Assembly: GCA_025062275.1 (NCBI GenBank) | Contig: JANXAP010000020.1 | Coordinates: 19,882-83,881 of the forward strand | Origin: Dehalococcoidia bacterium | GTDB taxonomy: Bacteria; Chloroflexota; Dehalococcoidia; SM23-28-2; HRBIN24 | Length of the DNA stretch: 64,000 bases | Reading direction: 5' to 3' | Shown here: positions 1 to 64,000 of the stretch, piece after piece | Position numbering within the stretch: position 1 is the stretch's first letter | Layout of the letters: each line of letters begins with the position of its first letter | Position numbers and translations under genes: made by a program | Notes under the pieces: generated by a model | Told to the model about the DNA's origin: nothing | Database searches by the model: none | What the model saw: the letters and a program-made list of their open reading frames with translations, nothing else

Positions 1-18
1 AAGGAGGCGGAGCGTATC

Positions 19-186
19 ATGCCCACTTCCTTCGCCGCCCGTTCTTTCAAGGCAGGCTATCCCCAGCGGGTCCCTTATCACCACCGGCCCGTGTACAACC
101 GACCGCCCAAGTTCGACCGCGTCATCGCGCCGGTGCGCCAGCCCGAAGCGGAAGAGCCGCAGCAGGGCCAGGGAGAGGAGGGATAG
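19..186 (+). CDS. hypothetical small protein (55 aa)
   Basis: ATG at 19 preceded by AAGGAGG at 1-7; open to TAG at 184-186; too short for the ORF track; no family recognised. Confidence 0.35.
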   Translation: MPTSFAARSFKAGYPQRVPYHHRPVYNRPPKFDRVIAPVRQPEAEEPQQGQGEEG

Positions 187-187
187 G

Positions 188-643
188 ATGCCTCTCTACG
201 AATACTACTGTCGTCACTGCGAGGGCATCTTCGAGTACTTCCGTCCCATGCGCGACGCCTCGCTGCCCGCCCCCTGTCCCCAGTGTCACCGCGATGCCGA
301 GCGGATCATGTCCAGCTTCAACGCCTTCACCATGCGCGATGGCTACCCCCGTCGCCTGCCCGACAAGGGCACCTACTGGCACCTGGAGCGGGAGGTCAAG
401 AGCCTGGCCACCCGCATGCGCCACTACGAGCACCCGGAGCTGGCCGAGCCAGAGGTCAAGCCCAAGCCCACCAAAGGGGAGCTGGAGGACAAGGCCGAGA
501 AGGAGCGCCTGGAGAAGGCCGACGAGAGCTATCGTCGTCGTTGGGGCATCGACAAGCAGGGCTTCCCCCTGCCCATCGCCGTCAAGAAGAAGTCGCCCAA
601 GACCATCCTCAGCCCCCACGGCCGCGCCGAGGTGAAGGACTAG
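188..643 (+). CDS. FmdB-family zinc-ribbon regulatory protein
   Basis: N-terminal CxxC...CxxC zinc-ribbon (YYCRHCEGIF...CPQC); Lys/Glu-rich tail; RBS GGAGGG upstream. Confidence 0.75.
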   Translation: MPLYEYYCRHCEGIFEYFRPMRDASLPAPCPQCHRDAERIMSSFNAFTMRDGYPRRLPDKGTYWHLEREVKSLATRMRHYEHPELAEPEVKPKPTKGELEDKAEKERLEKADESYRRRWGIDKQGFPLPIAVKKKSPKTILSPHGRAEVKD

Positions 644-1012
644 CCGCCGGCGGCCTCATCCGCCTGCGCCGAGGCGCCGGACACGACACCAGCGGGGCAC
701 GGGCCGGGGCCGGGACGCGGCGGGCCGTCCCCACGTCGTGGAGGCAGTGGGGAGTAAGCCGCCCGCGGGGCATCGGGGGTAGCGCGTCGTCAGGCAGAGG
801 TGTCCGGCTGCTCCCACTCCTGGGCCCGCCGTCCGAACTCTAGCCCTCGCTGGAGGGGTCGGCGGCGACCGCGGGCGCAGGGCCTCCCACCCAGACCGCC
901 CAGGTCGGCCCCTGCAGACAGTCCACGGCCCTCGAGCGCTGCTTCCAGAGACGCTGCGCAGCTGGCCCGCTCCCGTGCCACTCGGTGGGCGCTCGCGGCG
1001 CCATTACGGCGG

Positions 1013-1975
1013 CTAGCTGCGCCGCTCCAGGATGTACTGGGCCAGCTCCTCCAAGGTGCGACGGGCCTCCGTCGCCGGCAGGGGCGACAGCGCCTCGAGG
1101 GCCCGCCGACAGAACTGGTTGGCCATGGCATAGGACTCGGCCGGGATGTCCGATTCTCGCACCATGAGCACCGCCTGCTGCAGGTGGTCCTCCGTCCGCT
1201 CGCGGAAGAAGCGCTGCACCGGGTTGTCTGCCGGATAGCGCTGCATCAACAAGAGCGAGGGCAGGGTGAGGGTGCCCTGCATGAGGTCGCTGCCCACGGG
1301 CTTGCCCATCTCCGCCTCGTCGCCGGTGAAGTCCAGAATGTCGTCCACGATCTGGAAGGCCATCCCCAGGTTGTAGCCATATTCGCGCAGGGCCTGGATC
1401 CATTCCTCCGGCTCTTCAGCCACGATGGCCCCGCCCTCGCAGGCCGTGGCGAACAGGGAGGCAGTCTTGCCAGCGATGCGGTGCAGGTATTCCTGCACGT
1501 CCTGACGGGAGTCGTAGGCCGACATGTCCTGGGTGATCTCGCCGCGGGCCATGACCATCAGCGTGTGGGCGAAAAGGCGGATGACGCGGATGTTGCCAGT
1601 GCGGGCCACCAGCTCGGCAGCATGGGCGAACATGTAGTCCCCCAGCATCACACAGGTGCTGTTGTGGAAGACGCTGTTGACCGTGGGGCGCCCGCGGCGG
1701 GTGTCGGCGCTGTCGATGACGTCGTCGTGCACCAGGGTGGCCGTGTGCAGCAGCTCCACCGAGGCGGCCAGAGGCACCAGCAGGTCCAGCCGGTAATGGC
1801 CGAAGGTGCCCGCCAGCAGCACCAGGGCCGGCCGCAACCGCTTGCCGGAGGTCGAGAGCACCAGCTCCAGCATCTGGGCCAGGGGCTGATAGTCCACCTG
1901 GCGCAGGGAGCCGATGACCTCCTCTACCAGGGCCAGGTCCTGCTGCACGGGGCCGTAGAGACGGGACGCGACCAT
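1013..1975 (-). CDS. polyprenyl diphosphate synthase (heptaprenyl/octaprenyl type)
   Basis: Two DDxxD motifs (LVHDDVIDSAD, FQIVDDILD) and overall trans-IPPS fold signature. Confidence 0.85.
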   Translation of the reverse strand: MVASRLYGPVQQDLALVEEVIGSLRQVDYQPLAQMLELVLSTSGKRLRPALVLLAGTFGHYRLDLLVPLAASVELLHTATLVHDDVIDSADTRRGRPTVNSVFHNSTCVMLGDYMFAHAAELVARTGNIRVIRLFAHTLMVMARGEITQDMSAYDSRQDVQEYLHRIAGKTASLFATACEGGAIVAEEPEEWIQALREYGYNLGMAFQIVDDILDFTGDEAEMGKPVGSDLMQGTLTLPSLLLMQRYPADNPVQRFFRERTEDHLQQAVLMVRESDIPAESYAMANQFCRRALEALSPLPATEARRTLEELAQYILERRS

Positions 1976-2794
1976 CTAGGTTCCTTCCTCCTCGCCGATG
2001 TCCCCCAGCCCGAACAGCCAGGCGGCGGCCAGGGCAGTGCCCCGGGCCACCCGCCACGCTTCCTCGCCCCGCAAGCGGGCGATGGCCTCCACCGTCTCGG
2101 GCAGGTAGGCAGGCTCGTTGCGCTGCCCCCGCCGTCCCTGGGGAGGAAGATAGGGGGCATCGGTCTCCACCGTCAGCCAGCGCAGGGGCAGCCCCCTGGC
2201 GACGGTGCAGATGCGCTCGCTCTTGGGATAGGTGCAGGTGGCTGGCACCGAAACGAGGAAGCCCAGCTGCACGTAGCGCAGGGCCAGAGGAAGGTCGCCC
2301 GCGAAGCAATGCATCTGGCCCAGGGGACGGTCGTGGGGCCAGTCGGGCAGCACCGCTCGCTCGTACCGGCTCAGGATGGCGAACGTCTCCTGGTCGGCTT
2401 CCCGCGAGTGCACCACCACTGGCAGGCGCAGCTCGGCGGCCAGTTCCAGCTGGGCGAGGAAGGCGCGGCGCTGGTCATCGGGGGGCGACAGGTTGCGGTA
2501 GAAGTCCAGGCCCGTCTCGCCGATGGCTACCACCTTAGCCGAGTCGGCCAGGCGCCGCAGGGCTTTGAGGGAGCGACCGTCCAGCCGGCTGGCATAGTGG
2601 GGGTGGACTCCGATGACGGCATAGACGTCGGCGTGCTCGTCGGCCATCTCCACCGCTCGCTGGCTGGACTCCAGGTCCCAACCCACCACTACGAAGGCTC
2701 GCACGCCCGTCTCGCGGGCGCGGGCCAGCACCTGCTGGCGGTCGGCCTCGAACTGGCGGTCCTGGAGGTGGCAATGGGCATCTACTAGCAACAT
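1976..2794 (-). CDS. tatD: TatD-family metal-dependent deoxyribonuclease
   Basis: MLLVDAHCHL N-terminus and TatD motifs; ATG at 2792-2794 overlaps metG stop (TGATG); upstream part of the 439-aa track ORF rejected. Confidence 0.85.
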   Translation of the reverse strand: MLLVDAHCHLQDRQFEADRQQVLARARETGVRAFVVVGWDLESSQRAVEMADEHADVYAVIGVHPHYASRLDGRSLKALRRLADSAKVVAIGETGLDFYRNLSPPDDQRRAFLAQLELAAELRLPVVVHSREADQETFAILSRYERAVLPDWPHDRPLGQMHCFAGDLPLALRYVQLGFLVSVPATCTYPKSERICTVARGLPLRWLTVETDAPYLPPQGRRGQRNEPAYLPETVEAIARLRGEEAWRVARGTALAAAWLFGLGDIGEEEGT

Positions 2795-4476
2795 CAGGCG
2801 CCCAGGCGGGCCTCCTCCTCCTCGACGATGCTCGGGTCCAGCTTCTTGAAAAGGGGCTCGGGCTCCAGCAGGTGCTGCCCCGGTCGAGGCAGATCGAAGC
2901 GCCAGCCCTGGGCCTCCAGCGTGCCCTTGTAGCCCAGCATCTGATGCAGCCGCTGGCTGGTGAAGGGCAGATAGGGGTAAAAGGCTACCTTGAGTCCATT
3001 GATGGCAGCGATGCTGGTGTAGATGACGGTGGCGCAACGGGGCCGGTCCTGCCCCACCAGCCGCCAGGGCGCGCTGTCCTCCAGGTAACGATTGGCCTCC
3101 CGCGCCGCCGCCATGGCCGCCTCGATCCCCGCCCGGAAGCGACAGGCAGCGATGTTCTCCCCCGTCCGCTTCAGGGCCTGCTCCACCTGATGTAGCAACA
3201 TCCGGTCTCGCTCCAGCAGCTGGGCCGGCGTGGGGATGGTGCGGTCGAAGTGGCGGTAGGCAAAGGCCAGCACCCGGTTCACCAGGTTGCCCCACGTGGC
3301 CACCAGCTCGTCGTTGTTGCGACGCACGAAGTCGGCCCAGGTGAAGTCCGAGTCGGAGGTCTCGGGCATGGTCACCGCCAGGTAGTAACGCAGGGGGTCT
3401 GGATCGTAGCGTGAGAGGAAGTCAAGCACCCACACCGCGAGGTTGCGGCTGGTGGAGGCCTTGGCCCCCCGCACCGTCTGGTACTGATTGGCGGGGACAT
3501 CGTATGGCAGGTTGTACGGCTCGCCGGTGGCGTCGGAATAGGCCATCAGCTGGGCCGGCCAGATGAGGGTGTGGAAGATGATGTTGTCCTTGCCGATGAA
3601 GTAATAGCTCTTGCACTTGGGGTCCTGCCAGAACTGGCGCCACTTTTCGGGGTCGCCCTGGCGCTGCGCCCACTCCTTGGAGGCCGAAAGGTAGCCGATG
3701 ACGGCCTCGAACCAGACATAGATGCGCTTGTCCTGGTACCCCTCCAGGGGAATGGGCACCCCCCACGTGATGTCGCGGGTGATGGCCCGGTCGCGCAGCC
3801 CCTGCTCCAGCAACGACAGGGAGAAGTTGAGGACGTTCTTGCGCCAGTGGGCCTTGTCGCTGGAGAGCCACTTGCGCAGGCGGTCGTTGTAAGCGCTGAG
3901 ACGCAGGAAGAAGTGCTCCGACTCCCGTATCTCCGGGCGGGAGCCGTCGAAGCGGCAACGAGGGTCCAGGAGGTCCACGGGGTCCAGCACGTTGCCGCAG
4001 TTGTCGCACTGGTCGCCCCGGGCCGCCGTGTAGCCACAGATGGGGCAGGTGCCCTCCACGTAGCGGTCCAGCAGGAAGCGCTCCTCCACGGTGCAGAAGG
4101 GAAGGCGCATGGTGCCCTTGTAGATGTCGCCTCGCTCGTAGAGCTTCAGGAAGATGTCGTGCACGGTGCGAGCATGGTTCTCGGTCCCCGTAGAGGTGTA
4201 AAGGTCGAAGCTGATGCCCAGCCGCCGCCACGTTTCGAGGAACTCCTGGTGGTAGTGGGCGGCGATCTCGGCCGGCGTCTTCCCTTCCTGCTCCGCCCGC
4301 ACGGTGATGGGCGTGCCGTGCTGGTCGCTGCCCGAGACCATCAGCACCTGGTTGCCGACGGTGCGGTGGTAACGGGCGAAGATATCGGCAGGCAGATAAG
4401 CCCCCACTATCTGTCCGGTGTGCAAGGGGCCGTTGGCGTAGGGCCAGGCCACGCCGATGAAGATTCGCTCGGCCAT
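2794..4476 (-). CDS. metG: methionyl-tRNA synthetase
   Basis: PLHTGQ (HIGH-type) motif, zinc knuckle CPICG...CDNCG, class I aaRS anticodon-binding region. Confidence 0.9.
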   Translation of the reverse strand: MAERIFIGVAWPYANGPLHTGQIVGAYLPADIFARYHRTVGNQVLMVSGSDQHGTPITVRAEQEGKTPAEIAAHYHQEFLETWRRLGISFDLYTSTGTENHARTVHDIFLKLYERGDIYKGTMRLPFCTVEERFLLDRYVEGTCPICGYTAARGDQCDNCGNVLDPVDLLDPRCRFDGSRPEIRESEHFFLRLSAYNDRLRKWLSSDKAHWRKNVLNFSLSLLEQGLRDRAITRDITWGVPIPLEGYQDKRIYVWFEAVIGYLSASKEWAQRQGDPEKWRQFWQDPKCKSYYFIGKDNIIFHTLIWPAQLMAYSDATGEPYNLPYDVPANQYQTVRGAKASTSRNLAVWVLDFLSRYDPDPLRYYLAVTMPETSDSDFTWADFVRRNNDELVATWGNLVNRVLAFAYRHFDRTIPTPAQLLERDRMLLHQVEQALKRTGENIAACRFRAGIEAAMAAAREANRYLEDSAPWRLVGQDRPRCATVIYTSIAAINGLKVAFYPYLPFTSQRLHQMLGYKGTLEAQGWRFDLPRPGQHLLEPEPLFKKLDPSIVEEEEARLGA

Positions 4477-4495
4477 CTCCGCTCAGTTGTGGATT

Positions 4496-5404
4496 TTAAC
4501 ACAGGCCCCCCTGGCCAGGGCGGGATGCCGACTCCAGCCAGAGGCGATAGACCAGGCGCCTGGGCAGGCCATGGCGGGCTGACACCTGGGCCACTGCCTC
4601 TCGCGCCCTCAGCCCCTGCTCCCTCAGGGACGCCAGCTCTTCTCTCAACGCCTCTTTCTGGGACTCGGTCAGCGGCGAAGTCGTCCCGTGCCCCTCGCCC
4701 GACAGGCGCGCTTCCCCTCCTCCTTGCTCGCCGGCCCGATCCGTCCTGGCGCCCTGTATGACCAGTGTGAACTCCCCTCGCGGCTCCTGGAAGTGGGCCA
4801 GGGCCGCTGACACCGTGCCCCGGAACACCTCCTCGAAGGCCTTGGTCAGCTCCCGACAGACAGCGATACGACGGTCGCCCAGCACATCCAGCACGTCCGC
4901 CAGGGACGCCCGCAGGCGGTGGGGGGCTTCCAGAGCCACCAGTGTGCAGCCAAGCCCCCTTACCTCCGCCAGCAGGCGCCTGCGCTCGCCCTGGCGGCGG
5001 GGCAGAAAGCCCAGAAAGAGAAAGCGGTTCGCAGGCATCCCTGAGACGGCCAGGGCCGTCACCACCGCAGAGGGACCCGGCACCGGCACTACTCGAAAGC
5101 CGGCCGCCGCCGCTGCCGCTACCAGGTCGGTGCCCGGGTCGCTGATGCCCGGCATCCCCGCCTCCGACACCAGGGCCACGTCTCCCTCCCGCAGGAGGGA
5201 CAGGATGTAGGGGATTCGGGCCGCCTTGTTATGCTCGTTGTAGCTCACCAGTCGGGCGCGGATCCCGTAGTGGGAAAGCAGCTTGCGAGCGGTGCGGGTG
5301 TCCTCGGCCGCTATGGAGGACACCTCCCGGAGGACGCGCAGGGCGCGCAGGGTCACGTCCTCCAGGTTGCCGATGGGCGTGGCCACCAGATAGAGCACCG
5401 GCAT
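4496..5404 (-). CDS. rsmI: 16S rRNA (cytidine1402-2'-O)-methyltransferase
   Basis: LYLVATPIGNLEDVTLRAL tetrapyrrole-methylase fold N-terminus typical of RsmI. Confidence 0.9.
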   Translation of the reverse strand: MPVLYLVATPIGNLEDVTLRALRVLREVSSIAAEDTRTARKLLSHYGIRARLVSYNEHNKAARIPYILSLLREGDVALVSEAGMPGISDPGTDLVAAAAAAGFRVVPVPGPSAVVTALAVSGMPANRFLFLGFLPRRQGERRRLLAEVRGLGCTLVALEAPHRLRASLADVLDVLGDRRIAVCRELTKAFEEVFRGTVSAALAHFQEPRGEFTLVIQGARTDRAGEQGGGEARLSGEGHGTTSPLTESQKEALREELASLREQGLRAREAVAQVSARHGLPRRLVYRLWLESASRPGQGGLC

Positions 5405-5459
5405 GGAATGCCTTCCGGGAAAGTGCTAAGACCCGTTTGCTGGAATGGGGCGAGTTACA

Positions 5460-5488
5460 TTGACCGCAGCCCCCTTTCCTGGTATATT
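5460..5488 (+). promoter_or_regulatory. sigma70-like promoter (TTGACC-N17-TATATT) for the IMPDH-family gene
   Basis: Near-consensus -35/-10 with 17-nt spacer about 45 nt upstream of the ATG at 5536. Confidence 0.4.
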
Positions 5489-5535
5489 CTCATCTAAACA
5501 CAGGTCAGCGACCAGCAGCAGGGGGTCGGTAGCGT

Positions 5536-6684
5536 ATGAGTATCGTTCCCATGAAGGAGTTGAGGCCCGCCTACGGCTTCGACGACGTGGCTATCGTGCC
5601 CGGGTCCGTCACCGTCAACCCGGAGCTGACGGATGTGCGCTTCAGCCTGGGCGGCTTCACCTTCGAGCTGCCCATCTTGGCTGCCGCCCTGGACGCCATC
5701 GTCGATCCCCAGTTCGCCATCGCCTTCGCCAGGCTGGGCGGGCTGGCCGTCCTGAACCTGGAGGGCCTCTACACGCGCTACGAGGACCCCTACGCTGCCA
5801 TCGCTGAGATCGTGTCGGCTTCCCAGGAGGAGTCGGCCGCAGTCATCCAGCGCCTCTACTCGGCCCCTATCCGCGAGGAGCTGGTGGGGGAGCGCGTGCG
5901 TCAGATCAAGGCCGGGGGCGCCGTGTGCGCTGTGGCAGCCACGCCGGCCAACACCAAGCGCCTGGCACCCATCGCTGTGGAGGCGGGGGCCGATATCTTC
6001 GTCGTGCAGTCCACGGTAACCACTGCCCGCCACATCTCCCGCTCCCTGCGGGGCCTCATCTTCGAAGAGCTAGTGGAGATGCTGCGGGTGCCGGTGGTGG
6101 TGGGGAATACCGTCACCTACGCCGCCACCAAGGAGCTGATGGAGACGGGCATCGCTGCCGTGCTGGTGGGCGTGGGGCCCGGCGCCAGCTGCACCTCCCG
6201 CGAGGTGCTGGGCATCGGCGTGCCCCAGGTTACGGCCACCATCGAGTGCGCCGCCGCCCGCGACCAGTATTACCGGGAGACGGGGCGCTACGTGCCTATC
6301 ATCACCGACGGCGGGATGCGCAACGGGGGCGACATCTGCAAGGCGCTGGCTGCCGGGGCCGACGCGGTGATGCTGGGCAGCATCTTCGCCCGCACTCAGG
6401 AGGCGCCCGCTCGCGGCTACTCCTGGGGCATGTCCACAGGCCATGCCCAGCTGCCGCGGGGCACCCGCATCCACACCGGGGTGGACACCACCCTGGAACG
6501 GCTGCTGTTCGGCCCCACCTCTCGCACCGACGGGGCCGAGAACCTGGTGGGGGCCATCCGCACCGCTATGGGGATGTGCGGTGCTCGCACCATATCCGAG
6601 TTCCACCAGGCGGAGATGATCGTGGCGCCGGCCATCAAGACGGAAGGCAAGGCCTTCCAGATGGCCCAGGCGGCCCGCCGCTAG
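5536..6684 (+). CDS. IMP dehydrogenase family protein without CBS domains (GuaB3-like)
   Basis: IMPDH/GMPR TIM-barrel motifs including catalytic Cys loop [13 protein letters not shown]; ~380 aa with no CBS insert. Confidence 0.8.
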
Positions 6685-7862
6685 CGCTCCTCGCCCGGCC
6701 CGCACTGGGGCGCGATACTGGCAAAGGCCCAGTCCAGCAGCCTCTGGGCGTCGTTCACCACGTCCTCGCTAGCCAGCACGCTGACAATGAGGCGTCGACC
6801 GTCCCGCTCCGCTGCCGCCACGATGGTCTGCCGTGCCTGGTCGGTGTAGCCGATCTTGACCCCGATGGCCCCCTCGTAGTTGTAGATGAACACGTTGCTG
6901 TTCCAGAGTAGCGGCCCGGGCCAGGCGGGCTGATAGGTACGACTGGCGACTATACGCGCCAGTTCGGGCCGCAGCAGTAGCGCTCGCCCCAGCATGGCCA
7001 TGTCGTAGGCCGAGCTGTAATGGCCCGGCTCGTCCAGCCCGTGCGGGTTGCGGAACTGGCTGTCCCGCAGGCCGAGCCTCTGCACCTCGCGGTTCATCAT
7101 CTGGACGAAGGCCGGGACGCTGCCCCCTACGTAGGCGGCGATGGCCAGGGCAGCATCGTTCCCCGAGGGGAGCAACAGCCCGTAGAGGAGGTCGCGCAGG
7201 GAGAGGGTCATCCCCGGCTTCAGCCCCATGACGGTGGAGCCGGTGGTGAAGTTCAGCTCGCCCCCGTCCACGTTCACCGTCACCATCGCCGAAAGGGGCG
7301 CTCGCTCCTCGGCCACCAGGGCGGTGACGATCTTGGTGAGACTGGCCGGCGGCAGGCGCTCGTGCTCGTTGAGGGCGTAGAGCAGGGCGCCGCAAGGCTC
7401 CTCCACCACCGCCACCGCGCGGCCCGACACGCTGGGCGGCGCCGCGAGAGGGGTGGGCAGGGGACGCTGCACCGGCGTTGGGGGGACAGCTCCCCCCTGA
7501 CCCGAGCGGGTGCTGTGAGCGGCCTCCCTCTCCCCTGCCTCGGCTGCGGCGCCGTCCGGGACCGTAGCGGGACGGGTGCTGCCGTCCCCGCGGAGCAGCA
7601 GGAGGCCCAGTGCGCCCAGGACGCAGGCCAGCAGCAAGGGCAGAAGCCAGCGCCTGCGCCCCGCCTGTCGGCGCGAGGGCAGATAGCCGTACCGGTAACG
7701 GGGCGCCCGTCTGCTCACCGTCGTCGCACGTGGGGCCTTGCCCGCGCCCGAACCGGAGAGCGCCCACCCGTCCTGCCCCAGGCCCTTACGGGTATGATAG
7801 CCGACATCGATGCCGACGGGGGAGGTCGACGCCCCTTCTGGCGCTCGACCGGGGCAGCGCAT
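6681..7862 (-). CDS. D-alanyl-D-alanine carboxypeptidase (serine-type, PBP5/6 family)
   Basis: SxxK (ASLTK), SGN (PSGND) and KTG-like motifs; N-terminal TM anchor; exact start uncertain. Confidence 0.75.
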   Translation of the reverse strand: MRCPGRAPEGASTSPVGIDVGYHTRKGLGQDGWALSGSGAGKAPRATTVSRRAPRYRYGYLPSRRQAGRRRWLLPLLLACVLGALGLLLLRGDGSTRPATVPDGAAAEAGEREAAHSTRSGQGGAVPPTPVQRPLPTPLAAPPSVSGRAVAVVEEPCGALLYALNEHERLPPASLTKIVTALVAEERAPLSAMVTVNVDGGELNFTTGSTVMGLKPGMTLSLRDLLYGLLLPSGNDAALAIAAYVGGSVPAFVQMMNREVQRLGLRDSQFRNPHGLDEPGHYSSAYDMAMLGRALLLRPELARIVASRTYQPAWPGPLLWNSNVFIYNYEGAIGVKIGYTDQARQTIVAAAERDGRRLIVSVLASEDVVNDAQRLLDWAFASIAPQCGPGEER

Positions 7863-7897
7863 ACCATAGGAGTAACGTCCCGTAGGGAAGTCGGCGC

Positions 7898-8950
7898 GTG
7901 TGGCGTAAGCTGCTGCTGACGGCCGTGGCCCTGACGACGGCAGGGCTGCTCTCCGTCGGCCGTGGCCAGGCCCAGTCCCCCCAGATATCGGTGGGAGTGG
8001 CCGCTTCCTCCCCCGGCAGTACAGCCATCGTGGCCGTCACCGTCTCCCCCGATCCCCAGGCCCCCCTGGGGGCGGCCGTGTTGCGCATCGCCTACGACTC
8101 CTCCCGCCTGCGGGCCACTGCTTTCTCCCCCCTATCGGAGGGCGTGGTGGCTGAGTGCGACCTTTCGGCAGTGGGGTCGGTCCGCTGTGGGCTGCTACAC
8201 GCCACGGGAATGGCGGGGCAGGTCATGTCCCTCACTTTCCAGGTCCTGCCAGCAGCAGCGCCGGGCGTCGTCCCCCTCTCGCTCACTGTGGAGGAGTGCT
8301 TCACCGTTCAGGGGGATGGGGCCAACTGCCTCCGCGCCGACGGGGCGGTGGTCGTCCAGTCGACCACCACGCCGCCGCCGGCACCGCTGCTGGTGGCCAT
8401 TCGCCCCCTGTCAACGACCCAGGCCCTTATCAGTTGGCTGCCGACCTCAGGGACCACCCATTACCGCCTGAGGAGCGCCCTCAACTTCGAAATGACCTTT
8501 GGCGTCAGGGAGACGCCGCTACCGGTGGAGTCGCTGCCCCTGGGCAATGGCCTGACGGTGGGGGTGCCCGACGCCGACGGCCTGGCCTTCTACTACCAGC
8601 TGGCCGCCTGCAACCAGGCAGGGTGTTCGCCCTTCGTGCGCGCCGGGGGGCTGGCGCGCCGCATATGGCCGGGTGCCAACGACTGGAACTTCTACATGGC
8701 GGCCTACGACTTTATAGGCACCACCACCGCCTGGGCCTTCAACGCCAGCCCCGTGCCGGGCAAGGCGTCGGTCATCGCCTTTTACGACGGTATCCAGGGT
8801 TTCGGCGCCACGCCCAGGGGCCAGTGCTCGTTGCCACTGCCGCCGGGCAGCGCCTGCACCCTCAGCTGGCCGGGGGCCAGCGCCTTCGCCAGCGCCTCTC
8901 AGTCCTTCCCGCCCTTCGGAGAGGTGGGCACAGCCCTGAGGGTCAGGTAG
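7898..8950 (+). CDS. secreted protein with cohesin-like and FN3-like domains
   Basis: Signal peptide MWRKLLLTAVALTTAGLLSVGRGQAQ; cohesin-like beta-sandwich pattern (AIVAVTVSPD...VLRIAYDSSRL); Thr/Pro linker then FN3-like segment. Confidence 0.55.
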   Translation: MWRKLLLTAVALTTAGLLSVGRGQAQSPQISVGVAASSPGSTAIVAVTVSPDPQAPLGAAVLRIAYDSSRLRATAFSPLSEGVVAECDLSAVGSVRCGLLHATGMAGQVMSLTFQVLPAAAPGVVPLSLTVEECFTVQGDGANCLRADGAVVVQSTTTPPPAPLLVAIRPLSTTQALISWLPTSGTTHYRLRSALNFEMTFGVRETPLPVESLPLGNGLTVGVPDADGLAFYYQLAACNQAGCSPFVRAGGLARRIWPGANDWNFYMAAYDFIGTTTAWAFNASPVPGKASVIAFYDGIQGFGATPRGQCSLPLPPGSACTLSWPGASAFASASQSFPPFGEVGTALRVR

Positions 8951-8980
8951 ACGCTGCGGCGGCCGGGGCCATTCGCGGCC

Positions 8981-10042
8981 TTAGCCCATCCCTTCGCCCT
9001 CGAACAGGGGCCTCTGCAGAGGCTGGGGAGGCGACAGCCCCAGGTGACGGTAGGCGAGGGGGGTAGCGACCCGGCCCCGCGGGGTCCGCTTGAGCAGCCC
9101 CGCCTGCATCAGATAGGGCTCGTAGACCTCCATGATGGTGTCGGGGTCCTCGGAGATGGCGGCGGCGATGGTCTCGATGCCCACGGGGCCCCCCGCGAAC
9201 TTTTCGACGATGGTCCTGAGCAGCTTGTGGTCCACTTCGTCCAGGCCCAGGGGGTCGACCCGCAACTGCTCCAGGGCCTGCCGCGCCACCTCACCAGTCA
9301 CGACCCCCGCCGCCCTCACCTGTGCATAGTCGCGGGCACGCCGCAGCAGACGGTTCGCGATGCGTGGAGTGCCGCGGGCGCGGCGAGCTATCTCCAGCGT
9401 CCCCTCCTCGTCGATCTCCACACCCAGGACGCCTGCATTGCGGCGCACGATGGCTGCCAGCTCCTCCTCCGAGTAGAAGTCCAGGCGGTAGACGGCCCCG
9501 AAGCGGTCGCGCAGGGGGGCGCCCAGCAGGGCGTACCTGGTGGTGGCCCCCACCAGGGTGAAGGGGGGAAGGCGGAGGCGGATGGAGCGGGCGGCCGGCC
9601 TCTTCCCCAGCACGATGTCCAGCTGGAAGTCCTCCAGGGCGGGATAGAGCAGCTCCTCGGCGGCACGAGGCAGCCGGTGCACCTCGTCGATGAACAGCAC
9701 ATCGCCGGGCTGCAGCCCGGTGAGAATGGCCGCCAGGTCCCCCGGGCGCTCTATGGCGGGGCCGGAGGTGACGCGGATGGAGACGCCCATCTCATGGGCG
9801 ATGATGTGGGCCAGGGTGGTCTTGCCGAGCCCCGGCGGCCCGAAAAGCAGGACGTGGTCCAGAGGCTCGCCCCTGCTGCGGGCGGCAGCGATGGCGATGG
9901 CCAACGTCTCACGTATGTGGTCCTGCCCTACGAAGTCGGCCAGACGCCTCGGACGCAGGGTGGCATCCAGGGCCGTATCATCGGCCTGGGCGCTGGGGGA
10001 GACGGCGCGCTCTTCCACCGCTGGCTGGAGCGGGCGGGGCAC
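8981..10042 (-). CDS. ruvB: Holliday junction branch migration helicase RuvB
   Basis: AAA+ Walker [12 protein letters not shown], Walker [10 protein letters not shown], RuvB-specific C-terminal winged helix. Confidence 0.95.
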
Positions 10043-10117
10043 GGGGCCGCCGCGCCTCGAATATCTGTGCTACGGCCATTATAACGAGGGTGCCCACCCC
10101 CGTCCACGCCGCGCGTC

Positions 10118-10597
10118 TCAGCCCTGTCCCCGCTCCCGGGCAGCCAGCTCCTGCACGATGCGCAGCGCCTCGCGGGCGTGCACCTCCATGTCCGTCTCGC
10201 TCTCGATGACGCCGCGGATGATGCCCTGCTTGTCGATGACATAGGTGACGCGGGAGGGCACCGGACGGTCATCGCGCCAGACACCGTAGTCACGGCAGGT
10301 CTGGTAACGGGGCCAGTCGCTCAGGAGGGGGTAGGGCAGGCCCAGCTCGCGGGCGAAGGCGCCCTGGCTCGGGAAGGGGTCTACACTCACGCCCAGGACC
10401 TGGGCGTCGGCCTCCGCGAACTCTCGGGCGAGGTCGCGGAAGCAGCACAGCTCCCGCGTTCAGCCGGGGGTGAAGGCCAGCAGGTAGAAGGCCAGCACCA
10501 CATGCTTCTTGCCCTGGAAGTCGGACAGGCGCACCTGCTGGCGCTGGGGGTCGGTGAGGACGAACTCCGGCGCCGGGTCTCCCACCTGAAGGGGCAT
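10118..10597 (-). CDS. AhpE-like 1-Cys peroxiredoxin with in-frame TGA (probable selenocysteine) at the peroxidatic position
   Basis: Two adjacent same-frame track ORFs (10460-10678 and 10118-10390) join through the TGA at 10460-10462; the joined protein ...VVLAFYLLAFTPG-U-TRELCCFRD... aligns with the AhpE motif FFPLAFTGICQGE; RBS GAAAGGAGAGG before the ATG at 10595-10597. Confidence 0.75.
10433..10459 (-). promoter_or_regulatory. candidate SECIS hairpin immediately 3' of the UGA
   Basis: mRNA UGA-A-CGCGGGAGC-UGUGCU-GCUUCCGCG forms a 9-bp stem (one G-U) with a 6-nt GU-containing loop starting 1 nt after the UGA. Confidence 0.35.
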
Positions 10598-10613
10598 GCC
10601 TCTCCTTTCGGGC

Positions 10614-11165
10614 CTAGTGGTGGCCCACCAGCGACTCCGATTCCGCTTCAGCCCGAGGCCGATGGGGCTCGTAGCCAATGCTGCGTCGTATCAGGGTCAG
10701 CACCAGCGCGACGGCCGCCGCCCCCGCCACCGAGGCCGTGGTCAGGAGGGCCAGGCGCAGCACGTCAGGGGGCGACGGCGGGGCCACGGTGAAGGTGAGG
10801 GAACCGCTCAGGGACTGGCCGCCCTGCTCCTGCCTCACCATCCAGAAGAGGGTGTAGGAGCCGGTGGCTTCCTGGGGCCAGGAGGGACGGACGTCCAGGC
10901 AGGTGCCGTCCTCGCTGGGCGAGGCCGAAAGGGGCACGGTGCCTCCCCCCGCTCGGGCCAGGCTCAAGGTATAGTCGCCGCCCCCCGAGCGGGCGATGGG
11001 CTCGTTGAAGCACAGGCGCACCGTCTGGGGCGGTCGGCCCAGACGGGCGTTCTGCTTGGGGGTGCTCTCCGTCAGCCGGGGCTGGGCGAAGGCTGGAACG
11101 GCGGTGGCCAGCGAGAGGGCCACAGCAGCCACCAGAAGGGAGATCAGCCTAGCGGGCCGAATCAT
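10614..11165 (-). CDS. copC: CopC-domain copper-resistance protein with C-terminal TM segment
   Basis: Signal peptide, CopC beta-sandwich region (TLSLARAGGGTVPL...TGSYTLFWMV), C-terminal hydrophobic helix and GHH tail; real start is Met160 of the track ORF. Confidence 0.7.
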   Translation of the reverse strand: MIRPARLISLLVAAVALSLATAVPAFAQPRLTESTPKQNARLGRPPQTVRLCFNEPIARSGGGDYTLSLARAGGGTVPLSASPSEDGTCLDVRPSWPQEATGSYTLFWMVRQEQGGQSLSGSLTFTVAPPSPPDVLRLALLTTASVAGAAAVALVLTLIRRSIGYEPHRPRAEAESESLVGHH

Positions 11166-11303
11166 CTCTCGCCTCCGAAGGCAGCATTCTAGCACAGACG
11201 CCCCTTTGGCGATAGCCTTCCTCTGGCCAGCGGCAGATGTTAATATGATTGCCGAAGTAAGAGGCGCCCGCAGGCGCAGCGCCCGCGGGCGTCTGTGCGA
11301 AGG

Positions 11304-12482
11304 ATGCAGGTGAAGCCCAGGGTGTCTTCCCTCACGGAAGGGCACATCGGTGGCCCTCCCCCCCTGCGTTACCGACGGCTGGTAGCGAAGCTGGGCACCA
11401 ACGTCCTCACCGCCGGCGGCGACCGCCTCGACCTGGAGGTGATGGCGGCCCTGGTGGGCCAGGTGGCCCGGCTGCAGCGCATGGGCGCCCGGGTCATCAT
11501 CGTCAGCTCGGGGGCCATCGCCGCTGGCCGCCACCGCCTGGGATTGGGAAGGGAGCGGCGTGACATCCCCCAACGCCAGGTGCTGGCAGCCGTGGGCCAG
11601 ACGGACCTGATGAACGCCTACCAGCAGCTCTTCGCCTGGCACGACATCACCGTGGCCCAGACCCTCCTGACCCGCCGTGACCTGGCCGACCGCCAGGGAT
11701 ATCTGAACGCCCGCAACACCCTCCTGGCGTTGCTGGAGTTGGGGGTGGTGCCCATAGTCAACGAGAACGATGTGGTGGCGGTGGAGGAGATCGAAGGGGC
11801 CACCATCGGCGACAACGACAACCTGTCAGCCCTGGTGGCCAACCTGGTGGAGGCCGACCTGCTGGTGCTGCTGACCGATACCGATGGCCTTTACACCGCT
11901 GACCCCTATCTGTACCCCGACGCCCGCCCTTTGCGGCGGGTGGAGCGCATCGACGAGCAGGTCGAGAGGCTCGCGCAGGACTCCCATGGCCAGGGTCGCG
12001 GCGGCATGATAACCAAGCTCCAGGCGGCCCGATTGGCCACCGCCTCCGGCACCGACGTGGTCATAGCCCACGGTCGGGAGCGAGACGTGCTGGTGCGACT
12101 GGCCACGGGAGAGGAGCTGGGCACCCTCTTCCCGGCCTCGGTCGACCGCCTGGAGGGGCGCAAGCGCTGGCTGTTGGCCGGCCTCTCGCTCCGTGGTAGC
12201 ATCGTGGTGGACGAGGGGGCGGCCCGGGCCCTGCGCAGCGGCCGCGCCAGCCTCCTGCCCGCCGGCGTGAAAGCTGTCCAGGGCCAGTTCCAGCGCGGTG
12301 ACGTGGTGGCTGTCCTGGACGAGAGGGGACGACGTATAGCCTGCGGCATCGCCAACTACGGTGCCCGCGAAGTGGAGGCCATCCGCGGCATACGCTCGGA
12401 CCACATCGAGGAGGTGCTGGGCTACGCCTACGGGCAGGAGATCGTGCACCGCGACAACCTCGTCCTGCTGAAAGAGGAGTGA
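11304..12482 (+). CDS. proB: glutamate 5-kinase (with PUA domain)
   Basis: VAKLGTNVLT...IIVSSGAIAAG amino-acid-kinase motifs and C-terminal PUA domain; start ambiguous among GTG 11295, ATG 11304 and GTG 11310. Confidence 0.85.
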   Translation: MQVKPRVSSLTEGHIGGPPPLRYRRLVAKLGTNVLTAGGDRLDLEVMAALVGQVARLQRMGARVIIVSSGAIAAGRHRLGLGRERRDIPQRQVLAAVGQTDLMNAYQQLFAWHDITVAQTLLTRRDLADRQGYLNARNTLLALLELGVVPIVNENDVVAVEEIEGATIGDNDNLSALVANLVEADLLVLLTDTDGLYTADPYLYPDARPLRRVERIDEQVERLAQDSHGQGRGGMITKLQAARLATASGTDVVIAHGRERDVLVRLATGEELGTLFPASVDRLEGRKRWLLAGLSLRGSIVVDEGAARALRSGRASLLPAGVKAVQGQFQRGDVVAVLDERGRRIACGIANYGAREVEAIRGIRSDHIEEVLGYAYGQEIVHRDNLVLLKEE

Positions 12483-12544
12483 TGGTCCCGGAAGGCAAGG
12501 CCGCACTCGGGACCCCAGCGTCCAAGGGAGCCTAGGGAGGAGAC

Positions 12545-12640
12545 ATGGGCTCGGTGCTCAAGTGGCGTCGCCGCAAGATCCGACGCCACAAGTACAAGAA
12601 GCTGAGAAAGAAGACCCGCTGGCAGCGCCGACACAAGTAG
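12545..12640 (+). CDS. bS22-like (AURKAIP1/COX24-family) micro ribosomal protein, 31 aa
   Basis: MGSVLKWRRRKIRRHKYKKLRKKTRWQRRHK resembles the actinobacterial MGSVIKKRRKRM...RRK small-subunit micro-protein; GGGAGGAG RBS 5 nt upstream; too short for the ORF track. Confidence 0.55.
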   Translation: MGSVLKWRRRKIRRHKYKKLRKKTRWQRRHK

Positions 12641-12671
12641 GGGCGCCAGAACCGGAAGGAGGCGCTGATAC

Positions 12672-12962
12672 ATGATGCGCCGCCTGTTCCCCATGGGGCC
12701 GCCCCGCTGGCCCCTGGGCAGGGCCCGGGACAGCAAGGGCCTGCTGGTGGTGGCAGGCGCCCCCACCCGCGAGGAGGCGGAGCGCTGCCAGGAGACCCTC
12801 CGTCGCCAGGGCATCCCGGCCCAGTTGAGGCGCGGACGCTCCGGCTTCGAGGTCTGGGTCCCCGCCGAGCGGGAGAGCGAGGCCCGTCTGCTTCTGGGCC
12901 TCTCGGGTCGTAGCTGCATCCGCGTGCCCAGGCCCAGGCCCAGCGGCAGCAGGACTGCCTAA
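12672..12962 (+). CDS. hypothetical protein (96 aa)
   Basis: Strong RBS GGAAGGAGG 7 nt before the ATG; no recognisable domain. Confidence 0.45.
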   Translation: MMRRLFPMGPPRWPLGRARDSKGLLVVAGAPTREEAERCQETLRRQGIPAQLRRGRSGFEVWVPAERESEARLLLGLSGRSCIRVPRPRPSGSRTA

Positions 12963-13023
12963 GCCTGCCGACCTTTTGCCCTGCTGAGGGATATACTGAG
13001 AGCTGAGGCACCGGAGGCATCCC

Positions 13024-14304
13024 GTGACCGCCACAGTCCAAGAGCTGGAGGCCATGGGCCGGGCGGCCCGTCAGGCGGCCAAGGCCCTGGCCCGGATCCC
13101 GACAGCCATCAAGGACAGGGCCCTGGAAGGCATCGCCCGGGCACTGGAGGAGTCCCAGGAGGAGGTGCTGGCCGCCAACCGCCTCGACCTAGAGGAGGGG
13201 CGGCGCCTGGGCCTGTCCGAGGCCGTCCTGGACCGCCTGGCCCTTTCGTCCGACAAGCTGCGGGCCATCGCCGCCGATGTGCGCACCGTGGCCCGTCTCC
13301 CCGACCCGGTGGGCGAGGTCATCGAGATGCGCACCCTCCCCAACGGCATGCAGGTCGGCCGCAGGCGTGTGCCCCTGGGAGTCATCGCCGCCGTCTACGA
13401 GAGCCGTCCCAACGTGACGGTGGACATCGCCTCCCTCTGCCTGAAGGCAGGCAACGCCTGCATCCTGCGGGGCGGCAAGGAGGCCATCAACTCCAACCGC
13501 GCCCTGGCCCGCCTCATACGCGAGGCCATCGCCCAGGCGGGGGTGCCGGCCGAGGCTGTGCAGCTGGTGGAGAACACCGACCGCGCCCTGGTGGGACACC
13601 TGCTGAAGATGAGGGAATACATCGACCTCATGGTGCCCCGCGGCGGCGCTGAGCTGATCCGCTTCGTGGCCGAGAACGCCACCATGCCAGTGCTGGTGGG
13701 CGGTATCGGCGTGTGCCACACTTATGTCGACCGAGCGGCCGACCTGGAGAAAGCGCTGCGGGTGGTGGACAACGCCAAGACCCGCCGCTGGTCCATCTGC
13801 AACGCTCTGGACACCCTGCTGGTGCACCGGGAGATCGCTCCTGCCTTTCTGCCCCGTCTGGCCCGCGTCTGGGCGGAGAAGGGCATAGAGATGCGCTGCG
13901 ACCCCGAGGCCCTGGCCATTCTGGAGGGGCAGGAGATCGAAGGCCTGAAGCTGAGGTCGGCCAGCCCCGAGGACTTCGGCCATGAATTCCTGGCGCCCAT
14001 CGCCGCCGTGAAGGTGGTAGGCTCCCTGGACGAGGCCCTGGAACACATCGACCGCTATGGGACCGGCCACTCGGACGCCATCGTCACCGAGGACTACTCG
14101 GCAGCCATGCGCTTCCTGGACGAAGTGGACACGGCGGTGGTATACGTCAACGCTAGCACCCAGTTCACCGACGGGGCCCAGTTCGGGCTGGGGGCCGAGA
14201 TCATCGACTCCACCCAGAAGACCATCGCCCGCGGGCCGGTGGGTTTGCGGGAGATCACCACCTATAAATGGTTCGTCCTGGGCAACGGGCATGTGCGCCC
14301 CTAG
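13024..14304 (+). CDS. proA: gamma-glutamyl phosphate reductase
   Basis: Aldehyde-dehydrogenase-like ProA motifs with catalytic Cys (GVCHTY); GTG start with GGAGG RBS. Confidence 0.9.
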   Translation: MTATVQELEAMGRAARQAAKALARIPTAIKDRALEGIARALEESQEEVLAANRLDLEEGRRLGLSEAVLDRLALSSDKLRAIAADVRTVARLPDPVGEVIEMRTLPNGMQVGRRRVPLGVIAAVYESRPNVTVDIASLCLKAGNACILRGGKEAINSNRALARLIREAIAQAGVPAEAVQLVENTDRALVGHLLKMREYIDLMVPRGGAELIRFVAENATMPVLVGGIGVCHTYVDRAADLEKALRVVDNAKTRRWSICNALDTLLVHREIAPAFLPRLARVWAEKGIEMRCDPEALAILEGQEIEGLKLRSASPEDFGHEFLAPIAAVKVVGSLDEALEHIDRYGTGHSDAIVTEDYSAAMRFLDEVDTAVVYVNASTQFTDGAQFGLGAEIIDSTQKTIARGPVGLREITTYKWFVLGNGHVRP

Positions 14305-14326
14305 CCCGGGCAGAAGGAGGCAACTG

Positions 14327-14668
14327 ATGGGAGGTTTCCACTTCGAGCGCGAGTACCGCACCCCCTACTCCGAGTGCTACACCATCGAGCTGAACGAGGA
14401 CGAGGTGGGGCGAGTAGACCTCCACTACGGCACCGAGGTGGTCTACGCGACGCTGGTGGTGAGCGAGCGGCTGACCCAGGACGAGATCCGCCAGCTCATC
14501 GGCGAGATAGACGAACGCCTGGTGCTCACCTCCGACCCCCTGCGAGAGGACTTCGTGGTCACCGTCTGGGTGGGACGCGAGGAGGGCGTCTACTCCGACG
14601 AGGACCAGGAGGAAGAAGAGGACGAAGAAGACGAGGAGTTCGAGGGCAACGGCTATATGAAGGACTAG
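14327..14668 (+). CDS. hypothetical acidic protein (113 aa)
   Basis: ATG after GAAGGAGG RBS; highly acidic C-terminal tail (DEDQEEEEDEEDEEFEG); upstream part of the track ORF overlaps proA and is rejected. Confidence 0.55.
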   Translation: MGGFHFEREYRTPYSECYTIELNEDEVGRVDLHYGTEVVYATLVVSERLTQDEIRQLIGEIDERLVLTSDPLREDFVVTVWVGREEGVYSDEDQEEEEDEEDEEFEGNGYMKD

Positions 14669-15618
14669 CCGCCCCGCTTGCGAGCTAGCAGCCGCTGCGC
14701 CTCGCGGGCCAGCCGCTGCGGCGTCAACCCGAAGTGCTCCAGCAGCTCGTCCCAGCGCCCGCTGGTGCCGAAGGTCTCCATGCCCACGCAGGCCACCGGC
14801 ACCGGGCACTCCCGCGCCGTCACCTGGGCCACCAGGCTCCCCAGGCCGCCGTGGACGCTGTGGTCCTCGGCCGTCACGATGGCACCCGTCTCCCGCGCGG
14901 CCGCCACGATGGCCTCCTCGTCCAGGGGACGCAGGGTGGCCATGTTGAGGACCCGACAGCCGATGCCCTCCCGGGCTAGCAGGTCGGCTGCCTCCAGGGC
15001 AGCGGGTACCATTACGCCGATGGCGATGATGGTCACATCGCCGCCGTCGCGCAGGCGGTGGGCCCTGCCCAGCTGGAAGCGGTAGGAGTCATCGTAGATG
15101 ACGGGCACCTTGGGCCGCACCATGCGGATGTAAAAGGGGCCGTATCGCCGGGCTGCCTCCTCGATGGCCTGGGCGCACTCTACCACGTCGGCGGGGACGA
15201 TGACGCGGAAGGTGGGCAGGGCCAGCATCAGAGCCAGGTCCTCCAGCGACTGGGCCGAGGCCCCGTCCTCCCCGGTGACGATGCCCCCATGGGAGGCAGC
15301 GATCTTGACGTTCAGGTTGGGCTGGGCCACTGCCATACGCACCTGGTCGTAGCAGTGGCCAGGGATGAAGACGGCGAAGGAGCTCACGAAGGCTATCTTG
15401 CCGGCCGCGGCCAGCCCGGCAGCGACGCCCACAGCGTTCTGCTCCGCCACCCCCATGGTGAAGAAGCGGTCGGGGAACTCGCGTCCGAACTGGGCAGCGG
15501 TGGTGGAGACGCCCAGGTCGGCGTCCACCACCACGATGTCCAGCCCCTCCCGGGCCAGCCTGACCAGGGTAGGCCCCAGCGCCTCGCGGGTAGCTGCCGC
15601 CTTCGCCGCCTGAACCAT
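14665..15618 (-). CDS. transketolase, C-terminal (pyrimidine-binding) subunit
   Basis: Transketolase Pyr and C-terminal domain motifs (FFTMGVAEQNAVGVAAGLA); split-type transketolase. Confidence 0.9.
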   Translation of the reverse strand: MVQAAKAAATREALGPTLVRLAREGLDIVVVDADLGVSTTAAQFGREFPDRFFTMGVAEQNAVGVAAGLAAAGKIAFVSSFAVFIPGHCYDQVRMAVAQPNLNVKIAASHGGIVTGEDGASAQSLEDLALMLALPTFRVIVPADVVECAQAIEEAARRYGPFYIRMVRPKVPVIYDDSYRFQLGRAHRLRDGGDVTIIAIGVMVPAALEAADLLAREGIGCRVLNMATLRPLDEEAIVAAARETGAIVTAEDHSVHGGLGSLVAQVTARECPVPVACVGMETFGTSGRWDELLEHFGLTPQRLAREAQRLLARKRGG

Positions 15619-15621
15619 GGC

Positions 15622-16560
15622 CTACGCCCCCAGCTCCTGAAGGGCCTGCTCCGCCTGCTCGGGCGTGGGGGCCTTGCCGTGGAAGGCCGGGTTGTGCTCC
15701 ATGAAGCTCACGCCCCGTCCCTTCACCGTGTGGCAGATGACCACCGTCGGCCTGCCCCGCATCCCCCGCGCCTCCTCCAGGGCAGCGACGAGCTGCTGCA
15801 GGTCATGGCCGTCGCACTCCAGCACCTGCCAGCCGAAGGCGCGCCACTTGTCCGCGAAGGGCTCCAGGGACATGATGTTGACCGTGTAGCCGTCCGGGCC
15901 GACCCAGCCGCCGGGGCGGCCGCGGCTGTCCCCGCCGCGGTAGTGAGTGTAGTCGGAGAAGCCGTCGTTCTGGATGCGGTTGTAATCGACGATGGCCGTG
16001 AGGTTGTCCAGTCGGTGGTGCGCTGCGGCCATGGCCGCCTCCCAGGTCTGCCCCTCATTGCAGTCGCCATCGGACAGCAGGCAGTAGACCCGCCAGTCGG
16101 CACCGTCCAGACGGGCTGCCAGGGCCAGACCCACGCTGAAGGAGAGGCCCATGCCGAGCGCTCCGGCCGACATCTCCACCCCCGGCGGGCATCCCATCAC
16201 CGTGTGCCCTTGCAGACGGCTCCCCAGCCGACGGAAGGTCATCAGCTCGTCTGTGGGGAAGTACCCCGCCTCGGCCAGCACGGCGTAGTAGGCAGGAGTG
16301 GCATGCCCCTTGCTCAGGACGAAACGATCGCGCTGGGGCCAATACGGGTTCTTGGGGTCGTGGCGCAGCACATGGAAATACAGGGACACCAGTATCTCGA
16401 CGCAGGAGAGAGAGCCGCCAGGATGCCCGGAGCCGGCGGCAGCGGTCATGCGCACGATATGCTGACGCACACGCCGCGCCACCGACTGCAGTTGGGCCAA
16501 ACGATCTGCGGTGAGCGATGCCAATGCCGTCGAGGGCGTCCCCTTCCCTGGCAACGACAA
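15622..16560 (-). CDS. transketolase, N-terminal (TPP-binding) subunit
   Basis: GSGHPGGSLS and GDG...NEG TPP-binding motifs; TTG start assumed. Confidence 0.9.
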   Translation of the reverse strand: MSLPGKGTPSTALASLTADRLAQLQSVARRVRQHIVRMTAAAGSGHPGGSLSCVEILVSLYFHVLRHDPKNPYWPQRDRFVLSKGHATPAYYAVLAEAGYFPTDELMTFRRLGSRLQGHTVMGCPPGVEMSAGALGMGLSFSVGLALAARLDGADWRVYCLLSDGDCNEGQTWEAAMAAAHHRLDNLTAIVDYNRIQNDGFSDYTHYRGGDSRGRPGGWVGPDGYTVNIMSLEPFADKWRAFGWQVLECDGHDLQQLVAALEEARGMRGRPTVVICHTVKGRGVSFMEHNPAFHGKAPTPEQAEQALQELGA

Positions 16561-16642
16561 TTATAGGGCCTCCCGGAGCGAGCGACAACGCACCCTGCGG
16601 TCCCCTGGCCTGGCCTTCGCCCTGTCGTTAAACTGCCTCGTG

Positions 16643-17455
16643 ATGGTCATCGACTTCCACACTCATGTCTTTCCGCCCTGGGCCATCCAGGGGCGGGAGG
16701 AGCTTTTGCGGACTGACCCCACCTTCGCCCAGCTGTACGGCAACCCCAGGTCGCGCATGGCCACTGCCCCCGACCTTCTGGCCAGCATGGAGAGGGCCGG
16801 GGTGGAGGCGAGCGTGGTGCTGGGCTTCGCCTGGCGCGACCAGGAGCTGTGCCGTCGCCATAACGATTACCTGCTGGAGTGGGCGACCAGGAGCCGGGGG
16901 CGGCTGGTTCCCTTCTGCACCGTCAACCCGTCCGCCGCCGGCGCCTGGCAGGAGGTGGAGCGCTGCGCCGCCGCCGGCGCGAGAGGGCTGGGAGAGCTGC
17001 GCCCCGACGACCAGGGCTGGGAGCTTGCGGGGGCAACGGGGAAGGAGCTGGCGGAGGCAGCCCGACACCTCCAGCTCATTCTCCTGTTCCATGTCAGCGA
17101 ACCGGTGGGGCACCGCTACCCCGGCAAGGAGGGGCTGTCGCTGACGGACTTCTATCGCTTCGCCGTCGATAACCCCGACCTGACGGTTGTAGGAGCGCAC
17201 CTGGGGGGAGGGCTGCCTTTCTTCGCCCCTATGCCGGAGGTGGCGGAGGTGTGCCGTCGCCTCTACTTCGATACCGCCGCCGTCCCCCTGCTCTACACGA
17301 CGGCCGCCTACGACCTGGTGGACCATGACCGGCTGCTGTTCGGCAGCGACTATCCGCTCCTGGGCCAGGGGCGGGCCCTGTCATCCCTGCCCGACCGAGC
17401 CCTGGCCCATCGCTGGTCGGAGAACGCCGCACGGTTGCTGGGCTGTGGCCAATAG
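16643..17455 (+). CDS. amidohydrolase-2 family metal-dependent hydrolase (TIM barrel)
   Basis: MVIDFHTHVFPP N-terminus and HxH...H...D pattern; start is Met45 of the track ORF. Confidence 0.75.
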   Translation: MVIDFHTHVFPPWAIQGREELLRTDPTFAQLYGNPRSRMATAPDLLASMERAGVEASVVLGFAWRDQELCRRHNDYLLEWATRSRGRLVPFCTVNPSAAGAWQEVERCAAAGARGLGELRPDDQGWELAGATGKELAEAARHLQLILLFHVSEPVGHRYPGKEGLSLTDFYRFAVDNPDLTVVGAHLGGGLPFFAPMPEVAEVCRRLYFDTAAVPLLYTTAAYDLVDHDRLLFGSDYPLLGQGRALSSLPDRALAHRWSENAARLLGCGQ

Positions 17456-18032
17456 AGAGACTTCCTGGCGCCTGTTCGTGGCCCTGGAGCTGCCGCCGCC
17501 GGTGCTGGAGGCCCTGGCCTCGGTGCAGGCGGCCCTCAAGGCCCAGGGGTTGGAAGGCCTGCGCTGGGTGCGTCCCCAGGGCATCCATCTGACGCTCAAG
17601 TTCCTGGGCGAGACGCCTACCTCGCGCCTGGACGAGCTAATGAGGGCCCTGGAGGAGGCCACGGCCGGCACGGGGCCGCTGCGACTGGCCCTTTCGGGTC
17701 TCGGGACCTTCGGTGGGCGCCGTGGCCCCCGTGTACTATGGGTAGGCCTCGAGGGCGACCTGCAGCGACTGGCCGGCCTCCAGCGACGAGTGGAGGAGGC
17801 CATGGCCCGCCTGCGCTTTCCCTGGGAGCAGCGCCCTTTCAGCCCTCACCTGACCCTGGCGCGAGTGCCGGAGCAGGACTCGGCCAGGGTGGCCGCATCC
17901 TTGGAGAGGGCGACCAGGGAGGTGAGGGTGCCGCCGATTACAATGTCCCTGTCGGAGGTTAGCCTCATGCGCAGCCACCTCCAGCCCTCGGGTGCCATCT
18001 ATGAGAGGGTGGCGTCGTTCCCCCTCCAGTAG
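17445..18032 (+). CDS. thpR: RNA 2',3'-cyclic phosphodiesterase (2H family)
   Basis: Two HxTL motifs (HLTLKF, HLTLARV); GTG start inferred and overlaps the amidohydrolase end; conserved N-terminus begins WRLFVAL. Confidence 0.7.
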   Translation: MANRETSWRLFVALELPPPVLEALASVQAALKAQGLEGLRWVRPQGIHLTLKFLGETPTSRLDELMRALEEATAGTGPLRLALSGLGTFGGRRGPRVLWVGLEGDLQRLAGLQRRVEEAMARLRFPWEQRPFSPHLTLARVPEQDSARVAASLERATREVRVPPITMSLSEVSLMRSHLQPSGAIYERVASFPLQ

Positions 18033-18042
18033 GCAGGGGACG

Positions 18043-18552
18043 GTGCGGCAGGAGACGCGCCCTTCCCTGGCATCCTTGCTGCGGCGCCACCTCACGCCGC
18101 GAGTGGTGGCGGCCCTGACCATCTGGCGGCTGGAGGCATGGCTGGCCGCTCCCCTCCCCTTCCTGCTGGTGGCAGCCCTGGGCCGCTGGCCGGGCGCCCT
18201 GACCATGGCGGCCTTCACGGGCCTGCTCTGCGCCCTCTTCCTTTACCTGCTGGACGGGGAAGAGGCGCTGGAAACGGTCCACCGCTGGGCGCTGCAGCGG
18301 GACTGGGCGCGGCCCCTGCTGGCAGGGCCGGAGCGGCCCTGGCTGGTATGGCTGCTGGCTGTCCCCCTGTGCCTCCTCTGGTTCGGCCCCTTCTGGCGGG
18401 CGGTGGTGCTCCTGCTGGTGCGGCTGGAGCGGCCCCTGGCCTACACCATCGGTGTAGCGGGGGCGCTGCCCCATTCGCTGCTGTGGACGGGGCTGGTGGT
18501 GGGGGGCGTGTGGGAGGGCCTCCTCTGGCCTCTGATGAAGGGGCTACTGTGA
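18043..18552 (+). CDS. hypothetical integral membrane protein
   Basis: Four or more hydrophobic helices; GTG start just after the thpR stop; no family recognised. Confidence 0.45.
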   Translation: MRQETRPSLASLLRRHLTPRVVAALTIWRLEAWLAAPLPFLLVAALGRWPGALTMAAFTGLLCALFLYLLDGEEALETVHRWALQRDWARPLLAGPERPWLVWLLAVPLCLLWFGPFWRAVVLLLVRLERPLAYTIGVAGALPHSLLWTGLVVGGVWEGLLWPLMKGLL

Positions 18553-18559
18553 GGCCACC

Positions 18560-19543
18560 TCAGTCGGGGTAGCCGTCGGGGTGGGCCAGATGCCACTCCC
18601 AGGCCGAGGCCACCATCTCTTCCAGGGAGGTGTGCCGCGGCTGCCAGCCCAGCACCTCCCTCGCTCGCTGGGCCGAGGCCACCAGCACCGGCGGGTCACC
18701 GGGCCGCTGGGCCTCCCAGCGGACGGGAATGGGGTGTCCCGTCACCCGCCGGGCAGTTTCCACTACCTGCAGATTGGAGAACCCCTGCCCCGTGCCCAGG
18801 TTTAGGGCGCCGCTCTGGCCCTCTCGGGCCAGGTGCTCCAGGGCCAGCACATGGGCACGGGCCAGGTCGACGACGTGGACGTAGTCGCGAACGCAGGTGC
18901 CATCGACGGTGGGGTACTCGGAGCCGTATATAGGCACCGCCTCCATCTGCCCCAGGGCCACCTGCAGCACCCTGGGTATCAGGTGGGTCTCGGGACGGTG
19001 GTCCTCCCCCAGGCGGCCGGCGGCCCCGGCTGCGTTGAAGTAGCGCAGGCTCATGTAGCGCAGGCCGTGGGCGGCCTGATACCAGGGCAGCAACCGCTCC
19101 ACCAGCGCCTTGGACTCGCCATACGGGTTGATGGGGCGTATGGGCATGTCTTCAGTCAGGGGCATCTCATCGGGGGCGCCGTAGACAGCGGCGCTGGAGC
19201 TGAACACGAACAGCCCCACGTCATGGGCCACGCACGCGTTCAGCAAGCAGATGGCGCTGCCCACGTTGTTGGCGAAGTAGCGGCCCGGATGGAGCACCGA
19301 CTCGCTGGCCACCGTATAGGCGGCGAAGTGCATGACAGCGTCCAGCCGTCGGGCCGAGAAGACCTTGCCCAGGGCCTCGTCGTCGCGGGCGTCGGCCACC
19401 ACCAGCTCCGCATCGGGCGGCACGGCCGAGGCATGCCCGCTCACCAGAGAGTCCAGAACCACCACCTCATAGCCCTGGGCCAGCAGCTCCTGCACCGCGA
19501 AGGAGCCGACGTAGCCCGCCCCGCCCACCACCAGCACCCGCAT
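18560..19543 (-). CDS. galE: UDP-glucose 4-epimerase
   Basis: GGAGYVGS Rossmann motif and YGESK catalytic motif. Confidence 0.9.
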   Translation of the reverse strand: MRVLVVGGAGYVGSFAVQELLAQGYEVVVLDSLVSGHASAVPPDAELVVADARDDEALGKVFSARRLDAVMHFAAYTVASESVLHPGRYFANNVGSAICLLNACVAHDVGLFVFSSSAAVYGAPDEMPLTEDMPIRPINPYGESKALVERLLPWYQAAHGLRYMSLRYFNAAGAAGRLGEDHRPETHLIPRVLQVALGQMEAVPIYGSEYPTVDGTCVRDYVHVVDLARAHVLALEHLAREGQSGALNLGTGQGFSNLQVVETARRVTGHPIPVRWEAQRPGDPPVLVASAQRAREVLGWQPRHTSLEEMVASAWEWHLAHPDGYPD

Positions 19544-19553
19544 GGCCGCCAGT

Positions 19554-20816
19554 TTACTCCTCGAAGCGCTTGAAGACCAGACAGGCGTTCTGTCCGCCGA
19601 AGCCGAAGGAGTTCTTCAGGGCTACCCGCACGTCCGCCCGACGGGGCTGATTGGGCACGTAGTCCAGGTCGCACTCGGGGTCTGGATACTCGTAGTTGAC
19701 GGTGGGGTGGACCCAGCCGGCCTCGATGCTTTTGACGACGGCGACGCTCTCCACCGCGCCCGCCGCCCCGAAGCAGTGGCCGATCATGGACTTGGTGGAG
19801 CTGATGGGTATGCGGTAGGCACGCTCGCCGAAGACCTTCTTGATGGCCAGGGTCTCGATGGCGTCGTTCAGGGGGGTGGAAGTGCCGTGGGCATTTATGT
19901 AGTCCACCTCGTCGGGGGCCACGCCCGCATCGGCCAGGGCCAGGCGCATGCAGCGCACGGCCCCGTCGCCGTCGGCACAGGGTGCCACGATGTGGTAGGC
20001 ATCGGCGGTGGCGGCGTAGCCTGCCAGCTCGGCCAGGATGGGGGCGCCGCGGGCAAGGGCATGCTCCAGGCTCTCCAGCACGAAGATGGCTGCCCCCTCG
20101 GCGGCCACGAAGCCGTCCCGCTTGGCATCGAAGGGGCGGCTCGCCTTCTGGGGAGGCTCGTTCTGGGTGGAGAGGGCTCGCATGACAGCGAAGCCGGCCA
20201 GCCCCAGCTCGCACAGGGCGGCCTCCGCCCCGCCGGTTATGACCACGTCGGCCCTGCCGCTGCGGATCAGCTCCAGGGCATCGCCCATGGCCTGAGTGGC
20301 GGCGGCGCAGGCGGTGGTCACCGTATTGTTATAGCCCTTGAGGCCGAACTGCATGGCCACGTGGGCGGCGGCCATGTTGGGCAGCATCTTGGCCATGAAG
20401 AAGGGGTCCAGCCTCATGCCCCCTCTCTCGATGACGGTGCGCATCCCCTCGTCCACATTGGGGAAGCCACCGATGCCCACCCCCAGCAGCACGCCGATGC
20501 GCTCTCGGTCCTCCCGCTCCAGCTTCAGGCCGGCCCCCTCGATGGCCTGACGGGCGGCGGCCACGGCGAACTGGGAGAAGCGGGCCATGCGCCGCGCCTC
20601 CCTGCGGTCCATATAGTCCTCGGGGTCGAAGCCCTTCACCTCGCCGGCGATGCGGGCAGGATAGTTGGACGCGTCGAACTGGGTCAGGTAGTCGATGCCC
20701 GAACGCCCCTCCAGACACCCCTGCCAGAACTCCTCCACCGAGTTGCCCAGGGGGGTGATGGCGCCCATGCCCGTAATGACGGCCCGGCGCCGCTGCTCGC
20801 GCCTCATCCTTTTCAC
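19554..20816 (-). CDS. fabF: beta-ketoacyl-ACP synthase II
   Basis: KAS II catalytic triad context (CAAATQA, HGTSTPLND, GHCFGAAG). Confidence 0.9.
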   Translation of the reverse strand: MKRMRREQRRRAVITGMGAITPLGNSVEEFWQGCLEGRSGIDYLTQFDASNYPARIAGEVKGFDPEDYMDRREARRMARFSQFAVAAARQAIEGAGLKLEREDRERIGVLLGVGIGGFPNVDEGMRTVIERGGMRLDPFFMAKMLPNMAAAHVAMQFGLKGYNNTVTTACAAATQAMGDALELIRSGRADVVITGGAEAALCELGLAGFAVMRALSTQNEPPQKASRPFDAKRDGFVAAEGAAIFVLESLEHALARGAPILAELAGYAATADAYHIVAPCADGDGAVRCMRLALADAGVAPDEVDYINAHGTSTPLNDAIETLAIKKVFGERAYRIPISSTKSMIGHCFGAAGAVESVAVVKSIEAGWVHPTVNYEYPDPECDLDYVPNQPRRADVRVALKNSFGFGGQNACLVFKRFEE

Positions 20817-22147
20817 CTCGCTCTTTTGGCCAACAAGGGCCGGCGGCCTTCAGCCACGAAGGCCAGCGAGCCTGTCAGACATATTAAAGCCCTCCCGCCG
20901 CTTATGGCCAACGCCCGGCCCAGGGCATCTTCGGCGCTGCGGGCCTGGTAGACGGTGCAGCCCGCCTCAGCAAAGGCCGACGCGACCCTGTCGGCGGGCA
21001 TGGCACGCGGATGGTCGAAGGGCGCTGCGATGACGGCCGCGGCGATGGGCGCCAGCTCCCGGGCCATGCCGACGATGTCCTTGTCGGCCAGGGTGCCTAC
21101 CACCAGCACCACCCCTTGCGCCGCGAAGTGTTCCTCCAGCGCCTGCCGCAGACGCCGGGCTGAGTCGCCGTTGTGGGCCCCGTCGGCCACCACCAGGGGG
21201 TCGCGGGAGAGGACCTCCAGCCGCCCGGGCCAGGCGACCTTCGCCAGCCCGCGGGCGATAGCCTCCCCGTCCACCGGCAATCCCTGGCGGGCCAGCGAAT
21301 GGGCCACGGCCACAGCGGTGGCCGCGTTCTCCACCTGGTGCGTCCCCAGCAGGGGCAGACGGGCCTCCAGGGAGCCGCCCTCCCACTCCAGTCGGAAGCG
21401 CTGACCGTCGATGTCCCGCTCCAAGACTCGCCAGCGATAGCGAACGGCCACGTCCACCGTTTCCACGCCGGCGGCAGCTGCCGCCTGCAGGCAGACCTCC
21501 TTGGCCTCGGCGTAGCCCTGGGGAGCCAGGACCAGCGGCCCCGGCGGCCGCACGATGGCCGCCTTCTCGCGGGCGATGGCGGCGGGCGTATCGCCGAGGA
21601 TGGCCGTGTGCTCCAGACTGATGGGGGTGATGACCGAGGCCTCCTTGCGGGGGAAGACGTTGGTGCTGTCCACCCTGCCCCCCAGCCCCACCTCCACTAC
21701 CTGCACCTGGACCCGGTGCTGGCGGAAGGCCAGGAACCCGATGGCCGTCAGCAGGTCAAAGGTCACCAGCTGACGGCCCGGCAGGGAGGGCATGACCGCC
21801 TCGGCGGCGGCCAGCACATCAGCGGCGTGGCGGGAGAATTCCTCCTCGGATATGGGCTGGCCGTCGATGCGCACCCGTTCGCAGTAGGAGTCCAGATGGG
21901 GGCTGGTGTAGAGGCCGGTGCGCAGTCCAGCCTGGCGCAGGACCGACTCCACCATGGCGGCCACGCTGCCCTTGCCCTTGCTACCGGTGATGTGCACCGT
22001 GACCCGACCCAGGTGGGGGTCGCCCAGGCGAGACAGCAGGGCCAGCACCGGTGCCACATCGGGGCGGTCGGCGAAGCGCCCCGACCGCTCGAAGTCGGCG
22101 TAGGCCAGCAGCGCCTCGATGGCCTGCCGGTAATCGAGGTCGGGCAT
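20813..22147 (-). CDS. folC: folylpolyglutamate synthase / dihydrofolate synthase
   Basis: Mur-ligase P-loop HITGSKGKGS and FolC fold; real start is Met48 of the track ORF (ATG 22145-22147) overlapping the upstream stop. Confidence 0.85.
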   Translation of the reverse strand: MPDLDYRQAIEALLAYADFERSGRFADRPDVAPVLALLSRLGDPHLGRVTVHITGSKGKGSVAAMVESVLRQAGLRTGLYTSPHLDSYCERVRIDGQPISEEEFSRHAADVLAAAEAVMPSLPGRQLVTFDLLTAIGFLAFRQHRVQVQVVEVGLGGRVDSTNVFPRKEASVITPISLEHTAILGDTPAAIAREKAAIVRPPGPLVLAPQGYAEAKEVCLQAAAAAGVETVDVAVRYRWRVLERDIDGQRFRLEWEGGSLEARLPLLGTHQVENAATAVAVAHSLARQGLPVDGEAIARGLAKVAWPGRLEVLSRDPLVVADGAHNGDSARRLRQALEEHFAAQGVVLVVGTLADKDIVGMARELAPIAAAVIAAPFDHPRAMPADRVASAFAEAGCTVYQARSAEDALGRALAISGGRALICLTGSLAFVAEGRRPLLAKRAR

Positions 22148-22923
22148 CAGCCGTGGAAGCGCGGCTCCCTCTTCTCGAAGAAGGCCCGCACCGCCTCTCG
22201 GAAGGGTTCGGCCTGCATGGCGGCGACAAACTCCTCTCCCTCGCGCCGCTGCACGTTCCGCAGGTCGGGATCCCACAGGTTGGCCCACACCAGGCGCTTG
22301 ATGGCGCTGAGGGTAGGGGCGGGGTTGAAGGCGATCTCGGCCGCCTTGGCCACCGCCGCCTCCAGCAGCCGCTCATGGGGCACGACAGCGTTGACCAGGC
22401 CCATGCGGAGGGCCTCCTCGGCCTCCACGAAGCGGCCGGTGAGCATCATCTCCAGGGCATTGGTGATGCCCACGATGTGGGCCAGCAGCTTGGTGCTGGC
22501 CAGCTCCGGAACCAGCCCCAGCCGAACGAAGCGCATCGACAGGCGTGCCTGCTCCGATGCGATGCGCACGTCGCAGGGCAGCGTTATGGTCAGGCCGGCG
22601 CCCACAGCGTAGCCATTGATGGCACAGACGATGGGCTTGGACTGCTGGACGAACTCCACCCAGTTGGCCAGAGCGCTCACGCCGAACCGCTCGCCGCCCT
22701 CGGCCACCGCCCGGAAGCCCTGAAAGTCGGCGCCGGAGCAGAAGGCCCGGCCGGTGCCCGTGAGGACGATGGCCCCCACCTCCGGGTCGGCATTGAACTC
22801 CTCCAGCGCCTGACGCATTTCGTCGGTCATGGGGCGGCCCAGGGAATTGAGTCGCTGGGGACGATTGAGGGTGACGATGCCCACCCGACCTTGCTTTTCG
22901 ACGATGACCTCCTGATAGGCCAT
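22147..22923 (-). CDS. enoyl-CoA hydratase/isomerase (crotonase) family protein
   Basis: Crotonase motifs (AFCSGADF, INGYAVGAG); start at Met36 of the track ORF. Confidence 0.85.
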   Translation of the reverse strand: MAYQEVIVEKQGRVGIVTLNRPQRLNSLGRPMTDEMRQALEEFNADPEVGAIVLTGTGRAFCSGADFQGFRAVAEGGERFGVSALANWVEFVQQSKPIVCAINGYAVGAGLTITLPCDVRIASEQARLSMRFVRLGLVPELASTKLLAHIVGITNALEMMLTGRFVEAEEALRMGLVNAVVPHERLLEAAVAKAAEIAFNPAPTLSAIKRLVWANLWDPDLRNVQRREGEEFVAAMQAEPFREAVRAFFEKREPRFHG

Positions 22924-22975
22924 GGCTACCCCCTTTAGCCCTCGACTGCCTGCGGGACTTATAATACATGTCCGC

Positions 22976-23698
22976 ATGGTCGCGGGTAACGGCGCCCGCC
23001 AACGGCTGGAGGCGGCCCTGGGCGACAAGTGGCGCTGGGCCGAGGGGCACCCCCTGGCCCGACTCCAGGGCCGCAGCCTGGGGGGCCTGCGACTGGCCGT
23101 CTTCCTGGGGCCGACGGGTGCCGTGGGCTCCCGCTACTTCCAGCTCTTTGCCCTGGACCGGGAGGGTCGCCCCAGTGCTGCCCCCCTCGCCCTGGGCCTC
23201 TACAACGCCGGCCGCTTCCCCGCCTACAACTGGGTGGATCTGGTGCGCTACCTGCCCCGTGTGCGCTTCGACGGGCGGGAAGAGTCCCTGGCCGAGGGGG
23301 GCCGAGAGGCCCGGCTTTTCCGCCTGCTGGGATCCCTGGTGCCACCCGGCGGCAGCCTGATGGTCGAATACGACTCGCCGGAGCATGCCCTCACAGCTCG
23401 GGTGCTATCCCAGGGCTATCCTCCCCCGTGCTCCCCCCTGGGATACTCCCTGCTGACAGCCGGCTGCCTGTCGTTCCGCGACTGGTACATCGCCGAAGGG
23501 GGCAGGGAGGGGCCACGCAAGCTGCAGGGCTTCAAGCCGCTGGACAGCGAGACGGCCAGGGAGCGGGCCGCCTCGCTGGCCGGCGCCATCCGCCAGGCCC
23601 TGGACCGCGCTGCCCGGGGCGGAAACGACGAGGCCGTCAGGACGGCCTACCGTCTGGGCAAGCGCGCCCTGGCCCTGCTGGGCCGCCTCTTTCCTTGA
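22976..23698 (+). CDS. conserved hypothetical protein
   Basis: Track ORF trimmed to the first internal ATG downstream of the divergent crotonase start; no confident domain. Confidence 0.45.
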   Translation: MVAGNGARQRLEAALGDKWRWAEGHPLARLQGRSLGGLRLAVFLGPTGAVGSRYFQLFALDREGRPSAAPLALGLYNAGRFPAYNWVDLVRYLPRVRFDGREESLAEGGREARLFRLLGSLVPPGGSLMVEYDSPEHALTARVLSQGYPPPCSPLGYSLLTAGCLSFRDWYIAEGGREGPRKLQGFKPLDSETARERAASLAGAIRQALDRAARGGNDEAVRTAYRLGKRALALLGRLFP

Positions 23699-23699
23699 C

Positions 23700-23735
23700 G
23701 CCCGCAAGGCACGGGGCCTAACATGGGGGGCGGTG
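23700..23735 (+). promoter_or_regulatory. candidate promoter (TTGACG-N17/18-TAACAT) upstream of fbp
   Basis: Consensus-like -35 with a plausible -10; ~50 nt upstream of the GGGAGGTG RBS and ATG 23785. Confidence 0.3.
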
Positions 23736-23784
23736 TGGGCGGAGCCTGCGGGGCAGGCAAGAAAACCAGGGAGGTGCGGCGAAA

Positions 23785-24879
23785 ATGGTCACCATCAGCG
23801 TCATCAAGGCCGACGTTGGCGGTTTCGTGGGCCATTCGGCCTCCCACCCCGACGTCCTCGACACGGGGCGGGAGGAGCTGGAGCGGGCCAAGCAGCGCGG
23901 ACTCCTCATCGACTACCACGTCAGCTACTGCGGCGATGACATGTTCCTGATCATGACCCACGACCGCGGCGAGGACAACGAAGAGGTTCACCGCCTGGCC
24001 TGGGACACCTTTCTCAAGGCCACAGACGTGGCCAAGAAGCTGAAGCTGTACGGCGCCGGCCAGGACCTCCTGGCCGACGCCTTTTCCGGCAACATCCGCG
24101 GGGCGGGGCCTGGCTCGGCCGAAATGACCATAGAGGAGCGCCCCTCGGAGCCTATCCTGGTGTTCATGGGCGACAAAACCTCGGCCGGCGCCTTCAACCT
24201 GCCCCTCTACAAGATGTTCGCAGACCCCTTCAACACCCCCGGCCTGGTCATCAGCGACCCACTGCACCACGGCTTCACCTTCGAGGTTCACGACGTCAAG
24301 GAACACAAGAAGATCATGCTCAACGCCCCGGAGGAGATCTACGACATGCTCATCTTCCTGGGGGCGCCCTCCCGCTACGCCGTGAAGCGGGTGTTCAACC
24401 GCTCCACCGGCAACATCGCCGCCGTGTCCAGCACCGACAAGCTCTCCCTCATCGCCGGTCGCTACGTGGGCAAGGACGACCCCACCATGATCGTGCGTGC
24501 CCAGGGCGAGTTCCCGGCGGTGGGCGAGGTGCTGGAGCCCTTCACCAACCCCTTCATCGTGGAGGGGTGGATGCGCGGATCCCACCAGGGCCCCCTGATG
24601 CCCGTGTCCCTCAGGGACGCCCATCCCAGCCGCTTCGACGGCCCGTCGCGGCTGGTGTGCCTGGGCTTCCAGCTGGCCAACGGCAAGCTGGTGGGGCCGC
24701 GGGACATGTTCGACGACCCCGGCTTCGACGAGGCCCGGCGCAAGGCCAACGAGGTGGCCAACTACCTCCGCTCCCTGGGGCCCTTCGAGCCTCACCGCCT
24801 GCCCCTGGAGGAGATGGAGTACACCACTATGCCCATGGTGGCCGCCAAGCTAGCCGAGCGCTGGCAGCCCCTGGAGTAG
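23785..24879 (+). CDS. fbp: fructose-1,6-bisphosphate aldolase/phosphatase (archaeal-type class V FBPase)
   Basis: Hallmark N-terminus MVTISVIKADVGGFVGHS and full-length similarity to bifunctional FBP aldolase/phosphatase. Confidence 0.9.
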   Translation: MVTISVIKADVGGFVGHSASHPDVLDTGREELERAKQRGLLIDYHVSYCGDDMFLIMTHDRGEDNEEVHRLAWDTFLKATDVAKKLKLYGAGQDLLADAFSGNIRGAGPGSAEMTIEERPSEPILVFMGDKTSAGAFNLPLYKMFADPFNTPGLVISDPLHHGFTFEVHDVKEHKKIMLNAPEEIYDMLIFLGAPSRYAVKRVFNRSTGNIAAVSSTDKLSLIAGRYVGKDDPTMIVRAQGEFPAVGEVLEPFTNPFIVEGWMRGSHQGPLMPVSLRDAHPSRFDGPSRLVCLGFQLANGKLVGPRDMFDDPGFDEARRKANEVANYLRSLGPFEPHRLPLEEMEYTTMPMVAAKLAERWQPLE

Positions 24880-24887
24880 GTGGGAGA

Positions 24888-25508
24888 ATCGCCAGTCTCC
24901 TGCTGGCCACCAGCAATCAGGGCAAGCTGCGTGAGCTGCGGCAGCTGTTGGACGGCTGTGGCTGGCGAGTGCTCTCGCCGGCCGATGTGGGCATGGGGCC
25001 GGCCGACTTCCCCTCCGAGGGCGAGGACTCTTACCTCGACAATGCTATACTGAAGGCACAGACGGGGGCGCGCTTCAGCGGCCTCGTCTGCCTGGGGGAG
25101 GACTCGGGGCTGGAGGTGGACGCACTGGACGGGGCCCCCGGGCCGGCTTCGGCTGTTTTTCTGGGGCCACAGGCCACCTATGAGGAGCGCTTCCGCTATA
25201 TCCTGGGCAGGCTGGAGGGGCTTCCCGATTCCCGGCGCACGGCTCGGTTCCGCTGCCTTATGGCCGTGGCCGACCCGGTGAGCGGCAGGACGTGGACGGT
25301 GGAGGGCGTTTGCGAGGGCCTCATCGCCAGGGGGCCCAGGGGAACGGGAGGCTTCGGCTACGACCCCATCTTCTACCTCCCCACCCTCATGTCCACCATG
25401 GCCGAACTGCCGGAGCACCAGAAGAACATCGTCAGCCACCGGGCCAGGGCGGCCTGGCAGGTGCGCCAGGTGCTGAAGGAGCTGTTGCATGAGCACGCCC
25501 GAAGGTGA
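24888..25508 (+). CDS. rdgB: dITP/XTP pyrophosphatase (Ham1/RdgB family)
   Basis: LLLATSNQGKLRE N-terminal motif and Ham1 fold; no canonical in-frame start near the conserved N-terminus, so 5' end set at the ATC codon and is uncertain. Confidence 0.7.
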   Translation: MASLLLATSNQGKLRELRQLLDGCGWRVLSPADVGMGPADFPSEGEDSYLDNAILKAQTGARFSGLVCLGEDSGLEVDALDGAPGPASAVFLGPQATYEERFRYILGRLEGLPDSRRTARFRCLMAVADPVSGRTWTVEGVCEGLIARGPRGTGGFGYDPIFYLPTLMSTMAELPEHQKNIVSHRARAAWQVRQVLKELLHEHARR

Positions 25509-26577
25509 GCTGATCCCCCTCACCAGCGTCAGCGCCCGCCCGGCCGAGCTGCCGACTGCAGGCGGCCCCGGCCTCGTGGACCCGGTGGGCCGCAACATCT
25601 ACTACCTGCGCATATCCGTCACCGACCGCTGCAACCTGCGCTGCGTCTACTGCATGCCCGAGGAGGGGGTGCCCTGGCTGCCCAAGGAAGAGGTCCTGAC
25701 GCTGGAGGAGATCGCCCGCGTGGTGCGAGTGGCGGCGGAGATGGGCCTGCGCCGCGTCCGCCTAACTGGCGGCGAGCCGACGGTGCGCCGCGGCCTGGTG
25801 GACCTGGTGCGGTGGATCGCCTCCACCCCCGGCATCGAGGACGTGGCCATGACCACCAACGGCATCGCCCTGGCCTCCATGGCCGAAGACCTGGCCCGGG
25901 CCGGCCTGCGGCGAGTCAACGTCTCCCTGGACACCCTGCGCCCCGAGCGGTTCCGCGCCATCACCCGCTGGGGAGATATCGACGACGTGTTCGCCGGCAT
26001 CGAGGCCGCCCGTCGCGTCGGCCTGCGGCCCATCAAGCTCAACGTGGTGGTGATGAGGGGCATCAACGACGACGAGGTGGTGGACTTCGCCCGCACCACC
26101 CTGGAAGAGGACTGGGAGGTGCGCTTCATCGAACTGATGCCCTTCATGGACGAGGAGACCTCCTGCGCCAAAGGGGAGGGGGGCCTGGACCTCCAGTTCG
26201 TGCCCACGCGAGAGGTGCGGAGACGTATCGAGGCTGCCCTGGGCCCGCTGGAGCCGGCCGAGAGCGAGAGCGGCTCCGGCCCCGCCCGCTACTACCGTCT
26301 GCCAGGGGCGCGGGGGCTGATAGGCTTCATCAGTCCCCTCAGCGAGACCCACTTCTGTGCCAGTTGCAACCGCATGCGCCTGACGGCCGACGGCAAGATC
26401 CGCCCCTGCCTGCTCACCGACCACGAGGTGGACCTGAAGGGCGTGCTGCGCTCGGGCGCCGACGACGAGGCGCTGAAGGGGGCCATCCTGCTGGCGTTGC
26501 GCACGAAGCCCGACGCCCACCACCTGTGGGACGGCAACCGTCCCCGCTGGCGCAAGATGGTCCAGATCGGGGGCTAG
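25489..26577 (+). CDS. moaA: GTP 3',8-cyclase (radical SAM)
   Basis: CNLRCVYC radical-SAM cluster motif and C-terminal MoaA cysteine motif. Confidence 0.9.
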
Positions 26578-26578
26578 C

Positions 26579-27067
26579 ATGGCCGATCAGGGCCGCCTCA
26601 CGCACCTGGACGAGGCGGGCCGCCCCCGCATGGTGGACATCACTGCCAAGGCCGAGACCCAGCGGGAGGCGGTGGCCAGGGGCCGGGTCCACCTGCAGCC
26701 CGAGACGCTGCGCCTCATCGCCTCGGGGCAGGTGGCCAAGGGCGACGTCCTCACCACAGCACGGCTCGCAGGCATCATGGCCGCCAAGCGCACCCACGAG
26801 CTCATCCCCCTCTGCCACCCCCTCCTGGTCACCGATGTGGAGGTGGACATCCGCCCGGACGAGGCAGCCAGCACCCTCGAGATCCAGGCGCAGGTGCGCA
26901 CCGCCGGCCGCACGGGCGTGGAGATGGAGGCGCTGGTGGCTGTGGCCGTGGCCGCCCTCACCGTCTACGACATGGTGAAGGCGGTGGACCGCGGCGCCCG
27001 CATATCGGACATTCGACTGGTCCGGAAGAGGGGAGGCAAGAGCGGCGAGCTGGTCCTGGAGGACTAG
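26579..27067 (+). CDS. moaC: cyclic pyranopterin monophosphate synthase
   Basis: MoaC signature ([15 protein letters not shown]...LIPLCHPL). Confidence 0.9.
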
Positions 27068-27465
27068 CCCCGCCCCTCCTGGCGCTCCAGCAACAGCTCC
27101 ACCACCCTGGTCAGGGCACGGTAGGCCAGTAGCACGTACTCCCGCGGGTGCAGGTCCAGGGGCTTCAGCTCTTCCTTGCGGGTGGCCACCGGGTCGGCCG
27201 CCTCCTCGGGGAAGAGGGGCACCTCCTCGCCGATGACCAGCTCGTACAGCTCGCCGTCGGGCGCCAGGACGACGCAGCCACGGCCTCGGTCGCTGGCCAG
27301 CGGCTCGTCTATCTCTATGCCGTAGGTGAAGAAGGCCCCGGGGAAGGGGGGAAAGGGGTCGAGGCGGGCCACCGCCTCTTGCAGGAGCTGGCGGAGGCGG
27401 CGGGCCGTCCGCTCCAGCACCTCGTCAGCCTCGGCCTTCAGCTCCAGGGGGTCCAGGTCCCTCAT
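27064..27465 (-). CDS. hypothetical protein (133 aa)
   Basis: ATG with GAGG RBS; divergent from the HTH regulator; no domain recognised. Confidence 0.5.
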
Positions 27466-27490
27466 GGTAGCCTCAATTTAGAAAGAAGCA

Positions 27491-27519
27491 TTTAAGACAA
27501 TTGTCTAAAGTGATATAAT
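27491..27519 (+). promoter_or_regulatory. extended -10 promoter (TGnTATAAT) with a 12-bp perfect palindrome AGACAATTGTCT in the spacer
   Basis: AT-rich island in a 70% GC genome; TGATATAAT at 27511-27519; palindrome at 27495-27506; the ATG at 27529 lies ~3 nt from the predicted +1, suggesting a leaderless mRNA. Confidence 0.5.
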
Positions 27520-27528
27520 TTCCCTGGC

Positions 27529-28176
27529 ATGGGCAGCAACCTTTCTCTCCAGTCCACCCGCCAGGGCATCATCAACTACCTGCAGCGGGCCGGCCGAGCG
27601 ACGGTCAAGGAGCTGGGCCAGGCCCTGGGCCTCACCTCCACGGGCATCCGACAGCACCTGACGGTGCTGGAGAGGGACGGCCTGGTGACAGCCCGTGAGG
27701 AGCGGGGCCGGGTAGGCCGTCCCACCCTAGTATACTCCCTTACGGAGGCGGCCGAGGCCCTCTTCCCCAAGCGCTACGACGACCTGGCCCTGGCCCTGCT
27801 GGAGGAGGTGCGGGCTACCGAGGGCAACGAGCGCCTGCACCAGTTGCTGCGGCGCGTGGCGGCCCGAATGGCCGCCCAGTACCGCTCGCGCGTGGAGGGA
27901 CGACCGGTCCAGGAGAGGGTGGAGGAGACGGTCCGCATCATGCAGGAGCAGGGCTGCCTGGTGGAATGGCGGCAGGAGGGCGACCAGTTCTTCATCGACG
28001 AGTACACCTGCCCCTTCACCAGGGTTGCCCAGCATGACCCCGCCGTCTGCGCCCTGCATGTGGAGCTGGTGCGACTGCTGGTGGGCGCGGACACTCGCCT
28101 GGCTCAGAGCCTCCTGCGCGGCCAGAGGGCATGCACCTACCGGGTGCGGCCGCCTCTCGGGGCCGGCCTCGGTTAA
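27529..28176 (+). CDS. winged-helix (ArsR/SufR-like) transcriptional regulator with C-terminal Cys cluster
   Basis: HTH TVKELGQALGLTSTGIRQHLTVLERDGLV; C-terminal CPF...C...C...C motif; no SD sequence. Confidence 0.65.
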   Translation: MGSNLSLQSTRQGIINYLQRAGRATVKELGQALGLTSTGIRQHLTVLERDGLVTAREERGRVGRPTLVYSLTEAAEALFPKRYDDLALALLEEVRATEGNERLHQLLRRVAARMAAQYRSRVEGRPVQERVEETVRIMQEQGCLVEWRQEGDQFFIDEYTCPFTRVAQHDPAVCALHVELVRLLVGADTRLAQSLLRGQRACTYRVRPPLGAGLG

Positions 28177-28241
28177 CGCTCTCGCCTTTTCGCCCCAGCA
28201 GGCGTATCCTCGGTAACGCACTATCGCCGACAGGCGCAGGT

Positions 28242-28901
28242 ATGGTCATCTGGGTGGCCCAGTTCAACATTGTGGCCGGCCAGACCTTCGAGGATGGCCC
28301 CTTCACCGGCGCCTTCCCCCAGCGGGGCGGCGGCGACGACCCCTGCGACCTCTACCTGCTAGTGGAGCCGGCCCTGCCCGGCAGCGAGGAGTTCTGCAAC
28401 GACATCGCCAACCTGGTGGGGGAGTCCTTCCACCGCTATCGCCTCTCGGTCACGGGGGGACTGCTGCGGGCGCTGCAGTCGGCCCACGCCGACCTGAAGG
28501 GCTGGAACAGCCGCAGCCTCCGCGACCAATGGGTGGCCGTGGGCGTCTCGGCCCTGGCGGTGCGGGGGAACGAGGGATACCTGGCCCAGGTAGGGCCTGC
28601 CCTGGCTTACGCCCGTCGTCAGGGCCACCTTCGCCCCCTGCAGCCTCATCTGCCCGATGCCCAGGGCCCCTTGGGCCTGGGCGACTCCGTCTACCCCCAG
28701 TTCTCGCGCCTCGAGCTTTCCCCCGGCGATGCGGTGCTGCTGACGGCCACCCCCCTTCGGACAGCCCTGCAAGAGCAGGCCCTGGCAGGACTGCTGGCGG
28801 GGCCGGTGGAGGAGTGCTTGCCCGCCATCTTTCAGGCTGTCCGCTCCCTGCCCTGGTTCGGCGCCGTGCTGGTGGCCGCCCTGGAAGACCGTCGTCCCTG
28901 A
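28242..28901 (+). CDS. hypothetical protein (219 aa)
   Basis: Internal ATG of the track ORF; no confident family. Confidence 0.45.
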   Translation: MVIWVAQFNIVAGQTFEDGPFTGAFPQRGGGDDPCDLYLLVEPALPGSEEFCNDIANLVGESFHRYRLSVTGGLLRALQSAHADLKGWNSRSLRDQWVAVGVSALAVRGNEGYLAQVGPALAYARRQGHLRPLQPHLPDAQGPLGLGDSVYPQFSRLELSPGDAVLLTATPLRTALQEQALAGLLAGPVEECLPAIFQAVRSLPWFGAVLVAALEDRRP

Positions 28902-28908
28902 GGGCGTC

Positions 28909-29901
28909 ATGAGGGTGCTGGGCATCGAGACCTCTTGCGACGAGACGGCAGTGGGGATGGTGGAGGACGGGCGTCGCCTGCTGGCGAACGTGGTGGCCTC
29001 CCAGGCCTCCTTTCACGCCCCCTATGGAGGGGTGGTACCGGAGGTGGCCTCCCGTCACCACCTGGAGCTGCTGCTGCCCGTACTGGAGGAGGCGCTCCAG
29101 CAGGCAGGATGCCGCCCCGCCGACGTGGATGCCTTGGCCGTCACCATCGGCCCGGGCCTGGCCGGCTCCCTGCTGGTGGGCGTGAACCTCGCCAAGGCCC
29201 TGGCCTACGCCTGGGGCCGGCCCCTGGTGGCCGTCAACCACCTGGAGGCCCACATTTACGCCAACTGGCTGCAGCCTGGCGAGCCTCCCCGCCTCCCCGC
29301 CCTCTGCCTGGTGGTCTCGGGCGGCCACACGGAGCTGGTGCTCATGGAGGATCACGGGCGCTACGTCCGCCTGGGGGGGACGCTGGACGATGCTGCCGGC
29401 GAGGCGTTCGACAAAGTAGCCCGCTTGCTGGGCCTGGGATTTCCCGGCGGCCCGGCCATCGAGCGGGCGGCGGCCGCCAGCGGGCGCAGTCGCCTGCGCC
29501 TGCCCCGCGCCCGCACGCGGGGAGCCTACGACTTCAGCTTCAGCGGCCTCAAGACCCACGTCCTGCGTCTGCTCCAGGGCGAGCACGGCGAGGTGCCTCC
29601 CCCACCGGAGGTGGCCGCCGCCTTCCAGGAGGCGGTGGTGGACGCCCTGGTGGAGAAGGTGGTGCGGGCGGCCCAGGAGCACGAGGCCGCCGAGGTGATG
29701 CTGGTCGGTGGAGTTGCCGCCAACCGCCTGTTGCGGGAGGAGCTTTCCCGTCGCTGTACCCTGCCGGTGCGGGTGCCTCCCCCCTCCCTCTGCACTGACA
29801 ACGGGGCGATGGTGGCTGCCTGCGGCTATTACCGCCTGACCCTCTTCGGCGAGGAAGCGCCCCTGGACGTGGACGTGCGGCCCGGCCTGCGCCTGGCCTG
29901 A
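28909..29901 (+). CDS. tsaD: tRNA N6-adenosine threonylcarbamoyltransferase
   Basis: MRVLGIETSCDETAV N-terminus and Kae1/TsaD metal-binding HH motif. Confidence 0.9.
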   Translation: MRVLGIETSCDETAVGMVEDGRRLLANVVASQASFHAPYGGVVPEVASRHHLELLLPVLEEALQQAGCRPADVDALAVTIGPGLAGSLLVGVNLAKALAYAWGRPLVAVNHLEAHIYANWLQPGEPPRLPALCLVVSGGHTELVLMEDHGRYVRLGGTLDDAAGEAFDKVARLLGLGFPGGPAIERAAAASGRSRLRLPRARTRGAYDFSFSGLKTHVLRLLQGEHGEVPPPPEVAAAFQEAVVDALVEKVVRAAQEHEAAEVMLVGGVAANRLLREELSRRCTLPVRVPPPSLCTDNGAMVAACGYYRLTLFGEEAPLDVDVRPGLRLA

Positions 29902-29912
29902 GCCTGGCCTTC

Positions 29913-30320
29913 TCAGCCGCCGCCCACCTGCCCCCGATATTCAGCGTCGGTCACGTGAGCGCCCCAGATGGCGCCCCTGCCCTCGTCGTCCACTTCCCAC
30001 ATGGCGATGTGGGCCATGAAGTGATCCGGGGCGGCGCCGTGCCAGTGCTCCTCGCCCGGCGGCGTATGGACTACGTCGCCGGCCCGCACCTCGACGACCG
30101 GGCCGCCGCGGGCCTGCGCCAGCCCGCGTCCCTCCAGCACGTAGAACGTCTGGCCGCGGGGATGAGAGTGCCAGGCGGTGCGGGCACCCGGGGCGAAGCG
30201 CACCAGGATGACGCGCATCCGCTGGTAGTCGCCTTCGCCCACCAGCACGTCTACCCACACCTCGCCGCTGAAGGTCTCGTTCGAGCCTCTCTCGCTCGGG
30301 CGTCTGGAGCGGACTTCCAT
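29913..30320 (-). CDS. cupin-domain protein
   Basis: Cupin motifs (WHSHPRGQTFYVLEG...GEEHWHG); only the C-terminal 135 aa of the 596-aa track ORF accepted. Confidence 0.7.
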   Translation of the reverse strand: MEVRSRRPSERGSNETFSGEVWVDVLVGEGDYQRMRVILVRFAPGARTAWHSHPRGQTFYVLEGRGLAQARGGPVVEVRAGDVVHTPPGEEHWHGAAPDHFMAHIAMWEVDDEGRGAIWGAHVTDAEYRGQVGGG

Positions 30321-30382
30321 GGCCTGCCTCCTGCCATGAGTATATGTCCCGCCACCCCGGTCGAGGGACAAGCGGCCGGGGC

Positions 30383-32062
30383 CTATTCGCTGACGTAGTA
30401 GTCGCGGCGGCGGCGCTGCAGATAGGCCTGCACCTCGGCCGAGGAGACCCCCAGCCGGTGCAGGGTGTGGCGCACGAACTCCAGGCCGGCCTCGAAGCCG
30501 GGGTGCACCACCTCGTCGGCTCCGAGCCCCCGCAGCCGTCGGTGGCTCTCGGGCCCAGCCCCACGAGCGATGACGTCCACCTGCGGCGCCAGCTTCCTGG
30601 CAGCCGCCACCACGGCTTCGGTCGAGGCCGGGTCGGCCTGGGTCACCGCCAGCACCCGCGCCCGCTGCAGCTGGGCCTGCTCCAGCACCAGGGGGCTGGA
30701 CGGCTCGCCGTGGACGTAAGGCACCCCCTGCTGCTGCAGCCAGCGCACGGCCGCCGGGTCCTGCTCGATGACGACGCAGCGGAAGCCCCGACGACGCAGG
30801 GCCGTCACCAGCTCGGCCCCGGCCTCCCCCAGGCCGCACACTACCACGTGGTTGACCAGCGGCTCGCCGGCTGGCAGCTGCACCTGGACCGGCGTGGACG
30901 AGCGGAAAAGGACGTCGGCCCAGGAGACGCCCCAGCGCAGGGCCAGGGGCGCCAGCAGCAGGCTGATGAACGCCGAACCGACCAGCGCCGAGGCAGTCCT
31001 GTCGTCCAGCACTCCCTCGTCGCCGGCCACCGACACAGCCAGGAAGGCGAACTCGCCCGTCTGGGCCAGCAGCAGCCCGGAGAGGAAAGCGGTGCGGGGC
31101 AGGTAGCCGAAGGCCAGCGCCAGGCCACCCACCAGGACCAGCTTGGCCAGGCTCCCCAGAAGAGTGAAAGCGGCCAGCTCCGCCGGCGCCTCCGCCAGGG
31201 TGCGAGGGTCCATCAGCATCCCCATGGCCACGAAGAACAGGGCGGCAAAGACGTTGCGCAGGGGCAGCAGCTCCGCCAGCCCCTGCTGGGCGTGATCCGA
31301 CTCCGCCAGGACTAGCCCCGCCAGGAAGGCGCCGAAGGCGGGCGAGAGGCCCGTCAGGGCACCCAGGGCGGTGCCCCCCAGTGCCAGCACCACGGTGCCC
31401 AGCAGGAACATCTCGCGGGAGCGGCGCCCCACCAGCAGCGACATGGCCCTCGGCACGACGCGGGTGGCCAGGAGGTAAGTCCCGACCAGAAAGGCGGCCG
31501 CCTTGCCCACCGTCATGGCCAGGGTGACGCCCAGGGAGCCGCCGTCGCCGCCCAGCGCAGGCATGGCCACCAGCAGCGGCACCAGGCTCAGGTCCTGGAC
31601 CATGGATACCCCGGCCGCCACCCTGCCGTGCACGCTCTCCACCTCGCCCCGGTCCTCCAGCAACCGCAGCGCGATGGTGGTGCTGGAGCTGGCCAGCGCC
31701 CACCCGGCCACCAGGGACTGCTTCAGCCCCAGGTCGAAGAGGCGCCCCAGCAGCATCCCCAGGCCGATGACGACGCCCACCTGTAGCAGCCCCCCGCCGA
31801 TAGCCACGGAGCCGACCTCCCGCAGGCCTCGCAGGCTCAGCTGCAGGCCCAGGCCGAACATGAGCAGCGCCACCCCTACATCGGCCAGTCGCTGGACCTG
31901 CTCGACCTCGGCCACCGGCCCCGGGGTGTAAGGCCCCAGCAGCAGGCCGGCCAGCAAATAGCCCAGCACCGGCGGCAGGCCCACCAGGTGGGCCACAGTG
32001 CCGCCGGCCAGGGCCGCCGCCAGCACGACGGCCAGAAGACCGACCAGCCCCGTATCGGACAT
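30383..32062 (-). CDS. CPA2 monovalent cation:proton antiporter with C-terminal TrkA-N (RCK) domain (Kef-type)
   Basis: Eleven or more TM helices with Na_H exchanger family motifs, followed by a Rossmann RCK domain (VVVCGLGEAGAELV). Confidence 0.85.
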   Translation of the reverse strand: MSDTGLVGLLAVVLAAALAGGTVAHLVGLPPVLGYLLAGLLLGPYTPGPVAEVEQVQRLADVGVALLMFGLGLQLSLRGLREVGSVAIGGGLLQVGVVIGLGMLLGRLFDLGLKQSLVAGWALASSSTTIALRLLEDRGEVESVHGRVAAGVSMVQDLSLVPLLVAMPALGGDGGSLGVTLAMTVGKAAAFLVGTYLLATRVVPRAMSLLVGRRSREMFLLGTVVLALGGTALGALTGLSPAFGAFLAGLVLAESDHAQQGLAELLPLRNVFAALFFVAMGMLMDPRTLAEAPAELAAFTLLGSLAKLVLVGGLALAFGYLPRTAFLSGLLLAQTGEFAFLAVSVAGDEGVLDDRTASALVGSAFISLLLAPLALRWGVSWADVLFRSSTPVQVQLPAGEPLVNHVVVCGLGEAGAELVTALRRRGFRCVVIEQDPAAVRWLQQQGVPYVHGEPSSPLVLEQAQLQRARVLAVTQADPASTEAVVAAARKLAPQVDVIARGAGPESHRRLRGLGADEVVHPGFEAGLEFVRHTLHRLGVSSAEVQAYLQRRRRDYYVSE

Positions 32063-32176
32063 GGATGCGGGACCCTGGCAGCAGGGGGACGAAGGTCTCG
32101 GATGGCTGAAGGGCCCGAGGCTATGCTACCACCTGACGGGCGCCGCCGGCCCGGCCACGATGGCCACGGGCCCTGG

Positions 32177-32671
32177 TCAGCGGCCAGGGGCTGAGCGGTG
32201 GCGCCGCTGTCGGGGCGGGCCAGTGGGACGGCTTTCGGGGATGCCGTGCTCCCGCCTCAGTTCCTCCAGCAAGGGCTGCAGGGCGTCCACCAGGCCTGCG
32301 AGATGACGCGCACACTCGCGAGCGAAGTCCTCGTCCAGCGGCGCCAGGGGCACGGTGTAGTGCAGGCGCGTCCACCATCCGGTCCACTCCTCCAGCTCGG
32401 CCGGCCGCCCCAGGACGGCCAGCACCCTCGGCATCTCCTGGGCCAGGGCCGCGGCCCAGCGATAGTTGTGCTCGCGCTCCCCCTCGAAATGGAGGCCCAC
32501 CTCCGCCAGGCCCTGGCGTCGCTGCAGCCACAGCTCGTAGTGCACCGCCGGATACCAGTAGTAGACCTGCAGCAGGCTGGGGGCCTGCCGCCAGCGGAAG
32601 TCTCGCAGAGACTCGGGCAAGAGGACGGGCAGTTCGGCCCGCACCAGCTCCAGGAACTGGGAGACCTTCAT
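32177..32671 (-). CDS. hypothetical protein (164 aa)
   Basis: Track ORF; Trp/Tyr-rich, no domain recognised. Confidence 0.45.
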   Translation of the reverse strand: MKVSQFLELVRAELPVLLPESLRDFRWRQAPSLLQVYYWYPAVHYELWLQRRQGLAEVGLHFEGEREHNYRWAAALAQEMPRVLAVLGRPAELEEWTGWWTRLHYTVPLAPLDEDFARECARHLAGLVDALQPLLEELRREHGIPESRPTGPPRQRRHRSAPGR

Positions 32672-32702
32672 GGCGGTGGCCGCGGGCGGGCGGCCCGACG
32701 GC

Positions 32703-33869
32703 CTAGGCCACAGCGCCCGCCTGGCGCAGGGCCGCGACCTCGGCCTCGCTGTATCCCGCCTCCCTCAGCACCTCGTCGGTGTGCTCCCCCAGCCGCGGCC
32801 CCAGGGTGCGGATGGAGCCCGGGGTCTCCGAAAGCTTGGCCCCGATGCCCACCTGCCTCACGGTGCCCATCTGCGGGTGCTGGACCTCGGCCAGCATCCT
32901 TCGCTGAAGGACATGAGGATCGGCGAACACCTCGTCCAGGGAATAGACCGGTGCCACGCAGATCTCGTGCTGGCGCAGCTCCTGGAACCACTCGTCCCGT
33001 GTCCGCTCCTGGAAGCGGCGGCGGAAGAATTCGAACATCTCCGGATAGCGCTGACGGTCCCACTGGTGGGGAATGAACTCCTCGGCCCCCAGGACGCGGC
33101 AGAGGGCCTCCCAGAAGTAAGGCTCCAGACAGCCGATGCTGATGTAGCGGCCGTCGGCGCAGCGATACACGTTGTAGAAGGGGACGCCGCCGTTGAGCAT
33201 GTCCTCCCCCGGCCTGGGCACCTGCCCCGTCGCCAGGTAGCGGCTGGCCACCCAGGTGAGGAGGGAGGTGACGCCGTCGCTCATGGCCATGTCTATGTAC
33301 TGACCGCGACCGGTGCGTTCCCTCGCCAGCAGGGCCAGGCAGATGGCGAAGGCGGCGTACAGGCCCCCGCCAGCGAAGTCGGCGATGATGTTCATGGGGA
33401 TGGCGGGCGGCTGCCCCGGCCACCCCGTAAGGCCCAGGGCACCGCCGACGCTGATGTAGTTTATGTCGTGGCCCACCAGAGAGGCATAGGGGCCGTCCTG
33501 CCCGTAGCCCGAAAGGGAGCAGTAGACCAGGCGCGGGTTCAGGCGGGAGAGGGTCTCGTAGTCCACTCCCAGCCGCTTCACCACACCGGGGCGAAAGCCC
33601 TCAACCACCACATCGGCCGTCCTGGCCAGGCGGTAGAAGGCCTCCCGACCCTCCGGCTGACGCAGGTTGATGGCGATGGAGCGCTTGTTGCGGTTGAGGG
33701 GGTTCAGGGCACGGGCCTCCGGACGCTCCATCTCGCTGACGCGGGCCGCACCGGGAGGCGCCTCCACCACGATGACGTCGGCCCCGAAGTCGGCCAGCAG
33801 CATGGTGCAGAAGGGGCCGGGAGCCAGACGGCTCAGGTCCAGGACGCGGATGCCTTCTAGGGCCATCAT
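32703..33869 (-). CDS. family III CoA-transferase (CaiB/BaiF / alpha-methylacyl-CoA racemase-like)
   Basis: [33 protein letters not shown]-terminal signature of CoA-transferase family III. Confidence 0.85.
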
Positions 33870-34318
33870 GGCGACGCACCTCCGACGACAGGATGAGGGG
33901 CACCCTCTCGCCCCAGCAGGAAGGCCTCGAACTCCTCCTCGGCGGGCAGAGAGGAAGGCCCCAGGGGCAGCACCAGCCAGTCCAGGTGGAAACGGCCGCC
34001 TCGCTGGGGACGGGCGCGGGCCTGGAACTGGTCCCTGGTCAGGAGCCAGACGAGTCCCCGTCCCAGGTCGGCCAAGGCCACCAGCTCCTCAGCACCCGGT
34101 GGCAGCAGCCAGTGCATGCCCAGGGCGCCGCGCCCGCCGCGACGGTGAGGGCCGGGGCGGGACAGAACCCTCGCCAGCCCCTCGCGGCCGTCGGGCCATC
34201 GGACTGCGAGGAGGCCGGGGGCCAGGGTACGGGCCTCCAGTCCGTGCCGGGCCAGCGAGCGGGTGACCAGGCGGACGGCCTCGTCCACCAGCTCCATCGA
34301 GGCGGGGCGGGGACGCAT
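33866..34318 (-). CDS. hypothetical protein (150 aa)
   Basis: Track ORF whose stop overlaps the CoA-transferase start (ATGA); no domain recognised. Confidence 0.4.
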
Positions 34319-34459
34319 GGTTCGGGCCTATCATGCCCAGGGGCGGCCTCCACGGTCAAGGGCGACGGCCTTTGCCGAGGGCACGACGCCCATGATAGAA
34401 TCGCCTATGACATAATTGGGGCGCCGGGCCGAGGGCTGCGCTTCGCACAGGAAGCCGTT

Positions 34460-36406
34460 ATGGGACCCATGAGGCCCGACAGGCTCTCTCGTCGTCCCCC
34501 ACAGCGTCGCATCGTGTGGGGGAGGCCTTTGCCCCCTCGACCCCCGACGGGGGCGCCTCCGCCGCCGCCCGCGGCCCGGGCCAGCCGCGACCCTGCCCCT
34601 TACATCGTCGGCGGCGTCCTGGGCCTCATCCTGGTGACGGTGCTGGCAGTGGTGGCAGCCTTCTCCTGCATGGGAGGGGACGAGGAGGTGGCGGCAGGCA
34701 TCGTCGCCCGCTCCAGGCAGCCCCCGCCCCTGCCGGCGGGCCTCACCATGGCCAGCCGCAACTACCTGGTGTTCGACGTGCGCCGGGAGCCCGACCGTCC
34801 CGTGCGGCTGGGTCTCCCCCTGGCCCAGGGCTTCCGCCAGGGGCAGGAGCTGAGCTTCTGGACCTACGCCGACGGCCAGTGGCGGCGGCTGGGGCCGGCA
34901 GCCGTGGTCTCGGCCGAGGACTTCCAGCGGGGCAGCTGCCAGCCCAGCGGGGGAATACCATCCGGGCCGCTGGTGGCCTGCGGCGAGTTCCCGCCGCCCC
35001 TGCCCCGCAACCTGGCGGTGCTGACGGGCGGCGCCGGCGGCTCCCTGCGCGTCATCGCCTCCATCCCCAGCCGCTCGGCCCTGGCGCCGGCCGCTCGCGA
35101 CCTGGCCGCCATCGTCAGCCCCAGGGACTTTCGACCCCGCGAGGACGGCTCCCTGGAGGGCTCCCTCAGCCGGCCAGAGCTGAGAGCGGGGCAGGAGCTG
35201 ATGCCCACCGTGGTGGGCAGCGAAGGCCCCGCTGTCCAGAACGTGAACTCCATCCTGGCCGATCCCGCCCGTCGCCAGGCCCACGTGGAAAACATCGTCC
35301 GCCTGGTGGAAGAGCAGGGGCTGGCGGGCATAGACCTGGAATACACCCAGGTGGACGCCCGCCTGTGGGTGTCGTTCCAGCAGATGGTGCGGGAGCTGGC
35401 CGACCGCCTGCACCAGAGAGGCCGCAAGCTGTCCCTCACGCTGCCCGCCCCGGCAGGCCGCCAGACGCTGGACTGGCGGGCGCTGGGACAGGCGGCCGAC
35501 ATGGTGAGGGTGCTCCCCTCGCCAGACCCCCTCTCTTACCGCGAGGACATGGCACAGGCGCTGCAGTTCGCCACCTCCCAGGTGGAGCCGTCCAAGCTGT
35601 TCCTGGTGCTCAGCCCCTACAGCCAGCGCCGCAATGTCAACGGCTCCCAGCCCATCGGCTATCGTCAGGCCATGTCCCTGGCCCTGGAGGTCCGCCGCAC
35701 GCCGGAGGGGGAGATACGGCCGGGCACGGGGGTGCGTCTGGAAGCACCCAATCTGGCGGGGGGTGGCATCGTCTGGAGCAGTGACGCAGCGGCTGTCACC
35801 TTCGCCCTGCAGGGCGGAGGCGACACGGTGTTCATCGAGAACGTCTTCAGCGCCGGCTTCAAGCTGGAGCTGGTGACGGCCTTCCGCCTGGGCGGGGTGG
35901 CGGTGGCCGACGCCTCGGCCGGGGCCGACGTGGCCGACATCTGGCCGGCCATCCGCACCCTGGTGGAGACGGGCGCCCCGCCCCTGCTGCGACCCAACGG
36001 CAACGCCCTGGTGGCCCGCTGGTCGGCCAGCGACGGCCGGCTATCGCCGGCGGAGGGTGCTGCCACTACCTGGACAGCGCCCGAGCGGGGCGGCACCTAT
36101 CAGGTGGAGCTGGTGGTGAGCGACGGCGTGGAGCGCTTCGGCCGTCGTCTGACCCTGGCCGTCACGCCGGAGCCGACGCCCACACCGACCCCCACCCCCA
36201 GCCCCACGCCCGGCCGGACGCCCGCCCCCACACCCACGCCGACGCCGCGCCCCAGTCCGACCCCCATCCCTACTCCCACTCCGACGCCCACACCGACCCC
36301 GACGCCTAGGCCCACACCCGAGCGTCCCGTCCCGTCGCCCACAGCCACCCCGACCCCCACTTCCACCTCCTCGGCCTACACCCTCCTTCAGCCCGTATTA
36401 GACTAA
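34460..36406 (+). CDS. membrane-anchored GH18-like (chitinase-family) domain protein with Pro/Thr-rich C-terminal tail
   Basis: ATG 34460 with AGGAAG RBS; Pro-rich cytoplasmic N-terminus, one TM helix ([21 protein letters not shown]), GH18-like motif [10 protein letters not shown]-terminal PT repeats; 5' 189 codons of the track ORF rejected. Confidence 0.6.
36161..36375 (+). repeat. Pro-Thr (PT) linker-encoding low-complexity repeat
   Basis: ccgac/cccac-rich DNA encoding [16 protein letters not shown]...[11 protein letters not shown]; produces a spurious antisense Gly/Val-rich ORF (36100-36366). Confidence 0.8.
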
Positions 36407-36414
36407 GGGCGGGC

Positions 36415-36951
36415 ATGAGGATCACTGCCGGTCGGGCCAAAGGCAGGGAGCTAAGGGGGCCGCCCGGCGCGCGCCCCTCCTCGGGGCGAGTGCGGGCCGC
36501 CCTCTTCTCGGCCCTCCAGTCCCTGGGGGCCGATCTGTCGCGGGTGCTAGACCTCTATGCCGGCTCCGGTGCCCTGGGCATAGAGGCCCTGTCGCGGGGG
36601 GCGAACTGGTGCGACTTCGTGGACCAGAGCGCCGCCGCCTGTCGGCAGGTCCGCCGCAACCTGGAGGCCACCGGCCTCGCCGCCCAGGCCGCCGTCCACT
36701 GCCTCCCGGTGGAGAGGGCACCGGAGCGGCTGCGGGGGCCTTACACCCTCGTCCTGGCCGACCCACCCTATGGCGACGCCACGGCCCTGGCCGCCCTGGA
36801 GCGGGTCGCCACCTCTCACCTGGTGGAGGCGGGACGCACCGTCCTGGTGCTGGAGCACAGCGCCCGCACAGCACCGCCCCTACGGTTGGGGCCTCTGGAG
36901 CTGGTAAAGACGCTGCGCCACGGCGACAGCGCCCTATCTTTCTACAGGTAG
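36415..36951 (+). CDS. rsmD: 16S rRNA (guanine966-N2)-methyltransferase
   Basis: DLYAGSGALGIEALSRG SAM-binding motif and DPPY catalytic motif. Confidence 0.9.
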   Translation: MRITAGRAKGRELRGPPGARPSSGRVRAALFSALQSLGADLSRVLDLYAGSGALGIEALSRGANWCDFVDQSAAACRQVRRNLEATGLAAQAAVHCLPVERAPERLRGPYTLVLADPPYGDATALAALERVATSHLVEAGRTVLVLEHSARTAPPLRLGPLELVKTLRHGDSALSFYR

Positions 36952-36961
36952 GAGGTGCGAG

Positions 36962-37441
36962 TTGGTCACAGCCGTCTATCCCGGCCGCTTCGACCCCGTT
37001 ACCAACGGGCACCTGGACATCGCCCGCAGGGCTGCCTCCCTCTTTGACCGGGTGGTGGTGGCCGTCTACGACCTTCCAGCCCACAGCTCCCTCTTCACCA
37101 CTGAGGAGCGAGTGGCCCTCTTCCAGGAAGCGGTGCGGGAGATGGGCAATGTGGAGGTGAAGCCTTTCAGCGGGCTGACGGTGGACTTCGCCCGTCAGGA
37201 GGGGGCCAAGGTGCTGGTGCGGGGCATCCGCGCCGTCACCGACTTCGAGGCCGAGTTCGACATGGCCCTCATGAACAAGCGCATGGCCCCGGAACTGGAA
37301 TCTGTCTTCCTCATGGCCAGCCTGGAGCACCTGTTCGTGAGCGGTCACCGCATCCGCGAGGTGGCCAGCCTGGGCTACGACGTCTCGGGCCTGGTGCCCC
37401 CCCACGTGGCCGAGGCCTTGCGTCGCAAGTTCGGCGGCTAG
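36962..37441 (+). CDS. coaD: phosphopantetheine adenylyltransferase
   Basis: AVYPGRFDPVTNGH (HxGH-type) nucleotidyltransferase motif; TTG start. Confidence 0.9.
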   Translation: MVTAVYPGRFDPVTNGHLDIARRAASLFDRVVVAVYDLPAHSSLFTTEERVALFQEAVREMGNVEVKPFSGLTVDFARQEGAKVLVRGIRAVTDFEAEFDMALMNKRMAPELESVFLMASLEHLFVSGHRIREVASLGYDVSGLVPPHVAEALRRKFGG

Positions 37442-37489
37442 GGAGGTGGGATAATCGACGCCCTGCACCTCATCGACCGCCTGGAAGAG

Positions 37490-37978
37490 ATGGTGGGCGA
37501 GGCCCGTCGTCTCCCCGTGGGCGGGTCGGTGGTGCTGGCCCGACAGCGCCTGCTGGACCTGGTGGACAGGCTGCGGGTAGCCCTGCCGGCCGAGGTCTAC
37601 CAGGCCTCTGAGATAATCCAGCGGCGGGACGAGATCCTGGAGCAGGCCCAGCAGGAGGCGGCCCGCATCCTGGCCCAGGCCCACCAGGAGCTGGAGCGAC
37701 GCCTCTCCGAGACAGAGGTGGTCAGGGCCGCCGAGGCCAGGGCCGAGCAGATCCTGCGGGAGGCTCAGGAGAGGGCCGAGGCCCTGCTGCGCGACGCCGA
37801 GGCCCAGGCCCGCGCTCGCCTGGACGAGGCCGAGGCCGCCGCCAAACAACAGATGGAGGAGGCCGACGCCTACGCCCTAAAGGCCCTGCAGCGGCTGGAG
37901 GAGAGCCTGGACCAACTGCTGCACCAGGTCCGGCGCGGCATCCAGGCCCTCGAGCAGCGCCACGGCTGGCAGGACTAG
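37490..37978 (+). CDS. hypothetical coiled-coil protein
   Basis: Ala/Glu/Arg/Gln-rich heptad-like sequence; ATG 37490 lacks a well-spaced SD while a strong GGAGGTGGG lies 3 nt before in-frame ATA/ATC codons at 37451-37456. Confidence 0.55.
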   Translation: MVGEARRLPVGGSVVLARQRLLDLVDRLRVALPAEVYQASEIIQRRDEILEQAQQEAARILAQAHQELERRLSETEVVRAAEARAEQILREAQERAEALLRDAEAQARARLDEAEAAAKQQMEEADAYALKALQRLEESLDQLLHQVRRGIQALEQRHGWQD

Positions 37979-38439
37979 CCCTCGGCCGGCCTGAAAAGGG
38001 CCTCCAGCCCGTCCAGGGCGGCCACCAGGCCCCGCCGCTGATAGCCGGGCCATAGCAGCCAGCCCACCACCAGCCCCATGAGGCCGCGGGCACGGGCCCG
38101 CGCCTCGATGGTCACCAGGGTGGCATCCTCCCCCACAGGCTCCAGGGTAATGGCCTGCCCCTCCAGCAACAGCCAGTAGCGGTCCATGTCTTCTTCCGGC
38201 GACGGCCTGGGCAGAAAAGCGACGCGGCGCTGGGGCTCCCAGGCGCCCACCTGCAGCTCGCTCGCCCGCCCCTCCTCGTCCTCGGCTCGCAGCACGGCGC
38301 CCTCGCCCGCCGGCCCCGACACGAGGCACACCCTGGCCCAGGCCTTGTTCCAGCGGGGCGCCCCCTCCAGGTCGGCTATGGCCTCCCACACCGATGGCAA
38401 GGGGGCAGGGATGAGCCTGCGGGCCTGAACCCTGGGCAC
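37975..38439 (-). CDS. SRPBCC (START/polyketide-cyclase-like) family protein
   Basis: Length and sequence pattern typical of SRPBCC ligand-binding proteins; low certainty. Confidence 0.5.
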   Translation of the reverse strand: MPRVQARRLIPAPLPSVWEAIADLEGAPRWNKAWARVCLVSGPAGEGAVLRAEDEEGRASELQVGAWEPQRRVAFLPRPSPEEDMDRYWLLLEGQAITLEPVGEDATLVTIEARARARGLMGLVVGWLLWPGYQRRGLVAALDGLEALFRPAEG

Positions 38440-38440
38440 C

Positions 38441-40882
38441 CTAGCCCACCACGATGTTCACCAGCTTCCCCGGCACATACACAATGCGACGGATGGGCCG
38501 CCCGTCGATGTGGGGCCGAACCCGCTCGCTGCCCAGGGCCAGCTGCTTGGCCTCCTCCTCCGAGATGTCGGCCGGCACCGTCAGTCGATCGCGCAGGCGG
38601 CCATTGACCTGGATCACCAGCGTCACCTCTTCCGGCCGGGCCAGCTCGGGGTCGTAGGAAGGCCACGACTGCTGATGAATGCTGTACGGGCGGCCGCGCC
38701 GCTCCCAGAGCTCTTCGGATATGTGGGGGGCGAGGGGCGCGAGCATCAGCAGGAGCGAGTCCACCGCTTCGTTCCAGGCCCCGGGGTGCACCGGGCCCGA
38801 CTGCAGCGCCCTCTGCAGGTCGTTGGTCAGCTCCATCAGGGCCGCAATCAGGGTGTTGAAGCGGAACTTCTCCATGTCCTCGGTGGCCCGCTGGATGGTG
38901 CTGTGCAGCCGTTTGCGCAGAGGCAGGGGGTCGACGGCCTCGTCCACCTGGGGGCTGGCCAGGGCGATGTTCCAGACGCGGTTCAGCCAGCGCCATATGC
39001 CCTGAATGCCCTGGAAGGTGAAGGGGCCGCCGTGCTCCCACGGCCCCAGGAACATCAGGTAGCAGCGGAAGGTGTCCGTTCCCCAGCGCTCCACCTGCTC
39101 GTCGGGGGCCACCACGTTGCCGCGGGACTTGCTCATGCGCTGCCCGTCGGGCCCCAGGATCTGTCCCTGGTTGAAGAGGCGCAGGAACGGCTCATCCCCC
39201 TCCACCAGGCCCAGGTCGCGGCAGACTTTCCAGAAGAAGCGGGCATACAGCAGGTGCATGACGGCATGCTCCGCCCCGCCCGTGTACTGGTCTACCGGCA
39301 GCCACTTGCGGCCCAGCTCCGGGTCGAAGGGGCCTTTGTCGTAATGGGGGCTGAGGTAGCGCATGAAATACCAGTTGGAGTCCATGAAGGTGTCCATGGT
39401 GTCCGTCTCGCGCCGGGCGGGACGACCGCAGCGGGGGCAGGCGGTGTTGACGAAGCCCTCGTGGCGCGCTAGCGGCGACTCGCCTGTGGGGCGGAAGTCC
39501 ACGTCCTCGGGCAGGACGATGGGCAGCTGCTCCTCGGGAACTGGCACGGTGCCGCACGCGTCGCAGTAGACGATGGGTATGGGCGTGCCCCAGTAACGCT
39601 GGCGCGAGATCAGCCAGTCGCGCATGCGGTACATGACGCGGCGGCGGCCCCATCCCTTCTCCTCCACGTAGCGGGCCACCGCTGCCTTGCCCTCCTCCGA
39701 GGGCAGACCGGTGAAGGGGCCCGAGTCCACCATGGTGCCCGGGCCTTCGTAGGCCTCCTCGAGGGGGGAGCCGTCCCAATCTGGCGGCGCCACCACCACC
39801 TTCACCGGCAGGCCAAACTTCCGGGCGAACTCGAAGTCCCGCTGATCATGGGCGGGCACCCCCATAACGGCGCCGGTGCCGTACCACATGAGGGCGTAGT
39901 CGGCGATGAAGATGGGCACCAGCTCCCCCGACAGCAGGTTGCGGCAGTAGGCGCCGGTGAAGACCCCCGTCTTCTCCCGGGCCGTGGAGAGGCGCTGGAC
40001 CTCCGTCTGGCGACGGGCCTGCTCGATGTATTCCTCCACCTCTCGCCTGCGCTCGGGGGCCGTGATCCTGGGCACCAGGGGATGCTCCGGGGCCAGCACC
40101 ATGAAGGTGACGCCGTAGATCGTGTCCGGGCGGGTGGTGAAGACCCGTATCTCCTTCTCCTCCACTCCGGGCACCTCGAGGCCGAAGGCGATCTCCACGC
40201 CCTCCGAGCGGCCGATCCAGTTCTTCTGCATGGTCACCACCGGCTCGGGCCACTGGATCTTCGAGTGATCCAGCAGCTCCTCGGCGTAGGCGGTGATGCG
40301 GAAGAACCACTGCTCCAGGTCACGGTGGGTGACGGCGGTGCCGCAGCGCTCGCAGGTGCCGTCGGGCAGCACCTGCTCGTTGGCCAGCACTGTCTGGCAG
40401 GAGGGGCACCAGTTGGCCGGTGCCAGGGCGCGGTAGGCCAGCCCCCGCTCGTACATCTTCAGGAAGAACCACTGGTTCCAGCGGTAGTACTCGGGGTCGC
40501 AGGTGATGACCTCCCGCGACCAGTCGAACATGGCCCCCATGCTCTTGAGCTGCCGGCGCATGCGCTCGATGTTGTCGTAGGTCCACTTCTTAGGGTGGAT
40601 GCCGTGCTTGATGGCAGCGTTCTCGGCCGGCAGGCCGAAGGCGTCGAAGCCCATGGGGAAGAGGACGTTGTAGCCTCGCATGCGCCGGTAGCGGGCAGCA
40701 GCGTCGGACGGGGCCATGGCGTACCAATGGCCTATGTGCAGGTCGCCCGAAGTGTAGGGGAGCATGGTCAGGAAATAGAACTTGGGCAGGGGCGAGTCGT
40801 CAGGGGTGCGGTAGAGGCCGTCCCGCTCCCAGCGCTCCTGCCACTTGCGCTCGATCTGGCGGGGGTTGTAGCGCTCAGCCAT
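38441..40882 (-). CDS. leuS: leucyl-tRNA synthetase
   Basis: HIGH motif (DLHIGH), KMSKS motif, CP1 editing and zinc-finger regions; 813 aa. Confidence 0.95.
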   Translation of the reverse strand: MAERYNPRQIERKWQERWERDGLYRTPDDSPLPKFYFLTMLPYTSGDLHIGHWYAMAPSDAAARYRRMRGYNVLFPMGFDAFGLPAENAAIKHGIHPKKWTYDNIERMRRQLKSMGAMFDWSREVITCDPEYYRWNQWFFLKMYERGLAYRALAPANWCPSCQTVLANEQVLPDGTCERCGTAVTHRDLEQWFFRITAYAEELLDHSKIQWPEPVVTMQKNWIGRSEGVEIAFGLEVPGVEEKEIRVFTTRPDTIYGVTFMVLAPEHPLVPRITAPERRREVEEYIEQARRQTEVQRLSTAREKTGVFTGAYCRNLLSGELVPIFIADYALMWYGTGAVMGVPAHDQRDFEFARKFGLPVKVVVAPPDWDGSPLEEAYEGPGTMVDSGPFTGLPSEEGKAAVARYVEEKGWGRRRVMYRMRDWLISRQRYWGTPIPIVYCDACGTVPVPEEQLPIVLPEDVDFRPTGESPLARHEGFVNTACPRCGRPARRETDTMDTFMDSNWYFMRYLSPHYDKGPFDPELGRKWLPVDQYTGGAEHAVMHLLYARFFWKVCRDLGLVEGDEPFLRLFNQGQILGPDGQRMSKSRGNVVAPDEQVERWGTDTFRCYLMFLGPWEHGGPFTFQGIQGIWRWLNRVWNIALASPQVDEAVDPLPLRKRLHSTIQRATEDMEKFRFNTLIAALMELTNDLQRALQSGPVHPGAWNEAVDSLLLMLAPLAPHISEELWERRGRPYSIHQQSWPSYDPELARPEEVTLVIQVNGRLRDRLTVPADISEEEAKQLALGSERVRPHIDGRPIRRIVYVPGKLVNIVVG

Positions 40883-40904
40883 GGCCCATCCTCAGCACGA
40901 CATG

Positions 40905-41384
40905 CTACTGGCGCGGTTCGGTTCGCCCCAGACCGGGAGGCTCTCCGGCTGCTGCCTCCTCGCTGAAGAAGCGGCGCAGAAAGGCGTCCATGCGACGGGT
41001 CAGGGGCCGGGCACCCAGCACCGTCACCACCGTCAGGGCACCCAGCCCGGCCACCAGGTAGAGCTCGATGGCGGCGGCCATGCCGATGCCGGCCGCGGCC
41101 CAGATGCTGGCGGCGGTGGTGATGCCCTTCACCGTGTAGCCCTCACGGAAGATGACCCCTGCCCCCAGGAAACCGATGCCCGTGACGATTCCCGCCGCCA
41201 CCCGGTCATCGCCCGCCAGGAGGCGCGAGACCTCGGTGAACAGGGCCGATCCCAGGGCCACCAGGGCCAGGGTGCGGATGCCGGCCGGGTAGCCCTGCAG
41301 CTCCCGCTGCAGGCCGATGAAGGCCCCCAGAACGGCAGCGAAGGCGAGCCTTCCCACCAGGGCCAGCTGCTCATCCAGCGGCAC
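40905..41384 (-). CDS. MgtC/SapB-family membrane protein
   Basis: MgtC N-terminal TM signature (VLGAFIGLQRELQGYPAGIRTLALVALGSALF). Confidence 0.8.
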   Translation of the reverse strand: MPLDEQLALVGRLAFAAVLGAFIGLQRELQGYPAGIRTLALVALGSALFTEVSRLLAGDDRVAAGIVTGIGFLGAGVIFREGYTVKGITTAASIWAAAGIGMAAAIELYLVAGLGALTVVTVLGARPLTRRMDAFLRRFFSEEAAAGEPPGLGRTEPRQ

Positions 41385-41403
41385 TAGTCCACCAACACCT
41401 TTA

Positions 41404-41428
41404 GGCCCCCCGCTGAGCGGGGGGCCCC
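41404..41428 (-). terminator. GC-rich hairpin (10-bp stem GGCCCCCCGC/GCGGGGGGCC, 3-nt loop) downstream of tRNA-Ala
   Basis: Perfect 10-bp stem 18 nt 3' of the tRNA; no U-tract; AAAGGTG RBS and the mgtC GTG follow. Confidence 0.3.
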
Positions 41429-41445
41429 TCCATCGGCCGCGTCTT

Positions 41446-41521
41446 TGGTGGAGCTGAGGGGACTCGAACCCCTGACCTCCTCAATGCCATTGAGGCGCTC
41501 TCCCAGCTGAGCTACAGCCCC
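41446..41521 (-). tRNA. tRNA-Ala (GGC), CCA-encoded
   Basis: Reverse complement GGGGCUGUAGCUCAGCUGGGAGAGCGCCUCAAUGGCAUUGAGGAGGUCAGGGGUUCGAGUCCCCUCAGCUCCACCA; cloverleaf with G3:U70 alanine identity pair and anticodon GGC. Confidence 0.85.
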
Positions 41522-41674
41522 ACCCAGATGGGATATTAGCAAAGGCGCCCCCGCCCTGCAAGGCGACGCCAGCCGCCCGCGGTACCGCCCCACCGCCTTG
41601 ACTCTGCCGCCCGCTCCGCCCCTATAGTGGGGTGTCGACACGCTGTTCAGCATGCCAGCGGAGGATGCCAGCCC

Positions 41675-42853
41675 ATGCTGGGAAAGCGCTACCGGGTCAT
41701 AGACCTGACCTTCTACGGCCCCGGCAGCTATGCCGCCCGCATCCTGGGAGACTTGGGGTTCGACGTTATCAAGGTCATGGAGCCTCGCGGCCAGCAGAGG
41801 CACCAACTGGAGATACCGATGCGATTTCACAAGGCGCCCAAGCGGGTGCGGGAGCTGGGGCTACGCAACGTCCGCGGCATCACCCTGAACCTGAAGGCCC
41901 CCGAGGGCCAGCAGGTGCTCAAGAGGCTGCTGGCCACCGCCGACGTCGTCCAGGAGGGGTTCCGGCCCGGGGTGGCCCAGAGGCTCGGCGTCGACTACGA
42001 GGCCGTCCGCGCCATCAAGCCCGACATCGTCTACGTATCGGTGACCGGCTACGGACAGACGGGGCCTTATGCCCGACGCGCCGGGCACGACATCAATTAC
42101 CTGGCCGTGAGCGGCTTCCTGGGCCTCAACGGCAGGGAAGGGGGCGAGCCGGCCATCCCCGGCATCGCCGTGGCCGACTACGCCGCCGGCGGGCTGATGG
42201 CGGTGATCCATGTCCTGGCCGGCCTGCTGCGCCGCGAGGTCACCGGCCAGGGGTGCTACTGCGACGTGTCCGTCACCGATGCCGTGTTCGACCTCTCGTC
42301 GTCGGTCATCAACCACTTCTTCGAGTCCGGAGTGGAGCCCAAGCGGGGCTCCACCGTCACCTCCGGCTTCTGGCCCTGGTACAACGTCTACCGCACCAAG
42401 GACGGAGGGCACATCGCCATCGGCGCCGTCGAGCCGTGGTTCTACCAGAACCTGTGCCGCGCCTTGGGCCGCCCCGACCTGGCCGACAAGCAGTGGTCCG
42501 TGGAGTCGCGGCGCAGGGTACGCAACGAGTTCCGGAAGCTCTTCCGCTCCCGCACGCGAGAGGAGTGGGCCCAGCTGCTGGCGGAGGCCGACGTCTGCTT
42601 CTCCCCCGTCAACTCGGTGGCCGAGGCGACCGACGACCCCCAGCTGAGGGAGCGGGGCATGGTCCAGGAGGTCGACCACCCGGTGCACGGACGAATGCTG
42701 GCCGTGGGGTCCGCCCTGCGCATAGACGGCGAAGCCCCGACGCCTCGGCGCTGGCTGGTGAGGCCGGGACAGGACAACGAGGCCGTCCTGGAGGAGCTGG
42801 GCTTCAGCGAGGCCGAGCGCGCCGAGCTGCGGGCCAGGGGCGTCATCGACTGA
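41675..42853 (+). CDS. family III CoA-transferase (second paralog)
   Basis: Family III CoA-transferase signature; ATG 41675 with GGAGGA RBS. Confidence 0.85.
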   Translation: MLGKRYRVIDLTFYGPGSYAARILGDLGFDVIKVMEPRGQQRHQLEIPMRFHKAPKRVRELGLRNVRGITLNLKAPEGQQVLKRLLATADVVQEGFRPGVAQRLGVDYEAVRAIKPDIVYVSVTGYGQTGPYARRAGHDINYLAVSGFLGLNGREGGEPAIPGIAVADYAAGGLMAVIHVLAGLLRREVTGQGCYCDVSVTDAVFDLSSSVINHFFESGVEPKRGSTVTSGFWPWYNVYRTKDGGHIAIGAVEPWFYQNLCRALGRPDLADKQWSVESRRRVRNEFRKLFRSRTREEWAQLLAEADVCFSPVNSVAEATDDPQLRERGMVQEVDHPVHGRMLAVGSALRIDGEAPTPRRWLVRPGQDNEAVLEELGFSEAERAELRARGVID

Positions 42854-42915
42854 GGCCCCGGCCAGATGCCCCGCCCCTGCCAGAAGCCTCTACAGGATAG
42901 CGAGGAGAAGGGCCC

Positions 42916-43287
42916 TCAGGCCGCTCCCTCCTGCTGGAGTGCCCTGTAGGCCAGCTTGGCCAGGCCGCCCGCCACATGCACCCGCTGCTCCTCCGTCAAC
43001 TCGCCCTTGAGCCGCTCCTCCACAGCCTCCGGCTGGGCGGCCAGCAGGTTACGAACGCTGGCCGTGCTCAGTCCCAGGAAGGAGGCGATCTCGTCGGCCG
43101 TCTTGTGGCCCTCCTCGCGCAGGACTACGGCGTAGGCCGCCTCCATGAGGCTGGGCAGCCAGGTCAGGCGCCGGTGCTCCACCAGGGCACGGGGGCCGCC
43201 CAGCACGTCGATGGCCTTCAGGAACACCCGCATCGCCCTGTCGTCCAGGTCATGCACCTGCGGCGACACCTCAACCATCCGCCTCAC
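42916..43287 (-). CDS. small HTH-containing protein partnered with a KaiC-like ATPase
   Basis: HTH-like segment TADEIASFLGLSTASVRNLLAA; start overlaps the upstream ATPase gene by ~17 nt. Confidence 0.45.
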   Translation of the reverse strand: MRRMVEVSPQVHDLDDRAMRVFLKAIDVLGGPRALVEHRRLTWLPSLMEAAYAVVLREEGHKTADEIASFLGLSTASVRNLLAAQPEAVEERLKGELTEEQRVHVAGGLAKLAYRALQQEGAA

Positions 43288-44149
43288 CTCCCTTGCCCAG
43301 TTGCGACAGCCTGGGGCCTATGCGAACCAGCCCCGCTGGCGTTATCTCCATGACATGGGTGGCGGTGTCGTGGCCGCAAAGGCGACATCCGTCGATGCGG
43401 AACAGCCGCACCGTCTCGCCCAGCGGGACGCCGTAGAGCCTGGCCTGCTGGGCGCTCAGGACTGTCTGTTTGGCCAGCACCAGGGTGCCGTCCAGGATAT
43501 GGCCCACGGCATACCCTCCCGCTGCCTCGGCGGTCATAGCCTCGTGCCCGCTGCGTTTCTGGGAGATGAGCAGCGCCGTCTGATGCCACTTCTTGAGGAA
43601 GTTGAAGATAGGCCGCACCACATCCCGCGCCAGCATCTCCCGCGCCTCGTAGAGGCCGGTGAGGGAGTCGATGACCACATGCCGCACCCGGTAGGTGCGG
43701 ATGGCATGGGCCAGGGTATCGAAAAAGGTGGGCAGGTCCTGCGCGATGACGCTGTGGCTGGCCCCGTCGACAATGACGATGCGTTGCTGCACCTCCTCGA
43801 AGTCGATGCCCATGGCCTGGGCCCGCTGCCTGAGCCCCATGGCGGCGAACGGTGCGGGACTCTCCAGAGTGACCAGGCAGCAGGTCTCGCCCCGGGCAGC
43901 CTGGGTCAACGCATACTGCTCGGCCAGGAGGCTCTTGCCCGTGTCGGAAACGCCCGTGATCTGCAGGACGCTGTACCTGGGGATGCCTCCCAGGGGTCTC
44001 TGGGCAGGGCGGCCATCGGCCCACTCGGTGACATAGAAGAGGTCGTCCAGGCCCTCGACACCTGTAGGCACCGGCTCCAGCCTGGGGGCCGTGCGGGCCA
44101 CCTCCCCCAGCAGGGCCACGGCGCCTTCGGGCACCACGCGCTCCGCCAC
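43271..44149 (-). CDS. KaiC-like RecA-superfamily ATPase (single KaiC/RadA-like domain)
   Basis: Walker A GVSDTGKS, Walker B VVIDSL, KaiC-domain architecture; ~290 aa. Confidence 0.7.
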   Translation of the reverse strand: MAERVVPEGAVALLGEVARTAPRLEPVPTGVEGLDDLFYVTEWADGRPAQRPLGGIPRYSVLQITGVSDTGKSLLAEQYALTQAARGETCCLVTLESPAPFAAMGLRQRAQAMGIDFEEVQQRIVIVDGASHSVIAQDLPTFFDTLAHAIRTYRVRHVVIDSLTGLYEAREMLARDVVRPIFNFLKKWHQTALLISQKRSGHEAMTAEAAGGYAVGHILDGTLVLAKQTVLSAQQARLYGVPLGETVRLFRIDGCRLCGHDTATHVMEITPAGLVRIGPRLSQLGKGGEADG

Positions 44150-44497
44150 TCCACTCGCCTCCCCGACCGGGCCTTCCGATTTCTAGGATAACGGACTCCC
44201 ACGCCCGCTCACCGAAGGTCACGCCCGCACACGCTCCGCCAGGGTTGCCGGGGCTATGCGCCCAGCCCCAGGCCACTCATGCGGCCTCACGATACGACGG
44301 CCGGGGGCCCCGACAGCGGGCCGACGTCCTGGCCGCCGAGCGTGCTACATTCGGGCACTGAGCAGCGGCGGGGAGGTCGAAGCGGATGGAAGACACCCGG
44401 AGGGCGTACTGGCTAGAAGAGAACGAAGGGGAGCGGCTGACGACCATCGCCCGGGAGCACGGCATAGAGATCCTGGGCCCGCCGCCCCGGCGAAGTG

Positions 44498-45340
44498 CTA
44501 GTCCAGCGCGCGAAGCCCCTGGATGGCGGCCAGGCGGTGGCGCAGGGCCGACCAGGCGTAGGCCAGGGCGAAGGCGGCCGTGGTCACCAGCACTACATTG
44601 GCCCCGGAGGATATGTCCAGGTAGTAGCTGATGTACATCCCCGCCATCCCCGCTACGGCGCCGATGGCCACCGACAATACCACCAGCCGGTGAAAGCTAT
44701 CGGTCAGCAGGCGGGCCGTCGCAGCCGGTATCACCAGCGCCGCCACCAGCATGGTGACGCCGATGACCTGCATGGACACCACGATGGTGCCGGCCAGGGC
44801 CAGGGCAAAGAGGGCGTCCAGCCAGTGCACCTGCACCCCGTAATAGGCCGCCACCTCCGGGTCGAAGGTCATGAACAGCAGCCGGCGGTAGCACAACAGC
44901 ACGAACACCAGCGCCAGGCCCGTCATAACCGCCACCGCCAGCAGGTCCTGGGGCTGGATGCCCAGCACCTCGCCCAGCAGGGCCGCCTCGAAGTTGCGGG
45001 TGAAGGTGCGGTAACGGCTGATGAGGGCTACCCCCACGGCGAAGCTGGCGGTGGTAATGACGCCGATGACGGCATCGGCCCCCAGGATCCGCCGGCGCTG
45101 CACGGTGGCGTTGATGAGCAAGGCCGAGAGGAACCCCCACAGCCCGGCACCCAGATAGAAATTGAAGGACATGACGTAGCTCACCACCGCCCCACCCAGC
45201 ATGGCATGGGAGAGGCCGTGGCCGATGTAGCTCATACGCCGCAGGACCACGTAGACGCCCATCAGGCCGCAGAGGGCGCCCACCAGCCCCGCGACTATGA
45301 AGCCCCGCACGAAAAAGTCATAGGCGAAGGGCTCAAGCAT
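44498..45340 (-). CDS. znuB: metal (Zn/Mn) ABC transporter permease (ABC-3 family)
   Basis: Eight-TM ABC-3 permease signature. Confidence 0.85.
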   Translation of the reverse strand: MLEPFAYDFFVRGFIVAGLVGALCGLMGVYVVLRRMSYIGHGLSHAMLGGAVVSYVMSFNFYLGAGLWGFLSALLINATVQRRRILGADAVIGVITTASFAVGVALISRYRTFTRNFEAALLGEVLGIQPQDLLAVAVMTGLALVFVLLCYRRLLFMTFDPEVAAYYGVQVHWLDALFALALAGTIVVSMQVIGVTMLVAALVIPAATARLLTDSFHRLVVLSVAIGAVAGMAGMYISYYLDISSGANVVLVTTAAFALAYAWSALRHRLAAIQGLRALD

Positions 45341-46193
45341 CGTCGCCCCCCTGCCCCTGACGGTCGTCCCGACGGCTGCGGGCGAGGTGCTCTTCGTAGT
45401 AGCGGTGGGGACGCTCGGCCACCAGCACCAGCCCTTCGTGGTGGACCACCGTCATGGGCGCGCCGTAAGTCTGGGACATGACCTCGGGCGTGAACACCTG
45501 CGCAGGCGGTCCGTCGGCCACCAGTCGACCGTTGAGGCATATGACCCGCGGCAGGTGAGCGGCCACGGCGTTGATCTCGTGGGTGGTGAGGACGATGGTG
45601 GTGCCATCATGGTTGAGCTCGTGCAGCAGGTGGAGGATGTCGTCCCTGGTCTTGATATCCACCCCGGCGGTCGGCTCGTCCAGCAGCAGCAGCCTGGGCG
45701 AGGCGACCAGGGCGCGGGCCAGGAAGGCCCTCTGCTGCTGTCCTCCCGACAGGGCGCGGATGTGCCTGCCCGCCAGGTGGGCGATGCCCAGCCGCTCCAT
45801 GACGGCGAGGGCACGTTCCCGCTCCTCCCTGGTGGGCCAGGGACGCCAGCCCCGGCTGGCGAAGCCCATCAGCACCACCTGCTCCACCGTCACCGGGAAG
45901 TTCCAGTCCACCGTCTCCACCTGAGGGACATAGCCAGCCGTGCGGCGGCCGCGGTCATGGGGCCTGCCCTCCACCAGCACCTGGCCGCGGTAGAACTCCA
46001 CGGCCCCCAGAATGGCGCGCAGGAAGGTGGTCTTGCCGGCCCCACTGGGGCCCAGCAGGCCCACGAACTCCCCGTCCCAGATGCTGGTGCTGACGTCCAG
46101 CAGGACGGGGGTGCCTCCGTAGCCGCAGGTGACGCCCCTGAACTCCACCAGGGGCGTCCCGCCGCGCGGCTCGTGAGGGAAGGGGTGGAGCAT
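45333..46193 (-). CDS. znuC: metal ABC transporter ATP-binding protein
   Basis: Walker A GPSGAGKTT, ABC signature LSGGQQQR, Walker B LLLDEP. Confidence 0.9.
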   Translation of the reverse strand: MLHPFPHEPRGGTPLVEFRGVTCGYGGTPVLLDVSTSIWDGEFVGLLGPSGAGKTTFLRAILGAVEFYRGQVLVEGRPHDRGRRTAGYVPQVETVDWNFPVTVEQVVLMGFASRGWRPWPTREERERALAVMERLGIAHLAGRHIRALSGGQQQRAFLARALVASPRLLLLDEPTAGVDIKTRDDILHLLHELNHDGTTIVLTTHEINAVAAHLPRVICLNGRLVADGPPAQVFTPEVMSQTYGAPMTVVHHEGLVLVAERPHRYYEEHLARSRRDDRQGQGGDDA

Positions 46194-46198
46194 GGGCC

Positions 46199-47212
46199 TC
46201 AGTAGCGGGCGTGGCTGCCGTCGCGACAGACCAGGGACGGGTCGACCCTGTCCATGGCGCTGGCATCGCCGCCCAGGGCAGGTATCATGGCCTTCATGTT
46301 CTGAACCATCAGCCCTATGTAGGAGTGCATGCGGTCGCCGGGCTTGCCGGGCAGGTCGTCGTCGGCCAGGTCGGTGACATACCTGGCGCCCGTCTCGCGG
46401 GCTATCTGGTTCAGGACGCGACTAGGGAAGACCTCCGACCCGAAAATGGCCGGCACCCGCTCCTCGCGTATCTGGTCTATGAGCCGCGCCACCTCCTGGG
46501 CCGACGGCTCCGAGAAGTCGGAGGGCTGAATGGCGCCGATGACCTGGAAGCCGTAATCGTCGGCCCAGTAGGCCCAGGAGTCGTGATAGGTGAGCAGCTT
46601 GCGGTTCTGGGGCGGGACGGTGGCCGTGGCCTCGGCCATGGCCCGGTCCAGCTCCTGTAAGCGCTGCCGGAAGGCCTGGTAATTGGCCTCGTAATAGTCG
46701 CGGTTGGCAGGGTCCTTGCGCACCAGCGCATCTCGCACCAGCTCGGCGTAGCGCATGGTCAGGCGCACGCTGGGCCAGAGGTGCGGGTTGGGCTTGCCCT
46801 GCTCGCGGGGGAAGCTGAAGTCGAACTTCCACTGATCGCGGCTGATGGCCTGGTCGCCCAGAAGCACGATCTCGGCATCGGCGCGCTTGTTGGCCTCGGC
46901 CATGTCCAGCAGAGGCTCCTCCAGGAAGAGGCCGTTGAGGATGATGAGGTCGGCCTGAGACAGGGCCCTCGCCACCCCGGAGGGAGGCTCGTAGGTGTGA
47001 GAGTCCTCCCCCTCGGGTATGACGCCGATCAGGTCTATGCGGGCACAGCCGATGTTCTCGACGATGCTGGTGATGGGCGATACGCTGCTTACCACCTTCA
47101 GACGCCCGCTGGACTCGTCGAAGGACATGCCGCTGCCGCCACAGGCGGCAAGAAGGAGGGCCGACAGGGCGAGGAGCGCCGGCCACAGGAGATAGGGGAG
47201 CTTCGACAGCAT
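46199..47212 (-). CDS. znuA: metal ABC transporter substrate-binding lipoprotein (ZnuA/TroA family)
   Basis: Lipobox LLAACGG, TroA-like fold with metal-binding His/Asp/Glu positions; start at Met67 of the track ORF after a GAGGAGG RBS. Confidence 0.85.
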   Translation of the reverse strand: MLSKLPYLLWPALLALSALLLAACGGSGMSFDESSGRLKVVSSVSPITSIVENIGCARIDLIGVIPEGEDSHTYEPPSGVARALSQADLIILNGLFLEEPLLDMAEANKRADAEIVLLGDQAISRDQWKFDFSFPREQGKPNPHLWPSVRLTMRYAELVRDALVRKDPANRDYYEANYQAFRQRLQELDRAMAEATATVPPQNRKLLTYHDSWAYWADDYGFQVIGAIQPSDFSEPSAQEVARLIDQIREERVPAIFGSEVFPSRVLNQIARETGARYVTDLADDDLPGKPGDRMHSYIGLMVQNMKAMIPALGGDASAMDRVDPSLVCRDGSHARY

Positions 47213-47223
47213 CTTTCGCCTCC

Positions 47224-47655
47224 TCACTGGTCTTGCATTCCCCGACATCGACCGCAGAGGCCGAAGATGGCGAAGTGGTCGATGTCGGCGGCGAAGCCGT
47301 GGTCCTCCAGCAGGGCGGTGGCCAGCCCGTCCAGGTAGGAGTTGTCCAGGCGGCTCACCTGGCCACAGCCACGGCAGATGAGATGGTGATGACGGTCGCC
47401 CCGGGTCCACTCGAACTGGGCCTCGCCCCCCAGATGGGCCTCGCTGACCAGGCCCAGCTCCTTGGCCGCCGTGAGGGTGCGGTAAACGGTAGAGGCATCC
47501 ACATACGGGTACTGACGGCGGACCTCCTCCAGGATCTCGGCAGCGGTAACGTGGCGGCCGGCATGGCGCAGCGCCGACAGGATGAGCATGCGCTGGGGGG
47601 TGACCTTCTGTCCCGCCCTCTTGAGGGCTCGCACGGTCTCGGCTTCACAGCCCAT
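47224..47655 (-). CDS. zur: Fur-family metalloregulator (Zur-like)
   Basis: Fur HTH and HHHxxC / CxxC metal-site motifs (RHHHLICRGCG, CGRC); ATG at residue 12 preferred over the TTG track start. Confidence 0.85.
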   Translation of the reverse strand: MGCEAETVRALKRAGQKVTPQRMLILSALRHAGRHVTAAEILEEVRRQYPYVDASTVYRTLTAAKELGLVSEAHLGGEAQFEWTRGDRHHHLICRGCGQVSRLDNSYLDGLATALLEDHGFAADIDHFAIFGLCGRCRGMQDQ

Positions 47656-47697
47656 GGCCCCTGACACCCCCTGCTGATGCAACTGCAATCAACTGCA

Positions 47698-47726
47698 ATT
47701 CTATGCCGAAGCCGTATAGGAGTCAA
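47698..47726 (-). promoter_or_regulatory. strong sigma70-like promoter (TTGACT-N17-TAGAAT) for the zur-znuACB operon
   Basis: Read on the minus strand; a tandem 10-bp direct repeat (47679-47700) overlaps the predicted +1 as a candidate Zur operator. Confidence 0.5.
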
Positions 47727-48048
47727 GGCCTTCCCGGCAGACACGGTGTCAGGCGGGCAGGTCGGCGGCGGCTGAAGGGAGGCCGCGGCAAGCCGTCACC
47801 GCCGCTGCGGTCGGCAAGCAGAAGGCCCGGAGGGGGGCCGCTGCCCCCTCTGGCGCGATCGCGAAATCGTTGACAAGGGCTGTCCCCAGCGGGGCAAAAT
47901 AGGAGCAAGACCGAGACAGGCTGCGCTACGTGGACTGTCGTTACCACCCTCCGACAGGGGCAGGCGCCGCCCGCCCCGCGAGCTCCATTCGTCCGGCATC
48001 GCCCCAGCGTGACAGCAGCGCCCTGCCAGGGAGAGGAAGGAGGCTACG

Positions 48049-49230
48049 ATGCGCGGGACTTCGGCCATAGTGGGCATAGGCGAGTCCACCTACTACAAGG
48101 CGGGGGCCGCCACCGAGAGCGAGTTCCAGCTCACCTGCACCGCCATAAGGAGGGCGGCCGAGGACGCCGGCATCAGCGTCAAGGACATCGACGGCTTCGT
48201 CTCCTACGCCAACGACCGCAACATCCCCACCAGGCTGGCCACCGCCCTGGGCGTGCGGGAGCTGAGGTTCTCCGGCCTGGCCTGGGACGGAGGGGGCAAC
48301 GGCGTGGCAGGCGCCCTGGCGGTGGCCGACGCCGCCGTCACCGCCGGCTACGCCAACTACGTGGTCTGCTATCGCGGGCTGGCCCAGGGCCAGTTCGGGC
48401 GCTTCGGGCAGGCCCGCGAACGGGGACGCATGCGGGCGGAGGGGCACGAGGCCTTCCGCATCCCCTTCGGCGTGGTGGCCCCGGCCACATGGTACGCCAT
48501 CATCGCCCGGCGCTTCATGTACGAGCACGGCATCACCGAGAACTCCCTGGCCGAGATCGCCCTGGTCTCCTACGACAACGCCCAGCGCAACCCCCGCGCC
48601 GTCCGCTATGGCCGTCCCCTCACCAAGGAGGAGTACCTGCGCTCCCGCTGGATAGTGGAGCCCTTCCGCCTCTACGATTGCTGCCAGGAAAGCGACGGCG
48701 CGGCAGCGGTCATCGTCACCTCCGCCGACCGGGCCCGCGACCACCCCAAGAAGCCCGCCTACATATGGGCCGCCGCCCAGGGGATGGAATACCGGGGGGC
48801 AGCCGGCGGCGCCTTCGGCGCTGGCTACAACGACCCCGAGTTCCCCACCGCACACCTGAAGGTGGTGGCCCGGCAGCTATGGTCGAGAGCAGGCATCGGC
48901 CCCCAGGACGTGCAGGTGGCCCAGTTCTACGAGAACTTTACCGGCATGGTGGTGATGGCCATATGCGAGCTGGGCTTCGCCGACCCCGACGAGGTGGAGG
49001 ACTGGCTGCTGGCGGGCAACATCCGCTGGCCCAACGGCCGGCTGCCCATCAACACCAGCGGCGGCAACCTGGCCGAGGCCTATATCCACGGCTTCGAGCT
49101 GGTCAACGAGGCCGTCCGCCAGGTGCGGGGCGAGTCCACATCACAAGTAGACAACGTGTACTACAGTCTGGTGGTGGCCGGGCCGGGCGCCCTTCCGGCC
49201 AGCGCCGCCATCCTCTCGGCGGAGCGCTAG
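48049..49230 (+). CDS. thiolase-like protein (SCP-x / DUF35-partnered type)
   Basis: Thiolase fold with catalytic-region motifs; GGAAGGAGG RBS; followed by a DUF35 protein. Confidence 0.85.
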   Translation: MRGTSAIVGIGESTYYKAGAATESEFQLTCTAIRRAAEDAGISVKDIDGFVSYANDRNIPTRLATALGVRELRFSGLAWDGGGNGVAGALAVADAAVTAGYANYVVCYRGLAQGQFGRFGQARERGRMRAEGHEAFRIPFGVVAPATWYAIIARRFMYEHGITENSLAEIALVSYDNAQRNPRAVRYGRPLTKEEYLRSRWIVEPFRLYDCCQESDGAAAVIVTSADRARDHPKKPAYIWAAAQGMEYRGAAGGAFGAGYNDPEFPTAHLKVVARQLWSRAGIGPQDVQVAQFYENFTGMVVMAICELGFADPDEVEDWLLAGNIRWPNGRLPINTSGGNLAEAYIHGFELVNEAVRQVRGESTSQVDNVYYSLVVAGPGALPASAAILSAER

Positions 49231-49276
49231 ACGTGGCCGCCGGCCGAGACGACAGCCAACGGAACGGAGGGACGGG

Positions 49277-49708
49277 ATGAAGCGCTACCTGCCGGAAAGC
49301 TGGCCCCTGCCGGCCCTTACCCCCCTGAACCGCCCCTTCTTCACCAGCGGCCGCATCATGCTGCAGCGCTGCTCGGCCTGCGGCACGGTGCAGCACCCTC
49401 CCGAGGAGGTGTGCCACCGCTGCCTGGGGACCGAGTTCGACTATGTGGCCAGCCAGGGCTATGGCGTCATTTACAGCTACGCCATCCAGCATTACGCCCC
49501 GGCGCCGGTGCTGCAGGAGGTGGTCCCCTTCAACATCGTCCTGGTCCAGCTGGAGGACTTTCCGGAGGTGCGCATCGTCGGCAACGTCATCGACTGTCCG
49601 CCCGAGGAGATCGCCATCGGCCAGAGGGTGCAGGCGGTGTTCGTGCCCGTCACCGACCCGGAGCTGGACGAGACCCTCCTGATCCCGCACTGGGAGAGGG
49701 TGGACTAG
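49277..49708 (+). CDS. DUF35 OB-fold/zinc-ribbon protein (thiolase partner)
   Basis: CxxC...CxxC ribbon (CSACGTVQHPPEEVCHRC) plus OB-fold pattern. Confidence 0.8.
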   Translation: MKRYLPESWPLPALTPLNRPFFTSGRIMLQRCSACGTVQHPPEEVCHRCLGTEFDYVASQGYGVIYSYAIQHYAPAPVLQEVVPFNIVLVQLEDFPEVRIVGNVIDCPPEEIAIGQRVQAVFVPVTDPELDETLLIPHWERVD

Positions 49709-49996
49709 CGCGGTAACTCGGCGACCCGAGCCGTGCAGCCGCCGCTCAGCTCCTGCCAGCCGCTCCGGCGGTCAGGGTGCCCTGCGAGAAGGCCTGCCCG
49801 GCCATGGCAGGGCCTCGCCCGGAAATCGCCCCCCATCGGGCGAATGAGACCCCGCACCAGAAGCTCCCCACGGTTGGAAGGTCCCGCTGGATCGCCGCCG
49901 CACGGCCCCGAGGGGGGCCGCTGGCGAGGGCGTGGACAGTTATAATGTTTGCGACCGTCGACTCCTCGTCCCGAGGCGTGCTAGCGGAGGGAAGGA

Positions 49997-50923
49997 ATGG
50001 CCAGCGAGACCCCAGGTAGGGCACCAGCGCCACAGCTGCAGGAGGTCTCTCCCGGCATCTATGCCTATCTCCAGCCCGACTGGAGCTGGTTCCTCAACAA
50101 CACTGGCTTCATCGTCGGCCGAAGGGGCGTCATCGCCGTGGACGCCTGCGCCACCGCCGCCCGTACACAGGCGCTGGCGGAGGCGATAGGACGCATCAGC
50201 CGGGCGCCGGTGCGAGCCCTGGTCAACACCCACCACCACGGCGACCACACCTTCGGCAACTATCGCTTCCCCGGGGCAGCCATCATCGCCCACGAGCTGT
50301 GTCGGCGGCACGTCCTGGAGGTAGGGCTGCGGGTGACGGCCCTGGTCCAGGGGGTGGAGTGGGGCGACTTGGAGGTGGACCCGCCCTTCGTCACGTTCCA
50401 GGACAGCATCACCCTCTGGGCCGACGACCTGCGGCTGGAAGTGATCTACGTCGGGCCGGCCCACACCAGCAACGACGTCGTGGTCTGGGTGCCTGAGCGG
50501 CGAGTGCTCTTCGCCGGCGACGTAGTCTTCAAGGGCTGCACCCCGTTCGTGCTGGAAGGGTGTATCGGCCATTACTTCGAGACCCTGGACAGGCTGAGGG
50601 AGCTGGGGCCGGAGGTAGTGGTCCCCGGTCATGGCCCGGTCTGTGGCCCCGAGGCCTTCGGCGAGGTGGAGGGCTATCTGCGCTTCTTACAGGAAAGGGC
50701 CAGGGAGGCCTTGCGGGCCGGCATCACCGACCCGCTGGAGGCGGCGCGGCAGATAGACCTGGGCCCCTACGCCGAGTGGGGCGAGCGGGAGCGCATCGTC
50801 GGCAACCTCGCTCGCGCCTTCTCGGAGCTGAGGGGGGAGCCGCCCTGCCACCCCCTGGACACGCCGGCCATCGTCGCCCAGATGCAGCAATACCTGGGAC
50901 AGCCATTGAGGAGTCTGGCATGA
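49997..50923 (+). CDS. MBL-fold metallo-hydrolase
   Basis: HHHGDH motif with downstream H and D ligands. Confidence 0.85.
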   Translation: MASETPGRAPAPQLQEVSPGIYAYLQPDWSWFLNNTGFIVGRRGVIAVDACATAARTQALAEAIGRISRAPVRALVNTHHHGDHTFGNYRFPGAAIIAHELCRRHVLEVGLRVTALVQGVEWGDLEVDPPFVTFQDSITLWADDLRLEVIYVGPAHTSNDVVVWVPERRVLFAGDVVFKGCTPFVLEGCIGHYFETLDRLRELGPEVVVPGHGPVCGPEAFGEVEGYLRFLQERAREALRAGITDPLEAARQIDLGPYAEWGERERIVGNLARAFSELRGEPPCHPLDTPAIVAQMQQYLGQPLRSLA

Positions 50924-51915
50924 AGCTGGGACGCATCTCCGTCCAGGGGCCCGACGGCCCCGAGGCGCGCCTGGTGCTGGCCCTGCCGGACGAGGGGAGG
51001 GCCATCGACCTGGCTGCTGCCGAGAGGCTGCGGCTCGAACGTCGGGGGGCGGCCCCCGAGGCCGCTCGCCGCCTGGCCCGAGCGCTCTTTCCGGGCAGCA
51101 TGGCGGCGGCCATCGCCCTGGGAGACCAGTTCCTGGAGGCGGCAGAAAGGGCGGCGGATGCCGACCGGGGCGATGCCTCCCTCCCGCTGGAGGGGCTGCG
51201 CTGGCTGCCGGCCATCGACCCGCCGGTGATGCGCGACTGTCTGGCCTTCGAGGAGCACATGGTGAACTCGTCGGCGCGGCTGGGGCGCTCCGTTCCCCCG
51301 GTCTTCTACCAGCTCCCCATCTATTACAAGGGGAATCCTCACAGCCTCATCGGCCACGAATGGGAGGTGCCGTGGCCCGGCTACACTCAGGCCATGGACT
51401 ACGAGCTGGAGCTGGGCTTCGTGGTGGGCAGGAGCGGACGAGACCTGACTCCCGAGGAGGCCCGAGGCTGCCTGTTCGGCGTCACCATCTTCAACGACTT
51501 CAGCGCCCGCGACATCCAGGGGCAGGAAATGGGGGGCGGCCTGGGGCCGGCCAAGGGCAAGGACTTCGCTACCGCCGTGGGGCCGTGGATCGTGACGGTG
51601 GACGAGCTGGACGTGATGTCCCTGGAGATGGTGGCGCGGGTCAACGGCGAAGAGTGGTCGCGAGGCTCCTCGGGCACCATCATGTGGCGGCCCGAGGAGA
51701 TCCTGGCCTACATCTCCTGGGGCGAGGAGCTGCACCCCGGCGACCTCATCGGCTCCGGCACCGTAGGCCGAGGTTGCGGCCTGGAGCTGGGACGCTTTCT
51801 CAGCCCGGGCGACGTGGTGGAGCTGGAGGTCTCGGGCATCGGCGTCCTGCGCAACCGCCTGGGCCAGCCCCAGCCGGTGCGGTGGCGCCCTTCGCCCCGT
51901 CAGCCCTCGGCCTAG
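50920..51915 (+). CDS. fumarylacetoacetate hydrolase (FAH) family protein
   Basis: FAH-fold C-terminal motifs (GTIMWRPEEILAYISWGEELHPGDLIGSGT); ATG overlaps the MBL stop (ATGA). Confidence 0.85.
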   Translation: MKLGRISVQGPDGPEARLVLALPDEGRAIDLAAAERLRLERRGAAPEAARRLARALFPGSMAAAIALGDQFLEAAERAADADRGDASLPLEGLRWLPAIDPPVMRDCLAFEEHMVNSSARLGRSVPPVFYQLPIYYKGNPHSLIGHEWEVPWPGYTQAMDYELELGFVVGRSGRDLTPEEARGCLFGVTIFNDFSARDIQGQEMGGGLGPAKGKDFATAVGPWIVTVDELDVMSLEMVARVNGEEWSRGSSGTIMWRPEEILAYISWGEELHPGDLIGSGTVGRGCGLELGRFLSPGDVVELEVSGIGVLRNRLGQPQPVRWRPSPRQPSA

Positions 51916-52238
51916 CAGGCTAGCGGGCCAGCCCGTATTCGGAAACGAAGTGCTCCCAGACCAGGCGCGAGAGGCGGGCACCGAAGGAGTAGCCCGCGAA
52001 CTCGGTCGGCGCCCTCTCCGACGACCACGACTATGCGGGGCCCGGGTTACCGACTGAAAGCCTGAGAGGCCCCGGCCCACTCCGGGCAGGCAGCCCGAGG
52101 GACCAAGGGCCCACCTATCGGCAACGACGTAGGCCTTAGAGGAGTCCTTGTCAACTGCCGACCCTATGGGCCATAATGCCAGTGCACAGCCTGAGCGCTC
52201 GCTAGGAGAAAGGCGGGCCGAGGACGGGGGTACAGGAG

Positions 52239-53489
52239 ATGAAGTTCGGTCTGTTCTACGAGTTGCAGCTCCCCAAGCCCTACGACGCCGACCAGTGGTT
52301 TCCCGACCAGGAGCACCGCATCGTCAAGGAGGCCCTGGAGCAGATCGAGCTGGCCGATAAGCTGGGCTTCGACTACATCTTCATCGTGGAGCACCACTTC
52401 CTGGAGGAATACTCTCACTCCTCGGCGCCGGAGGTCTTCCTGGCCGCAGCCAGCCAGCGCACCAAGAACATGCGGCTGGGCCACGGCATCGTCCTCATGC
52501 CCCCGCCCTACAACCACCCGGCGCGGGTGGCCGAGCGCATCGCCATGCTGGACCTGGTCTCCGACGGCCGCGTCGAGTTCGGCACCGGCGAGTCCTCCTC
52601 CGAGATGGAGATGGGCGGCTTCGGCGTCCGCCGCGAAGAGAAGAAGATGATGTGGGAGGAGGCCACCCGCGAGTGCCTGCGCATGATGACCGAGGTGCCC
52701 TACCCCGGCTACGAGGGCAACTACTTCGCCATGCCCTCCCGCAACGTCATCCCCAAGCCCCTGCAGAAGCCCCACCCGCCGGTCTGGGTGGCCGCCTCCC
52801 GCCGCGAGACGACCATGGTGGCGGCGCGGCTGGGCATCGGCTCCCTGGGCTTCGGCTTCGAGACGCCGGAGGAGGCCAGGGAGCGGGTCCAGGAGTACTA
52901 TCGCCTCATCCGCGAGGAATGCTTCCCCATCGGCAAGGCCATCAACCCGGCCCTGGCCGTCCTGTCGGTGCTCTCCTGCTTCGATAGCGACGAGGAGGCC
53001 ATCGCCAAGGGGCTGGAGGGTGCCCAGTTCTTCTCCTACTCCCTGGGCTATTACTACAGCCCCTTCACCGGCGGCAGCCATCGCCCCGGCCAGGTGAACC
53101 TCTACCGCCAGTTCAAGGACACGCCGCCGGAGCAGCGCTGGGGAGGGCTGGCCGAGTGGTTCCGGGGCTTCGCCGGCTACCGCGGCGGCTTCGGCGAGGA
53201 GCCCAAGGACGAGGTGGGCCGCGCCCTATGGCGGGCCGCCCAGCGGGGCGGCTGCATCGGCACCCCCGAGTTCATTCGCGAGACCCTGTTGCGCTACGAG
53301 GAGGCCCACCTGGACGTGATGCTGTTCGTGGCCCAGTGCGGCGCTCGCAAGCACGAGGACATCATGGACTCCCTCTACCGCTTCGGGACCAAGGTGCTGC
53401 CCGAGTTCAAGGAGCGGCACGAGCAGCACCTGCGCTGGCGCCAGGAGCAGCTAGCGCCCGTTGACTACCCCATCGTCTCGTCCATATGA
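52239..53489 (+). CDS. LLM-class flavin-dependent oxidoreductase (luciferase-like)
   Basis: MKFGLFYELQ N-terminus and luciferase-like TIM-barrel motifs. Confidence 0.85.
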   Translation: MKFGLFYELQLPKPYDADQWFPDQEHRIVKEALEQIELADKLGFDYIFIVEHHFLEEYSHSSAPEVFLAAASQRTKNMRLGHGIVLMPPPYNHPARVAERIAMLDLVSDGRVEFGTGESSSEMEMGGFGVRREEKKMMWEEATRECLRMMTEVPYPGYEGNYFAMPSRNVIPKPLQKPHPPVWVAASRRETTMVAARLGIGSLGFGFETPEEARERVQEYYRLIREECFPIGKAINPALAVLSVLSCFDSDEEAIAKGLEGAQFFSYSLGYYYSPFTGGSHRPGQVNLYRQFKDTPPEQRWGGLAEWFRGFAGYRGGFGEEPKDEVGRALWRAAQRGGCIGTPEFIRETLLRYEEAHLDVMLFVAQCGARKHEDIMDSLYRFGTKVLPEFKERHEQHLRWRQEQLAPVDYPIVSSI

Positions 53490-53496
53490 TGCGGCC

Positions 53497-53823
53497 GTGG
53501 CCGGCAAGGTAGACCGCATCCAGGACCCGGAGCTGAGGGCCTCCCTGCAGGCCGCCCAGGAGTCGCTTCGTCGGGGCGACTACCAGGACACGGTGCGCCG
53601 CTCGGCCGAGGCCTTCCTGGAGATGCTGCGCCGCCGTCCCGAACTCCTGCAGGGCCAGGAGGGCATAAGACGCATCTTCATGTTCCCGCGCCTGGGGGTG
53701 GACCTGGTGGTAACGCCAGGGAACCCTCCCGCGCTCCAGTTCCAGCGTGAGCGCTTCAGCTTCTCGGAGGCAGTGACTTACCTGGAGTTCGCCACCGAGC
53801 AGCTGCTGCGGGAAGGCATGTAG
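53497..53823 (+). CDS. hypothetical protein (~108 aa)
   Basis: GTG start placed after the upstream stop; no domain recognised. Confidence 0.35.
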   Translation: MAGKVDRIQDPELRASLQAAQESLRRGDYQDTVRRSAEAFLEMLRRRPELLQGQEGIRRIFMFPRLGVDLVVTPGNPPALQFQRERFSFSEAVTYLEFATEQLLREGM

Positions 53824-53977
53824 CGGCCCATTAACCCCCGGGGCCGACGAGAACCGCGGCAGGCCTCGCGCCCTCCACCTCGCCAGCATCGCCCGGGCGC
53901 TCGTTGCAGGACGGCCGGTTGCCCCTGCGGGGCGCCTGCTCATGTGCACCCCCCATCCGTTGGAGGGCGGGCAGCCG

Positions 53978-55405
53978 TCAGATGTCGTAGTACAGGTAGA
54001 ACTCGTAGGGGTGGGGGCGCAGGCGCACCGGGTCCACTTCCCGTCGCCGCTTGTATTCCAGCCACGTCCCCAGCAGGTCGGACGTGAACACCCCGCCCCG
54101 CAACAGGAACTCGTGGTCCTCCTCCAGCTCTCGCAGCGCCTCGTCCAGGCTGCCCGGCACCGTGCGCAGGCCGGCCAGCTCCTCGGGCGAAAGCTCGTAG
54201 ACGTCGGTGTCCAGGGGGTCGCCGGGGTCCATCTCGTGGAAAATGCCGTCCAGCCCGGCCATCAGAATGGCAGCGAAGGCCAGGTAAGGGTTGCAGGAGG
54301 GGTCGGGCGTGCGGAACTCGATGCGCTTGGCCGCCGGGCTGCGGGAGTAGACGGGGATGCGCACCGCCGCCGACCGGTTGCGCTGGGAGTAGACCAGGTT
54401 CACGGGGGCCTCGAAGCCCGGCACCAGCCGCCGGTAGGAGTTGGTGGTGGGGGCGATGAGGGCGCAGAGGGCGCGGGCATGCCGAAGCAGCCCGCCGATG
54501 AAGTACATGCCCAGCAGGCTGAGCTGGGCATAGCCCTCGGGGTCGTAGAACAGGTTCTCGCCGTCCTTCCACAGGCTCACGTGCACGTGCATGCCCGAGC
54601 CGTTGTCGCCGAAGAGGGGCTTGGGCATGAAGGTGACCGTTTTGTCGTGCTCCCGGGCCACGTTGCGCAGGATGTACTTGTAGAGCATCACCTGGTCGGC
54701 CATGCGGGTCAGGGTCTGATAGCGCATGTCTATCTCACCCTGGCCGGCGGTGGCCACCTCGTGGTGGTGCACCTCGATGTCGATGCCCGCCTCCATCATC
54801 TTGAGGATGGCGATGGAGCGCAGATCCTGCAGGCTGTCGGTGGGCGGTGCAGGGAAGTAGCCCTCCTTGTAGCGGGGGCGGTGGCCCAGGTTTTTGCCCT
54901 CCCGCCCCGAGTTCCAGGCCCCTTCCTCCGAGTCCACGAAGTAGTAGCCGCAGTGCTCGTTCTGGTCGTAACGGACGCTGTCGAAGATGAAGAACTCCAC
55001 CTCGGGGCCGAAATAGGCCGTGTCGGCGACGCCCGACTCCCGCAGGTAGGCCTCGGCCTTCTGGGCCACGTAGCGGGGGTCGCGCCAGTAGCGCTCGCCC
55101 GTCACCGGGTCGCGCACGTCGCAGATGACTGACAGGGTGGGCACCCTGTAGATGGGGTCCACGAAGGCGCTGGACGGGTCGGGCACCAGCAGCATGTCCG
55201 ACTCCTGGATGTGCTGGAAGCCGCGGATGGAGGAGCCATCGAAGCCGATGCCGTCGCGGAAGACCCCCTCGTCCAGCGCCCTGGCCGGTATGGAGAAGTG
55301 CTGGAGGGTGCCGGGCAGGTCGGTGAATTTCAGGTCGACGATCTGGATGCCGCGCTCGCGGCAGAGGGCGATGACCTCGCCGGGGCTCCTGGGCCATCTC
55401 TCCAC
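53978..55405 (-). CDS. glnA: glutamine synthetase type I
   Basis: GS-I signatures ([17 protein letters not shown], adenylylation-region NPYL...) over 475 aa. Confidence 0.95.
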
Positions 55406-55419
55406 CCCTCTTCACCTCC

Positions 55420-56826
55420 CTAGGCGTTCTGGCCTTCGCCTTCCTCACCGGTCCCCTTGAGGCCGGGGACGCGCCGCACCAGCTCCTCCAGCCTGACGCC
55501 GGTGAGGGCCTCGATGATGGGCGGCAGCTGGGCGATGACCTCGGCCACGTCGCGGGTGACGCGGCTGGCGCCGGCGGCGCCGTCGGCCCCGCCCGAGACG
55601 ATGACGATGCGCTCGGTGCGGGAGAGGGGCTGGGCCACCGCCTCGGCCAGCCGGGGCAGGATGTTGACCAGCATCTCGGTGACGGCAGCCTGGTTGTAGC
55701 GGGCCCAGGCCTCGGCCTTGCGGTCCATGGTCTCGGCCTCGGCCTGTCCCTTCTCGCGGATGACGTCGGCCTCGGCCAGGCCCACCGCCCGCACTCCCTC
55801 GGCCTCGCCCTGGGCCTCTGTCTGGCGGCGGTAGCGCTCGGCCTCCGCCAGCTCCTGGATGCGCTGGCGCTCGGCCTCGGCCGGCTTGATGACCGAGGCC
55901 ACCAGCTCCTTCTCCTTGCGCAGGATCTCTTTCTCCTCCAGTTCGGTGCGCAGCTCCTTCTCCAGGATGTCGAGCTGGACCTCCTCTCGCTTCACCAGCT
56001 GGGCGGTCTTGTAGCGCTGCAGGTCGTAGGCCAGGTCGGCTTCGGCGCGGCGCTGAGCTATGGCCGCCTCCACTTCGGCCCGCTTCAGCTCGTAGTCGCG
56101 GCGGGCGTCCTCGATCTTCATGTCGGCCTGATAGCGGAAGGTCTTGGCCTCCTCGTCGGCCCTGGCCTCGCCGATGATGGCGTCCCGCTTCACCTGGGCG
56201 GTGCGGGGGCGGCCCAGGGCCTCCAGGTAGCCGCGGGGGTCGGCGATGTTGCGCACCGTCAGGGAGACCACCTCCAGGCCCATGCGGTCCAGGTCCTGGC
56301 TGGCCAGGGCCTTCACCTGCTCGGCGAACTCTCGACGCTTGGTGTAGAGGTCCTCGATGGAGACGGTGCCCAGGACGGAGCGCATGTGCCCCTCCACCAC
56401 CTGCAGGGCGGTGCGCATCACCTCCTCCTGGGGGCGCGACAGGAAGTGCTCGGCCGCCCGAGCGATGGCCCCCTCCTCGCCCTTGACCTTGACGTGGGCC
56501 ACGGCGTCCACCGCCACCGGGACGCCGTGGACGGTGTAGACCTCCGGCGTGCGCACCTCGAAGCTCATCAGTTCCAGGGAGAGGCGCCGCGCCTGCTCGA
56601 CGATGGGCCAGACTACCGTGCCGCCGCCCCAGACGATGCGGTAGCCCAGGGTCCGCAGGCGGCCCTCGGGGTCGGTGACGGTGCGCCGTCTGCCCGCCAC
56701 GATGAGCACCTCATTGGGGCCGACCTTGGTATAGCGGGCTGCCGCCACCGGCAGCAGCACCGGCCAGAAAAGCAGCCAGGCCAGGCCCCAGAGGACATAG
56801 TAAATGGCGCTGCCGCCCTGCCTCAC
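55420..56826 (-). CDS. flotillin-like SPFH/band-7 protein
   Basis: N-terminal TM segment, SPFH domain, long Glu/Ala/Arg-rich coiled-coil flotillin tail. Confidence 0.85.
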   Translation of the reverse strand: MRQGGSAIYYVLWGLAWLLFWPVLLPVAAARYTKVGPNEVLIVAGRRRTVTDPEGRLRTLGYRIVWGGGTVVWPIVEQARRLSLELMSFEVRTPEVYTVHGVPVAVDAVAHVKVKGEEGAIARAAEHFLSRPQEEVMRTALQVVEGHMRSVLGTVSIEDLYTKRREFAEQVKALASQDLDRMGLEVVSLTVRNIADPRGYLEALGRPRTAQVKRDAIIGEARADEEAKTFRYQADMKIEDARRDYELKRAEVEAAIAQRRAEADLAYDLQRYKTAQLVKREEVQLDILEKELRTELEEKEILRKEKELVASVIKPAEAERQRIQELAEAERYRRQTEAQGEAEGVRAVGLAEADVIREKGQAEAETMDRKAEAWARYNQAAVTEMLVNILPRLAEAVAQPLSRTERIVIVSGGADGAAGASRVTRDVAEVIAQLPPIIEALTGVRLEELVRRVPGLKGTGEEGEGQNA

Positions 56827-56832
56827 GGCGCA

Positions 56833-58129
<1,297 letters not shown>

Positions 58130-58765
58130 TCACCTGGCATAGGCGCGCTCGCCGTGCTGGGCCAGGTCCACACCCAGCAGCTCCTCCCGCGGGCTCACCC
58201 TGATGCCCAGAGTCCAGTCCAAGAGCTTCAGGATGACGAAGGTCATGACGAACGAGTAACCCCAGGTGGCGCCGATCCCCGACAGCTGGGCCAGGATCTG
58301 CTCCGGCCGCCCGTCTATCGCCCCGCCGATGCCGCCCTGGAAGCCTGCCGTCTGGGTCACCAGCGAAGTGGCGAAGATGCCCGTGGCCAGGGCGCCCCAG
58401 GTGCCGCCCATGCCGTGCACCGCCCACACGTCCAGGGAGTCGTCCACGTCCAGCCAGTGCTTAACCCGCGCCGCCCCGTAGCAGATGACCCCCGCCCCGG
58501 CGCCGATGACGAGGGCCGGCAGGATGTTGATGTAGCCGTCGGCGGCGTCCCACGCCCCCACGAAGCCCGAGGCGGGGGTGATGGCCACCAGCCCCGCCAC
58601 CGCCCCTGTGGCGGCGCCGGTGACGCTGGGCACCCCCTGGTAGAGCCAGCTCATGGCCAGCCAGGCCAGGGCAGCGGCCGCCGCCGCCGTGTTGGTCACC
58701 ACGAAGGCGTTGGCCGCCGAGGCGCCGGCGGCCACGGCGCTGCCGGCGTTGAAGCCGAACTCCAC
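58130..58765 (-). pseudogene. amt: ammonium transporter Amt, 5'-truncated (C-terminal ~210 aa only)
   Basis: Strong Amt similarity from the FGFNAGSA motif to the C-terminus; the upstream in-frame sequence is not Amt-like and TM1-5 (~200 aa) are absent anywhere nearby. Confidence 0.6.
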
Positions 58766-58766
58766 T

Positions 58767-59010
58767 GAAACGGACCCGAGCGCCCCCGAAGGGAACACAG
58801 ATACCGCCTGGAAACGCACGGAAACACCTGAAGGCCCTGGAGTGGAACCTAGGGGAACCGACTGCCCCGTTATGCTTCGCCCCGTTGATGACCAATTTGA
58901 TGACCAAATGCTGAGAAAGTGAGCCGATTGAAACAGTTGGAAACACTTTCGGTATTTGAATTGTTTCACTGGAGTGCCCTGGAGTGCCCTGTAGAGGAAT
59001 CTAGTGCCCT
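58767..59010. repeat. lower-GC (~50%) region with phased GnAAC pentamers and three sets of short tandem repeats
   Basis: GAAAC/GGAAC at ~58767, 58792, 58811, 58821, 58844, 58854, 58930, 58940, 58963(rc), including three pairs spaced exactly 10 bp; ttgatgaccaa x2; ggagtgccct x2 (+1 partial). Confidence 0.6.
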
Positions 59011-59087
59011 TGAGAGGAAGTCTCAGACCGTTACGGGCTAGAAGAGGCAGCCTGACGACACGTGCACCGGATCTCTCGCGCAAGGTC

Positions 59088-59116
59088 TTGACAGCGCCCT
59101 CACTCGCTTGTATCCT
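59088..59116 (+). promoter_or_regulatory. candidate promoter TTGACA-N17-TATCCT for the tad operon
   Basis: Consensus -35 with a plausible -10 about 40 nt upstream of the cpaB RBS GGAGGTGG. Confidence 0.4.
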
Positions 59117-59156
59117 TCCTGGCGACGGTTCGGTACCTCTGGCGGAGGTGGCCGGT

Positions 59157-59915
59157 ATGACAAGCGTGGCCAGGCGGGAGGCGAGGACAGGCCGTCTCGA
59201 CCTGCGCCTCGTCCTGGGCCTCGGCATCGCCCTCGCAGCCTTCCTCATCGGCATCCAGGTCTACTCCGCGGGTCAGCCCAAGAGCGTGGACGTGCTCGTG
59301 GCCGCCCGTGACCTGCCCCAGGGCGCCGTCCTGGGCGACGGTGACCTGAGGGTTGAGAGCGTGCCGGTGAACGACCGGCTGCGGCAGTACCTGGTGGCGG
59401 CGTCGGCCAGGGCTGATGTGGTAGGGAAGGCGACGGCGAGGCCTTTGCGGGCCGGGGAGCCCATCACCATGTCGTCCCTCACCCAGGGGCTGCCCCTTGA
59501 GGCTGACGAGGTGGCGCTGGCGCTGCCGGTCCTGGACCGCATCTACGTCCCCTACCAGGTGGAGAAGGGGCAGCGGGGCCTGCTCTACGCCATCGGCGCG
59601 GGGCAGGGCGGTGCCCAGCAGGCGGTGCTGGTGAGCGAGCGGGTGCGGGTGCTGGAGGTGGTGCGCTCCCGCCAGCAGGCCGGGACCGGGGGCGAGGTGC
59701 AGGGCGCTCCCACCAGCGTGACGCTGGCGGTGCCGCGCGAGGAGGCGGAGCTGGTGTCCCGGGCCATCGCCCAGAACATCGTCGCCCTGGCGGTCCTGCC
59801 GGCGGGGGTACAGGCGCCGGCCGTGCCCAGGGCGGGGCAGGGGACGACCCTGCCGGCGCCGGGAGGGGCGGGCGCCGGCACGCCGGCCGCGACCGCCACG
59901 CCGGCGGCACGGTAG
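59157..59915 (+). CDS. cpaB: Flp pilus assembly protein CpaB (SAF/RcpC domain)
   Basis: N-terminal TM anchor then SAF-domain pattern (VLVAARDLPQGAVL...); Ala/Pro-rich tail. Confidence 0.8.
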   Translation: MTSVARREARTGRLDLRLVLGLGIALAAFLIGIQVYSAGQPKSVDVLVAARDLPQGAVLGDGDLRVESVPVNDRLRQYLVAASARADVVGKATARPLRAGEPITMSSLTQGLPLEADEVALALPVLDRIYVPYQVEKGQRGLLYAIGAGQGGAQQAVLVSERVRVLEVVRSRQQAGTGGEVQGAPTSVTLAVPREEAELVSRAIAQNIVALAVLPAGVQAPAVPRAGQGTTLPAPGGAGAGTPAATATPAAR

Positions 59916-59927
59916 CCAGGAGGAGCC

Positions 59928-61133
59928 ATGAGGGAAGAGGTGTACGGCGCCGTGGCGGGCACCGAGCCCCCCGAGGGGAGGGCGTGGCGCGTCCAGCCTC
60001 GGGTCATCGTGGGCGTGGACAGGCAGCGGGCGTCCGGCCTGAGACAGGCCCTCATGGCGGCAGGCCTGGAGGTGGCGCCCGGCCTGACCATGGAGGACGT
60101 GCTGCGCTATGCGGCGGAAGGGAGGGGCGACCTGGCGCTCGTGTCCGGCAGCTTCCGGGGGGTGACGTCCGAGCGGCTGGACGAGCTGCGCGCCCTGGGC
60201 CTGCCGGTGGTGGTCATGGCCAGGGACGACGACTCGGCGCGCTACATGGGCCGGGGCTACGTCGTCCTGCCCGACCGCTTGCCCCCCGAGCAAGTGACGG
60301 AGGCGGTGCTGGCCGTCCTGGAGGGCCGTATGGCGCCCTCGCCGGCCGGGACGGCACCCCCCACGCCGGCGGTCCCGGAGGAGGAAGGGGAGGAGGGCAA
60401 GGGGAGGCTGGTGACGGTCTGCGGCCTCAAGGGCGGGTCGGGCAAGACGACCCTTGTCCTCTCGCTGGCCTACGCCATTGGCCGGGCCGGGCGACGGGCA
60501 TGCGCCCTCTCCCTGGACCCGGTGGCGAGCGACTTCCAGGCCTACCTCGGCCTCGATGTGGGCGACGGCATCGCGGTGGCAGTAGGCAGCTCGGAGATGG
60601 AGCAGGCGGTGGCGAGGGAGCTGAGGGCCGTCGCCAAGGGGTGCGACGTCCTGTGTGGCCCCTTCCGGCCCATTGGGATGCGGGCCGTCACGGGGGAGCT
60701 GGCGAGGCGGGTAGTGGCGTTCCTGCGGCGCCGCTACGACGTCGTGCTGGTGGACGCCGGCAACTACCCCACCGAGCACCCTGCGGCCGGCTGGGCCATG
60801 GAGGCGGCAGACCAGCTGCTGGTGGTCATCACGCCCGAGTTCGTGAGCATCTACCGGGCGCATGTGAGCATGGAACGGCTGCAGGAGCTGCGCCGTGGCC
60901 GCTGGACGGGCATCGTCATGTGCCGCTACCGGCGCGGCCGGCACCACTGGACGGAGCACGAGGTGCGGGACGAGCTGGGGCTGCCCATCGTGGGCGTGGT
61001 GCCCGATGACGAGAAGGGGGCGGCGCGGGCGCTGGACCGGCAGGCGCCCCTTGTGGCCGTGGGCGGCAGGGCGGCAGCGGCCATAGAGAGGCTGGCGCGG
61101 CAGCTGCTGGCGGTGGAGGTGGCGGCGCGATGA
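59928..61133 (+). CDS. cpaE: CpaE/TadZ pilus-assembly ATPase: receiver-like N-domain plus MinD/ParA-type ATPase
   Basis: Deviant Walker A GLKGGSGKTT in the C-terminal domain; N-terminal CheY-like pseudo-receiver region. Confidence 0.8.
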   Translation: MREEVYGAVAGTEPPEGRAWRVQPRVIVGVDRQRASGLRQALMAAGLEVAPGLTMEDVLRYAAEGRGDLALVSGSFRGVTSERLDELRALGLPVVVMARDDDSARYMGRGYVVLPDRLPPEQVTEAVLAVLEGRMAPSPAGTAPPTPAVPEEEGEEGKGRLVTVCGLKGGSGKTTLVLSLAYAIGRAGRRACALSLDPVASDFQAYLGLDVGDGIAVAVGSSEMEQAVARELRAVAKGCDVLCGPFRPIGMRAVTGELARRVVAFLRRRYDVVLVDAGNYPTEHPAAGWAMEAADQLLVVITPEFVSIYRAHVSMERLQELRRGRWTGIVMCRYRRGRHHWTEHEVRDELGLPIVGVVPDDEKGAARALDRQAPLVAVGGRAAAAIERLARQLLAVEVAAR

Positions 61134-62422
61134 CCCTGCGCATGGGGCCGGACGACGGCATCCTCCCCTCCCTGGAGGAGCAGGTGAGGGAGGTGATCCG
61201 GCGGGCGCCGCCGGATGAGGTGCTGGCGCCCGACGGCGCCGAGCGGCTGCGGCGGCGGGTGATGGGGTTCGTGGAGGAGTACAACCGGCGCCGCCAGCTG
61301 ATGGGGTATCCGCCCTTGGCCGGGGCGGAGCGGCTGGCCGAGGAGCTGCTGCGGCAGGTCCTGGGTGCCGGCCCCTTGCAGCCGCTGCTGGACGACCCCG
61401 ACGTGGAGGAGATCATGGTCAACGCCCCCGACAACGTGATGGTGGTGCGGGAGGGGGAGATCGAGGTGGCGCCGACGGTCTTTCGCGACGACGAGGAGGT
61501 GCTGGAGCTGGCGCAGCGGCTGGTGGGGCTGCGCGGGGAGAGGCTGGACTATTCGCAGCCGGTGGTGGACGTGATGCTGCCCGACCGGGCGCGGCTGCAC
61601 GCCGTCATTCCGCCCATAAGCGAGCATGTGGTGCTGACCATCCGCAAGTATACGGTGCGGGCGGAGGAGCTGTCGCAGCTGGTGGAGCTGGGCACATGCA
61701 CCGAGGAGGTGGCCCGCTTCTTGGAGGCGCTGGTGCTGGCCCGCAAGACGATCCTCGTGGTGGGCGGGACGTCATCGGGCAAGACGACCATGGTGAACTG
61801 CCTGGGCAACTGCATCCCGCCCAAGGAGCGGGTGGTAAGCATCGAGGACCGGGTGCGGGAGCTGCGCTTCGGCAGCCTGGCCAACTGGGTGCCCCTCGTG
61901 ACGCGTGGCCCCAACGCCGAGGGCGTGGGGGAGATCACCATGCAGCAGCTGGTGAAGGAGTCGCTGCGCATGCGGCCCGACCGCATCGTCATCGGCGAGA
62001 CGCGAGGTTCCGAGGCGCTGGACTTCCTGCGGGCGGTGACGAGCGACCACCCCGGGAGCCTCTCCACCATCCACGCCATGGGCGGTAGGCATGCCATGGA
62101 GCGGGTACGGATCTATGCCCAGATGGACCCGCGCCTGGCGCCGCCGCCCCACGTGGTGGACGAGCTGGTGGCGGAAGGGATCCAGTTCGTGGTCCACATG
62201 GGGCGGGTGCCGCGCTCGAGGCTGCGGCGGGTGCTGTCCGTCTGGGAGGCGACGGGCATGGAGCGGGAGGGGCCGCGCAGCACCTTCGTGGGCAACGACA
62301 TCTTCCGGCGCGGCGAGGACGGGCGGCTCCACTTCACGGGGGTGAGGCCCCGCTGCGCGCGGGAGGTGGAGCACCTGGGGCCCTTCCCGTGGAGCGCCAG
62401 GTCATTCTACGTGGGCGAGTAG
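61130..62422 (+). CDS. cpaF: CpaF/TadA type II/IV secretion-family ATPase
   Basis: Walker A GGTSSGKTT, Asp box, Walker B and His box of the T2SS-E/VirB11 family. Confidence 0.9.
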   Translation: MTLRMGPDDGILPSLEEQVREVIRRAPPDEVLAPDGAERLRRRVMGFVEEYNRRRQLMGYPPLAGAERLAEELLRQVLGAGPLQPLLDDPDVEEIMVNAPDNVMVVREGEIEVAPTVFRDDEEVLELAQRLVGLRGERLDYSQPVVDVMLPDRARLHAVIPPISEHVVLTIRKYTVRAEELSQLVELGTCTEEVARFLEALVLARKTILVVGGTSSGKTTMVNCLGNCIPPKERVVSIEDRVRELRFGSLANWVPLVTRGPNAEGVGEITMQQLVKESLRMRPDRIVIGETRGSEALDFLRAVTSDHPGSLSTIHAMGGRHAMERVRIYAQMDPRLAPPPHVVDELVAEGIQFVVHMGRVPRSRLRRVLSVWEATGMEREGPRSTFVGNDIFRRGEDGRLHFTGVRPRCAREVEHLGPFPWSARSFYVGE

Positions 62423-62547
62423 AAGGAGGTGAAGGGCTAGGAAGAGGTCCCGAGGGTGAGGCAGGGCGGGAGGCCCGCCCTGCCGGGGGAGCCGGCCGCC
62501 CCTGCCCCTGCCAGGACCGGGGGGCGGCCGGGCACACGCCCGCAGCG

Positions 62548-63618
62548 ATGATACATCCCCCCGGCCGAGAGCGCCAGGCCTCCTGCCCACCTCCTGGGGA
62601 GAGCCCGCAAGCCGTGGCCACGGCCCTTGCCCTGACCGTCGTCATCGCGGCCTTCCCCTTCCCGGAGATACCGCGCCCTTCGGGGGCGCTCTTCGCCATC
62701 CTCCTGGCCGTCGCCGCCCTCGGGGTCTACCTGGCCCTCTCGGAGAGGGCGGCGAGCCTCTTCATGCGGGCTGCTGCCGCGGCGGGCGGGGCCGTGCCGG
62801 GAGGGGCACGACCCCCCGTGTGGCATCCCGACGGCGTGAGGGAGCTCCTGGACGAGGCGGGCTACCACCGCGTCACGCCCCTCGCCTTCTACGGTGCCTG
62901 CGCCGCCGGTGCGGTCCTGGGGGCGCTGGTGGGGAACCTCCTCGCGCCGGGCGTGGCCGTGGTGATGGCCGCCGGCGCGGTGGGCGGCTTCATGGTCCCG
63001 TTCCACCTGGTGACCAGGCAGGCCGATGCGGTGGCCAGCAGGCGGCGGGGGCAGTTCGCCGAGGCGGTGGAGGTGCTGCGGGGCCTGATGCGCAGCGGCC
63101 ACGGCCTTGAGGGCAGCATCGCCTTCCTGGCCGAAAGAGGGCCGAAGCTGATGCAGCCGGTCATGCAGGAGGCGCTGGTGGCGCTGCGCACGGGCGGCAT
63201 GTACGAGGCGGCGGAGGTGCTGCGGCGCCGGGTCGCCTCCTATGACGGCGACCGGCTGGCCCTTGCCCTGGCGGCGGCGGTGGCCTACGGCGGCGGGAGC
63301 GTGGGGGCGGTCATCGAGGAGGTGGCGAGGGCGGTGAGGGACGACCTGCTGGTGCGGCGGGAGGCGGAGGCGGAGATGGCCAGGCAGGAGCTGGCGGCGC
63401 GCATCATCGGCGGCATGCCCATCGTCATCCTGGCCGCCATGTTCCGCTTCTCGCCGGAATATGCCGCCGTCTACCGGGAGCCGCTGGGGCAAGGGGTGCT
63501 GGCGGTCATGTTTGCCCTCATCGTGCTGGGCTACGTGCTCATGCGCAGGGGGATGCAGCTGCCCCGGGAGGGGAGGCTCCAGGTGAACCCGGCGCTCATA
63601 GGGGAGGCGCGGGCGTGA
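62548..63618 (+). CDS. tadB: TadB pilus-assembly inner-membrane protein (T2SS-F domain)
   Basis: TM helices flanking a cytoplasmic T2SS-F-like domain; ATG 62548 chosen; Gly/Arg-rich 5' part of the track ORF rejected. Confidence 0.7.
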   Translation: MIHPPGRERQASCPPPGESPQAVATALALTVVIAAFPFPEIPRPSGALFAILLAVAALGVYLALSERAASLFMRAAAAAGGAVPGGARPPVWHPDGVRELLDEAGYHRVTPLAFYGACAAGAVLGALVGNLLAPGVAVVMAAGAVGGFMVPFHLVTRQADAVASRRRGQFAEAVEVLRGLMRSGHGLEGSIAFLAERGPKLMQPVMQEALVALRTGGMYEAAEVLRRRVASYDGDRLALALAAAVAYGGGSVGAVIEEVARAVRDDLLVRREAEAEMARQELAARIIGGMPIVILAAMFRFSPEYAAVYREPLGQGVLAVMFALIVLGYVLMRRGMQLPREGRLQVNPALIGEARA

Positions 63619-64000
63619 TGGAGCTGCCGCCGGCCGGTGGAGTCCTGGCCTCGGCCCTTGGTGGCATAGGGGTCTTCCTCGTGACACGGGCGGTGCTGGA
63701 CCGCCCCTTCCGGTCGCGGCGGGTGGCGCGGCTGCGGCGCATCACCCCTGTGGAGCGGCCCCTGATAGGCGAGGAGCGGCAGGAGGCGCCCCTCTTCCGG
63801 ACGCCCCTCCTGGAGGAGCTGGTGGGCCAGCCCCTGCGGCGGGCGGGCGAGGTGCTGGCGGGCGTGCTGCGGATGGTGGGCGGCCCGGAGGAGCTGGCGA
63901 GCAAGCTGGAGAGGGCCGGGACGGGCATGTCGCCGCCGGCCTACTACGGGCAGCGGCTCCTGTGGTTCCTGGTGGGGTGCATCATCGCTGCCATGGTGGG
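63618..64000 (+). CDS. tadC: TadC pilus-assembly membrane protein (partial, continues beyond window)
   Basis: ATG overlaps the tadB stop (TGATG); N-terminal TM then T2SS-F-like cytoplasmic segment; truncated by the window end. Confidence 0.6.
   Translation, partial: MELPPAGGVLASALGGIGVFLVTRAVLDRPFRSRRVARLRRITPVERPLIGEERQEAPLFRTPLLEELVGQPLRRAGEVLAGVLRMVGGPEELASKLERAGTGMSPPAYYGQRLLWFLVGCIIAAMV

Follow-up and report, generated by a model that had tools for sequence, protein, structure and literature searches.

An amt gene split mid-frame at the probable right attachment site of a ~165-kb integrative element in an uncultivated Chloroflexota lineage

Introduction

Why does an intact glnK (P-II) gene stand behind only half of an ammonium transporter gene? 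In the window, by which we mean the whole 64,000-nucleotide stretch that was analysed, the minus-strand ORF upstream of glnK resembles Amt/AmtB in its C-terminal part only, and a tad pilus operon runs divergently from it. The initial annotation described a gene truncated at its 5' end and advised a check for mis-assembly. Here we ask where the missing half is, what separates the two halves, and what the separation would mean for the host.

Results

The amt piece and its neighbors in the window

The minus-strand ORF matches the ammonium transporter family (Pfam PF00909, Ammonium_transp, E=5e-51) with residues 166-372, which cover positions 205-399 of the 399-position profile, and it does not match over the full profile with its 11 TM helices. 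As judged from its sequence, the piece is a fragment of a family member and not a functional Amt/AmtB channel. These limits agree with the earlier statement that only the C-terminal half, from FGFNAGS onward, is present. Using as tblastn queries two longer Amt homologues that reach upstream of the breakpoint (P0002 and P0003), we detected no N-terminal half in the 64-kb window, in keeping with the annotation's remark that the space up to the divergent tad operon is too short for TM1-5. Within the same 64 kb there is no second amt or P-II gene either.

The ORF continues upstream of the Amt-like part (Table 1), and its first 164 codons fall in a stretch of 52% GC versus ~72% GC for the genome. 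They have no homologue among 5.8 billion proteins; the annotation had described the in-frame upstream stretch as not Amt-like. Because this upstream part is low in GC and without homologue, hence non-coding, we regard the 374-codon ORF as an accidental fusion rather than a gene. An Rfam search of the low-GC stretch gave no family at gathering thresholds and noise only at E up to 10; a known RNA was dismissed as an explanation for it, with nothing in Rfam and no tRNA nearby.

On the other side, glnK begins 3 bases downstream of the amt 3' half. A 321-aa ORF (56833-57798, minus strand) that belongs to no Pfam family shares 11 nt with the end of glnK; all near-identical contigs keep it in this place, with a flotillin-like gene and glnA on its other side. 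In a relative of 90% identity (L001), homology stops inside this ORF, at window 57562.

Table 1. Coordinates of features in the window and at the matching ends of the element in the sister assembly (L006, L013)
Feature	Position	Strand	Remarks
Probable secondary attachment site, empty, GTTCGAGGGCAACG	14638..14651	+	Last codons of gene 14328..14668; occupied in L008
glnK (P-II), intact	57788..58126	-	Pfam P-II 1-102/102, E=6e-32
amt C-terminal half (~210 codons + stop, roughly TM6-11)	58130..58760	-	Host side of attR
Fusion ORF, 374 aa	58130..59254	-	Read-through from the P' arm into the amt 3' half; from the ORF list
Putative att core/direct repeat GTTCGGCTTCAACG, 14 bp, W-F-G-F-N codons	58747..58760	-	attR
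Right arm (P'), non-coding, 52% GC, 396 bp	58761..59156	.	Also the upstream region of the tad operon
Tandem pair of TGGTCATCAA, candidate arm-type binding sites	58885..58906	-	Only 2 copies in the window
Promoter-like site TTGACA-17-TATCCT	59088..59116	+	Faces the tad operon; consensus match only
cpaB/rcpC-like, first tad operon gene	59157..59915	+	Pfam SAF, RcpC; L006 411-1169
TadZ/CpaE-like ParA-family ATPase	59928..61133	+	Pfam CbiA/AAA_31; identical protein on GCA_033581795.1 contig 2
CpaF/TadA secretion ATPase	61130..62422	+	Pfam T2SSE (L006); nearest plasmid matches annotated CpaF family protein
tadB-like and start of tadC-like	62614..64000	+	L006 3868-4872 and 4872-5837, Pfam T2SSF; runs past the window end
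IS genes	L013 11223-14167		Full-length IS256-family transposase, IS982 fragment, 5'-truncated IS110-family (RNA-guided) transposase
Tyrosine integrase, 381 aa	L013 14560-15705	-	Pfam Phage_integrase and SAM-like N-terminal domains; phrog_1 E=1e-70
Excisionase-family protein	L013 16842-17330		TIGR01764 47.1 bits (cutoff 28.8); Pfam HTH_17

Intact alleles and the exact breakpoint

Contigs carrying an intact amt were found through the 321-aa protein encoded downstream of glnK, which is identical on four public contigs. The window is 99.6% identical at the DNA level to the first of these alleles (L002, a 133-kb JGI contig), 99.75% to L004 and 100% to L003. In every comparison, the identity ends exactly at window 58760/58761, inside the W-F-G-F-N codons of the WFGWFGFN motif (...TGG TTC GGC TGG/GTT CGG CTT CAA CG..., with the slash at the break), and homology to L001 reaches its limit at the same base as homology to L002 and L004. 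The true DNA breakpoint lies 5 bases before the annotated feature end at 58765.

Both L002 and L004 contain an intact amt of 427 aa, preceded by trxB, trxA, holA and an aspartate kinase gene, and L003 begins with an intact junction, so that the site is empty in close relatives. From the break to window 46836, where the L002 DNA that was compared ends, the window and L002 are collinear. Among GTDB representative genomes, the scan pattern matched the amt of three (L010-L012), and all three have the gene intact.

Amt proteins of ~207 aa recur among the homologues, and we considered whether they reflect a widespread split at the motif. This was rejected, given that each of them either begins at an internal Met that is conserved ahead of WFGWFGFNAGS or sits at a contig edge; among these proteins a non-Amt tail occurs only in P0121, described below. 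Gene calling divides amt into a pair of neighboring ORFs in two other relatives, of 345+51 aa in L001 (4326-5548) and of 205+177 aa on an 8,971-bp JGI contig (P0130 and P0001). Unlike the split by the element, these are probably frameshifts in GC-rich MAG assemblies. L011 (DATLZD010000051.1) has a hairpin-like inverted duplication in amt-glnK at its contig end (1-1247), where 1-831 and 818-1247 match one window region in opposite orientations, probably an assembler artefact. Inside trxB the identity of L011 to L002 falls, from ~99-100% down to ~86-90%, pointing to a chimera or to a boundary of recombination. We discarded a hotspot of recombination at the attachment site as the cause of this fall, which lies ~1.3 kb off.

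The missing half in a practically identical genome

Assembly GCA_033581795.1 (NCBI label Chloroflexota bacterium) represents practically the same genome as the window. Its contig 21 (L003, 8868 bp) corresponds to window 49934-58760 at 100% identity and opens with another 41 bases in which amt continues intact. L006, which is the end of contig 2 of that assembly (JAVQSQ010000002.1, 180,292 bp) and is offset from window coordinates by +58746, corresponds to window 58747-64000 with one mismatch in 5254 positions, at 61837. As these two contig ends show, the sister assembly breaks at the junction that the window spans. At its other end, contig 21 stops in intergenic DNA at window 49934, where collinearity with L002 is unbroken and no repeat is detectable among the loci compared.

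When the N-terminal 217 aa of the intact Amt were used as a query, they retrieved P0121 from JAVQSQ010000002.1, with 100% identity over the 217 aa. This protein of 242 aa is Amt up to ...LLWFGWFGFN and then continues with 24 unrelated residues and a stop. A search for the N-terminal half elsewhere in the genome, which the annotation had proposed, is thus answered by P0121, ~165 kb away: the canonical amt-glnK unit is indeed disrupted, and the gene is split rather than truncated.

The DNA around P0121 (L013) carries ask, holA, trxA, trxB, the amt 5' half, IS genes, an integrase gene, an excisionase-family gene and a gene for a helicase/primase-like AAA_25 protein, in this order. The R..HxxR..H..Y residues are visible in the integrase sequence, and the TIGR01764 match makes the excisionase-family protein a putative recombination directionality factor. 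The three IS-type genes lie within 3 kb between the left junction and the integrase, which they have pushed away to ~4 kb from its attachment site. The left junction, the integrase and the size of 165 kb are read from this sister assembly, of near-perfect identity, and not from the window's own contig.

The two junctions and in-silico excision

The same 14 bp, GTTCGGCTTCAACG, stand at both junctions. The left one, attL, reads ...GGCTG-GTTCGGCTTCAACG-GCGACGTCACC... (L013 10654-10667), and the right one, attR, reads on the minus strand of the window (58760-58747) ...TTTCAGTGGA-GTTCGGCTTCAACG-CCGGCAGC... On contig 2 the two copies are in direct orientation, 164,918 bp apart, and the empty sites in L002 (9039-9052), L004, L010-L012 and L001 have a single copy, so that a direct-repeat core is present at both junctions and single in the empty site. 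Joining L013 10001-10667 to window 58746-58130 in silico gives a 427-aa ORF with no internal stop, in which 4 nt and 1 aa deviate from the intact L002 gene. Together, the two fragments make up a complete Amt/AmtB family member.

The central 4 bp are host-type (GCTT) at both attL and attR; for a tyrosine recombinase, this requires either the same core in attP or mismatch repair. No contig joining both arms, that is, a circular attP junction, was found. One metagenome contig (L009, see below) was considered as the excised attP form and rejected, its far side being host DNA (a gene tail and an MFS transporter gene) without arm motifs.

At the start of contig 21 the 14-mer comes with 41 bases of amt 5' sequence, and at the end of contig 2 it comes with 41 bases of the arm. 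The sum of 41+14=55 would be the vertex that, in a k=55 de Bruijn graph, the empty-site path has in common with attL and, at the other contig end, attR has in common with attP. This geometry of the contigs, from which and not from reads the argument is drawn, suggests that element-free and possibly also excised molecules were present in the GCA_033581795.1 sample.

The element arms

The right arm, 97-100% identical across L006-L009, always has its terminus at one particular base, and the left arm comprises ~550 bp (L013 10668-11222). Two motifs are common to both arms and otherwise absent from the window: TTGGTCATCAAA, present twice in tandem and in direct orientation, and a GAAACAGTTGGAAAC-type motif in inverted orientation. 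For TGGTCATCAA we found 2 copies in the window versus 0.03 expected, and within the element loci it is confined to the arms; the P arm has a matching tandem pair with the same orientation (L013 10878-10899). From their sequence and placement, these motifs are plausible candidates for arm-type sites of the integrase or the excisionase.

A consensus scan of the right arm found one promoter-like site versus 0.1 expected, and it found no sigma-70-like promoter in the arm facing the amt 3' fragment. Over its first ~100 bp, the left arm is a diverged but significant match to the host DNA that follows the L009 junction on its right, with a local alignment score of 33 versus maxima of 18 in 2000 shuffles and 17 among 598 real window segments. 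No exact arm matches exist in IMG/VR. The ORF that runs out of the arm into varying partners raised the idea of a shufflon or of C-terminal cassette switching, which was rejected because the arm peptide has no homologue and its partners are unrelated housekeeping genes.

Mobility and target specificity

An exact 31-mer from the terminus of the right arm, used as a probe, identified three further metagenome contigs (L007, L008 and L009). All of them carry the arm and the tad operon with 97-98% identity to the window or to L006 over up to 12.4 kb, and in all of them the arm ends at the same base and is joined to different host genes. In L008, and likewise in L007, the arm is joined to the final 10 codons of a small gene with an acidic tail, beyond which L008 is collinear with window 14635-21263 at only 83% identity. 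In L009 it is joined to the tail of another ORF, followed by the MFS transporter gene. Because the element is 97% identical between hosts whose backbones are only 83% identical, a recent horizontal transfer is indicated. In the window, the small gene (14328-14668, plus strand) follows proB/proA, has an extremely acidic tail (...DEDQEEEEDEEDEEFEGNGYMKD) and is intact.

The three targets, GTTCG-GCTT-CAACG in amt, GTTCG-AGGG-CAACG and GTTCG-ACCG-CAACG, share GTTCG-N4-CAACG. The pattern GTTCGNNNNCAACG has 2 matches in the window versus 0.07 expected, namely the occupied amt site and the site that is occupied in L008. Each attR is host-type throughout to the right of ...GTGGA, while GGA is element-type; if the cleavage points are the same each time, the crossover would map to GTTCG. 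In attP sites it is common to find the 3' end of the target gene. Since the left arm includes such an end from the L009 gene, in diverged form, this gene is probably the primary site; amt and the small acidic gene would then probably be secondary sites.

No close relatives of the element were found in the plasmid, phage and IMG/VR collections searched, and the integrase relatives in IMG/VR reach only 25-30% identity. A search of the literature gave no account of integration into amt and no mention of the accession JAVQSQ.

The tad operon and the contents of the element

The tad operon had been treated as a neighboring chromosomal operon; it is instead the terminal cargo of the integrated element. 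Shadow ORFs run antisense to its genes, for instance one of 619 aa at 59100-60959 on the minus strand. Such long antisense ORFs, expected at 72-80% GC, are not genes.

In the ~10 kb of the left end and 12 kb of the right end that were read, there are no T4SS or relaxase genes, and these 22 kb of the 165 kb contain no virion structural or packaging genes. Read at ~22/165 kb, both ends included, the element could be composite, and it may be an ICE, a prophage, an integrated plasmid or a plain island. A small IS110 or bridge-RNA-like element was considered as the cause of the split and set aside: the IS110-type gene is truncated, and the linkage between arm and tad operon is kept over at least 12 kb.

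Discussion

Origin of the split

Taken together, the position 58760/58761 is very probably the attR of a site-specific integrative element of ~165 kb that has integrated into amt. The locus shows what is expected of a tyrosine-recombinase element: an integrase near one end, an excisionase-family gene, direct repeats and empty sites. The element covers the window from 58761 to beyond 64000, its left end being seen in GCA_033581795.1, and the host gene is cut within the WFGFN codons. Its integrase would have recombined attP with a look-alike in amt that shares the 14 bp GTTCGGCTTCAACG, with the crossover in or next to GTTCG. The amt 5' half keeps its promoter and encodes a half-channel of 218 aa with a nonsense tail of 24 codons, and the 3' half and glnK are left behind 165 kb of foreign DNA, cut off from the amt promoter. 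Precise excision by integrase and excisionase would restore amt.

We weighed other origins of the same arrangement. In an assembly artefact, a chimeric contig would have been joined at a short shared sequence and amt would really be intact. In favor of this, the two sides of the junction are separate contigs in GCA_033581795.1, contig 2 ending 14 bases past the break, and L003 begins 41 bases upstream of the break with an intact amt, so that an intact junction exists in the sample. However, the reciprocal junction lies inside a 180-kb contig and predicts this attR, 14-bp repeat included, and in three more contigs, taken from other datasets, the arm stops at this very base; the 41+14=55 geometry would moreover reflect a real k=55 fork between integrated and empty forms. 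Given the reciprocal attL in an independent assembly and the same arm end in three other contigs, mis-assembly, which the initial annotation had raised, is very unlikely indeed. A partial duplication, with an intact amt-glnK elsewhere and a second, 5'-truncated copy beside the tad locus, could account for a contig 21 that is short (8.9 kb), broken at both ends like a collapsed two-copy repeat and intact at its start. Against it, the 5' half too breaks off at the 14-bp repeat, where it is fused to the integrase-side arm; as the halves are reciprocal, no surplus amt copy is required, and contig 21 is not a bounded repeat unit, since the window and L002 stay collinear past 49934 without a break. 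We consider such a duplication to have very little probability.

The junctions themselves bear on two further explanations. A giant DDE-type transposon could have produced the 14 bp as a target-site duplication with no integrase-mediated recombination, which would fit the host-type sequence of both copies, central GCTT included, the inverted GAAACAG-type motifs near both ends and the transposase genes near attL. But the termini are not inverted repeats, the left arm starting with GCGACGTCACC and the right arm ending with TTTCAGTGGA, with only sub-terminal motifs in common. The 10/14 bases shared by three independent targets and the ~100 bp of homology between the left arm and the L009 target gene are both typical of attP/attB systems. 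In addition, an integrase and excisionase pair sits at the end of the element, and the IS256, IS982 and IS110 genes are small separate copies or fragments, making DDE transposition a very improbable origin. Alternatively, without any mobile element, the host chromosome may have been inverted or translocated between a pair of look-alike sites. The arm in L008 does lie beside the homologue of window 14635, formally as it would after an inversion of 14635-58760, yet the small gene at 14328-14668 is intact in the window, so there is no reciprocal breakpoint. The arm and tad operon are 97% identical between backbones that are 83% identical, which fits horizontal transfer and not an ancestral rearrangement, and the integrase module sits at the other junction. 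A host rearrangement is accordingly very doubtful, and site-specific integration into amt stands as the explanation that we prefer.

Consequences for the host

No sigma-70-like promoter faces the amt 3' half and glnK, and ammonium transport and GlnK expression are therefore probably lost while the element is integrated; from the sequence, carriers of the element are likely to lack the Amt/GlnK pair. One may ask whether the element acts as a reversible nitrogen-uptake switch, in which integration would silence amt and uncouple glnK, excision would restore both, and the two forms would coexist. The 14-mer coding for WFGFN is conserved in the amt of every relative examined, and a hint toward coexisting forms comes from the intact junction at the start of contig 21, as the same MAG sample carries attL. 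Such a switch, if real, would give Chloroflexota a counterpart to active lysogeny or to the heterocyst nif-gene elements. A regulated element would be fixed at its site in the lineage; here, the closest relatives are empty, and other genes are occupied in L008 and L009. With the site empty in close relatives and other genes occupied elsewhere, an opportunistic integration is indicated rather than a domesticated switch, which we regard as unlikely.

The split changes how this region should be annotated. The amt piece is half of a gene split by a mobile element, and not a decayed pseudogene or an assembly fault, and the tad operon is island cargo and not core genome. The locus provides a cleanly delimited, very large integrative element in uncultivated Chloroflexota, with both att junctions, a target consensus and candidate arm sites, as well as evidence of transfer between hosts that are ~83% identical. 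For physiology, carriers probably lose the ammonium channel and normal GlnK expression, which affects how nitrogen metabolism is read from MAGs. For MAG assembly, it illustrates that element polymorphism breaks contigs at predictable k-mer offsets.

Comparison with known systems

As an event, the splitting of amt is of an ordinary kind; what is unusual is how clear its signature is. Like the islands, ICEs and temperate phages that use lambda-type tyrosine integrases, the element has an integrase and an excisionase-family gene at one end, core direct repeats, arms with repeated motifs, empty sites in relatives and secondary sites elsewhere, and its left arm duplicates the 3' end of a target gene. 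Unlike them, it reaches ~165 kb, belongs to an uncultivated Chloroflexota lineage and has a Tad pilus operon abutting an att arm. Integrative elements usually occupy sites at 3' ends and repair them, whereas the amt site lies mid-gene and the gene is destroyed.

Gene-interrupting elements whose excision reconstitutes the gene are known from B. subtilis, with SPbeta in spsM and skin in sigK (PMC4191935, PMC5499854), and from heterocyst-forming cyanobacteria, with the nifD, fdxN and hupL elements (PMC4874684). As in these systems, the amt gene is split in the middle of its ORF by an element with its own recombinase, and precise excision, here in silico, restores the frame; like the heterocyst elements, the present one interrupts a gene of nitrogen metabolism. 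SPbeta and skin differ in using serine recombinases, and all of these elements are fixed at their sites across strains, unlike the amt element.

The cargo, finally, recalls the Tad 'widespread colonization island', a name that implies horizontally mobile DNA. The order cpaB, tadZ/cpaE-like, cpaF, tadB, tadC and flp pilin is the same here; in comparison with that island, the vehicle and its att site are visible at this locus, where the tad promoter region doubles as an att arm.

Follow-up and report, generated by a model that had tools for sequence, protein, structure and literature searches.

What is a short, AT-richer patch, crowded with regularly spaced repeats, doing between half of an amt gene and the genes for a Tad pilus? 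The question is raised by positions 58767-59010 of a 64,000-nucleotide stretch of Dehalococcoidia DNA (contig JANXAP010000020.1), which was analyzed as a whole and is here called the window. A reading made from the sequence alone had offered three answers. The patch might be what survives of a nitrogen-regulator binding region in the former amt promoter, a regulatory region for the divergent tad operon, or the scar or end of an inserted element. The third answer has been borne out, and can now be defined precisely, with both junctions of the insertion found on one contig.

To the left of the patch lies amt' (58130..58760, minus strand), the C-terminal half of amt. It matches only positions 205-399 of the 399 in the Pfam Ammonium_transp profile; the gene is indeed truncated, as had been said. 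Directly downstream is glnK (57788-58126), and the row continues as amt'-glnK-(a 321-aa protein without a Pfam match)-flotillin/SPFH-glnA, all co-directional on the minus strand (53978-58760). To the right, on the plus strand, are tad genes (59157..63618) that match Pfam SAF/RcpC, CbiA/AAA_31, T2SSE, and T2SSF: cpaB (59157-59915), a gene for a tadZ/cpaE-like ATPase (59928-61133), tadA/cpaF (61130-62422), and tadB (62614-63618). The locus extends past the end of the window; its continuation, in L018, has tadC, flp, two copies of tadE, and tadG.

The repeats of the patch are as they had been described. Nine GRAAC pentamers (that is, GAAAC or GGAAC) lie within 58767-59010, eight on the plus strand (starting at 58767, 58792, 58811, 58821, 58844, 58854, 58930, and 58940) and one on the minus strand (as GTTTC, at 58963). 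Three pairs are spaced by exactly 10 bp: 58811/58821, 58844/58854, and 58930/58940. The lower GC content is also confirmed, at 0.515-0.525 in 200-bp windows and 0.537 over 58767-59010, compared with 0.696 for the window. Two tandem repeats accompany the pentamers. One is TTGATGACCAA-t-TTGATGACCAA (58885..58907, plus strand), a 12-bp tandem whose copies at 58885-58895 and 58897-58907 are separated by a single t. The other is CTGGAGTGCC, present in 2.3 copies (58969-58991); with the overlapping direct repeats AGTGCCCTGTAGAGGAA / AGTGCCCTTGAGAGGAA, it fills 58969..59019 (plus strand), between the pentamers and the cpaB promoter. Finally, the terminal ACTCCACTGAAAC has an inverted copy at 58963-58975, matching at 12 of 13 positions, 191 bp away.

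Such a density is not what base composition delivers. In shuffles that kept the local composition, the patch was expected to hold a mean of 0.7 plus-strand GRAAC pentamers (mononucleotide shuffle) or 1.5 (first-order Markov), where eight are observed (P <= 1e-4), and 0.002-0.008 of the 10-bp pairs, where three are observed. These 244 bp hold 8 of the 50 plus-strand GRAAC in the window. They also hold every one of the three occurrences of GRAAC-N5-GRAAC on either strand of the 64 kb. The bare pentamer GNAAC shows no window-wide enrichment (230 found, 243 expected). A scan of 58000-59600 with Rfam (E <= 1) gave no match, and folding of the patch as single-strand DNA and as RNA gave z-scores of -0.4 and +1.1, with no sign of a structured RNA or of a hairpin end.

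Where does the patch begin? Contigs that encode a CpaB identical, or 97% identical, to that of the window share 396 bp with it (58761-59156), at 98.7-100% identity. On the left, beyond 58761, they diverge into four different genes, each on the minus strand and each truncated at its 5' end. These are an EVE-domain gene that adjoins dnaA (L012, L013, and L015, the last being the GTDB representative 'Bacterium HR24'), amt (the window; L011/L018), a gene for a small acidic protein, present as its last ten codons and adjoining transketolase (L017/L036, L037, L039, L041), and an SBP_bac_5 ABC-transporter gene (L038, L019, L042, L043). Native homologues of the EVE gene carry a different 26-residue N-terminus, the match of the SBP to its Pfam profile does not begin before position 116, and the gene for the acidic protein is intact in the window (14327-14670). 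The junctions are reproduced in metaSPAdes-type, MEGAHIT, JGI, and Logan assemblies, and are therefore not the artefact of one assembler. The copies of the tad segment are 99.8-99.97% identical to each other while their host flanks are only 83% identical, which is the signature of a mobile element.

In amt, the break falls inside the coding sequence, at the FGFN codons. The target is uninterrupted in relatives, which have an intact amt encoding 427 amino acids (L001-L007, L026, L031, L032), and contigs that encode an identical GlnK have this intact amt preceded by trxB, trx, and holA. Compared with the intact amt of L003, the gene of the window is 100% identical up to 58760 and divergent beyond. 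A native amt running across the junction point is also found in GCA_033581795.1 (L030, a contig that begins inside amt).

The same assembly, GCA_033581795.1, delivers the other end of the insertion. Its contig JAVQSQ010000002.1 (180,292 bp) begins exactly at window position 58747 and matches the window through 64000 at 99.98%. A walk along the tad side covered 14.9 kb; the far end was located instead with the integrase of a sister island (below), which has a 94% homologue on this very contig. Here, about 165 kb along, come in order a restriction-modification-type N6-methyltransferase gene, a gene for an AAA_25 protein, a gene for an HTH_17 excisionase-like protein, and the gene for a 381-aa tyrosine integrase. 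The integrase gene is followed by IS110-like and IS256-like transposase genes, an arm, the 14 bp CGTTGAAGCCGAAC, and the N-terminal half of amt, which together with trxB, trx, and holA is 99.84% identical to the native locus. About 15 kb of the ~165 kb were read at each end.

The 14-bp CGTTGAAGCCGAAC is thus amt sequence that stands at both junctions, in the window at 58747..58760 and in the far-end locus L062 at 15039-15052, and both are on one contig. It follows that the window records a simple ~165-kb insertion within amt, with one copy of a 14-bp direct repeat on either side, and that the crossover region lies within 58747-58760. The insertion explains the truncated amt. It also separates the rest of the amt-glnK-...-glnA row, in this strain, from the native amt promoter, which lies with the 5' half of amt ~165 kb from the break, beyond the inserted DNA.

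A sister island, ~97% identical, occupies the three other genes, and at one of these, the gene for the acidic protein, both junctions were recovered. A lookup of proA from the window led to L055, a contig from the same sample as L037, where the acidic protein gene runs into a tyrosine integrase gene, followed by genes for an HTH protein, an HTH_17 excisionase-like protein, an AAA_25 ATPase, and restriction-modification; the same attL is found in an independent assembly (L059). The sister island is flanked by the 16-bp GGAGTTCGAGGGCAAC, at attL in L055 and L059 and at attR in L037, L036, L039, and L041. In the window this attachment site is empty (14635..14650, plus strand), lying in the last codons of the 113-aa acidic protein gene (14327-14670). 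Integration of the sister island there alters only the last few residues of the protein (112 aa compared with 113). The native targets and the core have G-TTCG...CAA(C/G) in common, and the EVE and amt targets share 12-13 nt, TTCGGCTTCAA. This sharing fits a requirement for identity in the overlap region.

The enzyme at the far end is of a familiar type. The integrase matches PF00589 (4.8e-27), PF14659 with its SAM-like domain, and phrog_1 (8.7e-72, over residues 5-370). The HTH_17 protein matches PHROGs for excisionases and recombination directionality factors. Residues 1-64 of the integrase are outside all Pfam and PDB matches and are covered by the broad phrog_1 profile only; no Pfam arm-binding family matches these first 64 residues.

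The repeats of the patch recur beside this integrase. The integrase-side arm in L062 contains three GRAAC pairs at 10-11 bp spacing (14612/22, 14669/79, and 14699/710), with no further such pair in the 21-kb locus. These pairs are on the strand opposite to those of the window; both arrays thereby point into the island, as mirror images. The same arm carries TTGATGACCAGTTTGATGACCAA, with a near-identical copy of the tandem at 14807-14829. In the sister island, seven of the 22 GRAAC that L055 has on that strand over 21 kb fall within ~110 bp of the integrase-side arm (P < 5e-5). This arm has in common with that of the window the identical 16-mer GAAACAGTTGGAAACA, as well as an identical 25-nt stretch that includes the TTGATGACCAA tandem (L055 11844-11868). 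The stretches of matching pairs are L062 14612-14714 and L055 11964-12066. Nearest the core, the integrase-side arms of the two island variants are not the same. Counting sites with a spacing of N5 or N6, GRAAC pairs are confined to the arms throughout the 64 + 21 + 21 kb examined (3 of 3 in the window, 3 of 3 in L055, 3 of 3 in L062). Sites extend up to ~215 bp from the core on the tad side and up to ~430 bp on the integrase side.

These observations make it likely that a ~165-kb integrative element has its integrase-distal attachment junction at 58747 to ~58975; in lambda terms this is attR, comprising P arm, core, and host DNA. Its arm, 58761..58975 on the plus strand, has a GC content of 0.53 and starts at 58761 in all four host genes. 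An annotator should accordingly not take the 58747-58975 boundary as nitrogen-regulatory. Several points weigh against the attachment-junction reading: the length of the arms, the IS genes that interrupt the integrase side in L062, the divergence of the two variants near the core, the lack of a Pfam arm-binding match at the N-terminus of the integrase, and the proximal motifs that relatives keep ahead of cpaB (below), which would suit a role in tad regulation equally well.

How might such a junction work? From 58761 on, the DNA is that of the island, whose first ~215 bp form a low-GC arm with two classes of putative protein-binding repeats. The GRAAC(A) pentamers, mostly in pairs 10 bp apart, would be arm-type sites for the N-terminal part of the tyrosine integrase. 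The two copies of TTGATGACCAA would be bound by an accessory protein, for which the HTH_17 excisionase-like protein and a host factor are the candidates; no match to the IHF consensus WATCAANNNNTTR was found in the arm. With the DNA bent and integrase bound to both arm and core sites, the complex that excises and integrates the island would then assemble. The predicted attP reads ...GTGACGTCGC-CGTTGAAGCCGAAC-TCCACTGAAAC...

The assignment of the two classes draws on more distant relatives. In L044 and L047, whose CpaB proteins are 68-71% identical to that of the window, the proximal GRAAC pair, its inverted copy, and the tandem stand in the same places ahead of cpaB. The TTGATGACCAA tandem is 100% conserved there (L044 9716-9815; L047 about 780-860). 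The GRAAC-type sites, however, have all changed together, to GGAAC/GTTCC in L044 and to three copies of TGTTCCACTTC at 11 bp in L047. Judged by sequence, this joint change looks like co-evolution with a binding protein. With the tandem fixed at ~70% CpaB identity while the pentamers change, the GRAAC sites are most likely the element-specific arm-type sites of the integrase, and the tandem is most likely the site of an accessory factor. The reverse assignment, of course, may hold.

Position near a gene for a pilus invites a different explanation. The GRAAC pairs and the TTGATGACCAA tandem might be sites for a transcription factor of the tad operon, for example a response regulator of the OmpR/PhoB type, their place at the end of an island being incidental. 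Direct repeats at 10-bp phase would suit such a regulator. So would the location of the sites, 150-320 bp upstream of a cpaB promoter that appears conserved: a consensus scan found one promoter-like site, TCTTGACA-17-TATCCT (59087..59116, plus strand), where 0.1 was expected, and its -35 element TCTTGACA is invariant in six aligned cpaB upstream regions. The positions held by the proximal pair, the inverted copy, and the tandem in L044 and L047, in other genomic contexts, point the same way. Nonetheless, the same pairs and tandem stand ~165 kb away, downstream of the integrase gene, and in L055 that arm is flanked by the 3' ends of two convergent genes, a setting that calls for no promoter. 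Recurrence at the island's other end in a 3'-3' intergenic region argues for recombination rather than transcription. The pairs are found nowhere else in the 64 + 21 + 21 kb, the array at one end mirrors that at the other, as recombination arms would, and no response-regulator gene was seen beside the locus in the parts that were read. We therefore regard control of tad by these sites as a rather unlikely purpose for them. Of the earlier suggestion that the patch regulates tad, the cpaB promoter and the conserved proximal motifs stand, while the pairs and the tandem recur beside an integrase. Comparison of the integrase-side arm of L055 with the arm of the window found no match to the repeats at 58969-59019; these are possibly an operator of tad.

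The remaining alternatives fare worse. That the patch is a remnant GlnR-type region (GnAAC-n6-GnAAC) of the former amt promoter was suggested by the resemblance of GnAAC to GlnR half-sites and by amt-glnK next door, and the true amt promoter of relatives does have n6-spaced pentamers (L003 8560-8602). Yet the patch abuts amt in mid-coding sequence rather than at its 5' end, is 100% contiguous with the tad locus where the neighboring gene is not amt, and has all three of its pairs at n5 (10-bp phase) rather than n6 (11-bp phase). The comparison with amt upstream regions of relatives found no similarity between the patch and the native promoter region (L003 8557-8713), which lies beyond the insertion with the 5' half of amt. 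The idea is refuted. Nor does a replication origin deserve much more than mention. Here, dnaA and obg adjoin the patch in L012 and L015 (~0.6 kb from dnaA in one context), the patch is richer in AT than the DNA around it, and both gene orientation and local GC skew switch near 58800. However, the dnaA neighborhood is only one of the four insertion contexts, reached through the 5'-truncated EVE gene. No DnaA-box-like 9-mer with up to two mismatches occurs in 58761-59156, and the skew changes sign together with gene orientation at the insertion junction. An origin at this place would be most surprising.

Two further ideas, an assembly chimera and the terminus of a DDE transposon or MITE carrying transposase-binding repeats, would account for several contigs ending 0-24 nt from the junction, for the 12/13 inverted repeat of ACTCCACTGAAAC 191 bp apart, and for multiple subterminal repeats that resemble Tn7- or Mu-type ends. 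Against a chimera, the whole insertion and both its junctions lie on one 180-kb contig with an exact 14-bp repeat, four assembly pipelines give the junctions, and the coexistence of occupied and empty sites explains why contigs end where they do, with stops at the 55-mers from 58747. Against a transposon, the recombinase at the far end is a tyrosine integrase rather than a DDE enzyme, and the 14 and 16 bp repeated at the flanks were already part of the targets and are not a duplication of fixed length. Against a MITE, no second copy of the 58761-59156 block exists in the window or in 35 fetched loci. Explanations of this class are thus very improbable. Several narrower candidates had been entertained and dropped. 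A microhomology-mediated deletion was abandoned once one contig proved to carry both junctions. Target-specific insertion next to CGAAC by an element of the IS91 or IS200/IS605 type, a 215-bp MITE with 11-13-bp terminal inverted repeats, and Tn7/Mu-type ends were each set aside on the absence of a second copy and the presence of a tyrosine integrase.

The attachment-junction reading gains from comparison with systems that are well understood. In the lambda paradigm, the N-terminal domain of Int binds arm-type sites, and sites for Xis, IHF, and Fis are between arm and core (PMC4880445). In mycobacteriophage attP, paired arm-type sites of ~10-11 bp flank the core and are inverted between the arms, and their consensus drifts with the N-terminus of the integrase (PMC3203893). 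The island resembles lambda, L5, and the CrimD/Cluster K att sites in having a tyrosine integrase with an excisionase-like gene at one end, a short core identical at both junctions, and low-GC arms with ~10-bp sites far from the core, often paired and inverted between arms. As in the mycobacteriophage and lambda systems, the site consensus drifts between related elements (PMC3203893, PMC4880445).

The likeness is, of course, not complete. The island is ~165 kb long, compared with ~50 kb for a phage genome. Unlike lambda and the mycobacteriophages, it has many more candidate arm sites (9 and 6-8) on longer arms, and an integrase whose arm-binding N-terminal domain is only putative. Its integration sites number at least four, and at three of these it has destroyed the coding sequence it entered. 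Its core, moreover, differs between near-identical variants, being 14 bp in amt and 16 bp in the acidic protein gene.

Integrative genomic islands, some perhaps conjugative or mobilisable, and including the tad 'widespread colonization island', provide a second comparison. With these, the island shares a large, strain-variable insertion bounded by direct repeats. It also shares genes for an integrase, an excisionase, a replication-type ATPase, and restriction-modification, an adhesion-pilus locus as cargo, and near-identical copies in hosts whose flanks are 83% identical. In the ~30 kb read, no conjugation genes were seen. It differs from the 'widespread colonization island' in its hot-spring Chloroflexota host and in having the tad locus directly against the att arm. 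As for OmpR/PhoB or GlnR boxes, the patch has in common with them direct repeats at helical phase and GnAAC-like half-sites; it departs from them in its n5 spacing, in the mirror-image arrays at the ends of a mobile element, one of which is promoter-less, and in having no link to amt.

Does the element still move? Here, GCA_033581795.1 is informative in having an occupied and an empty amt together. Its contigs 21 (native amt) and 2 (island) each terminate at a 55-mer whose first position is 58747, where the core starts. A k=55 assembly graph gives such stops when empty and occupied sites coexist, and the excised circle is probably there as well. No attP sequence was recovered. From this we infer an element that may still be active. 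The IS110-like (Transposase_20) and IS256-like (Transposase_mut) genes that stand between the integrase gene and its GRAAC array (L062 11539-14483) may impair excision.

A bolder version of the same reading can be put forward only tentatively, and we consider it doubtful. The island may be an active, very large element whose core is rewritten at each excision, and whose att occupancy couples expression of the Tad pilus to the integrated or excised state. If so, rewriting of the core would let near-identical copies hop among the amt, EVE, SBP_bac_5, and acidic protein genes, which share only GTTCG...CAA(C/G), and between species. Integrase or excisionase on an att arm beside the tad promoter would provide the coupling, and the whole would be a concrete mechanism of mobility for a tad 'colonization island' in thermophilic Chloroflexota.

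More firmly, because the tad promoter comes directly after the arm, no other cargo lies closer to this end of the island than the Tad pilus operon, which reads away from the arm. This means that a Tad pilus locus of hot-spring Chloroflexota travels on an integrase-bearing island, which is direct structural evidence for the mobility of a tad island. With the island found in at least four sites, and in hosts with flanks only 83% identical, its spread between species appears recent. The type of element is already known, a tyrosine-integrase island; this is an ordinary but clearly resolved example. For the integrase, so far uncharacterised and from a lineage not in culture, it defines a set of candidate core, arm-type, and accessory sites.

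Three smaller observations were made along the way. An open frame of 374 codons runs on the minus strand from the start region of cpaB through the arm into amt' (58130-59254), and the remnant of the host gene is in frame with a GTG at 58819 at four of four insertion sites. Codon bias (xxG TTC Gxx), and not a true fusion gene, probably explains the frame; a lookup of the fused ORF, 58130-58819, returned no record.

The tandem has one match elsewhere. The IMG/VR contig L061 contains the exact 23-mer TTGATGACCAATTTGATGACCAA (3057-3079), the sole match in a scan of viral contigs. It falls within a coding repeat (..DGQFDDQFDDQ..) of an unrelated, AT-rich virus, and was rejected as a relative of the island; the match is a coincidence.

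The last concerns the native amt promoter, which is absent from the window. In L003, between trxB and the intact amt (8560-8602), is the array GTAAC-n6-GCAAC-n6-GTAAC-n6-GTAAT, in exact 11-bp phase. These pentamers resemble the GlnR boxes of actinobacteria. Thus, this Chloroflexota lineage may have a nitrogen regulator of the OmpR type, similar to GlnR.
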